A program made the translations under genes and the position numbers. Source: Psychrobacter sp. DM4 (GTDB taxonomy: Bacteria > Pseudomonadota > Gammaproteobacteria > Pseudomonadales > Moraxellaceae). Taken from it: 32,000 nt of DNA. Shown piece after piece: positions 1 through 32,000 of the stretch (positions are counted from its first letter, which is position 1; each line of letters begins with the position of its first letter). Under the pieces are notes generated by a model. That model did not search any database, was not told where the DNA came from, and was given only the letters and a program-made list of their open reading frames with translations. The DNA lies in NCBI RefSeq assembly GCF_051307035.1, contig NZ_CP195536.1, forward strand, positions 1,140,001 through 1,172,000. The letters are read 5' to 3'.

Positions 1-1
1 G

Positions 2-283
2 ACGGCTTATCATCCTTCTTGTACTTGTCCAATGGGCGAAGGTAATGATTCGGTCGTCAATGGCGAAGGGCTGGTACATGGTATCGATGGTCTGCGAGTC
101 GTTGATGCCTCTATCATGCCCAACATCATCAGTGGCAATCTCAACGCAACCACTATTATGTTGGCAGAAAAAATCGTTGATAAGATGCGCGGCGTACAGC
201 TGCCACGCTCAACAGCGGACTATTATACGGCCAATGGTGCACCATTGAGAGCTGAGCCGATGCGTGCTTATGGTTCTGTTTAA
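2..283 (+). CDS. betA: Choline dehydrogenase (GMC oxidoreductase), C-terminal end only; the 5' part lies upstream of the window
   Basis: The frame is open from base 2. The translation ...[63 protein letters not shown] carries the conserved GMC-oxidoreductase C-terminal blocks ([23 protein letters not shown]) typical of BetA. A BCCT choline/betaine transporter gene follows. Confidence 0.8.
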
Positions 284-301
284 ATTAAATATTAATAAGA
301 A

Positions 302-328
302 GGCCTTTTTACATAAAGGTCTTTTTTA
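302..328 (+). terminator. Rho-independent terminator after betA
   Basis: Stem ggccttt (302-308) pairs with aaaggtc (315-321), including one G-U pair. A T-run follows at 322-327, about 20 nt after the betA stop. Confidence 0.6.
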
Positions 329-538
329 TCCGCGCTACTGTTTTAGAAAACGAATACCATTAAAATTGATTTTTTAATGACTTACCTTGTTGCTTAAATA
401 ATTACCTAAGTGGTCATTACTTGAGCAACAAATTTTTATTTATTGGTACTGCTTTGTGCGTCATGCGGTTATCAGTCATAAAGTTATGACGGACAAAGCA
501 ATATCAGACCCTGTTTAATTTACCTATTGAGGTCTTTT

Positions 539-2584
539 ATGTACAGCTCGCCATCAAAAGATGCGACGAAACCCCTGACTCTAAATAAGACGGTTTTTTT
601 AGGTTCAGCTATTATTTCTATTTTATTAATAATCTGGACAATTGCATTTCCAGATTATAGTGAGGCATTATTAAGCTCAAGTATGGCATGGGTATCAGAG
701 AGTTTTGGCTGGTATTACATGTTGGTAGTTGCCGCTTATAGTATATTTGCGTTATTCGTTGGCTTCTCCAAGTATGGTGATATCAAGCTTGGTCAAGATC
801 ATGAAAAAGCTCAGTTTCCCTTTTTAGCGTGGGCCGCGATGCTGTTCTCCGCTGGTATCGGCATTGATTTATTATTCTTTGGTGCGTCTGAGCCGTTGAT
901 GCATTATCTGACGCCGCATACTGGTTTAGAGCCTGCCAGTGAGGCGGCTATGCGTGAAGCACTTGCGCAGACCTTTTTACATTGGGGTCTACATGGCTGG
1001 GGCATTTATGCGCTAATCGGGATGGCATTGGCGTACTTTGCTTATCGCAAAAACATGCCATTAGCTTTGCGTTCACCACTGACGCCTATCTTTGGCGAGC
1101 GCTTAATTAAAGGCTGGCTTGGTGATGGTATCGATACCTTTGGTGTGGTTTGTACCTTGATGGGTATCGCGACCAGTTTGGGTATTGGTGTATTGCAAGC
1201 CAATGCGGGTTTGACTCATGTGTTTGGGATTGAATCCAGCAAAATGGTTCAAACCTTTATCATCATAGGTGTGGTCGCTGCCGCAGCGATCTCTGCGATG
1301 ACTGGTGTGGAAAGAGGCGTCCGCCGTTTATCCGAATTTAATATGCTATCGTCGATATTGCTATTAATCGCGATATTGGTGATGGGTAACACGGTATATT
1401 TGCTGAATACCTTTACCCAAAATATTGGTCAATACTTCCAAACCATCGTTTTCAAAACCTTTGATGTGTATGCCTATGACGGTACTGCTGGTGCCGATTG
1501 GAAATCAGGCTGGACGATATTTTTCTGGGCATGGTGGGTCGCTTGGGCGCCATTTGTAGGTTTGTTTATCGCGCGTATTAGCCGTGGTCGTACCTTGCGT
1601 GAGTTTGTGTTTGGCGTGATGTTTATCCCACTTGGTTTCATTTTTGCATGGTTCTCTATCTTTGGTAATTCAGCGATAGATTTGGTCGCCAATGGTGCAA
1701 CCGAACTTGGCGAAATCGCTGTTAATGATGCAGCGATGGGTATGTTTGCCTTGTTTGAGTACTTTCCTTACAGCGAAGTGCTATCATTTGCCGGTGTTGT
1801 GATTGGGTTAGTATTCTTTGTGACTTCAGCTGACTCAGGCGCTTTAGTACTCGCGAACCTAAGCTCAAGAGGCATGACCAATGATACCGACGCACCAGTT
1901 TGGTTACGCTTATTTTGGGCAGCAGCGACCGGTCTTATTACCTTAGGCTTATTGTTTGCTGGTGGTTTTGCCTCATTACAGTCAGTATCTGTGATTGCCG
2001 GTTTGCCATTCTCGCTTATTTTAGTCCTTTATATGGTGGCGATGTGGAGATCATTAAAAGAAGAGGGCAATAAGCGCAAAGCCAGTACGATTGGTACGGC
2101 TAACGTGCTCGATAGCGGTAAGAGCTGGAAAGCTCGCTTGCAGCGTATTGTCAGCTTCCCTAAACATGCACAAGTTGAACGGTTTTTACAAAATGTGGTC
2201 AGACCTGCCATGACGGAAGTTGAAAAAGAGTTTGCCGCAGGTGGTCTAAAAACCTCTTTGGATATCCGTAACCCTGAACATATCGGACAAGATATAGATG
2301 AGGGTATGGACGAGAGTAGCGGTCAAATAGATGGTCTCAAATTGCGAGTTGGACATGGCGATGAAGATGACTTTATTTATGAAGTTAATTTGATCAAAGC
2401 GGAACGTCCTAACTTTACATTGAGCACCTCAACTAAGAACGCAGAGTACTATTATCGTGCTGAGGTGTTCTTAAGCGAAGGCTCGCAAGAGTATGACTTG
2501 GTTGGCTACTCCAAAGAGCAAGTATTGGTCGATATCTTAAATCAGTACGAGCGTCATCTTCAGTATTTACATCTGGAGCGCTAA
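539..2584 (+). CDS. betT: BCCT-family choline/glycine-betaine transporter with a long cytoplasmic C-terminal tail (BetT-like)
   Basis: The 681-685 aa ORF has about 12 hydrophobic segments and the BCCT-type tryptophan-rich block WTIFFWAWWVAWAPFVGLFIARISRGRT. A hydrophilic tail of ~180 aa matches BetT. It sits next to betA. ATG 539 has GAGG 6 nt upstream; TTG 527 is the alternative start given by the ORF track. Confidence 0.85.
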   Translation: MYSSPSKDATKPLTLNKTVFLGSAIISILLIIWTIAFPDYSEALLSSSMAWVSESFGWYYMLVVAAYSIFALFVGFSKYGDIKLGQDHEKAQFPFLAWAAMLFSAGIGIDLLFFGASEPLMHYLTPHTGLEPASEAAMREALAQTFLHWGLHGWGIYALIGMALAYFAYRKNMPLALRSPLTPIFGERLIKGWLGDGIDTFGVVCTLMGIATSLGIGVLQANAGLTHVFGIESSKMVQTFIIIGVVAAAAISAMTGVERGVRRLSEFNMLSSILLLIAILVMGNTVYLLNTFTQNIGQYFQTIVFKTFDVYAYDGTAGADWKSGWTIFFWAWWVAWAPFVGLFIARISRGRTLREFVFGVMFIPLGFIFAWFSIFGNSAIDLVANGATELGEIAVNDAAMGMFALFEYFPYSEVLSFAGVVIGLVFFVTSADSGALVLANLSSRGMTNDTDAPVWLRLFWAAATGLITLGLLFAGGFASLQSVSVIAGLPFSLILVLYMVAMWRSLKEEGNKRKASTIGTANVLDSGKSWKARLQRIVSFPKHAQVERFLQNVVRPAMTEVEKEFAAGGLKTSLDIRNPEHIGQDIDEGMDESSGQIDGLKLRVGHGDEDDFIYEVNLIKAERPNFTLSTSTKNAEYYYRAEVFLSEGSQEYDLVGYSKEQVLVDILNQYERHLQYLHLER

Positions 2585-2652
2585 TATTGAACTAACCGTG
2601 TATTTTAATAAGCTAAAATACAGGTGATATTTTTAAAATGTAGACATAATCT

Positions 2653-2699
2653 AAGCCCTTCACGTTGAATACATCAGCTTGAAGGGCTTTTTGGTTTTT
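2653..2699 (+). terminator. Rho-independent terminator after the BCCT gene
   Basis: A perfect 10-bp stem, aagcccttca (2653-2662) with tgaagggctt (2680-2689), is followed by tttggttttt. Confidence 0.75.
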
Positions 2700-2817
2700 A
2701 TTAAAATATAGTCGATATTAAATTGAGACTTTACAAAATGAGTGCAAAATCGTCTCAACTTTCTTCGATGAAGAAAGTCGTGAGGTACTCGAATTAATGA
2801 CACTAAGAGACGAGTAA

Positions 2818-2955
2818 GGTATCTTTCTAATCACGACTATATTTGGCATGACTGGACTATGGATCGCAGTTATGGCTGATGCTGGCGCGACGGTATTAGT
2901 CACCTTAAATGCATTGCGTTTGCTACGTTTCAAAGGCACTCGCTTGCCAGAATAA
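2818..2955 (+). pseudogene. Relic of the extreme C-terminus of a heavy-metal (P1B) P-type ATPase
   Basis: The plus-strand frame reads GIFLITTIFGMTGLWIAVMADAGATVLVTLNALRLLRFKGTRLPE*. This matches the last transmembrane helix and tail of ZntA/CadA/CopA-type pumps (G.TGLW.AV.AD.GATVLVT.NALRLL). The frame is closed by TAA at 2815-2817 immediately upstream, and no ATPase body is present. The 73-aa minus-strand ORF in the track (2718-2939) is its antisense shadow. Confidence 0.7.
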
Positions 2956-3019
2956 TTATCGAAATTGAACTATGACTTAATACTGACATAAGCGGCCATT
3001 ATACAATCACGCTAAATCT

Positions 3020-3071
3020 ATGAGCATTGCTTAGCGCGCGTTATCAGTTATACTGAGCAAGCTCATTTTTT
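3020..3071 (+). terminator. Orphan rho-independent terminator downstream of the ATPase relic
   Basis: atgagcattgct (3020-3031) pairs with gagcaagctcat (3055-3066) as 11 bp with a 1-nt bulge. TTTTTT follows on the plus strand. The minus-strand version has no T-run, so it does not serve the convergent monooxygenase gene. Confidence 0.55.
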
Positions 3072-3141
3072 AACGTTATACCGAGTTCATTTAGATAGAG
3101 CATAGTTAAACCAATTTTGATTGGTATCTAGAACATCTTAG

Positions 3142-4470
3142 CTAGCCTTTCTCTAAAGCGCGCTTTTTCCCTTGTTTAATCTCCTTTTTTAAATGCGCGA
3201 CGTAGTGGTCAAAATCAATTTGCATGGTGTGCCGAGCAGACTGATAATACTGATCTAAGTAGAGCGCATCGTCGCTTTTGGTAATATCTTGCATGTCATC
3301 AGCGTTTGGAAGACTATAATTTCCGGATATATATTCAGCAATGAGCTTTGACTGTTGTTCTGCTAGATTTAAGAGTGTAGGCAGGGCTTGTGCTAATCCT
3401 ACAAAAAATAGGTTATTACGATTTAGCGGCACCATTCGCTTGAACAGTGGAAACTGATTGTTAGCGTCAGGCTTTGAGGAGTCATCGGTAAAAAACGGAA
3501 ACTTAATATTATAGCCCGTAGCATAAACGACGATATCAAACTGCTCTTTGCTCCCATCTGTAAAGATAACGCTATTGCCCTCAAACCTCTCGATCCCAGG
3601 TTTCATAGTGATATCACCAGAGCCTACTCTAAGAGGAAATTCTCCAGAAACTGTAGGGTGAGCTTCAAAGGGCTTGTGATCTGGCACGGGTATTCCTAAA
3701 GATTCCATCGTGCCAATTTGTCTTTTGACGACTTGCTGCTGCAAAAATAGCTTGAGCTTTGGTGGTACCCAATGAGGTAGGGCAACCTTGTCGATAGGTT
3801 GTCCTTTGATGAACTTAGGAAGTATCCAAACCCCTCGTCTAGCGGACACGCATAGGTTCTTGGCGACCACTTTTTGGGATAGTTCCGAGGCGATATCCAT
3901 CGCTGAATTACCCATGCCAACGATGAGAATGGACTTCTCCTTCATATCGAAAGGTTCAGTAGGATTTAGATAATCGTGCGAATGTATAATCTGGCCTTTA
4001 AATTCGTCATCACCTGGATACTCAGGAATCCTTTTTGACCAGTGATGACCGTTTGCGACGACCACATGCCGATATGTTTTTACCTCACCGTTACTAAGAG
4101 TGACGTTCCACAAGTTATCGATAGGTTCAGCATGATCAACACCCGTGTTAAAGATAATGAGTGGTCTTAAACCAAAGTGCTCTACATAAGATAAAAAGTA
4201 ATCAAGGATTTGCGAATGATGCGGGAAATGTGGCCAATCTTTAGGTACTGGAAAATCTTCAAATTCTAGTTTATTTTTTGAGGTATCAATATGTAGGCTC
4301 TTATAACAAGAAGACATACCGTTAGGGTTTTTATAGTACCAATTACCGCCTATATTATCGGATATCTCAAAACAGTCGAATGAAATATCGTATTCCTTTA
4401 GTCGCTTTGCGGTCGTAAAACCACTTGGACCTGCGCCAATAATACAAACCTCTTTATCCACCTTTGCCAT
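3142..4470 (-). CDS. Flavin-containing monooxygenase (class B FMO-like, FAD/NADPH dependent)
   Basis: The N-terminal Rossmann motif is CIIGAGPSGFTTAK. The FMO fingerprint FxGxxxHxxxY is present as FKGQIIHSHDY. A second dinucleotide motif is VGMGNSAMD, and ATGY lies near the C-terminal third. Confidence 0.85.
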   Translation of the reverse strand: MAKVDKEVCIIGAGPSGFTTAKRLKEYDISFDCFEISDNIGGNWYYKNPNGMSSCYKSLHIDTSKNKLEFEDFPVPKDWPHFPHHSQILDYFLSYVEHFGLRPLIIFNTGVDHAEPIDNLWNVTLSNGEVKTYRHVVVANGHHWSKRIPEYPGDDEFKGQIIHSHDYLNPTEPFDMKEKSILIVGMGNSAMDIASELSQKVVAKNLCVSARRGVWILPKFIKGQPIDKVALPHWVPPKLKLFLQQQVVKRQIGTMESLGIPVPDHKPFEAHPTVSGEFPLRVGSGDITMKPGIERFEGNSVIFTDGSKEQFDIVVYATGYNIKFPFFTDDSSKPDANNQFPLFKRMVPLNRNNLFFVGLAQALPTLLNLAEQQSKLIAEYISGNYSLPNADDMQDITKSDDALYLDQYYQSARHTMQIDFDHYVAHLKKEIKQGKKRALEKG

Positions 4471-4773
4471 AGCTTATCATTCCCTGATATATAGTAATAA
4501 ATGTAAAATCTTATAATTTTTTAACACTAATTGATATGAGATACAAGTGATAGTTTACAAGAGCAAGATTGCGTTACAGGTATCTATTTTTGCAATAAAA
4601 GAACGACAGTTATCTAAAAAAGGACGACGATAACGTTTAAGAAATCGTGTAAATACTCTAAAAAACCAAGGTATTAATTAAGTGTTTTTTTAGGTGATAA
4701 CGGCTATGGTCGCATGCTAATCAAAGTATTGTAGCTATAATAGAACATATAGAAATTCAAAAAGGTCATTGTC

Positions 4774-6087
4774 TTGCAGATATTAAGTATTGATCCTCGC
4801 GACGTGTTTTATTTGGTATCAGGCTTAGCGTTTTTTAGTTTGATTATTATCCAACTGCAAACCCGCCTGCCATTTATCGCAGCGCCGCCACTTTATATTG
4901 TCATTGGCGCTGTGCTAGCTTTATCGCCTTTTGCTCTGCCCACTATAGATCCGCGCTTGGGTGAGATGTCTTTACTCATAGTCGAGCATGCAACAGAGCT
5001 GATTGTCATCGTCTCGTTAATTGGAGCGGGACTTGCAATCGATAAAAAGATGGGCTTACGCTCATGGAACGTCGTATGGCGACAGCTCGCAATTACCATG
5101 CCGTTGACTATTTTGGGCGTTATAGGTCTAGCGATGGGTCTAGTGGGTTTATCCTTAGCATCTGCTGTGTTACTAGCAGCAGCGTTAGCGCCAACGGACC
5201 CCGTACTGGCACGCGCCGTACAAGTGGGTAAACCTACCGAAGGCGACGAGAGTATCGTGCGCTTAGGTCTAACAGGAGAGTCAGGACTCAATGACGGGCT
5301 TGCCTTTCCCTTTATCTACCTTGCTATTGTCTTATCAGGCCTGACGGTTACACAAATTGAGTCTGGTAGTTGGCTGTGGTCGTGGCTTGGGTATGATGTG
5401 CTATATAGAGTCGTCGTTGGCATTGGGGTAGGTTGGGTGTTTGGACGGTACTGTGCAAAACTGATCTATTCTCCAGTGGGCGACGCTGGCACGAATAGTG
5501 GCGAGCGCGGTGATAATGCTGGTTTAACTATGATGGCTTCTACTTTTGCCTGCTACGGTCTAACAGAGATGGTTTCAGGCTACGGTTTTTTGGCCGTATT
5601 TATATCGGCTGTGGCCGGACGCTCATTGGTTCGTGGTCACAAAGAGCACGACGCCTATGTCAAGCATCCGCATCGCTTCTCAGAGCAGATAGAGTCATTA
5701 CTACTGGTGCTATTATTATTGTGGTTCGGAGGTCTGATCGTATCAGGGCTGATGGATAATTTATCTTGGCAAGAGATTGCGGTTGCCGCATTGCTGCTAC
5801 TAGTAGTACGACCACTGGCAGGGATGATTGCCAATATTGGACTTGATGCTTGCTTTGCCGAACGAGCGGCACTGGCCTTTTACGGTATTCGAGGTATGGG
5901 TTCCATATTTTATATCGCTTATGCCATGAGTCATGGAGAATTTAGCGATAGTGATGTGGTTTGGCGCATTGCTGCAGTGACCATCGCAGGCTCAGTATTG
6001 CTACACTCCATTAGTGCTCCAATCGTCATACCTTTTGTAGAGCGCTTGCGTGAGGACAACGAAGCTAAAAAGCAGGGTAGTGGCTAA
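4774..6087 (+). CDS. Cation/proton antiporter (CPA1 / Na+-H+ exchanger family)
   Basis: This is a 437-aa polytopic membrane protein with about 11-12 hydrophobic segments. It has the motifs LAAALAPTDPVLA and GESGLNDGLAFPF, which are characteristic of sodium/hydrogen exchanger family proteins. The TTG start at 4774 is the only start codon near the 5' end of the open frame. Confidence 0.8.
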   Translation: MQILSIDPRDVFYLVSGLAFFSLIIIQLQTRLPFIAAPPLYIVIGAVLALSPFALPTIDPRLGEMSLLIVEHATELIVIVSLIGAGLAIDKKMGLRSWNVVWRQLAITMPLTILGVIGLAMGLVGLSLASAVLLAAALAPTDPVLARAVQVGKPTEGDESIVRLGLTGESGLNDGLAFPFIYLAIVLSGLTVTQIESGSWLWSWLGYDVLYRVVVGIGVGWVFGRYCAKLIYSPVGDAGTNSGERGDNAGLTMMASTFACYGLTEMVSGYGFLAVFISAVAGRSLVRGHKEHDAYVKHPHRFSEQIESLLLVLLLLWFGGLIVSGLMDNLSWQEIAVAALLLLVVRPLAGMIANIGLDACFAERAALAFYGIRGMGSIFYIAYAMSHGEFSDSDVVWRIAAVTIAGSVLLHSISAPIVIPFVERLREDNEAKKQGSG

Positions 6088-6154
6088 TCAAGCTAAACCC
6101 TGTGTTCTATGTGTCTTACTCATAGTTAAAGTCCATCGCCATAACCCTATATAT

Positions 6155-6300
6155 TCCAAAACGTCTGAAATTCCCATAAAAAAAGGCTTGCCGTATTGCT
6201 ACGAACAAGCCTTTTTTCTTTGTACACTATAAATATGGTAGGTCCAGTATTAACCATGCGATATTATTAACTTGTTAATTTAAAATAATTTATCTAAAAA
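6155..6300. repeat. Copy A of a ~145-bp imperfect direct repeat (terminator-like hairpin plus conserved tail)
   Basis: It aligns with 12241-12390. The shared core is ccataaaaaaaggcttgccg.a..gct.cgaacaagcc....tctttgtacactataaatatggt.gg.ccagtat.aacca, followed by a similar AT-rich tail. The hairpin is ggcttg (6185-6190) with caagcc (6206-6211), plus an inner stem cgta with tacg. It has an A-run upstream and a T-run downstream, so it is a bidirectional terminator just after the antiporter gene. Confidence 0.8.
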
Positions 6301-6700
6301 AACTTTTGATGATACCAAAAATTCATTATGGTTATTAATCTAAATCAACGTAGTATAAAGTAAGAATATGAAAATATTAATTGTTATTGTTGTCACACCT
6401 CGCTCCAAAGCCCTGCATCTTCACAAGCTAGACAACTTTAATCAGTGTTCCTACCGTGCATTCCTTATTCTATCTAATACTAGTACTTTGCTAAAGCATT
6501 TCGCGATATTTACCGTCATCTATCCCAGCTTGTTTTGGCCGATATTCACCAGTTGCAGCGTCTTTTGTTTGACAAGAGCACGCTATATCCGATCTCGCTT
6601 GACCATATGATTCAATAGATGTTTAGTATTTTTGAGAGTCAAACCAAATCAATCTATTATCGACTATTGACATCCGACATGAATTTAAAAGGAGATTATA

Positions 6701-6937
6701 ATGAAAAACATTATGAATGGGTATATCGCCGTTATCGGCTGGACTTTATTATCGCTGCTAGCAATCGTACTTAGCGTTGATATGATAAGTGTTTATGTTA
6801 GTACCCAAGGATATATGGAGGTGGCAAGCAGCGCAGCAGTGACCGTACCATTGGTTGCCGCACTTGCAATAACTACTATCATCGTCGGTGCTAGATATTA
6901 TCCTACCAACCATAGCTCGATTGATGATTATCTTTAA
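6701..6937 (+). CDS. Small hypothetical membrane protein (two predicted TM helices)
   Basis: A strong Shine-Dalgarno (aaaggagattataATG) precedes it. The 78-aa product has two hydrophobic stretches, IAVIGWTLLSLLAIVLSV and VTVPLVAALAITTIIVGA. I recognise no homology. Confidence 0.5.
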   Translation: MKNIMNGYIAVIGWTLLSLLAIVLSVDMISVYVSTQGYMEVASSAAVTVPLVAALAITTIIVGARYYPTNHSSIDDYL

Positions 6938-6992
6938 CCTTAAGGTGTTGATTGGCTTTTTGATATCTAACTACATCACTTATAGTCATCAC

Positions 6993-8588
6993 TCAAACAT
7001 CTACGGGCAAGGCCACCTCGACAATAAGCCCTGTCATGCCATCTTGACGGTTTTTGGCATTAATATGACCTTTATGCGCCGCAGCAATCGCGTGAGCAAT
7101 CGCCAGTCCAAGACCGTAACCACCGACATGCCCACCACTTTGATTGGGGCGTAAGCGTCCATTAGCAGAATTGGTTTCTTTTGGACGCTGTCTGGAGGTA
7201 TCTAAGCGTACAAATGGCTCAAATATACGTGCTAAATTCGCCTCAGCTATGCCTTCGCCTTGATCTATAATACTCACCTTAAGCAGTTCTCGCTTGTTTT
7301 GTCTACTGGTTTGGGTAGTGGTGAGTTCTATCTTAGCCAAGACGGTAGAAAATGACTTGGAATATATAAAGGCATTACGAATGATATTTTCAAACGCGCT
7401 ATGCAATTGCTCTTTATTACCAAAGATAGTATATGACTGCTGAGCTGGATATTTGATGCTAGTATTATTGACATCAGCATCAGTATTAATGGACTCAACA
7501 GAGAATTGGCATTGCCACTCAATATTCTTGTCCTGAAACTCAAAGCAGACGTCCTGACCAATATCATTAAGTAGCACTCCTATATCTACTGATTCGTAGT
7601 CTTCAGACTGAGTCTTGTAACGCTGCATTTGTAGTGATTGAATATTAATAATCTGTGCAATCAGCTCATTCATGCGCGCTGATTCCCTTTGAATGCGATC
7701 AAGATAAAGCGCAGTCTCTGGTGCATAGTCGCGGGTAAGCTCAGTAGCTACGTCCAATCGAGCCAGTGGAGAGCGCAGCTCATGGGAGATATCGCTGAGC
7801 ATTTGCTTTCGAGACAGCTCGCTATCCACCAATCTATCAGATAATTTAGCGACATCTTTGGCTAATGCACCCAACTCATCATCTCCAAGCTCAGATAAAT
7901 CATCCCCAGCCAAATAATCACCTGCGCTTATACGGTGTACCGCAAACTGAACCTTACGAATACGTTTAGATAAAGCACGGCTAAACCAGTAACAAGCCAA
8001 TAAGCTAAAGAGTAAAATGACACCTACTCGCACGGGAAAATGAGTCTTTTGTAGCGCTATAAGATCGCGTAGAGGCAAGCGAGGTTGCAGCTGTACAGTA
8101 TAATTATAACCATCAGGGGTGATAACAGATTGATCTGCTAGTCCAGGATATTTACTGATGTCTGCTACTACATTCTGGTTTTGAAAGATTGGACTAGGCG
8201 GTGATTCCAAAAGATCTGACGGCTCGGGCCCTCTACCAACATCTTGTACGTTTTGGTCTCTTGAGGGCCGAAAGCGAAAAGATAAATGTACTCCTTGTTC
8301 ATCAACGATGAGAATTTGATCCCGAAGCCCACGCTCGCGACGGTAAATCTGGTTGATGGTGTTGTAGTTCCCTAACATCAAAGCCTGCATGATGTCTAAG
8401 CGAACAGTGGATAGATGCTCTATTTGTAACGCCATACGCGACTCTAAAGCTTGCGTATTCATCCAGCGCTCCATACTCACAGATATAGTAGACGTTACCA
8501 ACAATAACAGTAGTAAACTAATAAACAGTCGCCAAAATAAGGAGGCGGATAGATTGAGTGCGCGCTTATATACCGAAGAAGTATTCAT
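6993..8588 (-). CDS. Two-component sensor histidine kinase (CpxA/EnvZ-like: two TM segments, HAMP, HisKA, HATPase)
   Basis: The H-box is LSDISHELRSPLARL, the N-box ENIIRNAFIYS, the G1 box IDQGEGI and the G2 box GGYGLGLAIAHAI. Two hydrophobic segments flank a ~150-aa periplasmic region. The start overlaps the response-regulator stop (TAATG at 8586-8590). Confidence 0.9.
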   Translation of the reverse strand: MNTSSVYKRALNLSASLFWRLFISLLLLLLVTSTISVSMERWMNTQALESRMALQIEHLSTVRLDIMQALMLGNYNTINQIYRRERGLRDQILIVDEQGVHLSFRFRPSRDQNVQDVGRGPEPSDLLESPPSPIFQNQNVVADISKYPGLADQSVITPDGYNYTVQLQPRLPLRDLIALQKTHFPVRVGVILLFSLLACYWFSRALSKRIRKVQFAVHRISAGDYLAGDDLSELGDDELGALAKDVAKLSDRLVDSELSRKQMLSDISHELRSPLARLDVATELTRDYAPETALYLDRIQRESARMNELIAQIINIQSLQMQRYKTQSEDYESVDIGVLLNDIGQDVCFEFQDKNIEWQCQFSVESINTDADVNNTSIKYPAQQSYTIFGNKEQLHSAFENIIRNAFIYSKSFSTVLAKIELTTTQTSRQNKRELLKVSIIDQGEGIAEANLARIFEPFVRLDTSRQRPKETNSANGRLRPNQSGGHVGGYGLGLAIAHAIAAAHKGHINAKNRQDGMTGLIVEVALPVDV

Positions 8589-9265
8589 TAGAGTACCAAC
8601 TGATAGCCCCTGCCGCGAATAGCTTTGATAGACTCATCATGAAAAGGCTGAAGTTTTTTGCGCAGGCGGGATACATGCACATCAAGACTACGATCAAAGG
8701 GCTGTAGCTCACGCTGTAGTACAGTTTGTGAAAGCCACTCTTTACTAGCAACCTCACCTTTTTGCTGTAGCAATGCTACTAGCAGATCAAACTCAGTACC
8801 CGTTACTTGTAGCTCACTACCATCAATAGTACAGACACGATGCCTTTGATCTAAAGTCATTCGATCATGAGTGAGGACAGGGGTATCTACTGAGAGTACA
8901 GTCGTGCGCTTGATAACAGCATTGATTCGTGCCAGCAGCTCGCGAGGATTGCAGGGCTTGGCAATGTAATCATCAGCGCCAAGCTCAAGACCAATAATAC
9001 GATCAATCTCATCGCCTTTTGCCGTCAGCATAATCACTGGAATTTGACGCGTAGCTGGCAGTTGCCGCAATACGCTAAGTCCATCTATTTTGGGCATCAT
9101 AATATCGAGCACAAGTAGATCGTACTCATAAGCGGTATCTTGTAATCGCTCTATCACTTGCGACCCATCATAGACGCAGTCGCAGCTGACCCCATGATTA
9201 TGCAAATACTCTTGCAGCAATTGAGTCAGCTCTTCGTCATCATCACCAAGAAGTATATGAGTCAT
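8588..9265 (-). CDS. OmpR-family response regulator (CpxR-like)
   Basis: The receiver domain has DDD...D (LLVLDIMMP) and MLTAKG...GADDYIAKP. The C-terminal winged-helix effector domain has VHVSRLRKKL...IKAIRGRGYQLV. It closely resembles my recollection of CpxR across the receiver domain. Confidence 0.9.
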   Translation of the reverse strand: MTHILLGDDDEELTQLLQEYLHNHGVSCDCVYDGSQVIERLQDTAYEYDLLVLDIMMPKIDGLSVLRQLPATRQIPVIMLTAKGDEIDRIIGLELGADDYIAKPCNPRELLARINAVIKRTTVLSVDTPVLTHDRMTLDQRHRVCTIDGSELQVTGTEFDLLVALLQQKGEVASKEWLSQTVLQRELQPFDRSLDVHVSRLRKKLQPFHDESIKAIRGRGYQLVL

Positions 9266-9409
9266 AACAGGGTCCTAAGTTTTTGATAAAAGATTGCTTA
9301 TTAGCATACTGTTTTTTTGATGTACTCATATTGCTAAATTCAATGAAGCTATGCGTACATTTAGGGCATCAAGTAAGTTTACAAGAGATAAAGGTTTAAT
9401 AGTGTCAAT

Positions 9410-9447
9410 CGTAACCTTTCTTAAAGTTTCACAAATCTACGTAACAC
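9410..9447 (+). promoter_or_regulatory. Copy 1 of a conserved 38-bp upstream motif (candidate regulator-binding site or promoter element)
   Basis: cgtaacctttcttaaagtttcacaaatctacgtaacac is 32/38 identical to 10675-10712. It lies ~110 bp upstream of the disrupted lipoprotein gene, in the divergent region next to the response-regulator gene. TATTAT sits 7 bp downstream. Confidence 0.45.
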
Positions 9448-9555
9448 GCATTTGTATTATCATTTGTCTAGTTGACCACTACAGTTTGACCTTTAGAGAG
9501 GGCAAGTGGCAGCAGAGTTCCCTTAAGAAATCATTTACGATGACTAGTAGCTTGC

Positions 9556-10540
9556 ATGATCAAAAACAGGGCTAACGATCGCTTTGATGGTAGAATCTTT
9601 AACGGCTTGTAGCAACGATAAAGCAGTTAGCCCTACATCCGTAACGTCTACTAGCGATGTAAAGCCATGAAATACGATATATAGGGGAACCGCTTCAGTC
9701 TCTCAAGGCGCATCGACTATAAGTATACCCTCGCTATACGAATGCAATAATGGTAGAAATGCTCCCATTGTTCAGAGTCAAGGCACTGACGGCAAACTAT
9801 GGACACTACCCGCTGAGATGAACTTTACAAATAGCCGCTTTCCGTTTGCTTACGATCTAAATAACCCTTGTACAGGTGTACGCTACGCCTCAGCTACAGA
9901 GGCTCGCGATGCGCTAAACCCATCTGATATGATTGAGATTGATGCCGATGGTGAAGTCATCACGGCCGACATCTTTGCCGATGACTATTTTGAGATGTAC
10001 GTTAATGGCATATGTGTCGGTAAAGACAGTGTGCCTTTTACTCGATTTAATTCTAACGTGGTACAATTTAAGGCCAAAAAGCCCTTTACAGTGGCGACGA
10101 AACGGGTTGATTGGGAAGAGAATAGGGGTATTGGTTCAGAAAGCAATCGAGGGCAGTCTTATTATTCAGGTGATGGCGAGGTAGTTACGGTATTTATGAA
10201 TACCGATAATGAAATCGTTGCCAAAACTGACGATAGCTTGAAAGCGTAAACCTTTTACAGCGCGTCTATTCGGAATCTGAGCTGTGTCACCGAAAAAGAC
10301 GCGTTACGTCTGACAAAAAATTGCTCAACTGAAGGCAGTAATGATGGCACGCAAGATTATACATTGCACTGGCAGCTGCCTGACAATTGGTATGCGCAAG
10401 ACCTTAATGATAGCGCTTGGCCTAACGCTACCGTATTTACAAATGATGAAATTGGTGTCGATAATAAGTCCGCTTATACCGACTTTGTCGATAACCCAAT
10501 AACGACGCACGTTTTATATAGTCAATCAATGTCATATTAG
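9556..10540 (+). pseudogene. Disrupted lipoprotein gene (frameshift plus at least two in-frame stops)
   Basis: ATG 9556 is out of frame by 1 nt with a lipoprotein signal sequence (..KTGLTIALMVESLTAC/SNDK, Cys codon at 9608). Removing one A from the run 9562-9566 restores MIKTGLTIALMVESLTACS. The same frame then continues through TGA 9668-9670 and TAA 10247-10249 with protein-like sequence on both sides. It ends at TAG 10538. A further frame switch near 10498 gives ..NNDARFI*SINVILDNEVIVRHTV.. running to 10617. Confidence 0.65.
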
Positions 10541-10598
10541 ACAACGAGGTTATCGTACGCCACACTGTTGATTATTATTCATTCGTTTCATCAACATC

Positions 10599-10634
10599 AA
10601 AAAAAAACCAACTTTGATGAGTTGGTTTTTTTTA
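10599..10634. terminator. Bidirectional rho-independent terminator
   Basis: aaccaact (10606-10613) pairs with agttggtt (10620-10627) around the loop ttgatg. An A-run lies upstream and a T-run downstream. Confidence 0.75.
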
Positions 10635-10674
10635 TGCGTTATTTATAAATACTAAATCAAGCTCTAGCAGCAAA

Positions 10675-10712
10675 CGTTACTTTTCTTAAAGTTTCATAAA
10701 GCTACGCAACAG
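10675..10712 (+). promoter_or_regulatory. Copy 2 of the conserved 38-bp upstream motif
   Basis: cgttacttttcttaaagtttcataaagctacgcaacag is 32/38 identical to 9410-9447. TATACT sits 10 bp downstream. The motif is 58-115 bp upstream of the possible starts of the next ORF. Confidence 0.45.
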
Positions 10713-10769
10713 ATAAAACAAATATACTTTTCTTATGGGGGTGGGGCAAAAGATTCAGTATTCTTCCTT

Positions 10770-11195
10770 ATGAAATCTAATAGCTGGATTATCGCTGTTC
10801 ATAATAATGACTTAAATGGAATAACAATGAAAAGTTTAGCGTTGGGGTTTTTAGTATCGTTGATAGAAAATATCGCAGTCATTTTAATACTACCGACTCT
10901 AAAAAGTTTGGCTCTTGGTGTAATGTTAGCCGCGTCCACGATTTTTACAATAATCAATCCTGCAAATGCGGCTGCTAATAATATGACACATTACTCTGCA
11001 CCAGTAGCAGCCCATCAGGACATTGCCAAAGAATCTGAATCAACTACCAATAGTAAAGAGGGTAATTTAAAAAATAATGACCAACAGCAATATAACCGAT
11101 CAAAATATAATAGTGTTAAACAAAGGGTTGAGATGAATCGAACGCTCAAAACGGGTGAGGATCGCAGAATAGGATCTGGGAGTTATAGCTCTTAA
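10770..11195 (+). CDS. Hypothetical small secreted protein (start uncertain: 10770 or 10827)
   Basis: The ORF contains a signal-peptide-like stretch, KSLALGVMLAASTIFTIINPANA/AANN, followed by a hydrophilic N/Q/S-rich tail. The first 43 codons include a duplicated copy of the signal-peptide start. I recognise no homology. Confidence 0.4.
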   Translation: MKSNSWIIAVHNNDLNGITMKSLALGFLVSLIENIAVILILPTLKSLALGVMLAASTIFTIINPANAAANNMTHYSAPVAAHQDIAKESESTTNSKEGNLKNNDQQQYNRSKYNSVKQRVEMNRTLKTGEDRRIGSGSYSS

Positions 11196-11256
11196 TTTTA
11201 AAACCAAATGTTTAAGCTAGCATCAGGATATTAATTTTACAAAAGGGAATGTTGTC

Positions 11257-11583
11257 ATGAGAAATTATTTTAATTTGTTTAGCACTAAAGCGCGATTGCT
11301 CTGTTTGGGATCAGCACTATTCATAGCACCAGTAACCTCAAGTTTTGCCATTTTGCCGATACCATTAGCAATATTTGAACCTGAATCAATTTCGTTACTC
11401 TCAGCGAATGACAAAAAACTATCAACTAGCTATGATGATGTTAATTTTGAAGATAGCAACTTAATGACTCGCAATCAAAGCCAAGCTAAAAAGTATACTA
11501 CTGAATATTTAGTATCTAACATTGAGCGTATACCAGCCCTTTATCTTAGTGAACGTACCATTATTATGAAGTCTACATTGTAA
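11257..11583 (+). CDS. Hypothetical small secreted protein
   Basis: The N-terminal signal peptide is MRNYFNLFSTKARLLCLGSALFIAPVTSSFA. An AAGGGA-like ribosome-binding site lies 8 nt upstream. I recognise no homology. Confidence 0.4.
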   Translation: MRNYFNLFSTKARLLCLGSALFIAPVTSSFAILPIPLAIFEPESISLLSANDKKLSTSYDDVNFEDSNLMTRNQSQAKKYTTEYLVSNIERIPALYLSERTIIMKSTL

Positions 11584-12240
11584 GTGGTCTTACCAATCTT
11601 GTTTGTGCATATATGCTAAGCTGTCGTCAAAGCTCTTTAAATTTATTAAGACAGATCTGTTTGCTGCGATTACTAATCTGACTAATGGTAAACACGAGAA
11701 TGTAAAACTTGCGAAAACTAATTACGCTACACAAGACTCAATATTTGTTCTACCAATTATTCAGGGTAAAAACCCTGACATTCATAAAGCCACCTGACCA
11801 ATATTTTTTAGTGCTTTACTTTATATGTACTACGAATACTAGCTTAAAGCGTTTATAAACACATTCTTCTTATATTTTGGTTGATACCAGCATGTTTGTA
11901 AATGACTTTCATGAACCCACAATATCAAAAGTAATGACATCTAGTAACTCTCATATTATAGGTATAAATCAAACTGAAATAACCACTACATTGCATACCA
12001 TCTGAGTAGAAATGTAGCATCCAAAGTAGCTCTAAGTAAGCTGTTCTCGCTGCTTCCAGTTCTTATGACTCAAAGACATGCGCTTAAGTAAGTCGCGTCT
12101 TTATCTCCAATCAGACAGCTTGATTCTACTTAATTAGTATCTTAGGTTTGGGAGGGTTACCCTAGCTTTCAAGACAGATAATTAATTACTTAAATTTACT
12201 CTTTTGCTCAGTTTATATAGTTCACCATATACTAAGACAT

Positions 12241-12390
12241 TCCTAAAACTTCTAAAAATTCCATAAAAAAAGGCTTGCCGCATCGCTGCGAACAAGCCTG
12301 ATTTCTTTGTACACTATAAATATGGTGGGCCCAGTATCAACCACATAAATATTCCAAGTTATTGATTTAAATATTTTTATTTAAAAATAT
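12241..12390. repeat. Copy B of the ~145-bp imperfect direct repeat
   Basis: It aligns with 6155-6300. The hairpin is ggcttg (12272-12277) with caagcc (12293-12298), plus an inner stem cgca with tgcg. On the minus strand TTTTTTT follows the hairpin, so it can act as the terminator downstream of the seven-gene minus-strand operon. Confidence 0.8.
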
Positions 12391-12642
12391 TTTTTCTTAT
12401 ACCAACGGTTATACCAACAATTGAATCGAATTATAGATCGATTTTCCAGCCAATATTACAGTATGTTTGGTCTTAAAATTAATTGTTATTTATTGTTAGA
12501 TATAAGTAATATGCTAATTGAAGAATATAAATTATTCTAACGCTACCTTAACATCATTCAGATAATATGTGGGGAAGGAAAATGCTAAGAAGTCATGTAT
12601 ATATTCTTACCCCATAGTGGTAGGTAGTGAGTAAAATATTGT

Positions 12643-14490
12643 CTATTCTAGTGAGAATTTAATATTCCAACGACCAGCTTCCTTATATTCACCTTTAGCA
12701 TTCAATTTAAAATATCGGTTCTTATCAGCATCTGAGGTTAGCTGATAGGTTACACCACATTGCGAGTTTAAGCATTGCGCGATAAAGGTACGATTGGTTG
12801 CTCTTGGTTCAAATGTGGATAGTTGATGACATAAAGGGCAGTGCTTCAAAACTGCTACTTCTTGATTTTTTTCTAGCAGACTCGCTTTATCTGTATGACG
12901 CAAGTAGCTTTCAATTTCTTTTTTACTATTAATAGATAACTCATTTATTAATTGATAGCTACTGGCGTTCTTATAGATACTATTAGTCTCTGCTAGACTT
13001 TGTAGAGCACGACTGGAGATTTTATTAAATGGTAGGTCACTGGCATATCCTGTTAATATGTCAACGTATAGCCATTCTAGCAGTCGAGTAATAAGGCGCT
13101 CGGTAGCCATAAAATTAAGTGGATTAGCTAGTATCGCATTGTTTGTGACAGGCTTATTCTCTGATAGGTCAATCTTTGACTCTAAAAGATGAATAACGAT
13201 CAGATGGGGATTACTTTTTATATCATGATTTAAGGTATCATCAATTTGATTGGCGATGGAAATAATATTTAATAGGTTTTTCGAATATGTATGAGTCAAA
13301 CGCCAGTTATGTGTTTGTTGATCGACTTCAACAGTTACTTGCCAGTTAAGTTCATCGTTTGCTAGAAGTATACTACCAGTAGTTTTTTTAATAGTATTAA
13401 AATTCAACTCTTCGAGTGCCCTTAATAAAATTAACAAAGCATATTGATTGTACTCTTCTTGGAACTGGCGCTTTTTTTCCAACGCTTTAATTAAATCTTT
13501 CACTTCTTGAGACTGTTTATTGAGTTTTGTCCATAAAATACCCACATGTCTATAGTGTTGGTCATGCATCAAGATATTTGTCTTGTGCAACTGGTTTGAA
13601 ATATTCTTATGGGCTTGAGGGATTTTTAGGTAGAGTCCAAAACTTTGTAATCTAGTTATGTTATCTTGCAATGCTAAGTTTTTTTCACTAATTGTCATTA
13701 GCTCTTTGCGTTTTTCGGCGGATTTTTCATCACTGAGATTGCTTGCCCATAAACTACAAAGAAGGCTGGTTAGTTTGTAATAGCTTTCATGCGCTTTATC
13801 AAGTTGTAGGGCATCATCAATATTATTGATTTGTTCCTCTAGTTCTCTAAGTCGTTGTTGTAAAAATAGCATGACCCTATCGAGTAGTCTTGAAAAAACT
13901 TTATTTTCATATATAGAGTAGTTATCGTCACTAATTTTAGCTAAAAGTTTTCTAGGATACACGCCTGCTAAAGTACGCCTTTGCCAAGTCTCGGAATGCA
14001 CAGCTAAATAACGATGAGCTTTATTAGATATCTTCTTTGCTCGGCTAACATCAATTAACTCTTCATCGTAACGAATATCAAGTCTAGGCTGGTAGGCTAT
14101 TTGATGTAAATGACCTGTTTCCAATACGTCGAACAAAGATTGTTCAAAATCGTTCAATTTAGCAGTGTCCTCGAACACTTTCTCAGGCACAAGTGGGCTA
14201 GGTAGAGGAGTCAATTCATCCTCTGCTAGCCATAATGCCAATTGTAAGGCTATATGTTCAATTGAACGACTCATTGTACTTGTTATCGCTGGATCTAGGC
14301 ATAGTACAGAATCTGCGTCATCTATCACAAAGTGCCCTGTACTATCACAGAAAAGAATAGTATAAGCATCTACTTCAAAACGTCGATTGTAAGTAAATGG
14401 GCGAGTATTCACATATCTTTGTGGAATTACAGAAGTAATTATAGGTAATGTGGATAATGAGACGATATCGCCTGTAATTCTATCAAGCAT
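12643..14490 (-). CDS. McrC-like partner protein (DUF2357-like region, possible degenerate PD-(D/E)xK core, C-terminal zinc ribbon)
   Basis: The 615-aa ORF starts 3 nt after the stop of the McrB-like gene. DDNYSIYENKVFSRLLDRVMLFL resembles the conserved YEN(R/K)+hydrophobic helix of McrC/DUF2357-type proteins. Candidate nuclease residues are ..NQIDD..(about 20 aa)..LIVIHLLESK, a hydrophobic strand followed by E-x-K. The C-terminus has CPLC-x18-CLNSQC. Confidence 0.5.
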   Translation of the reverse strand: MLDRITGDIVSLSTLPIITSVIPQRYVNTRPFTYNRRFEVDAYTILFCDSTGHFVIDDADSVLCLDPAITSTMSRSIEHIALQLALWLAEDELTPLPSPLVPEKVFEDTAKLNDFEQSLFDVLETGHLHQIAYQPRLDIRYDEELIDVSRAKKISNKAHRYLAVHSETWQRRTLAGVYPRKLLAKISDDNYSIYENKVFSRLLDRVMLFLQQRLRELEEQINNIDDALQLDKAHESYYKLTSLLCSLWASNLSDEKSAEKRKELMTISEKNLALQDNITRLQSFGLYLKIPQAHKNISNQLHKTNILMHDQHYRHVGILWTKLNKQSQEVKDLIKALEKKRQFQEEYNQYALLILLRALEELNFNTIKKTTGSILLANDELNWQVTVEVDQQTHNWRLTHTYSKNLLNIISIANQIDDTLNHDIKSNPHLIVIHLLESKIDLSENKPVTNNAILANPLNFMATERLITRLLEWLYVDILTGYASDLPFNKISSRALQSLAETNSIYKNASSYQLINELSINSKKEIESYLRHTDKASLLEKNQEVAVLKHCPLCHQLSTFEPRATNRTFIAQCLNSQCGVTYQLTSDADKNRYFKLNAKGEYKEAGRWNIKFSLE

Positions 14491-14493
14491 ATA

Positions 14494-16938
14494 TTAGACT
14501 CCACTTAACCTTTCTATATCCTGCTCTAAAAGATAACTACTCTCTTCAGGGACATCCGATAAACCTAAGGTCTCCCATATCCGTAGTAAGCTATCGTTGA
14601 TATCCTCAATCTTATCAGAACGTGTATCATATCGACCACAGACTTTACCAATACGGAATACTTTAGTAGCTAACAAATGGTCAAGTGCTTCTGCCATCGT
14701 GCCACCGCAAGCCATATAGACAGGAATAAACTTACGAGCTTGGTTTTGCAAGCGATTACCCCAGCTAACTTTAATTTTAAGTAGGTTTTTTTGCAATTCG
14801 CTCTCTAATAACAACTCGAATATATCATCGACATCTGACTGATGTTTTGTAATAGCTTGTTCAAAACGTTCTATCAAACTGCTATAGGAGTATTGAGTAT
14901 TGTCCACCGTATTATCGAAAGTAAGTTTCTCACTTCTGTGTATTTCCATAACGTGGGCTCTATCATAGGTTTTGTCAGCAAACTCTTTGGTTGTTTCATC
15001 GTGGTTTGCAGTGCCTATAAACCATACATTTTTAGGTATCTCTAAGGTCCGACCATTTTTAAATAGCAAGGGTGCATCATGATGTGAGCTATCTAATAAG
15101 TTTATTTTTGCGATATCAGAAGTTTCTAATAGAGACAAAAAGTCAGCAAAATACTGTTCAGGTTGAGACAAATTCATTTCATCTAACAAAATTATTTGTA
15201 GAGTGTTCTGAAATCGCGGTTGTTGGGCACGGTATAAAGCTTGTAATGCTTCTTTGGCATAGAATTTTTTCTCAAACGCGTTATAGTGACCTAATAAATC
15301 TTCTCTATCACGCCAGCCTGCTTGTACTCGAATCACCTCGCAATAAAGTTCATTATCATTATCGGGTGGGTTATTAATCGCTTTTGCAAAGGCTCGAGCT
15401 AAGCTAGTCTTACCTGTACCAGAGATACCTTGCAAAATATGTAGCTTGCTCATTGACAGTCCAGCAATAAATAGCCGTATGTCTTTATTAGTATAATAAA
15501 GACCTTGATTGGCAATGCGGGCACGCATAAGGTTTGAGAATTCCTCTAAGCTTGGCACGGCTTGCAAGCCACTTGCTAGACTACTGAATTTTTCATCCAT
15601 GTCACTAAGTAGCGAAAATGGTAGTGCGCCTTTTTGAGCATCTTCTAAGTCATCAATCTGACTTTTTAATTGTTCAATACTAATATTCAGCACTCTTTTA
15701 TGTTCTTCTAATATTCGTTTTTCTTGTAGCAAGTTTTGACGTTCAAGCGCGCTTAATCGAGTGTTATTAAGTTCACTCTGAGCCTGGGCATAGCTTGCTT
15801 TTAAGTCTTCTAATTGACTTAGTGTGTCATCTAATCTTTCTTCTAATCTTTGATTATCTTCTATTAATCCATCTTCATAACGTTCACTTAGTTCATGCTT
15901 AAGCTCTCTATTCTTCTGTCTAAGTCGGTTTAGTTCTTCTTGAACGTTATTGATACCATCGTTGGTTAGTTGGCGCTTTAAATCCTCAAATTGAGCATTT
16001 TCTTGTGCCATTCTATCTATCTCGTCAATTGCCTTTCTTTTACTCTCTATAAGCGCTTTGTTTTCAGCGGCTAATTGAGTTAGTTTTGCTTCAAACTGCC
16101 GATGAATATGGCTTTTCAGTACATCGTTTTGAATGTCTAACTGTGCTTTCGTTTCTTCTAATTCAGTTTGCGCCAGTTTAAGTGCGCTCTCCTGTTCGAC
16201 TAAATCTAACTTTTGCTTTTGTAAGGCTTTGTTGTCATTTTCTTTTCTAGCGTGTAATTCTTTTAGTAAATCCTGCTCTAAATTATTGGCTCTAAGGGTC
16301 AACTCTTCTTCTATCAATGATATTTGTTGTTCACGCTCTCTAAGCTGGTTATCTTTATCATAAATATTTTTTAATCGTTGTTCTATTTGAGCTAGAGATG
16401 TTTTCTGTAGTTCACTTAGCTCTTTATTTTTGACTTGTAGCGCTTCTTGTTTTTGACTTGCAAAACCTAATTCAGCATTAATTTGTTGCTCTTCTAAAAC
16501 AGATAACTGCTTTCGAAGCTCAAGCTGTTCTGTTTTTAAACTTTTCTTTTCTTCTAGTAACTGCTGACGTGCGTTGTCAACCTCTGTTTGCCGTTGAGCT
16601 ATTGATGCATTGTCTTCGTCAAGTTTGGTCTTTTGACGGTATAGATCGCTCTTTTGTTGTTCTAGAGCTTCAAGCTCTTCATTTAGAAGAGTGCTTTTAC
16701 TTTGGTATTCAGCCGAGTCTTGCTTGTATTGCTGTTCAGCTTCAGTATAAGACTCTAGGTCAGCTAGCATCTTATCTCTAAGCTCATTATCCTTTTCCAA
16801 TAACATTTCTTGTTCTTTATTGACAATCGAACCTGTAACACTTTTTAGAAGCTCTGATATTTTTGTAACCTCTTTATTTGCACTAGGGCTAGGAATTTCA
16901 GACTTTACATGGTTATTTTTTCTGTTCTTTCTTGCCAT
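14494..16938 (-). CDS. Coiled-coil protein fused to a McrB-like AAA+ (AAA_5-type) NTPase
   Basis: Residues ~25-445 are an uninterrupted E/K/Q/L-rich heptad-like sequence (nt ~15604-16866). Walker A is GISGTGKT (nt 15406-15429) and Walker B is QIILLDEMNLSQPE. NVWFIGTANHDETT aligns with the McrB segment GLMNTADRS. The gene is followed by a McrC-like gene. Confidence 0.7.
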   Translation of the reverse strand: MARKNRKNNHVKSEIPSPSANKEVTKISELLKSVTGSIVNKEQEMLLEKDNELRDKMLADLESYTEAEQQYKQDSAEYQSKSTLLNEELEALEQQKSDLYRQKTKLDEDNASIAQRQTEVDNARQQLLEEKKSLKTEQLELRKQLSVLEEQQINAELGFASQKQEALQVKNKELSELQKTSLAQIEQRLKNIYDKDNQLREREQQISLIEEELTLRANNLEQDLLKELHARKENDNKALQKQKLDLVEQESALKLAQTELEETKAQLDIQNDVLKSHIHRQFEAKLTQLAAENKALIESKRKAIDEIDRMAQENAQFEDLKRQLTNDGINNVQEELNRLRQKNRELKHELSERYEDGLIEDNQRLEERLDDTLSQLEDLKASYAQAQSELNNTRLSALERQNLLQEKRILEEHKRVLNISIEQLKSQIDDLEDAQKGALPFSLLSDMDEKFSSLASGLQAVPSLEEFSNLMRARIANQGLYYTNKDIRLFIAGLSMSKLHILQGISGTGKTSLARAFAKAINNPPDNDNELYCEVIRVQAGWRDREDLLGHYNAFEKKFYAKEALQALYRAQQPRFQNTLQIILLDEMNLSQPEQYFADFLSLLETSDIAKINLLDSSHHDAPLLFKNGRTLEIPKNVWFIGTANHDETTKEFADKTYDRAHVMEIHRSEKLTFDNTVDNTQYSYSSLIERFEQAITKHQSDVDDIFELLLESELQKNLLKIKVSWGNRLQNQARKFIPVYMACGGTMAEALDHLLATKVFRIGKVCGRYDTRSDKIEDINDSLLRIWETLGLSDVPEESSYLLEQDIERLSGV

Positions 16939-16942
16939 AGTG

Positions 16943-18487
16943 CTATGCCTTATCAGTTAATTGGTTTAAGTAATTTTGAACCCATTGAGTTGTAAATTTT
17001 GCCAGATCGAGCGCTGTACTTTGGGTAATATCAGTCTTTGGCCCGTCATGCGAGCTTTCATTACGGTAATCACATATTTGACTTAAAAATAGCAAGTCAG
17101 CATCTAAATCATCGGTAAGTAGCAATGGGTGATTAGAGTAATCAGCAATTGCTAGAATATTTGCCGTTATAATAGGCTTTAAAGAGCTATAGATAGTGGG
17201 GTATTTACCCGTTGAAAAACCTATAGCTGACTGTACCGCTCTAACATTACAAGTAGAGAAAGGTTCTAGACTCTCATCTAGAGCTCTGTTATTTGCTCGT
17301 AAAATTAGAGCTTGCAATAAGAATTTTTTATCTGAGGAGTAGGGCAGTATCTTATTATGTTGATGTGGGTAAGTGGTCAAAACATGTTTAAAGCAAGCTT
17401 CTAATGACTTTTGAGATTGCAATAATAAGTCATCGATATCTGCGCTATAGTTATGTTCTTCGAGATATTTTTGTCTGCGCAATAGTTTAGCGAGATGCAT
17501 ATCGAGATTATCAATCTCATTAACATTTGGATATGACGATAATATTTCAAAACGCATTTCTTCTTGTAAATGCGCCTCAAACTCTTCAATGCTTTGTTTG
17601 TCAGACTGATCAAGCCCCATAAATCGTTTAACTTTACTTGCAAAGGGTTTGTTACCCTGTGCTATGCTGTCATGTAAGTGGATAATCCAGTCATCAGATT
17701 GAGTAATATGTAATGGGTCTTGAAGCTGAGAGAAATGCTTTGTATCTATACTGTGCTGTAGATGAGTAAGGATAAAGTATGGTGTGGGTTGCTTGCTGGC
17801 AATATCAAAGTTACCAAGATTGATATTAGAAGTGGCAGTTTTTTTTGAGTCATTACTACGGTTACGTAATCTACCACTGGCTACGGCTCTTTTATATAGT
17901 TCAAGTGCTTGCCTAAACTCATTCTTAGTTGGTTTGGTAAAATGATATTTTTGAGAGGTATTTACGATAAAAGGTTCAATGTTTTGTCCTGTGTTTCGAT
18001 CCGCTTTGATAGTAACGCTATGGTCGTTCTTAACAACATCTAAGTAATTTAGCTTATGTGCGACAACACGAGGCCAAAGATGACCGTCAATAGCATCTTG
18101 AATAATATAACCCAGTTGTGTCTTATAAGAGGGCGTAGCTGTTTTATCTAGTGCCTGCCAGCCCAATGGTGTAAGATTTATAATGCCCTTGTCACTATTC
18201 ACGTAACCACGATTAAAAAGTTCATTTATGATAATATCAACAAGTTCAGCATCAATATTTAGCCATTGACTCATTTGCATGCGATCACGCTTGTTATACT
18301 TTAACAGCTCAAGAATGGTACGTTGAAAAAAGTTGAAGTTATCTTCTTTGTCCGCGATGGGGGTTATTACTTCCCACAGCCAGACTGGAAGAAATGCCAT
18401 GTTATGTCTATCATTGGTATTTAGATCCTTCATATCGCTATTGCTATAGAAAGATAGGTAATTATCAGAAAATTTGTCCATAATCAC
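16943..18487 (-). CDS. wHTH-like N-terminal domain protein with a C-terminal HEPN-type putative RNase domain
   Basis: The R-x4-H HEPN motif is present as ICDYRNESSHDG (R475-H480; nt 17048-17065) within a predicted helical C-terminal region. The N-terminal FQRTILELLKYNKRDRMQMSQWLNIDAELVDIIINELFNRGYV...LTPLG looks like a winged helix. The gene overlaps the helicase gene by 23 nt. Confidence 0.55.
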   Translation of the reverse strand: MIMDKFSDNYLSFYSNSDMKDLNTNDRHNMAFLPVWLWEVITPIADKEDNFNFFQRTILELLKYNKRDRMQMSQWLNIDAELVDIIINELFNRGYVNSDKGIINLTPLGWQALDKTATPSYKTQLGYIIQDAIDGHLWPRVVAHKLNYLDVVKNDHSVTIKADRNTGQNIEPFIVNTSQKYHFTKPTKNEFRQALELYKRAVASGRLRNRSNDSKKTATSNINLGNFDIASKQPTPYFILTHLQHSIDTKHFSQLQDPLHITQSDDWIIHLHDSIAQGNKPFASKVKRFMGLDQSDKQSIEEFEAHLQEEMRFEILSSYPNVNEIDNLDMHLAKLLRRQKYLEEHNYSADIDDLLLQSQKSLEACFKHVLTTYPHQHNKILPYSSDKKFLLQALILRANNRALDESLEPFSTCNVRAVQSAIGFSTGKYPTIYSSLKPIITANILAIADYSNHPLLLTDDLDADLLFLSQICDYRNESSHDGPKTDITQSTALDLAKFTTQWVQNYLNQLTDKA

Positions 18488-21400
18488 CTCGACATAGTTG
18501 GCTCATAGCTGTTAAAGATGGAATGTGTTGTTCTGTTAATGGATGCTCAGCTAACATTAAGTCACCTGCGATAATAATCAAACTTCTTTGTCGACTAAAA
18601 GCCACGTTAAGGCGATTATCTACACGCAAAAAGCCATAGAGCGAATTGAGTTGAGGTTCAGTCATCTCATAGCCCCTATTTTTTGTTACGGTTTTTAAGT
18701 CATTAGGTAGCGTGCGTACAAGTGACAATAACACCACATCAAACTCTTTACCTTGAAATGAATCTACTGTACCCACTCGCAAACGCTCATCACCTATATG
18801 ACTGCCTTTAGTCAGTTGTTGATAGTCAGGATGTACTTCGTTGTTTAGAATCAAATCAAGCTTTTGCATTTCTTGCATTAGAGCGCTTCTTTGATCTCCA
18901 TAAAAGGTGATCACACCGACACTTATTTCTGGATTTTCATCTAGAATGCGTTTTGTCTCTTGGGAAATCCAAATAGCTTCATTCATATTTCTTCTCTTAT
19001 TACCTTTTTGAGTACCTTCAATATGTTGCCAGTGACATACCATGCCTTCGTATCCAGATATGTCATGAATAAAGTCAGTAGTGGGTCTACCTGACTTAAG
19101 CTTAGATAGTCCGTGATTTTCGTAAAAATTTTTGCTAATAAAATCTCCAAGCACTGGATGCATACGGAATTGCTCATCAAGCATTACTACTCGTTTTGGT
19201 TGCCCGTCCTCTTTCTCTAGCTGGGTTAAGTTCTTTACCATTCTTTGAAATAAGCTGTCGCGTAGCATTTCGCTTTGCAAGCTGTCCCAGTCATCTTCTT
19301 CTACCATTTGGGTTTCCACGGCATCATCAAGCATATGCGGCAGTTGTCTATGATCTCCTACCAATACAATCCGTCTATTTGCCATAGCCATTGGTATCAT
19401 AAGATCTAATGGTGTGGCACGTGCAGCCTCATCCACAATGACATTTTCAAAGTTAATGTTGGAATCTTGGCTAAGTTGAGTTAAGCGTCTCATGTCTTGG
19501 CTGGCTGATTTTTGACAAGTGGCCGCATAGACAGAGGTATAGTGGGCGATTGTTTCGTCTACTTTGTTATCATCAGTAGCGACTGTTTCACGAAATTGCT
19601 TTAAAGCCAAAAGATACCCTAATGTATGCGACTCGCTAATTTTTTTAGTCATTTGAGTATCAAGTTCATCTAACCTATCGCAATCACTAGCAGTTAGTAT
19701 GCTTTGTATATTCAATGGTCTAAAGTCAGGTAAGCTCTTATCTAATAACGTATCTTTCAGTTGCTGTAATGGTATTAGATCAGCGTCTGAAGGAGGGGAG
19801 ATTTGCATATGACCAAAGTTATCTAATATTTGAAGTTTATCTTCTGATATGAGCTGAGTGTCTGGATTATCATTTTGTAATAATGTTAAGTAGGCGCTTA
19901 ACTCCGCGCAACGTTGGATTCCATCATCGGCAAAACTTGAAGCAGAGGTTCGAAGTGCCCAAATATTAGGTATACAGTTTTGTAATAATGAAGGAGAAAA
20001 GTAAGACTGCTCTAACGTAAAGCCTTCCCACCATAAGCGCCAATCATGAGACGGTACAATATGATAATACGTATTAAAGTCTGTCAAGATTCGGTTGATC
20101 TCTATTTTACTGCGCTCTTTTATATCTCTAGCACCCAAACGCAAGTTTAGGGTTGCATGCTTTAATGAATCGAGTAACGTTAATGCATAACAATCGTCTA
20201 TTTCTTGAGTTAAAACATCCTTTGTAGAGTTACGCCATTTTTGGATGGGCAGATTAACGTCTTTTTGTCCTATGTTGTCTTGATACTTGCTACCAACACG
20301 TAGACCAGGTAAGCCTAATACCTGTGTTCGGCTGTTGGCATTATCAACTGCATCATGTTGATAGCTCGTTAACAGGATGGAACGTTGAACAGGCGTGTTA
20401 TCCTTTGCTTTTTCTTCTACGATTCGCTGTTGAATAGCGGCGATGACTTGTGTCTTTCCTGTACCGGGCGGTCCGATAATAACAGTAATATCAGCACTGT
20501 TTAAAGCCGTTTCAATGGCTTGTTGCTGTCTACGAGTAGTCGGGCCCGCTTTGAATAGAGCTTTTACCTGTGGACTATGCCATCTTAATTTGCGAGACTG
20601 TTTGATAGTGGGTACAGCAATACCTTGCATTAAATAGTCTAAACTTGGCATTGGATTATGATGATGACTAATTTGCTCTAAGGCTAGAACCTGACGTTGG
20701 CGTTGAACCTGAGTTGAATAAATTGATAAAAATAGAAAGCTATTACCGTGTTTATCGGTAGGTTTTTTTTTCTCACGAAATCCTGTGTATTTAACAGTCA
20801 AGTATCCTGCATCACTGTCAATATCAACAATTTCACATTTCCAAGGTTCTTCTAGAGCTTTCTTGTGGTCAGTTTTACTGCTATTCTCAGGGCTGCTGTT
20901 ACTTAGCCAATCTGGCAATGTTGATGCTATTTGGAATACCTGTTCTTCTTTCTCATTATTCTGAATACTCACCTGTAATGCTTCGGCAAATTTCTTTAAT
21001 TGCTCTTTGTTTACACTAAGACGAGACAAATTTTGTTGCTCTAGAATTTTGTCATCTAGTATCTTTAAATAGTTAAATTTTTGCGCATTTATGGCAACTT
21101 TTTGCCATTGTAGATCACTATATTTTTGCCATACTTTGATATAGTTACCATGGGTGTTTTTACTATCTTTGAGCGCAGTTTTATAATGAGGCTGATTGAG
21201 CTTTTGCGCCTGAGAGTTATCAAAGAAAACAATATTACCCTGTATCGCGCTTAATTCAATATTATCACTATGTGGATTAAATGGTCTGATTCTTTGTATA
21301 TTCCATTGGTTATTTGATACTTTAATATCAAGGATATGTGCTTTACCTACTAGGCTTAAAGTATCATCAGTGGAATTTTGATTTAGGAAGGTTATAAATA

Positions 21401-21869
21401 GTGCTGTAGTATAAGAATGAGAAGTATCTATAAATGATACATTCTCAGTGATTAGAAAGTTCTCTTCTAACCATACTATAGCTAAATTGACGTCATTATC
21501 TCCAATATGTCTTTGGTTTTTAAGTTGCTCAACGATGTATTCGCTGACACCAAGATTAAAGTCTTCCCCGTCTACTCGAACTATTTCATCTTTAAGGGGT
21601 GTTGCCATTAGCCAAAGTGCATCGGCCTCTTGTTTGACTAATGACCACAATAGATTGTGCTGTTGAATATATAGTCTGGCATGAACAGCTGTCTTATCAG
21701 CAGACTGTATATTCTCTAGGGTAGTTACAGTGCTATCTTGAGCTAAGTATAGAGATTCGCCTTCTATCCATACGTTTACTGGTTTTTCCTCTATCAATCT
21801 GACACTATCATCAATGAGGGTTACTTCAAACAACTCACTGGAGTTGATTCTAAGTTCAAATAAGTTCAT
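18465..21869 (-). CDS. Superfamily 1B helicase, Upf1/DNA2-like (AAA_11/AAA_12 type), with a ~450-aa uncharacterised N-terminal region
   Basis: - **Motif I:** IIGPPGTGKTQV (nt 20451-20474 encode GPPGTGKT).
- **Motif II:** VIVDEAARATP.
- **Motif III:** VLVGDHRQLPH.
- **Motif IV:** LDEQFRMHPVLGDFISKNFY.
- **Motif V:** VGTVDSFQGKEFDVVLLSLVR.
- **Motif VI:** NRLNVAFSRQRSLIIIAGD. Confidence 0.85.
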   Translation of the reverse strand: MNLFELRINSSELFEVTLIDDSVRLIEEKPVNVWIEGESLYLAQDSTVTTLENIQSADKTAVHARLYIQQHNLLWSLVKQEADALWLMATPLKDEIVRVDGEDFNLGVSEYIVEQLKNQRHIGDNDVNLAIVWLEENFLITENVSFIDTSHSYTTALFITFLNQNSTDDTLSLVGKAHILDIKVSNNQWNIQRIRPFNPHSDNIELSAIQGNIVFFDNSQAQKLNQPHYKTALKDSKNTHGNYIKVWQKYSDLQWQKVAINAQKFNYLKILDDKILEQQNLSRLSVNKEQLKKFAEALQVSIQNNEKEEQVFQIASTLPDWLSNSSPENSSKTDHKKALEEPWKCEIVDIDSDAGYLTVKYTGFREKKKPTDKHGNSFLFLSIYSTQVQRQRQVLALEQISHHHNPMPSLDYLMQGIAVPTIKQSRKLRWHSPQVKALFKAGPTTRRQQQAIETALNSADITVIIGPPGTGKTQVIAAIQQRIVEEKAKDNTPVQRSILLTSYQHDAVDNANSRTQVLGLPGLRVGSKYQDNIGQKDVNLPIQKWRNSTKDVLTQEIDDCYALTLLDSLKHATLNLRLGARDIKERSKIEINRILTDFNTYYHIVPSHDWRLWWEGFTLEQSYFSPSLLQNCIPNIWALRTSASSFADDGIQRCAELSAYLTLLQNDNPDTQLISEDKLQILDNFGHMQISPPSDADLIPLQQLKDTLLDKSLPDFRPLNIQSILTASDCDRLDELDTQMTKKISESHTLGYLLALKQFRETVATDDNKVDETIAHYTSVYAATCQKSASQDMRRLTQLSQDSNINFENVIVDEAARATPLDLMIPMAMANRRIVLVGDHRQLPHMLDDAVETQMVEEDDWDSLQSEMLRDSLFQRMVKNLTQLEKEDGQPKRVVMLDEQFRMHPVLGDFISKNFYENHGLSKLKSGRPTTDFIHDISGYEGMVCHWQHIEGTQKGNKRRNMNEAIWISQETKRILDENPEISVGVITFYGDQRSALMQEMQKLDLILNNEVHPDYQQLTKGSHIGDERLRVGTVDSFQGKEFDVVLLSLVRTLPNDLKTVTKNRGYEMTEPQLNSLYGFLRVDNRLNVAFSRQRSLIIIAGDLMLAEHPLTEQHIPSLTAMSQLCRGDYGQIF

Positions 21870-21875
21870 TTATAT

Positions 21876-23321
21876 CTACCAGATAAAACGCCAAAAAAAG
21901 TATGAAGTATTGTCAGTACTGCTAGAGGAAGATGATATTTTTAGTGTATAAAAATCATTTCGTTTAATTGCTATTTTTAGTAAACGAGTCTTTTTAATAT
22001 CTACTGTTTTATTATCTTTTAGCCTGATAATTGTAATAGTTTCATTATTTTTTGGTGTTATATGAAGGCCGTCATCAGTGAGCTTAAGTTCACACCAAGG
22101 TGATAGTTTTGTTAAGTCAAAGCGGCTGTAAGGTTCGGTATACAGATATTTGTCATAATTCAAGCTAATGATTGAAGTATTATGACAGTCTATATCTTGA
22201 CTACTAGTATCGTCTATTTGTTCAGTCGTATAAAAGAACTGTGATATGGATAAGGAGTATGGTTCGTTAGACTCACCACAAAAAAAGCATTGCCTATCAT
22301 TATTAGCGACAAAACTACTCTGAAAATGCTCACCTTGACAGGGCTGATGTTGACAGTACATTAGTATCTGAAGCGTTTTATTTAGTTCGTGGTGCCATTC
22401 ATTCATACTAGGCCTAAGGTATAGGCCACTACGTAGTCTACTATCAGCAAAACAACGTTTAAACAGTTCAAATAGGTCATCATTAATTAATTCATTCAGT
22501 GGCATACCTGCGCCATTGTGCTCATTACTATCATCTTCTGGATCAAATATCCAAGCGTAAGCTCCTTGTTCAACTTGCTCATCGACCACATCGGAATCTT
22601 CATCATCATAAGCATCTTCCACACCGATACCTTCATTATATGGATGATTATGAGCAAGTAGTTGCTGTGCTATGACAGCAAAAGCCCAACAGTCTGTCCA
22701 AGAACTGTTTTCTGACTCATTTCTTAGGACTTCTGGAGCGCCATAGCCAGGCGTGTAGTAAGAAGCAGCGTGCGAACTTTCCTGCGTTTTGATATTGTCA
22801 GCATCTATCAGCCACACCTCATTATGATCATAAGATGTAGACACATAGATATTGTCTGGTGATAAGTCGCCATAACACAAGCCTTTGCCATGAAGCTGGG
22901 CTAACGTTTGGGCTAGTTGTATTAATAATTTTATCCGTCTGGCTAATCCACCAGTGTCACGATAAGCGTCTGCCATGCTAACGTTGATAGAACTATCTTG
23001 AATACGCTTTATTTGCTGAGTAAGCGATTCGAGGTTATCCATTAACTCCATGACATAGCCGACACGATTTTTTAATTTAAGTACGGCTATAGGTAGAGCG
23101 ATATTTAAATCTCGTATGGGCCTACGTACCACCCATTGTATTTTTGCAAATTCTTGATGTCTTTTGACGTCACTATCTATAGGGTTGGTTATTTTTACAA
23201 TCAGATTATGATGATTGGTAGTGAATACTTGACCTTGCCCGCCTTGCCCAAGTTTGCTTGTTAATTCGTAGACGGTGCCATGAGTATCTTTAACTTCCTT
23301 ATTCTTTTGTGCTACTGCCAT
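21876..23321 (-). CDS. Ser/Thr protein kinase (Hanks-type) with a C-terminal zinc ribbon and an extra C-terminal domain (TerY-P kinase component)
   Basis: - **Gly-loop:** LGQGGQGQVF (nt 23226-23249).
- **Lysine strand:** LIVKI.
- **Catalytic loop:** YGDLSPDN (nt 22851-22868 encode DLSPDN).
- **DFG-equivalent:** LIDADN.
- **APE-like:** GYGAPE.
- **Zinc ribbon:** CQHQPC-x16-CFFC.
- **C-terminal region:** ~140 aa, beta-rich and of unknown function. Confidence 0.85.
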   Translation of the reverse strand: MAVAQKNKEVKDTHGTVYELTSKLGQGGQGQVFTTNHHNLIVKITNPIDSDVKRHQEFAKIQWVVRRPIRDLNIALPIAVLKLKNRVGYVMELMDNLESLTQQIKRIQDSSINVSMADAYRDTGGLARRIKLLIQLAQTLAQLHGKGLCYGDLSPDNIYVSTSYDHNEVWLIDADNIKTQESSHAASYYTPGYGAPEVLRNESENSSWTDCWAFAVIAQQLLAHNHPYNEGIGVEDAYDDEDSDVVDEQVEQGAYAWIFDPEDDSNEHNGAGMPLNELINDDLFELFKRCFADSRLRSGLYLRPSMNEWHHELNKTLQILMYCQHQPCQGEHFQSSFVANNDRQCFFCGESNEPYSLSISQFFYTTEQIDDTSSQDIDCHNTSIISLNYDKYLYTEPYSRFDLTKLSPWCELKLTDDGLHITPKNNETITIIRLKDNKTVDIKKTRLLKIAIKRNDFYTLKISSSSSSTDNTSYFFWRFIW

Positions 23322-24027
23322 GTTGTTTTTTCCAAATAATTACCCCAATACTTTTATCATCACTATGATGAGGGGTTTGCCAATTATTGAGCTCATTAAT
23401 TAGGTATTTCTTACCTTGACGAGGGCTAATAGCTATGAATTTACCAGACAGAAAATCTAAAAATTGTTGAGGCTTATCTATATCATCACTAATTCCATCT
23501 GTCATTAATGTAATTGTGGCACCAAAATCTAATTGAATTTCTCGGTAAGTCCAATCTTGCCAACGTATTGAATATCCTAAAGCAGTTGTTTCATTACCAA
23601 ACATATTGTCAGATTTTTCATGATTAACGCCGAAAGTATCTGTCATATAGTAAATAGCACCGTCACCTAGCTGAAAAAGCCTTACTTTCCCTGAGGAGTC
23701 TCCCCAAGCAAACAGGCATGTTGTGGCGGCATCTTTAGGAGAGGTACGAGGAAGATAATCTTTCAAGTACATTAGCCATTGCTGGTATATTCTTTTTACT
23801 ACACTTTTTTCAGGCTCATTAAAATTGGTCTCACGTAAGGTAGTACACACTGCTTTACACGCAAGATATGAGCCAAGGGAGGCATAAGGACGAGAACCCA
23901 TACCATCACAAACGACTACTAACCAATGAGCACGCCAAACACGCTTCAAAATAGCATCTTGATTACGTTTAGATTCACGATGGTTTTTTGGCCCTCGAAC
24001 AGTAGCTATAGATATATTTACATTCAC
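23299..24027 (-). CDS. PP2C-family Ser/Thr protein phosphatase (TerY-P phosphatase component)
   Basis: PP2C metal-binding blocks are present: RNQDA, VVVCDGMGS, LMTDGISD and DDKSIGVI. A GTG start overlaps the vWA stop by 1 nt (TAGTG). The 3' end overlaps the kinase start by 23 nt. Confidence 0.8.
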   Translation of the reverse strand: MNVNISIATVRGPKNHRESKRNQDAILKRVWRAHWLVVVCDGMGSRPYASLGSYLACKAVCTTLRETNFNEPEKSVVKRIYQQWLMYLKDYLPRTSPKDAATTCLFAWGDSSGKVRLFQLGDGAIYYMTDTFGVNHEKSDNMFGNETTALGYSIRWQDWTYREIQLDFGATITLMTDGISDDIDKPQQFLDFLSGKFIAISPRQGKKYLINELNNWQTPHHSDDKSIGVIIWKKQHGSSTKE

Positions 24028-24710
24028 TAGTCGAAATCACTTAGGTCAAGCTCATCGTCTGTGGATATATCATTAAAATCTATCTTATTAATTTGATTTG
24101 GCTTTGTGCTACGAGATCGTAAAGTGACGCTCATGCTAACTGCTCTAAAAAATCTAGAAATGTCTTTAGCATCATGTGCTTTGAACACCGGCGTTTCAAG
24201 GTCATTAATAAATTGTTTTAACATATGTATATTAGCATCTGCTCCAATACCCATTGCCATTCTTACGGCTTTGCTGGCACGTTCAGATTCTTGTAATTCG
24301 ACAAAGGGTTGTTCCCAATTATCTGTAGGGTTGCCATCAGACACCAACACTAGAGTAGGCTTGTATGCTCGACTTGGTATGAGCTCTTTGTCTTCTAACA
24401 ATTCTTTTGCCATTGTCATTGCACTACCCATGGGAGTACCGCCACTTGCTACTAAGTCTTGCATACCTGATATTTCATCAGCTGAAGTTAGAGGTAATAT
24501 CATCGAAGCATTCTCCCCCCCAAATGCGATGATAGCGACTTGGATAACTGCATTGAGATGGCTTTCTTTGCCAAACGATATCAGCATGTCTTTAAGTGCT
24601 AAATTCAGAGCTTCCATTTTTCCATCTATACTCATACTACCGCTAGTATCTGCCAAAATAATAACTGGTAGAGGACGTGGCTTAGCAGCTGCGAATTCGC
24701 GCATTGCCAT
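24027..24710 (-). CDS. TerY-like von Willebrand factor A (vWA) domain protein
   Basis: The MIDAS motif DTSGS is at nt 24636-24650. Downstream are GGTPMG and LVSDGNPTD. The size (227 aa) and layout are typical of TerY-type vWA proteins. This is the first gene of the operon. Confidence 0.85.
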   Translation of the reverse strand: MAMREFAAAKPRPLPVIILADTSGSMSIDGKMEALNLALKDMLISFGKESHLNAVIQVAIIAFGGENASMILPLTSADEISGMQDLVASGGTPMGSAMTMAKELLEDKELIPSRAYKPTLVLVSDGNPTDNWEQPFVELQESERASKAVRMAMGIGADANIHMLKQFINDLETPVFKAHDAKDISRFFRAVSMSVTLRSRSTKPNQINKIDFNDISTDDELDLSDFD

Positions 24711-24875
24711 AATTATTTCCTTACATTAGACGAGATTTATTGCACTATCCTACTGTCTAATCTTACAGAGGTAAAGCAGTTTATTAAGACTTTCTCGAGC
24801 AAATATTTTTAAATGTTATTGTCAACTTGCACATAAACTAGAATGGTTTTAGCTATGAAAAGTAACGAGCCAGCA

Positions 24876-32000: not shown

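Follow-up and report, generated by a model that had tools for sequence, protein, structure and literature searches.

A seven-gene operon in a low-GC island of Psychrobacter sp. DM4 is very probably a Type II CoCoNuT defence system

The 32,000-nucleotide stretch of the Psychrobacter sp. DM4 chromosome analysed here (the window) contains seven consecutive genes that join a vWA/PP2C/kinase (TerY-P) triad to a helicase, a putative HEPN protein and a pair of McrB-like and McrC-like proteins, which raises the question of which kind of system these genes form and which nucleic acid it would attack. A preliminary description, made from the DNA sequence, had read them as one transcription unit that resembles a Type III CoCoNuT (coiled-coil nuclease tandem) and might act on RNA and possibly on DNA. 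Our ORF listing reproduced every coordinate given there for the seven co-directional minus-strand ORFs, and our searches supported the combination of a TerY-P triad with a UPF1-like helicase, a protein of wHTH and HEPN domains, a McrB-like GTPase bearing a coiled coil and a protein of the McrC family (DUF2357). The gene order is terY(vWA)-PP2C-STK(ZnR)-cnuH-cnuE-cnuB-cnuC, all on the minus strand, with the following features:

24711..25058, minus strand: non-coding upstream region from the vWA start to a transposase remnant, putative promoter region of the operon
24027..24710, minus strand: TerY-like vWA protein, 227 aa, MIDAS motif DTSGS, opens the TerY-P triad
23299..24027, minus strand: PP2C-family Ser/Thr phosphatase, 242 aa, GTG start, 1 nt common to the vWA stop
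21876..23321, minus strand: Ser/Thr protein kinase with zinc ribbon and an uncharacterised C-terminal region of ~130 aa, 481 aa
18465..21869, minus strand: CnuH, UPF1-like SF1 helicase, 1134 aa, ~440-aa N-terminal extension and large insertion between Walker A and Walker B
16943..18481, minus strand: CnuE, winged helix and C-terminal all-helical putative HEPN domain (RNESSH), likely ATG start at 18481
14494..16938, minus strand: CnuB, ~450-aa coiled coil and McrB-like AAA+ GTPase, 814 aa, motifs GISGTGKT, LLDEMN and TANHDE
12643..14490, minus strand: CnuC, putative McrC-family (DUF2357) protein, 615 aa, C-terminal zinc ribbon

The junctions between these genes proved to be as previously described (1 nt shared, a 23-nt overlap, and gaps of 6, 4 and 3 nt) with one exception, the cnuH/cnuE overlap, which had been given as 23 nt and is more likely 17 nt. 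The larger value follows from the longest cnuE ORF, which starts with GTG at 18487, overlaps cnuH over 18465-18487 and encodes 514 aa; the shorter one is favoured because the ATG at 18481 has a GAGGTG Shine-Dalgarno sequence in front of it, alignments of CnuE homologues start at query residue 3 and the RefSeq annotation gives the 512-aa form. The vWA ATG is preceded at 8 nt by an AAGGAA ribosome-binding site. Promoter and terminator scans of the locus returned scores no better than those of shuffled sequence. In orthologous loci the genes as a rule adjoin tightly or overlap (-1/-4 nt), and the overlaps are kept at most junctions. From this gene packing and from synteny we infer that the seven genes are probably carried on a single transcript, and their translation would be coupled.

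At the 5' end, the product of 24027..24710, named 'vWA domain-containing protein' in RefSeq, matches Pfam VWA_2 (1.3e-11) and VWA (2.3e-9) as well as PADLOC TerY (1.6e-5), and its D-x-S-G-S motif is kept in all vWA orthologues whose N-terminus falls inside the fetched flank. The phosphatase matches Pfam PP2C_2 (2.8e-35), with D41, D122, D177 and the flanking glycines invariant in 68 orthologues. For the kinase (Pfam Pkinase, 2.1e-16), the GGQG loop, D152 (in YGDLSPDN), N157 and D173/D175 are invariant, and the zinc-ribbon cysteines C323, C328, C345 and C348 do not vary among 69 orthologues. Type II CoCoNuTs often include a TerY-P triad, not counted as core, in which the kinase ends in a zinc ribbon (Bell, Sahakyan, Makarova, Wolf and Koonin, eLife 2024; PMC11090510), and the three domain matches together with the four cysteines show the same arrangement here. 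A vWA protein with MIDAS motif, a PP2C phosphatase and a Ser/Thr kinase in this order also make up the stand-alone TerY-P system (Gao et al. 2020) and the TerY-P triad (Anantharaman et al. 2012); in our locus, however, the triad forms the 5' portion of a block of seven genes, and the tested stand-alone system, as cited by Bell et al. (PMC11090510), has an OB fold on its kinase where the Psychrobacter kinase has a zinc ribbon.

CnuH matches Pfam AAA_11 and AAA_12, the NCBIfam IGHMBP2 family (1.3e-30) and PADLOC MkoA (7.2e-86), and among solved structures it is closest to a '5'-3' RNA helicase-like protein' (8ftm), UPF1/NAM7, SEN1, DNA2 and SMUBP-2. No variation in motifs I, II, III, V and VI was seen among 68 orthologues. 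Walker A lies at 466-473 and Walker B at 813-814, and the AAA_11 match covers 399 residues against a profile of 257 positions; this agrees with Type II CnuH, an SF1 helicase of the UPF1 kind in which Walker A is followed by a large helical insertion. The N-terminus of Type II CnuH is described as an SmpB-like OB fold (SPB), a RelE-like (RTL) domain and an OB/stalk (Bell et al., PMC11090510); residues 1-140 of the window protein matched nothing in the profile libraries, and coverage by PADLOC MkoA begins at residue 142.

Type II CnuE combines an elongated wHTH with exactly one HEPN domain of the RxxxxH kind, and the window protein agrees with this, the HEPN fold itself being weakly supported. 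R475 and H480, numbered on the 514-aa ORF, are unchanged in all 48 homologues, the most distant at ~20% identity, and in 66 of 67 syntenic orthologues; the motif lies 34 residues before the C-terminal end, and no other conserved R..H motif occurs in CnuE among these homologues and orthologues. A wHTH-PRTase_assc match was obtained for 38 of the 48 relatives and a sub-threshold Pfam match to HEPN_RiboL-PSP for six. In an AF2 model (pLDDT 90.7), Foldseek returned a MarR-type wHTH (probability 1.0) and Csm6 (probability 0.66), none below an E value of 0.001, and the N-terminal part (residues 47-283) matches the N-terminus of PADLOC MkoB (3.6e-6).

For CnuB, profile searches gave Pfam AAA_5 and PADLOC PDC-M26A (5.8e-39), the PDB sequence matches were to McrB only, the GTPase profile aligned against E. 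coli McrB gave E 1.4e-5 at PDB-sized Z, and BLASTP against a published Type I-A CnuB gave 1e-26. Walker A, Walker B and the T-A-N-(H/Q)-D-E signature are invariant in 71 orthologues, with N645 aligning to the signature asparagine of McrB. CoCoNuT GTPases have a signature shortened from NxxD to NxD, usually followed by E or D (Bell et al., PMC11090510), and CnuB, with NxD and then E, has the signature of this NxD clade. Its N-terminal profile (~36-424) matches the coiled coils of myosin rod, SMC and Spc110, and residues 51-450 include 5 Pro/Gly and consist to 68-80% of E/K/Q/R/L/A/D, pointing to the long coiled coil typical of CoCoNuT GTPases. Between Walker B and NxD, CnuB lacks the helical insert characteristic of Type I-A.

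CnuC opens with a short beta region at its N-terminus and ends in a zinc ribbon with conserved C551, C554, C573 and C578; between them lie a conserved core (126-215 and 304-320), long helices (194-361) and an alpha/beta domain (365-455). The AF2 model (pLDDT 84) shows the N-terminal strands and the long helices, with low confidence in the conserved stretch 142-188 of the DUF2357 core. The window protein itself gave no significant match in Pfam (the DUF2357 threshold included), PADLOC, NCBIfam, Foldseek against PDB or PDB sequences, and no sequence similarity was found to E. coli McrC (hhalign, hmmsearch) or to Type I-A CnuC. Its assignment to the McrC family rests on the DUF2357 matches of its homologues, which align to the conserved core in 14 of 30 family members (3 of 7 relatives scanned one by one score above gathering), and on the position of the gene after cnuB, and should be taken as putative to that extent. 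The preliminary description had suggested 'possibly DNA (McrC-like)' as a target; across 76 orthologues, however, the alpha/beta domain holds no conserved D/E/K set, the sole invariant charged residue nearby being E464, which lies in a helix, and position 459 being N in the window protein. Because conserved nuclease residues are lacking, DNA cutting by CnuC appears unlikely, and as far as the sequences tell, the HEPN domain of CnuE is the only recognisable nuclease of the locus.

The assignment to the CoCoNuT class is thus upheld by profile, motif and homology evidence, and we consider it very likely that the locus is a complete system of Type II, situated in a low-GC island. Its architecture agrees with that of Type II in Bell et al. 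(PMC11090510), and with that of the Obs locus discussed below: seven genes in the published order, a zinc-ribbon kinase, a UPF1-like CnuH with insertion, a CnuE with wHTH and one Rx4H HEPN, a coiled-coil NxD CnuB, a putative DUF2357 CnuC with helical insert, zinc ribbon and no catalytic residues, and tight junctions throughout with cnuE overlapping cnuH; we found no architectural difference. For Type II CnuC the same authors list a short beta-sandwich, a DUF2357 part that holds a coiled-coil insert, a PD-(D/E)xK domain that is inactivated, and a zinc ribbon containing 2-3 pairs of the CPxC type; CSD and Hsp70 are lacking. The Type III subtype initially proposed does not hold by these standards. 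The TerY-P triad, CnuH, wHTH-HEPN CnuE and coiled-coil NxD CnuB are common to Types II and III-A, and the gene names are alike, but Type III-A CnuE has two HEPN domains, the C-terminal one being RxH, while its CnuC, lacking both nuclease fold and zinc ribbon, is fused to an Hsp70-like NBD/SBD and HEAT (Bell et al., PMC11090510). Here we find a lone conserved C-terminal RxxxxH and a 615-aa CnuC with four ribbon cysteines and no HEAT part, and none of 30 CnuC family members had a Pfam match to Hsp70 or CSD; the C-terminal HTH often present on Type III-A CnuB was not seen either. It is on the single RxxxxH HEPN and the zinc-ribbon CnuC without Hsp70/HEAT that the choice of Type II turns, and membership in Type III-A is highly improbable.

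To ask whether the block is kept in other genomes, we compared orthologous loci. Among the 69 other species with sufficient upstream flanking DNA, 61 have the complete set of seven genes, identically ordered and all on one strand, bearing out co-conservation as a block, and cnuBC stands alone in two of the 69 loci. Every motif previously cited was recovered and shows little or no variation across 67-71 orthologous loci of other species, and the window proteins have lengths equal to the family medians. The family is patchily spread, with 112 loci containing a CnuC relative among representative genomes of 185,579 species, and the Psychrobacter/Acinetobacter proteins are divergent (CnuC 25-40% identical to that of other genera). 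The operon has a GC content below that of its left flank and forms a low-GC island in the Psychrobacter chromosome, and homology to the copy in Psychrobacter sp. Ps6 stops ~320 bp beyond cnuC. A transposase (IS) remnant and DISARM-like genes adjoin the operon. Many Pseudomonas loci adjoin an RtcR/CARF regulator or a BrnT-like toxin (Bell et al., PMC11090510); neither is seen beside the operon in the window, and the upstream position is taken by the IS remnant instead.

Two further known systems share parts with this locus. Like E. coli McrBC, a GTP-driven Type IV restriction system, it has a GTPase, alignable to McrB over the whole stretch between Walker A and the signature asparagine, Walker B included, and a partner gene directly after it, as mcrC follows mcrB. 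McrB, however, has NxxD and a DNA-reader domain where CnuB has NxD and a ~450-aa coiled coil, CnuC shows neither McrC sequence similarity nor nuclease residues, and five extra genes are present. With catalytic residues missing, NxD, and a coiled coil in place of a modified-DNA reader domain, we rejected a canonical McrBC. The PADLOC models of Mokosh type I match the kinase (MkoA N-terminus, 5.3e-10) and, as given above, CnuH and the CnuE N-terminus, and STK, CnuH and CnuE therefore resemble a split MkoA plus an MkoB-type adaptor. MkoA, by contrast, is a kinase-helicase fusion and MkoB has a PLD effector, whereas the window has separate kinase and helicase genes, a CnuE ending in HEPN, and a connection to vWA, PP2C and CnuBC; the two-gene Mokosh type I was likewise rejected. 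Automatic annotation could nevertheless mislabel the locus as Mokosh.

The preliminary description had stated that no CoCoNuT member had been tested; this no longer applies. Obs ('Obangsin', obsA to obsG/cnuC) from P. aeruginosa PMM16 is a seven-gene Type II CoCoNuT which, when cloned, gave protection from ssRNA phages, whose life cycle lacks a DNA stage, and also restricted one DNA phage; transposons in obsC and obsG abolished the phenotype, although polar effects are possible (bioRxiv 10.64898/2026.04.06.716636). An RNA-only effector would account for activity against a DNA phage only indirectly. In a 2025 paper a 'CoCoNut Type II' was cloned into PAO1, and of the systems in that study all except JukAB conferred resistance to at least one phage. 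Anti-phage activity has thus been shown in homologous Type II loci of P. aeruginosa and, by analogy with them, is predicted for the Psychrobacter locus.

How might such a system work? The AAA+ domain of CnuB may assemble into a McrB-like ring that hydrolyses GTP, in which CnuC would dock via its conserved DUF2357 core, including the low-confidence stretch 142-188. Conserved catalytic residues have been lost from CnuC, which would no longer have nuclease chemistry and may serve as a nucleic-acid-binding adaptor through the inactive alpha/beta domain and zinc ribbon. CnuH would bind CnuE via the winged helix and helical/coiled-coil parts and feed RNA to the HEPN RNase, whose R475/H480 dyad is invariant, and the vWA/PP2C/kinase triad may be a switch that, by reversible phosphorylation, permits or restrains the action of this RNase. 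The output would be cleavage of viral RNA or, failing that, possibly of host RNA. For CoCoNuTs in general, RNA targeting, complex formation and a role of phosphorylation are best regarded as putative.

Other readings of the locus would change this picture. The most serious, though still unlikely, is that two or three independent systems travel together, namely TerY-P, a Mokosh-like pair of helicase and wHTH-nuclease, and a McrBC-like pair. Triads of the TerY-P kind are active by themselves (Gao et al. 2020, cited by Bell et al., PMC11090510), a P. aeruginosa TerY-P variant of three genes was sufficient to protect PAO1, and Bell et al. leave TerY-P outside the core; the Mokosh matches of kinase, CnuH and CnuE and the two loci with cnuBC only fit as well. 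Against this stand the order and strand fixed in 61 of 69 species, the overlap of stop and start codons at most junctions, the loss of the Obs phenotype upon insertion into either obsC or obsG (with the same caveat of polarity), and the loss of the CnuC nuclease, which would leave cnuBC alone without an effector. We give even less credit to Type IV restriction directed at DNA, with the McrC-like protein as the nuclease and HEPN as an accessory. The homology of CnuB to the McrB GTPase, the placement of CnuC in the DUF2357/McrC family and the DNA phage restricted by Obs speak for it, but the 76 CnuC orthologues have no conserved D...(D/E)xK in 365-455, Bell et al. (PMC11090510) report an inactivated nuclease in all Type II and III CnuCs, and Obs protects against phages that have no DNA stage.

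A role outside defence, in stress response or RNA quality control (tellurite or metal stress, ribosome-rescue surveillance), would be in keeping with the first association of TerY-P triads with tellurite resistance and metal sensing and with the action of UPF1-like helicases in RNA surveillance (both Bell et al., PMC11090510). The patchy spread, the low-GC island with its IS remnant and DISARM-like neighbours, the end of homology to the Ps6 copy just past cnuC and the direct anti-phage phenotypes of homologous loci make such a role very improbable. Collectively, our data describe an intact, typical copy of the already described seven-gene Type II CoCoNuT, not a new kind of system, and the locus adds a Psychrobacter representative to this known class.

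Very probably, the seven-gene operon encodes a CoCoNuT defence system of Type II, whose effector is HEPN. Its architecture is that of CoCoNuT Types II and III-A, for which Bell et al. (eLife 2024; PMC11090510) provide separating criteria. Type II CnuE carries one HEPN domain with an RxxxxH motif and Type II CnuC is a reduced form with an inactivated nuclease and a zinc ribbon, whereas Type III-A CnuE has two HEPN domains, with RxH in the C-terminal one, and Type III-A CnuC is fused with Hsp70-like and HEAT domains and has neither nuclease fold nor zinc ribbon (PMC11090510). At this locus, CnuE contains one HEPN with a C-terminal RxxxxH, and CnuC (615 aa) has a predicted zinc ribbon, lacks catalytic residues and gave no Hsp70 match. 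Since these features agree with Type II and not with Type III-A, the type III assignment made in the preliminary description was wrong at the subtype level. Nothing in the architecture of this locus departs from Type II as published, and no RtcR/CARF gene was found within the window.

ORF listing returned the seven co-directional minus-strand ORFs (12643-24710; in order vWA, PP2C, kinase, cnuH, cnuE, cnuB and cnuC) exactly at the coordinates proposed earlier, from which the reported junctions derive, and every motif quoted at that stage was found in the translations. One junction needs amendment: the 23-nt overlap of cnuH and cnuE holds only if cnuE is read from the GTG at 18487, the start of its longest ORF. 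Because a GAGGTG Shine-Dalgarno sequence lies directly 5' of the ATG at 18481, alignments with distant homologues start at query residue 3 and RefSeq annotates the 512-aa form, this overlap is probably 17 nt. The ORFs are not chance frames, since significant profile matches exist for five of them and the other two belong to big homologue families (71 and 239 matches). With CnuE read from the ATG at 18481, each of the seven proteins is identical to a RefSeq entry of Psychrobacter sp. DM4 on a 2.84-Mb contig; RefSeq names two of them 'hypothetical' and the rest generically. Promoter and terminator scans of 12000-25900 gave counts at or below the shuffled expectation and were uninformative on a single transcript. 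The window gave no match in searches for Rfam families or tRNAs. Two plus-strand antisense ORFs, 24106-24729 (207 aa, within the vWA gene) and 15072-15377 (101 aa, within cnuB), are most likely artefacts, mirror frames of the coding strand.

The block is co-conserved. When a single genome per species was scanned for CnuC relatives, 112 loci emerged, of which 80 were retrieved, and gene content was counted in the 69 for which 9.2 kb or more of sequence upstream was available. All seven genes were present in 61 of these 69, with order and strand unchanged; in three further loci CnuE was undetectable at E 1e-5, in three the vWA gene lay outside the fetched flank, and two contained cnuBC only. The commonest spacing in the orthologous loci was -1 or -4 nt at the vWA/PP2C, PP2C/kinase and cnuB/cnuC junctions, an overlap of cnuE with cnuH was usual, and the lengths of the window proteins equal the family medians. 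Across about 70 species, the HEPN R/H dyad, the NxD-E signature, the four zinc-ribbon cysteines of the kinase and the DUF2357 core, including H127, R150, Y194-E195-N196 and D310, are immovable, and conservation is strict at all NTPase and kinase/phosphatase sites.

Profile matches identify genes 1 to 3 as a TerY-P triad: gene 1 encodes a vWA protein that bears a MIDAS motif, gene 2 a phosphatase of the PP2C family and gene 3 a Ser/Thr kinase. Kinase residues D152, N157, D173 and D175 and the zinc-ribbon cysteines C323, C328, C345 and C348 are invariant among 69 orthologues. Past the zinc ribbon, a C-terminal region of about 130 residues (approximately 350-481; window 21876-22270) is without a profile match; the published description gives the zinc ribbon only, and in the kinase of stand-alone TerY-P an OB fold occupies the equivalent place. 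Kinase length is maintained among orthologues (median 477 aa). Gene 4, CnuH, is an SF1 helicase whose closest solved structures are a '5'-3' RNA helicase-like protein' (8ftm), UPF1/NAM7, SEN1, DNA2 and SMUBP-2. Its Walker A (466-473) and Walker B (813-814) motifs are separated by about 340 residues, a distance that implies a large insertion.

The N-terminus of CnuE is a winged helix, with Pfam wHTH-PRTase_assc matching 38 of 48 relatives and Foldseek returning a MarR-type wHTH at probability 1.0. Its C-terminal domain consists of helices only, and down to about 20% identity R475 and H480 (numbered on the 514-aa ORF) are invariant. Apart from this motif, the HEPN assignment receives modest support from Pfam HEPN_RiboL-PSP, matched in 6/48 relatives, and from a Foldseek match to Csm6 (probability 0.66). 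A search of solved structures with the CnuE profile was uninformative on this point, its sole match being a designed helical protein (E 0.078). The HEPN domain is the only recognisable nuclease of the block.

CnuB combines a coiled coil of about 450 residues with an AAA+ domain. The coiled-coil call rests on composition (5 Pro/Gly per 400 residues) and on profile matches to myosin and SMC rods; a home-made heptad-register score did not convincingly separate this region of CnuB from shuffled sequence. For the AAA+ domain, sequence matches in the PDB were to McrB only, an orthologue profile of the GTPase domain reached E. coli McrB at E 1.4e-5 in a PDB-sized search, and BLASTP against one published Type I-A CnuB gave 1e-26. 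Walker A, Walker B and T-A-N-(H/Q)-D-E are invariant among 71 orthologues. The last of these is the signature, NxD plus E, by which the CoCoNuT-bearing branch of McrB GTPases is defined.

CnuC itself gave no significant match in the profile libraries searched, and its family and shape were deduced indirectly from the matches of its relatives, an AF2 model and the orthologue alignment. Pfam DUF2357, the McrC N-terminal domain, was matched in 14 of 30 family members and, when relatives were scanned individually, exceeded the gathering threshold in three of seven, always over the most conserved stretch. In the model, which is confident (pLDDT 84), short strands form the N-terminus, the core is helical and residues 194-361 make very long helices; there is also an alpha/beta domain (365-455), and the C-terminus is a beta zinc ribbon. 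The zinc-ribbon cysteines are conserved among 76 orthologues, in which the alpha/beta domain shows no conserved acidic or lysine residues; judged by its sequence, CnuC is devoid of nuclease residues and would lack nuclease chemistry. Residues 142-188 (window 13927-14065) have the lowest confidence of the model, with pLDDT below 50, although they lie inside the family's most conserved block, where R150, L162, W169, P179 and S187 are invariant (76 orthologues). This segment plausibly becomes ordered on partner binding, with the CnuB ring as candidate partner, and low pLDDT is what would be expected of a segment that folds on binding.

Following Bell et al., the CnuB ring with CnuC docked via its DUF2357 core would serve as a GTP-driven sensor or scaffold, CnuH would hand RNA to the HEPN of CnuE, the coiled coils would join the two halves of the complex, and the vWA/PP2C/kinase triad would gate activity through reversible phosphorylation. 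We hold each of these individual steps with much lower confidence than the assignment of the locus to Type II. The preliminary description had stated that no member of the class had been tested, but relatives have been: Obs ('Obangsin'), a seven-gene Type II CoCoNuT of P. aeruginosa PMM16 (obsA to obsG/cnuC), and a 'CoCoNut Type II' were both cloned in P. aeruginosa. [quoted passage not shown] The order of the genes suggests that obsC is the kinase of that system. The 'CoCoNut Type II' was put into PAO1 in a 2025 paper, in which every system but JukAB resisted at least one phage. A three-gene 'TerY-P variant' of P. aeruginosa, which could, but need not, come from a CoCoNuT locus, is protective by itself. 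The operon might instead be a stack of independently acting modules; we rate this as quite improbable and keep it in consideration because the three-gene variant protected unaided.

The locus also shows a relation to Mokosh. PADLOC (2023) contained no model recognising CnuC, and its only label for CnuB was the candidate PDC-M26A; its MkoA model matched both the kinase and CnuH, and its MkoB model the N-terminus of CnuE. STK, CnuH and CnuE together look like a Mokosh type I module in split form that has HEPN where Mokosh has PLD, a likeness that is a useful mechanistic analogy and also a likely source of mis-annotation. Psychrobacter sp. Ps6 carries an operon copy (L001:1-12172) that is 98.4% identical to that of the window, without indels, and encodes a CnuC with 100% identity. 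The two copies diverge in a mosaic fashion. Synonymous divergence amounts to 0.12 in cnuB (14494-16938) and 0.08-0.13 in codons 1-640 of cnuH (19950-21869) but does not exceed 0.013 in the vWA, PP2C and kinase genes, in cnuE and cnuC and over the remainder of cnuH, so that cnuB and the N-terminal part of cnuH stand about 10-fold above the other five genes in this pair of strains. With pN/pS at 0.07-0.34, the sequences look like the product of recombinational replacement of cnuB and the N-terminal half of the helicase gene rather than of relaxed selection. The coiled coil and GTPase of CnuB and the N-terminal ~640 residues of CnuH are the most plausible candidates for touching the invader or keeping the complex assembled. 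The full proposal, that these parts are exchanged as cassettes through recombination among operons that are otherwise nearly identical, and that STK, CnuH and CnuE constitute a split Mokosh-type module, is in our view unlikely. If true, swappable modules of CnuB and the CnuH N-terminus would set Type II CoCoNuT specificity, and two defence families would be tied into one mechanistic class.

Homology between the window and Ps6 ends at 12319, about 320 bp past the cnuC stop, and the other ~9.7 kb of L001 are unmatched; the operon therefore lies in different flanking contexts in DM4 and Ps6, and 12319 is probably an island boundary. GC content is 33-40% in the operon compared with 42-49% in several housekeeping kilobases on the left. 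The following features flank the operon:

1-9265, left flank: BCCT betaine/choline transporter, flavin monooxygenase, Na+/H+ exchanger and OmpR-type two-component pair
9818-10249, plus strand: small ORF, 143 aa
10770-11195, plus strand: small ORF, 141 aa
11257-11583, plus strand: small ORF, 108 aa
25059-25601, plus strand: DDE transposase fragment, 180 aa (DDE_Tnp_1_3, 5.4e-24), directly upstream of the operon
25865-26581, minus strand: DEDDh 3'-5' exonuclease-like gene (PADLOC DEDDh, 9e-19)
26887-27948: HNH protein, PtuB/Cas9-HNH-like (~1e-6)
28387-31284: SNF2 helicase (PADLOC DISARM DrmD, 6.3e-96)

The left flank is ordinary chromosome, parts of which reach a GC of 0.49, above the operon, and it includes the C-terminal part of an ORF that by eye resembles a GMC-type oxidoreductase (choline dehydrogenase-like). 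The three small ORFs, which separate the CoCoNuT operon from the two-component system, had no Pfam or PADLOC match. A 41-nt direct repeat (9406-9446 and 10671-10711, 85% identical) has one copy upstream of the 143-aa ORF and one upstream of the 141-aa ORF, which are of similar size, and the repeat-associated ORFs may be paralogues with a common regulatory site. On the other side, the transposase fragment lies about 350 bp from the vWA start and is oriented away from it. Neither an N-terminal partner ORF nor terminal inverted repeats of a convincing kind turned up, and the fragment has the look of an IS remnant, one that may have taken the place of the operon's own upstream regulatory region. 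The genes at 25865-31284 are further genes of defence type. At the right edge, an ORF beginning at 31281 overlaps with the stop of the DrmD-like gene and exits the window end; PADLOC gave no match for 31281-32000, leaving its identification as the N-terminus of a DISARM methyltransferase unsupported. A DISARM-like system may extend past the right end of the window.

CoCoNuTs are a widespread McrBC-derived class and the proposed first RNA-acting relatives of Type IV restriction. The questions that they raise are already under study through the P. aeruginosa loci, and this locus adds no new one. Its value is that of a comparative data point: a complete Type II operon, intact in its motifs, in a cold-adapted Psychrobacter.

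Follow-up and report, generated by a model that had tools for sequence, protein, structure and literature searches.

What does an McrB-type motor do when a long coiled coil takes the place of its DNA-reading domain, and is such an architecture new? The question is raised by an 814-aa Psychrobacter protein encoded in a 32,000-nt stretch of DNA, the whole of which is referred to here as the window. Our analysis indicated that this protein is very probably CnuB, the McrB-family NTPase of a chromosomal Type II CoCoNuT (coiled-coil nuclease tandem) system. CoCoNuT systems were described by computational analysis (Bell, Sahakyan, Makarova, Wolf and Koonin, eLife 2024; preprint 2023; PMC11090510). 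On this assignment, the Psychrobacter CnuB is an ordinary member of the CoCoNuTs, a family of bacterial defence systems that are predicted to target RNA. The preliminary description of the locus implied that a coiled-coil McrB was novel. In PMC11090510, the same architecture already defines CnuB. The observation was correct, but had been published as a computational prediction, and it adds no concept to the 2023-24 description. The features of the locus are listed in Table 1.

Table 1. Features of the Psychrobacter locus, in order of transcription, with positions in the window
Feature	Coordinates	Strand	Size or residues	Evidence
TerY-like VWA protein, gene 1 of TerY-P triad	24027..24710	-	227 aa	Pfam VWA_2 1.3e-11, VWA 2.3e-9; PADLOC TerY 1.6e-5; position conserved in related loci
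PP2C-type protein phosphatase, gene 2 of TerY-P triad	23299..24027	-	242 aa	Pfam PP2C_2 2.8e-35
Ser/Thr protein kinase with C-terminal zinc ribbon, gene 3 of TerY-P triad	21876..23321	-	481 aa	Pfam Pkinase 2.1e-16
CnuH, UPF1/DNA2-like SF1 helicase	18465..21869	-	1134 aa	Pfam AAA_11 1.2e-29, AAA_12 9.2e-33; PADLOC MkoA 7.2e-86; IGHMBP2-family 1.3e-30
CnuE, winged HTH and one C-terminal HEPN RxxxxH motif	16943..18487	-	514 aa	Weak wHTH matches at residues 58-118
CnuB, coiled-coil arm and McrB-family AAA+ NTPase (probable)	14494..16938	-	814 aa	ATG start
CnuB coiled-coil region	15634..16845	-	residues 32-435	AF2 helices; heptad periodicity of conserved hydrophobic positions
CnuB Q-I-N-A-E-L-G-F-A break motif, joining the first two long helices	16462..16482	-	residues 153-159	Conservation and AF2
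CnuB McrB-family AAA+ core and lid	14497..15489	-	residues 484-814	Pfam AAA_5 3.6e-7; profile vs PDB; hhalign
CnuB Walker A GISGTGKT	15406..15429	-	residues 504-511	Invariant in 18-sequence alignment and AAA+ alignment
CnuB Walker B ILLDEMN	15172..15192	-	residues 583-589	L585, D586, E587, M588, N589 invariant (18 homologues)
CnuB McrB signature, shortened NxD form, GTANHDETT	14989..15015	-	residues 642-650	N645, D647, E648 invariant
CnuC, McrC-like partner with C-terminal zinc ribbon	12643..14490	-	615 aa	DUF2357 in family members; invariant cysteines

The AAA+ core of CnuB and its McrC-like partner

The three NTPase motifs that the preliminary description read in the 14494-16938 frame, GISGTGKT, ILLDEMN and GTANHDETT, are all present at the positions in Table 1. 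Walker A and the LLDEMN segment (residues 584-589) are unchanged in 18 homologues, and Pfam AAA_5 and AAA both match the protein. A single-sequence search of the PDB returned McrB as the only AAA+ match, at marginal E-values of 0.025-0.049. The search with a profile of the whole protein was swamped by coiled-coil matches (designed coils, M protein, apolipoproteins, SMC and myosin) that reflect composition, and a profile of the AAA+ region alone was therefore used instead. This family profile found McrB only, with E. coli McrB at 4.5e-10, a further McrB match at 8.4e-10 and T. gammatolerans McrB at 6.7e-7. The next matches were P-loop noise with E-values of 0.008 or worse. Comparison of the family with E. 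coli K-12 McrB by hhalign gave a probability of 97.7% and an E-value of 2.5e-12. Relatives that bear the McrB N-terminal domain PF12102 match CnuB at about 1e-20, and one of them bears the source annotation 'restriction protein B'. The profile and hhalign results bear out the original reading of the core as McrB-type.

The McrB signature is present in a variant form. In E. coli McrBC (PDB 6hz4 and 6ut6), the homology to CnuB extends from Walker A to the signature and the D-R that follows it. The CnuB segment N645-H-D647-E648 aligns to MNTADRS in E. coli McrB and is one residue shorter than the NxxD found there. N-x-D-(E/D/A) was found in every relative in which the signature regular expression matched. 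The NHDE reading of the NTAD-like segment, to which the earlier account had drawn attention, is the NxD(E/D) variant of the McrB NxxD signature, a form seen in each relative where the signature was located. The form corresponds to the 'NxD branch' of McrB, of which no member has been characterised according to PMC11090510.

The partner gene lies immediately downstream, as in E. coli K-12 McrBC. cnuC begins 3 nt past the cnuB stop, in agreement with the McrC-like neighbor proposed before, and the same adjacency is found in all intact related loci. Pfam DUF2357 matches 9 of 20 CnuC family members, three of them above the curated cutoff, and the window's own CnuC falls below Pfam significance for this family. 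The matches map to residues ~117-228 and define a DUF2357-like block at ~120-230, the most conserved block of the protein. The CnuC family profile gave 0 matches among solved structures, no Foldseek match reached E<=0.001, and the hhalign comparison with E. coli McrC had a probability of 0.1; Pfam DUF2357 in family members is the sole link of CnuC to McrC. The AF2 model of CnuC has a pLDDT of 84.3. The CnuC zinc ribbon comprises CPLC (residue 551) and CLNSQC (residue 573), and Cys551, 554, 573 and 578 are invariant or nearly so. The beta-rich domain at residues 365-455 has no invariant Asp, Glu or Lys in the family, so a PD-(D/E)xK site is unlikely. A domain search found no Hsp70 or HEAT match in CnuC.

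The coiled-coil arm

The region N-terminal to the core had been described as about 420 residues of unbroken heptad-type coil. Residues ~32-435 are indeed predicted to be helical, with a heptad period in the two long helices, but the coil is not unbroken, as it contains three conserved interruptions. Residues 25-445 (nt 15604-16866) consist of 16.4% Leu, 14.7% Glu, 11.4% Gln and 9.5% Lys, with one Pro, five Gly and zero Trp or Cys. The Shannon entropy is 3.3-3.5 bits per 40-aa segment, so the region is not simple low complexity. AlphaFold2, run with the 18-sequence alignment, predicted helices at residues 32-155, 164-320, 331-351 and 358-435 with pLDDT of ~75-80.

Conserved hydrophobic positions peak at a period of 3.50 in helix 32-155 (z=8.1; 0 of 300 shuffles match) and at 3.6 in helix 164-320 (reached by 1 of 300 shuffles). 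Among the family-conserved hydrophobic positions of the coil, spacings of 7, 3 and 4 prevail. Helices 331-351 and 358-435, taken singly, gave no significant heptad periodicity by this measure. The signal was obtained segment by segment on family-conserved positions, not globally on the single sequence. A cruder single-sequence heptad scan was weakly positive, with 15% of its windows above the shuffled 95th percentile, and a global single-sequence Fourier test at 3.5 residues was negative; shifts of register along the coil probably cancel the signal. Published Marcoil and Multicoil2 scores are maximal for CnuA and CnuB homologs in general (PMC11090510).

The coil stands in place of the usual DNA-reading N-terminal domain of McrB, as first suggested. 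The AlphaFold2 model contains only long helices, and no globular domain, ahead of the core. A domain search likewise gave no match N-terminal to residue ~480, including any DNA or modified-base recognition domain. The C-terminus past the lid is helical and has no HTH family match.

The interruptions are short and located at residues 155-164, 320-331 and 351-358. In the first, which bears an (N/D)-A-E-x-G-F motif, conservation reaches 90% or more for A155, G158 and F159 in the 18-sequence alignment, and AF2 pLDDT falls below 50 at residues 155-166. A motif of the A-(E/R/D/K)-x-G-F type is present in ~35 of 41 homologues from many phyla. Some relatives carry a second A-E-x-G-F copy, which is degenerate in the Psychrobacter protein. 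A term search of the CoCoNuT paper found no mention of the coil breaks or of this motif in the text it covered (PMC11090510). The breaks could be elbows or docking sites. Their conservation across phyla, together with a Walker A motif typically 440-555 residues from the N-terminus in the CnuB clade, raises the idea that the arm is jointed and constrained in length, and is not a generic rod for oligomerisation. We regard this idea as tentative and rather unlikely.

Three other views of the protein can be weighed against these data. The N-terminal region could be low-complexity disorder or an E/K-rich single alpha-helix that forms no coiled coil. Its high E/K/Q content, the small share of positive windows in the crude scan and the lack of significant 3.5 periodicity in helix 358-435 taken alone fit such a view. 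The leucine content, the 7, 3, 4 spacings with their 3.50 period, the helices predicted at pLDDT 75-80 and the published coil scores speak against it, and we consider it very unlikely. The core could alternatively belong to a MoxR/RavA/dynein-type AAA_5, a chaperone-like ATPase unrelated in function to McrBC. Generic AAA_5 is the best Pfam match, and Foldseek with the full model ranked RavA at the top, with dynein and ChlI beside McrB. Because of this ranking, fold alone does not discriminate membership. The AAA+ family profile, however, gave McrB alone among solved structures and no MoxR or RavA at E<=1, the McrB-specific signature is present as NxD, and a DUF2357-like gene adjoins the CnuB gene in all intact related loci. 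The likeness to MoxR/RavA, ATPases that usually work with a VWA partner as a chaperone pair, is at the level of fold, and a closest sequence relationship to them was not found. Such an assignment is extremely improbable, and we give equally little credit to a structural protein of the SMC/Rad50/MukB or partition type. In favor of the latter are the long coiled coils, weak profile matches to SMC1, SMC3 and myosin rods, and the annotation of two distant homologues (P0105 and P0108) as 'chromosome partitioning protein ParA'. The SMC and myosin matches, however, reflect coiled-coil composition, no hinge domain was found in CnuB, and the gene is inside a defence-type operon. SMC and Rad50 have an ABC-type ATPase head that is divided by an antiparallel coiled coil with a hinge or zinc hook, whereas the NTPase of CnuB is one uninterrupted AAA+ domain at the C-terminus. 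A SMC/ParA-type partition role was rejected since the ATPase is of the wrong class, and nothing in the analysis supports the distance measuring by analogy to SMC and Rad50 that had been suggested earlier.

The operon and its relation to known systems

CnuB is encoded within a tightly packed operon. Seven genes in the order TerY-VWA, PP2C, STK-zinc ribbon, CnuH, CnuE, CnuB and CnuC span ~12 kb. The start of the PP2C gene overlaps the VWA stop by 1 nt, the kinase gene overlaps the PP2C gene by 23 nt, and cnuE overlaps cnuH by 23 nt. The operon is translationally coupled. In a promoter and terminator scan, signals were no more frequent than in shuffled sequence and the coding strand had no internal terminator, a result compatible with one transcription unit and otherwise uninformative.

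The zinc ribbon of the kinase contains the motifs CQHQPC (residue 323) and CFFC (residue 345). CnuH has Walker A GPPGTGKT at residue 466 and Walker B DEAA at residue 813, with an insertion of ~340 residues between them and an N-terminal extension of ~445 residues. The published Type II CnuH carries SmpB-like (SPB) and RelE-like (RTL) domains at its N-terminus, and its insertion after Walker A is helical (PMC11090510). R475-NESS-H480 of CnuE is retained by 9 of the 10 orthologues compared, all of them in related loci, and these orthologues share no other RxxxxH motif.

The TerY-to-CnuC gene order recurs in ~27 loci from at least 6 phyla (L002, L004-L008, L010, L012, L016, L024, L026, L032, L033, L075 and many actinomycete loci). 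At E<=1e-30, the CnuB family comprises 677 representative clusters (50% identity), and nearly all of the best 150 relatives among these clusters have an N-terminal extension of 400-520 residues.

At the level of sequence, all features of the locus appear to agree with the Type II CoCoNuT definition in PMC11090510, including an 'NxD usually followed by E or D', and no architectural difference was found. Both have a long N-terminal coiled coil on an McrB-like core with an NxD(E) signature, a CnuC downstream that has a zinc ribbon but apparently lacks catalytic residues, and an upstream CnuE with a wHTH and one HEPN RxxxxH. Both also have a UPF1-like CnuH in which a large insertion follows Walker A, a TerY-P triad whose kinase is of the STK-zinc-ribbon kind, reading frames that overlap or abut, and a gammaproteobacterial host. 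The Type II definition describes CnuC as a reduced McrC homologue whose nuclease domain is inactivated and which has no Hsp70/HEAT fusion, and the wHTH of CnuE as elongated. It gives the triad as frequent upstream of Type II systems and not as a core component. The surroundings differ. DEDDh exonuclease, HNH and DrmD-like SNF2 helicase genes are neighbors here instead of CARF/RtcR, Type I RM and BREX genes, none of which was found within the window.

Other systems resemble the locus in part. Type III-A CoCoNuT shares the CnuB coil with NxD, CnuH, CnuE and the TerY-P triad. As published, its CnuE contains two HEPN domains, and its CnuC is fused to Hsp70-like and HEAT regions and has no zinc ribbon. 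The Psychrobacter locus, in contrast, has one conserved RxxxxH in CnuE and a 615-aa CnuC with a zinc ribbon. Mokosh systems pair the helicase MkoA with a PLD-nuclease MkoB or have the fused MkoC. Mokosh was considered because the helicase matches PADLOC MkoA, the CnuE N-terminus weakly matches MkoB (3.6e-6), and a kinase is coupled to the helicase in Mokosh type I. In the Psychrobacter locus the kinase gene is separate and an McrBC-like pair is present. Mokosh membership was rejected because no PLD nuclease domain was found in the proteins of the locus, and the MkoA/MkoB likeness is that of a shared CnuH/CnuE-type helicase-effector module. Residues 286-613 of CnuB match the PADLOC component PDC-M26A (5.8e-39). 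As a candidate model, PDC-M26 is uncharacterised and carries no description, so this match adds no functional information.

Proposed mechanism and significance

The McrBC structures and the CoCoNuT paper (Bell et al., 2024) suggest how the system may work. McrB-family proteins are hexameric and GTP-specific, with hydrolysis stimulated by McrC. CnuB would form a hexameric ring, and an AF2 model in which six CnuB subunits are combined with a single CnuC is listed in the preprint supplement of PMC11090510. The DUF2357-like segment of CnuC (residues ~127-205), which is highly conserved and has low confidence in the monomer model, may insert into this ring and stimulate NTP hydrolysis, probably of GTP. 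Since CnuC apparently lacks the active site of a nuclease and CnuB a domain for reading DNA, the CnuB-CnuC ring would serve as a motor or switch and would not itself cut DNA. The CnuH helicase, which bears coiled coils of its own, and the HEPN RNase partner CnuE may be recruited or positioned by the six coiled-coil arms. Such tethering of helicase or HEPN partners, also put forward in the preliminary description, is a plausible hypothesis that had already been proposed by Bell et al. (PMC11090510). As output, RNA of the virus or the host would be cleaved, possibly at ribosomes, under control of the TerY-P kinase/phosphatase switch, and this would lead to restriction or abortive infection.

A conventional Type IV restriction system would work on DNA instead, with CnuB translocating it, CnuC cutting it and the coil just dimerising hexamers. 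The homology of the core to McrB, the adjoining McrC-like gene and a defence-island setting with SNF2 and HNH neighbors are what such a system would have. Unlike E. coli McrB, in which the N-terminal domain reads methylcytosine, CnuB carries a coiled coil and has no detected DNA-binding or modified-base-reading domain. CnuC likewise differs from E. coli McrC: it has a zinc ribbon, shows no detectable sequence similarity to it and apparently lacks a PD-(D/E)xK motif, as is suggested by the missing invariant acidic and lysine residues at 365-455. The HEPN motif of CnuE is the only motif-intact nuclease-type domain, and the linked helicase is UPF1-like. We consider DNA restriction improbable, and favor CnuB as part of a helicase- and HEPN-linked CoCoNuT.

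A literature search found no experimental study of any CoCoNuT, including of anti-phage or RNA-targeting activity. The Psychrobacter locus would be a convenient experimental model because it is compact and complete and has no accessory CARF or RM genes. If the arm is jointed, CnuH-CnuE could be caught and held in position by the six arms of a CnuB ring, as could a ribosome or an RNA substrate, and an McrB-type DNA translocase would have been turned into an NTP-gated scaffold for RNA surveillance. As predicted immune systems, CoCoNuTs form a widespread class, in which an McrB-type motor has seemingly moved from DNA restriction to an RNA-targeting response based on helicase and HEPN proteins.

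Reading frame and coiled-coil arm of CnuB

The cnuB reading frame encodes a protein of 814 residues, and the positions quoted for its GISGTGKT, ILLDEMN and GTANHDETT motifs in the preliminary description are exact. That description also placed an unbroken coiled coil of about 420 residues ahead of the AAA+ core. Residues 25–445 are rich in Leu (16.4%), Glu (14.7%), Gln (11.4%) and Lys (9.5%), with a single Pro, five Gly and neither Trp nor Cys. The entropy is 3.3–3.5 bits per 40-residue window, indicating a biased composition with no simple repeat. AlphaFold2, run with an 18-sequence CnuB alignment, predicts helices at residues 32–155, 164–320, 331–351 and 358–435 (pLDDT about 75–80), and its model contains no globular domain ahead of the AAA+ fold, which starts near residue 484.

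A crude heptad scan of the CnuB sequence alone was weakly positive. A second test used the hydrophobic positions that are conserved in the family. In this test, the spectrum of helix 32–155 peaks at exactly 3.50 residues (z=8.1), a value reached by none of 300 shuffles, and that of helix 164–320 at 3.6, reached by one of 300. Spacings of 7, 3 and 4 predominate among the conserved hydrophobics of the arm. The periodicity of helices 331–351 and 358–435 is not significant when each is tested singly. Low-complexity disorder is disfavored by the periodicity of the two long helices and by the entropy. The family-conserved heptads and the helix prediction therefore lead us to regard the region as best described as a coiled coil. 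The coiled coil proposed earlier thus stands, but it is not unbroken.

Three short low-confidence interruptions, at residues 155–164, 320–331 and 351–358, are conserved in the family. The first carries an (N/D)-A-E-x-G-F motif, NAELGF in CnuB (residues 154–159), in which A155, G158 and F159 each show at least 90% conservation over the 18-sequence alignment. About 35 of 41 homologues, drawn from many phyla, have a motif of the type A-(E/R/D/K)-x-G-F. In some relatives (P0056, P0057, P0059, P0060 and P0077) the break motif recurs about 58 residues further downstream, and this second copy is degenerate in CnuB (residues ~210–222). The second break has a conserved Gly, often followed by Pro, in an ‘RxFGxR..P’ context. 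Walker A lies at a distance from the N-terminus that is typical of each clade, 438–555 residues in loci linked to the helicase gene cnuH and about 210–240 in firmicute loci. These sequence features suggest that the arm is jointed and length-constrained rather than a generic rod. Term searches found no description of coil joints in the searched text of the CoCoNuT paper (Bell et al., eLife 2024, PMC11090510), and the joints may be a modest novelty of this analysis.

The AAA+ core and its signature

The fold alone does not discriminate the family of the core, because RavA, dynein, ChlI and McrB score together at about 1e-5 in a Foldseek search with the whole CnuB model. Pfam returns generic AAA_5 alone (3.6e-7), and E. 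coli McrB is the sole AAA+ match of the single sequence in the PDB, at a marginal E of 0.025–0.049. Because a whole-CnuB profile was swamped by coiled-coil matches in the PDB, we built an AAA+-region profile from 11 diverse homologues. It matches E. coli McrB at 4.5e-10 to 8.8e-10 and Thermococcus gammatolerans McrB at 6.7e-7. MoxR and RavA are absent among its PDB matches, and the remainder is P-loop noise (E ≥0.008). In hhalign, the profile aligns with E. coli K-12 McrB (probability 97.7%, E 2.5e-12) over a stretch that begins upstream of Walker A and ends at the D-R following the signature motif. These results bear out the McrB-like motor, and the lack of MoxR and RavA matches speaks against the alternative of a MoxR/dynein-type protein independent of the downstream gene.

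The NHDE segment aligns opposite E. coli MNTADRS and is shorter by one residue. N645, D647 and E648 are invariant in the 18-sequence alignment. The pattern G-T-x-N-x-D-(E/D/A)-(S/T)-T is found in every relative where the signature was located, including relatives from firmicute loci and ones bearing the canonical McrB N-terminal domain PF12102. The same deletion variant, ‘NxD, usually followed by E or D’, defines a major McrB branch, and its enzymes are stated to be uncharacterised (PMC11090510). NTP specificity, which NHDE had led the earlier reader to question, is therefore a real question for CnuB, yet one already recognised.

Operon, partners and genomic surroundings

Seven co-directional genes with abutting or overlapping frames make up the operon, cnuB being the sixth.

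Features of the CnuB locus and its surroundings (window positions)
Feature	Position	Strand	Remarks
VWA/TerY-like protein	24710-24027	-	
PP2C phosphatase	24027-23299	-	
Ser/Thr kinase	23321-21876	-	C-terminal CxxxxC...CxxC
CnuH, UPF1/IGHMBP2-like SF1 helicase	21869-18465	-	Walker A residue 466, Walker B residue 813; PADLOC MkoA 7.2e-86
CnuE, wHTH protein	18487-16943	-	one RNESSH motif
CnuB	16938-14494	-	coiled coil and McrB-type AAA+
First-break motif region of CnuB	16462-16482 (residues 153-159)	-	conserved across phyla
Walker A GISGTGKT	15406-15429 (residues 504-511)	-	
Walker B ILLDEMN	residues 583-589	-	
McrB signature segment GTANHDETT	residues 642-650	-	
CnuC, McrC-like protein	14490-12643	-	615 aa
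CnuC residues 142-187	13930-14067	-	
Three small ORFs	9818-11583	+	143, 141 and 108 aa; between two-component system and operon end
Antisense ORF	15072-15377	+	101 aa; wholly inside cnuB
Antisense ORF	24106-24729	+	207 aa; wholly inside VWA gene
180-aa ORF	25059-25601	+	DDE transposase PF13612, 5.4e-24, from profile position 11 of 155
DEDDh-type 3'-5' exonuclease	25865-26581	-	PADLOC DEDDh 9e-19
HNH protein	26887-27948	+	
SNF2 helicase	28387-31284	+	965 aa; PADLOC DrmD 6.3e-96, BrxH ~1e-61

CnuC's own sequence has no Pfam match. DUF2357, the McrC N-terminal domain, is matched by 9 of 20 aligned CnuC homologues, three of them above the curated cutoff, and the matches map to residues ~117–228, the block in which the family is best conserved. 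Within it, residues 142–187 have pLDDT <50 in the AlphaFold2 monomer despite near-invariance (R150, L162, A163, S166, W169 and P179 are invariant). The model would fit an interface that orders only upon binding the CnuB ring. A zinc ribbon (C551, C554, C573, C578) is located at the C-terminus. Because no D, E or K is invariant in the β-rich domain (365–455), it is unlikely to hold a PD-(D/E)xK site. In CnuE, R475 and H480 are conserved in nine of ten orthologues.

The G+C content is 0.33–0.40 at ~11000–28000, covering the operon and its neighbors, compared to 0.42–0.49 in flanks with housekeeping genes (BCCT transporter, FMO, Na/H exchanger, two-component system). The difference points to horizontal acquisition of the region. 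Situated between the first operon gene and the adjacent defence genes, the 180-aa ORF appears to be the remains of a truncated IS, in keeping with a mobile or recombined island. Three defence-type genes lie upstream (25865–31284); this exonuclease/HNH/SNF2 trio may belong to another defence module, DISARM-, BREX- or Dpd-like, that extends past the window. The three small ORFs have no Pfam or PADLOC match, and the 108-aa one opens with a hydrophobic stretch resembling a signal peptide. The two antisense ORFs, nested in cnuB and the VWA gene, are taken as shadow ORFs.

Relatives, probable CoCoNuT identity and possible mechanism

The public record of CnuB (100% identical, Psychrobacter sp. DM4) reads ‘AAA family ATPase’. 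Full-length homologues of 771–858 residues occur in Psychrobacter, Acinetobacter and Moraxella, and a scan of one genome per species found at least 592 relatives. An exhaustive search with the AAA+ half returned 8269 representative clusters at E≤0.001, 6161 at E≤1e-10 and 677 at E≤1e-30; in nearly all of the top 150, the core follows an N-terminal extension of 400–520 residues. Synteny, examined by tblastn with all seven operon proteins, showed that this gene order recurs in Gammaproteobacteria (L002, L006, L008), Betaproteobacteria (L007), Geomonas (L005), Cyanobacteria (L010), Verrucomicrobia (L016), Bacteroidota (L024, L026, L032, L033) and many actinomycetes. Firmicute loci share the core only, with or without CnuC. 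P0055, a 611-residue ‘hypothetical’ protein of Psychrobacter immobilis, is 98% identical to CnuB and truncated before the NxD signature; it may come from a strain whose cnuB carries a frameshift or has become a pseudogene. Public records name two distant homologues of ~846 residues, P0105 and P0108 (Halomonas, Vreelandella), ‘chromosome partitioning protein ParA’; both are NxD McrB proteins with a coiled coil, and the coiled coil together with the P-loop probably led to a wrong annotation.

Every listed feature of Type II CoCoNuT (Bell et al., eLife 2024; preprint July 2023) agrees with the locus: CnuB with a coiled coil and NxD McrB core; a reduced CnuC whose nuclease is inactivated and which has a zinc ribbon; a UPF1-like CnuH with an insertion after Walker A; CnuE with a wHTH and one HEPN RxxxxH; a TerY-P triad, its kinase ending in a zinc ribbon; and overlapping frames. 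The type is abundant in Gammaproteobacteria, to which the host belongs. Type III-A is excluded, as in its published form CnuE bears two HEPN domains and CnuC, which lacks the zinc ribbon, is fused to Hsp70/HEAT. The locus is thus very probably a Type II CoCoNuT.

The earlier interpretation was largely right, but it describes an already published computational prediction, to which the locus adds at most another family member. The checks proposed with it are largely done for family representatives, because maximal Marcoil and Multicoil2 scores are published for CnuA and CnuB homologs (PMC11090510) and the preprint supplement lists an AlphaFold2 model combining a CnuB hexamer and a CnuC monomer (Bell et al.). 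Interaction among the coiled coils of CnuB, CnuC, CnuH and CnuE has also been hypothesised (PMC11090510). No experimental study of any CoCoNuT was found in the literature searched.

The domain architecture, motifs, operon and conservation of CnuB are established by these comparisons, and a mechanism can be sketched tentatively. CnuB would form a hexamer, with NTP hydrolysis stimulated by the DUF2357-like segment of CnuC. Its coiled-coil arms would recruit the CnuH–CnuE helicase/RNase module, and the output would be RNA cleavage controlled by a TerY-P phosphorylation switch. The chain from ring to recruitment to cleavage is possible, with the balance somewhat against it. The remaining interest lies in a family awaiting experimental characterization, for which this compact locus may be a model system.

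What the first reader, a model, noticed from the sequence alone, without database searches (positions are those of the whole stretch)
16943..18487. Embedded wHTH + HEPN protein: a probable RNase effector inside a McrBC-like operon
The 514-aa protein ends in a helical domain carrying RNESSH (nt 17048-17065). This is the R-x4-H signature with the polar residue after Arg that is typical of HEPN RNases. Its N-terminus looks like a winged helix, and the ~300-aa middle region is not recognisable to me.

A HEPN RNase between a Upf1-like helicase and a McrB-like motor suggests RNA (phage transcripts, or host tRNA/rRNA in an abortive response) as a target. That would be unusual for a restriction-type motor system.
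Basis: partly seen in the sequence, partly recalled or inferred. Interest (0 to 1): 0.7.

Follow-up and report, generated by a model that had tools for sequence, protein, structure and literature searches.

The report
CnuE effector of a CoCoNuT system

Summary
The ORF (16943-18487, minus strand) and its RNESSH motif (nt 17048-17065) are real. An Rx4H motif alone is not beyond chance: 53% of shuffles have one. Conservation is what matters: in 152 family representatives (about 20% mean identity), R is kept in 83%, N/D in 82% and H in 95%.

A high-confidence AF2 model (pLDDT 91.8) shows three parts:
- an N-terminal extended winged helix;
- a helical linker;
- an all-alpha C-terminal domain, with the motif between the last two helices.

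All sub-threshold profile hits for the C-terminal domain fall in HEPN families (RiboL-PSP-HEPN, DUF4145, MAE_28990-HEPN, Csm6, Csx1). No fold match to a solved HEPN structure could be obtained.

The gene order is vWA, PP2C, Ser/Thr kinase-Zn ribbon, Upf1-like helicase, this gene, coiled-coil McrB-like GTPase with an NxD motif, then an McrC-like Zn-ribbon protein. This order is conserved down to 19-23% identity. It matches the Type II CoCoNuT of Bell et al. 2024 (TerY-P, CnuH, CnuE, CnuB, CnuC). Pseudomonas Type II CoCoNuTs have since been shown to protect against RNA and DNA phages.

RNase activity of CnuE is still untested.

The parts
16943..18487 (-). cnuE: extended wHTH + helical linker + single HEPN domain. 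It is 514 aa from the GTG; the likely true start is the ATG at 18481, giving 512 aa.
17618..18400 (-). CnuE residues ~30-290: extended winged-helix module (wHTH core ~53-117, then a beta-rich extension and helices). Homologous to the N-terminal part of Mokosh MkoB.
   Evidence: Pfam wHTH-PRTase_assc in 63/91 members. PADLOC MkoB matches residues 47-283 of the window protein, and matches 66/91 members. Foldseek finds MarR-type hits. AF2 secondary structure.
17456..17590 (-). CnuE residues ~300-344: two long helices linking the wHTH module to HEPN. This is the weakly predicted 'coiled-coil' of the published description.
   Evidence: AF2 helices H300-318 and H328-344; PMC11090510
16946..17446 (-). 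CnuE residues ~348-514: all-alpha C-terminal domain assigned to the HEPN superfamily.
   Evidence: AF2 model. Sub-threshold hits: HEPN_RiboL-PSP, DUF4145 and the generic Pfam HEPN model (last at E 6), HEPN_RiboL-PSP and HEPN_MAE_28990, Csx1, Csm6.
17048..17065 (-). R475-N-E-S-S-H480, the Rx4H HEPN signature. It lies at the C-terminal end of the penultimate helix.
18465..21869 (-). cnuH: Upf1-like SF1 helicase (1134 aa) with a ~440-aa N-terminal region and a large insertion after Walker A. It overlaps cnuE by 17-23 nt.
   Evidence: Pfam AAA_11 spans residues 446-844 for a 257-position profile, and AAA_12 also matches. PADLOC MkoA 7e-86. NCBIfam IGHMBP2 family.
14494..16938 (-). cnuB: ~430-aa charged, Pro/Gly-poor (coiled-coil-type) N-terminus followed by a McrB-like GTPase. 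Motifs: Walker A GISGTGKT, Walker B ILLDEMN, shortened signature N-H-D-E (NxD).
   Evidence: 41% identity (E 1e-26) to a published Type I-A CnuB, with the NxD region aligned.
12643..14490 (-). cnuC: McrC-like partner (615 aa) with a C-terminal Zn ribbon (CPLC ... CLNSQC). No nuclease motif was detected.
   Evidence: No Pfam hit above threshold. Conserved CPxC and Cx4C. Weak DUF2357 hit in the syntenic homologue of L006 (E 0.0034).
21876..23321 (-). TerY-P kinase: Ser/Thr kinase with a C-terminal Cys-rich Zn ribbon (CQHQPC ... CFFC).
23299..24027 (-). TerY-P PP2C phosphatase.
   Evidence: Pfam PP2C_2 2.8e-35
24027..24710 (-). TerY-like vWA protein, the first gene of the operon.
   Evidence: Pfam VWA_2/VWA; PADLOC TerY

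Best explanation
The gene encodes CnuE, the nuclease effector subunit of a complete seven-gene Type II CoCoNuT (coiled-coil nuclease tandem) anti-phage system in a Psychrobacter defence island.

**Shown here**
- The domain layout is an extended wHTH, a helical linker and one C-terminal all-alpha domain.
- The R[N/D]xxxH motif is conserved across the family.
- Gene order with TerY-P (vWA, PP2C, STK-Zn ribbon), the CnuH Upf1-like helicase, CnuB (coiled-coil McrB-like GTPase with NxD) and CnuC (McrC-like with a Zn ribbon) is conserved.

**Inferred mechanism (from HEPN and CoCoNuT literature)**
1. The wHTH/linker part docks CnuE onto the CnuH helicase.
2. CnuH loads onto phage or aberrant RNA and feeds it to the HEPN domain.
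3. Like other HEPN RNases, the domain probably needs to pair with a second HEPN so that two Rx4H motifs form one metal-independent active site, leaving 2',3'-cyclic phosphate ends.
4. The CnuB hexamer and the CnuC partner, in which no nuclease motif was detected here, probably act as a GTP-driven scaffold or translocase.
5. The TerY-P kinase/phosphatase pair probably acts as an on/off switch.

The expected outcome is restriction of RNA phages and some DNA phages, and possibly growth arrest through host RNA cleavage.
For: **Motif and family**
- The ORF and motif are present.
- Exhaustive HMMER finds 379 representatives at E<=1e-3, mostly 480-530 aa and matching over the full length.
- R475 is kept in 83%, N/D476 in 82% and H480 in 95% of 152 sequences.

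**Structure and domain assignment**
- The AF2 model has pLDDT 91.8 and pTM 0.83. Residues 300-514 are all-alpha, and the motif sits at the end of H461-479, before the final helix H489-513.
- The consensus C-terminal domain matches HEPN_RiboL-PSP (6.5e-4) and DUF4145 (1.8e-3). Both alignments cover the stretch of the consensus that contains the RNxxxH motif.
- 5 of 91 members hit HEPN_RiboL-PSP and 1 hits HEPN_MAE_28990.
- The only hit in PADLOC is the C-terminal part of the Csx1 profile. The only hit in NCBIfam is the C-terminal part of the Csm6 profile.

**Operon context**
- The same seven genes in the same order occur in L006 (53% identical CnuE), L011 (19%) and Pseudomonas L013/L014 (23%, E 7e-29).
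- CnuB carries the NxD(E) signature and is 41% identical to a published CoCoNuT CnuB.

**Literature**
- The published definition matches: Type II CnuE is an elongated wHTH with one HEPN and RxxxxH, alongside TerY-P, CnuH, and a CnuC with an inactivated nuclease and a CPxC Zn ribbon (PMC11090510).
- A seven-gene P. aeruginosa Type II CoCoNuT ('Obs') protects against RNA phages PP7 and LeviOr01 and DNA phage MPK7. Transposon hits in obsC and obsG abolish the phenotype (10.64898/2026.04.06.716636).
- In a second study five pairs of defence systems, one of them CoCoNuT Type II with Pycsar, were cloned into PAO1. All of the systems except JukAB gave resistance to at least one phage (PMC12735699).
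Against: - **Weak profile hits.** All HEPN sequence-profile hits are below the curated thresholds. PDB sequence searches found no HEPN protein.
- **Arg-less relatives.** About 20 of 152 relatives carry GGxxxH instead of R[ND]xxxH, and the one checked (P0071, locus L011) sits in the same operon. The Arg is therefore not universally required for whatever the domain does.
- **Weak CnuC assignment.** The window's own CnuC has no detectable DUF2357 or similarity to a Type I-A CnuC.
- **No direct experiment.** RNase activity, CnuH-CnuE docking, HEPN dimerisation and phospho-regulation are all inferred. No experiment on any CnuE HEPN mutant was found in the literature searched.
Confidence: 0.85

Rival explanations
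1. The C-terminal domain has the HEPN fold but does not cut RNA. It would act as a dimerisation, nucleotide-binding or RNA-binding module, and the real nuclease would lie elsewhere, for example the RelE-like domain reported in CnuH, or an unrecognised activity in CnuC.
For: - About 20 of 152 relatives have GGxxxH and lack the catalytic Arg, and the one checked (P0071, L011) keeps the full operon.
- Non-catalytic HEPN domains exist in the superfamily (established knowledge).
- No CnuE biochemistry has been published.
Against: - This protein and 83% of relatives keep R, N/D and H together.
- HEPN is the only recognisable nuclease-type domain in the operon.
- In related systems the same position after the wHTH is occupied by other nucleases (PLD, Vsr-like). 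That argues for an effector slot (PMC11090510; MkoB PLD).
Confidence: 0.1
2. Two independent systems lie side by side. One is a Mokosh-like helicase + effector pair (MkoA/MkoB-type with HEPN instead of PLD). The other is a separate McrBC-type Type IV restriction system. They would not be one machine.
For: - PADLOC calls the helicase MkoA (7e-86) and the target MkoB-like, and gives CnuB a separate candidate family, PDC-M26A.
- DefenseFinder-type annotation of a P. aeruginosa locus with the same gene order and gene lengths as L013/L014 splits it the same way (PMC12191111).
Against: - The seven genes stay together, in the same order and with 3-23 nt junctions or overlaps, from 53% down to 19% CnuE identity.
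- No nuclease motif was detected in CnuC, so the McrBC half would have no effector of its own (PMC11090510).
- In Pseudomonas, transposon insertions in both obsC and obsG (the cnuC homologue, last gene) were recovered as mutants that had lost the defence phenotype.
Confidence: 0.04
3. The protein is mainly a wHTH transcription regulator of the operon, and the RNESSH match is incidental.
For: - The only structural matches are MarR-type repressors.
- An Rx4H motif arises by chance in about half of shuffled sequences.
Against: - The motif is among the most conserved columns across 152 sequences at about 20% mean identity.
- The protein is 514 aa, with a 215-aa conserved helical C-terminal part that a repressor does not need.
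- Relatives carry nuclease domains at the same position.
Confidence: 0.01

Closest known systems
CnuE of Type II CoCoNuT systems (Bell, Sahakyan, Makarova, Wolf, Koonin, eLife 2024, PMC11090510). Includes the P. aeruginosa/P. citronellolis 496-aa protein (P0166, WP_064581694.1 cluster) and the 'Obs' locus of P. aeruginosa PMM16.
   Same: - Architecture: elongated wHTH, weak coiled-coil linker, one HEPN with RxxxxH.
- Position: directly after, and overlapping, the Upf1-like cnuH, and before cnuB and cnuC.
- The TerY-P triad lies upstream.
- The alignment to P0166 is colinear over 470 aa, with RN(E/R)SSH, HPL and QK.LE aligned.
- Gene sizes are near-identical across the operon.
   Different: - Identity to the Pseudomonas protein is only 23%.
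- The window protein belongs to a small clade: 4 clusters at 35% identity or more among 5.8 billion proteins.
- No RtcR/CARF regulator or Type I RM lies next to it here. An HNH gene and an SNF2 helicase flank it instead.
MkoB of Type I Mokosh (Millman et al. 2022; PADLOC PDLC03922/03923)
   Same: - The N-terminal ~240 residues (wHTH plus extension) are homologous: E 3.6e-6 for the window protein, up to 1e-12 in relatives, and 66 of 91 members match.
- The partner is an Upf1-like SF1 helicase that matches MkoA at 7e-86.
- The kinase is associated with the helicase.
   Different: - MkoB carries a PLD nuclease. Here there is no HxKx4D motif and no PLD hit, and the C-terminus is HEPN-type.
- The kinase is a separate gene with PP2C and vWA partners rather than being fused to the helicase.
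- A coiled-coil McrBC-like pair is added.
HEPN RNases with C-terminal HEPN domains (Csm6/Csx1 of type III CRISPR; Pfam HEPN_RiboL-PSP PF18735, DUF4145 PF13643, HEPN_MAE_28990 PF18737)
   Same: - R-[N/D]-x3-H with a polar residue after Arg.
- The motif lies between the last two helices of an all-alpha domain.
- Weak profile similarity covers that region.
   Different: - All matches are below family thresholds.
- There is no CARF or other ligand-sensing domain.
- The domain is fused to a wHTH and coupled to a helicase rather than to a cyclic-oligoadenylate sensor.
Canonical McrBC (E. coli Type IV restriction)
   Same: An AAA+ McrB-type GTPase core with a downstream partner gene. NCBIfam gives a weak McrB hit, and Pfam finds AAA_5.
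   Different: - The signature is NxD, not NxxD.
- A long coiled coil replaces the DNA-reading N-terminal domain.
- No PD-(D/E)xK motif was detected in the partner.
- The system's recognisable nuclease is an RNase-type HEPN on a separate protein.

Membership tests
Type II CoCoNuT (PMC11090510) | The CnuB McrB-like GTPase carries the shortened NxD signature, usually followed by E or D, instead of NxxD. | tested here: met
   GTANHDET is at residue 642 and is identical in three homologous loci. It aligns to GAVNMDET of a published Type I-A CnuB, at 41% identity and E 1e-26 over the core (definition).
Type II CoCoNuT (PMC11090510) | A long coiled-coil is fused N-terminally to the CnuB GTPase. | tested here: inconclusive
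   Residues ~30-430 are 43-57% E/K/Q/R/D with almost no Pro or Gly. The heptad-periodicity measure was noisy. No dedicated coiled-coil predictor or structure job was available.
Type II CoCoNuT (PMC11090510) | CnuH is an Upf1-like SF1 helicase with a large helical insertion after Walker A, encoded immediately upstream of cnuE. | tested here: met
   AAA_11 (257 positions) spans residues 446-844, and AAA_12 spans 870-1103. NCBIfam finds the IGHMBP2 family. The cnuH stop overlaps the cnuE start.
Type II CoCoNuT (PMC11090510) | The CnuH N-terminus contains SmpB-like OB (SPB) and RelE-like (RTL) domains. | not tested
   A ~440-aa N-terminal region exists, but Pfam gives nothing significant for it.
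Type II CoCoNuT (PMC11090510) | CnuE is an elongated wHTH plus exactly one HEPN with RxxxxH. (Type III-A has two HEPN domains, the last with RxH.) | tested here: met
   There is one Rx4H, 35 residues from the C-terminus, so there is no room for a second domain. The wHTH and all-alpha C-terminal domain are seen in the AF2 model. HEPN-clan profile hits.
Type II CoCoNuT (PMC11090510) | CnuC is McrC-like: DUF2357, an inactivated PD-(D/E)xK domain, a Zn ribbon with CPxC motifs, and no Hsp70 domain. | tested here: inconclusive
   The Zn ribbon (CPLC plus Cx4C) is conserved in homologues, and there is no Hsp70 hit. DUF2357 is seen only weakly, in the syntenic homologue of L006 (E 0.0034, below threshold). 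There is no BLAST similarity to a Type I-A CnuC. The inactive nuclease fold was not testable.
Type II CoCoNuT (PMC11090510) | A TerY-P triad lies upstream: a vWA protein, a PP2C phosphatase, and an STK fused to a C-terminal Zn ribbon. | tested here: met
   Pfam VWA_2, PP2C_2 and Pkinase match. CQHQPC...CFFC follows the kinase domain. The same triad occurs in L006, L011 and L013.
HEPN superfamily | An Rx4-6H motif with a polar residue (N/D/H) after Arg, conserved among homologues. | tested here: met
   R 126/152, N or D 125/152, H 144/152.
HEPN superfamily | An all-alpha four-helix up-down core that matches solved HEPN structures. | tested here: inconclusive
HEPN superfamily | A profile match to a curated HEPN family above its threshold. 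| tested here: not met
   The best results are HEPN_RiboL-PSP at 20.1 bits (cut-off 28.4) and DUF4145 at 18.8 bits (cut-off 23.1) for the family consensus. The window sequence itself gives no HEPN hit. The weak hits are nevertheless all HEPN families.
HEPN superfamily | Metal-independent RNase activity. | not testable with these tools
   This needs biochemistry.
Mokosh type I MkoB | A PLD-family nuclease domain (HxKx4D). | tested here: not met
   There is no HxKx4D motif and no PLD Pfam hit in the window protein or in 91 relatives. Only the N-terminal 47-283 matches the MkoB profile.
Canonical McrBC Type IV restriction | An NxxD GTPase signature and an active PD-(D/E)xK McrC nuclease. | tested here: not met
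   The signature is NxD. No nuclease domain or motif was detected in the partner.

The most novel reading that the evidence does not exclude
The Psychrobacter CnuE belongs to a small, deep-branching clade. Only four clusters at 35% identity or more were found, all in metagenomes or Psychrobacter. Its HEPN domain might have a substrate or trigger different from the Pseudomonas systems. One possibility is that the TerY-P kinase switches it on by phosphorylation and that it then cleaves ribosome-associated RNA (tmRNA or tRNA) delivered by CnuH, making it an abortive-infection arm rather than a phage-RNA restriction enzyme. More broadly, the shared wHTH docking module shows that Mokosh (PLD) and CoCoNuT (HEPN) are interchangeable-effector versions of one helicase-guided machine.
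Probability: 0.15. Interest if true: 0.55.

Novelty: already known. Interest (0 to 1): 0.22.

Why it matters
The locus adds one complete, apparently intact Type II CoCoNuT from a cold-adapted Psychrobacter to a system class that has been described computationally and recently shown to defend Pseudomonas against RNA and DNA phages. Its mechanism is still unknown.

The value of this analysis is practical:
- It gives a confident domain map and active-site candidates: R475/N476/H480, plus the near-invariant E363, H453-P454 and D257-P258.
- It corrects the start codon.
- It shows that about one relative in six lacks the catalytic Arg.
- It shows that older defence-finder models split this system into 'Mokosh' plus 'Type IV RM'.

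It does not open a new question.

Tried and rejected
- **Word-indexed homology searches.** Three searches returned only four close relatives. The family became visible only with the exhaustive HMMER search.
- **First AF2 run.** A 5-sequence alignment gave an unusable model (pLDDT 44). The second run, with 132 sequences, succeeded.
- **Fold searches.**
  - Foldseek against PDB and BFVD gave only wHTH hits because the full-length model could not be cropped.
- **PDB sequence and profile searches.** They found no HEPN protein.
- **CoCoNuT supplementary table.** The copy held is cut before the Type II sheet. I therefore could not check whether this Psychrobacter locus, or the reference CnuE AVE71179.1, is listed.
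- **CnuC comparison.** BLAST of CnuC against a Type I-A CnuC found nothing.
- **Promoter, terminator and tRNA scans.** They were uninformative: site counts were at or below shuffle expectation, and no tRNA was found.
- **Readings considered and rejected.**
  - A PLD-type Mokosh MkoB: there is no HKD motif.
  - Type III-A CoCoNuT: the locus has a single HEPN, no Hsp70 domain in CnuC, and a Zn ribbon.
  - A plain wHTH regulator.
Full report
**Observation.** The window has a 514-aa ORF on the minus strand at 16943-18487, starting with GTG. Residues 475-480 read RNESSH, which is nt 17048-17065, as reported.
- The more likely start is the ATG two codons downstream (nt 18481, 512 aa). It is preceded by GAGG at Shine-Dalgarno distance, and most homologues begin at that Met.
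- An Rx4H motif alone proves nothing. It occurs in 53% of 2000 shuffles of this protein, and the stricter R[NDH]x3H occurs in 14%.

**Family and conservation.** Word-indexed searches found only four relatives at 35-99% identity. In all four, R475, N476, S479, H480 and D481 are invariant.
- An exhaustive HMMER search of 1.84 billion cluster representatives found 379 proteins at E<=1e-3 and 140 at E<=1e-10. Most are 480-530 aa and match end to end.
- In an alignment of 152 of them (about 20% mean identity), R475 is kept in 126, N or D476 in 125, and H480 in 144. The 8 sequences without H480 are 6 gaps and 2 substitutions.
- Other near-invariant positions are P34, N52, G109, P139, D257-P258, E363 and H453-P454.
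- About 20 distant members have GGxxxH in place of R[ND]xxxH.

**Structure.** A 5-sequence alignment gave a useless AF2 model (pLDDT 44). A 132-sequence alignment gave pLDDT 91.8 and pTM 0.83. The model shows:
- a wHTH core at ~53-117;
- a beta-rich extension with helices up to ~290;
- two long linker helices at 300-344;
- an all-alpha C-terminal domain at 348-513.

R475 and N476 lie at the C-terminal end of helix 461-479. H480 lies at the start of the loop before the final helix, 489-513.

**HEPN evidence by sequence.**
- The window sequence itself hits no HEPN family.
- Among 91 relatives scanned individually, the leading Pfam family after the wHTH models is HEPN_RiboL-PSP (5 members, best 5.5e-4). 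One further member hits HEPN_MAE_28990.
- The HMM consensus of the C-terminal domain hits HEPN_RiboL-PSP (6.5e-4, profile 144-190 of 191) and DUF4145 (1.8e-3, profile 41-87 of 88). Both alignments cover the stretch of the consensus that contains the RNxxxH motif. It also hits the generic HEPN model very weakly.
- In PADLOC its only hit is the C-terminal part of the Csx1 profile. In NCBIfam its only hit is the C-terminal part of the Csm6 profile.
- Every one of these hits is below threshold. Apart from one Exo70_N match, they all point to the same superfamily. PDB sequence searches found nothing relevant.

**Context.** The gene is fifth in a tightly packed minus-strand operon:

| Gene product | Coordinates | Evidence |
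|---|---|---|
| vWA | 24027-24710 | |
| PP2C | 23299-24027 | |
| Ser/Thr kinase with Cys-rich C-terminus | 21876-23321 | |
| 1134-aa Upf1-like SF1 helicase; AAA_11 stretched over 400 residues | 18465-21869 | PADLOC MkoA 7e-86; |
| Target (this gene) | 16943-18487 | |
| 814-aa protein: ~400-aa charged, Pro/Gly-poor N-terminus plus McrB-type core | 14494-16938 | |
| 615-aa protein ending in a CPLC...Cx4C zinc ribbon | 12643-14490 | |

Junctions are overlaps or gaps of 3-23 nt. The same seven genes in the same order accompany homologues at 53% (L006), 19% (L011) and 23% (Pseudomonas L013/L014) CnuE identity.

**Identification.** This is the architecture that Bell et al. (eLife 2024, PMC11090510) named the Type II CoCoNuT: the TerY-P triad, CnuH, CnuE, CnuB and CnuC.
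- The paper describes CnuE as an elongated wHTH fused to a nuclease. In Type II this is one HEPN, with RxxxxH 'conserved in most cases'. Type III-A has two HEPN domains.
- Its defining NxD variant of the McrB signature is present (GTANHDET) and is conserved in three homologous loci.
- The CnuB core is 41% identical (E 1e-26) to a published Type I-A CnuB, with NHDETT aligned to NMDETT.
- The Zn ribbon and the absence of any Hsp70 domain in CnuC place the locus in Type II rather than III-A.
- CnuC's McrC-like N-domain is only weakly supported: DUF2357 at E 0.0034 in the syntenic homologue of L006, and nothing by BLAST.
- The 496-aa Pseudomonas protein cluster lies in an operon whose gene lengths equal those of a P. 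aeruginosa locus tabulated in PMC12191111, a paper that cites Bell et al. (2024). There, DefenseFinder labels the pair 'Mokosh' and the GTPase 'Type IV RM (no nuclease)'.

**Relation to Mokosh.** Residues 47-283 match the MkoB profile (3.6e-6). 66 of 91 relatives match it, with E-values down to 1e-12. MkoB is the PLD-nuclease partner of the MkoA helicase. The target has no HKD motif and no PLD hit. The helicase plus wHTH-effector module is therefore shared, and the effector domain is swapped. This agrees with the CoCoNuT paper's remark that helicases of this family are followed by wHTH proteins carrying varied nucleases.

**Mechanism.**
- Shown here: the domain map, the motif conservation and the conserved operon.
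- Shown by others for Pseudomonas homologues:
  - A seven-gene Type II CoCoNuT protects against RNA phages PP7 and LeviOr01 and DNA phage MPK7. Insertions in obsC and obsG abolish the phenotype.
  - In a second study five pairs of defence systems, one of them CoCoNuT Type II with Pycsar, were cloned into PAO1. All of the systems except JukAB gave resistance to at least one phage.
- Inferred:
  1. CnuE docks through its wHTH/linker onto CnuH.
  2. CnuH threads RNA to a paired HEPN active site that cuts without metal.
  3. CnuB and the CnuC partner, in which no nuclease motif was detected here, provide a GTP-driven scaffold.
  4. The TerY-P triad switches the system by phosphorylation.

No CnuE mutant or biochemical data were found in the literature searched.

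**Rivals.**
- A non-catalytic HEPN is the only serious alternative (about 0.1). It is suggested by the Arg-less relatives, one of which (P0071, L011) sits in an intact operon.
- 'Two adjacent independent systems' is contradicted by deep synteny, by overlapping frames, and by the absence of any detectable nuclease in the McrBC half.
- 'Just a regulator' is contradicted by the conserved 215-aa C-terminal part.

**Verdict.** However, the object is a standard, already described component of a known defence system. Interest is low, except as a clean and divergent template for the still-missing biochemistry of CnuE.

Noticed in passing
window 18481-18487 (-): The ORF finder's GTG start lies inside a GAGGTG Shine-Dalgarno-like sequence. 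The ATG two codons downstream (nt 18481) aligns with the start Met of most homologues. CnuE is therefore probably 512 aa, and R475/H480 become R473/H478.
   Followed up: yes
P0070, P0071, P0086, P0089, P0091 and others; L011 6187-7722: About 20 of 152 family representatives have GGxxxH instead of R[ND]xxxH but keep the His. P0071 still sits in a full vWA-PP2C-STK-helicase-CnuE-CnuB-CnuC operon. The catalytic Arg may be dispensable, or these HEPN domains may be inactive.
   Followed up: partly
window CnuE residues D257-P258, E363, H453-P454 (nt ~17714-17719, 17399-17401, 17126-17131): These residues are as conserved as the HEPN His (137-144 of 152), and their role is unknown. E363 sits in the first long helix of the C-terminal domain. 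H453-P454 sits in the loop just before the motif helix.
   Followed up: no
window 12643-21869 (-): PADLOC v2 models label CnuH as MkoA, CnuE as weak MkoB, and CnuB as candidate PDC-M26A. A published P. aeruginosa table labels a locus with the same gene order and gene lengths 'Mokosh' plus 'Type IV RM (no nuclease)'. Older defence finders therefore split Type II CoCoNuTs into two wrong calls.
   Followed up: partly
window 25059-25601 (+): A truncated DDE transposase (DDE_Tnp_1_3, 5e-24; the match starts at profile position 11) lies about 350 bp upstream of the first gene of the operon. It could affect the operon's promoter.
   Followed up: no
window 26887-27948 (+) and 28387-31284 (+): A 353-aa HNH endonuclease is followed by a 965-aa SNF2-type helicase (PADLOC DrmD 6e-96, BrxH-like 1e-61). 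This is probably a second defence system next to the CoCoNuT. The window ends before it is complete.
   Followed up: no
window 25865-26581 (-): A 238-aa DnaQ/ExoX-like 3'-5' exonuclease (DNA_pol_A_exo1 and ExoX-like_C hits) lies between the two defence loci.
   Followed up: no
window ~11000-28000: G+C drops to 33-40% across the defence genes, against 42-49% in the flanking housekeeping genes (BCCT transporter, monooxygenase, antiporter, two-component system). This is consistent with a horizontally acquired island. No tRNA gene was found in the window.
   Followed up: partly
P0099, P0111, P0113, P0118, P0125, P0137, P0140, P0143, P0150: Nine relatives are 729-777 aa and share the N-terminal wHTH module. 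Some have an R[DH]xxxH motif near residues 666-703. They may be two-HEPN Type III-A CnuE proteins. Pfam finds nothing in the extra region.
   Followed up: no
window 9818-11583 (+): Three small ORFs (143, 141 and 108 aa) between the two-component system and the CoCoNuT operon have no significant family match. Two of them have hydrophobic N-termini.
   Followed up: no
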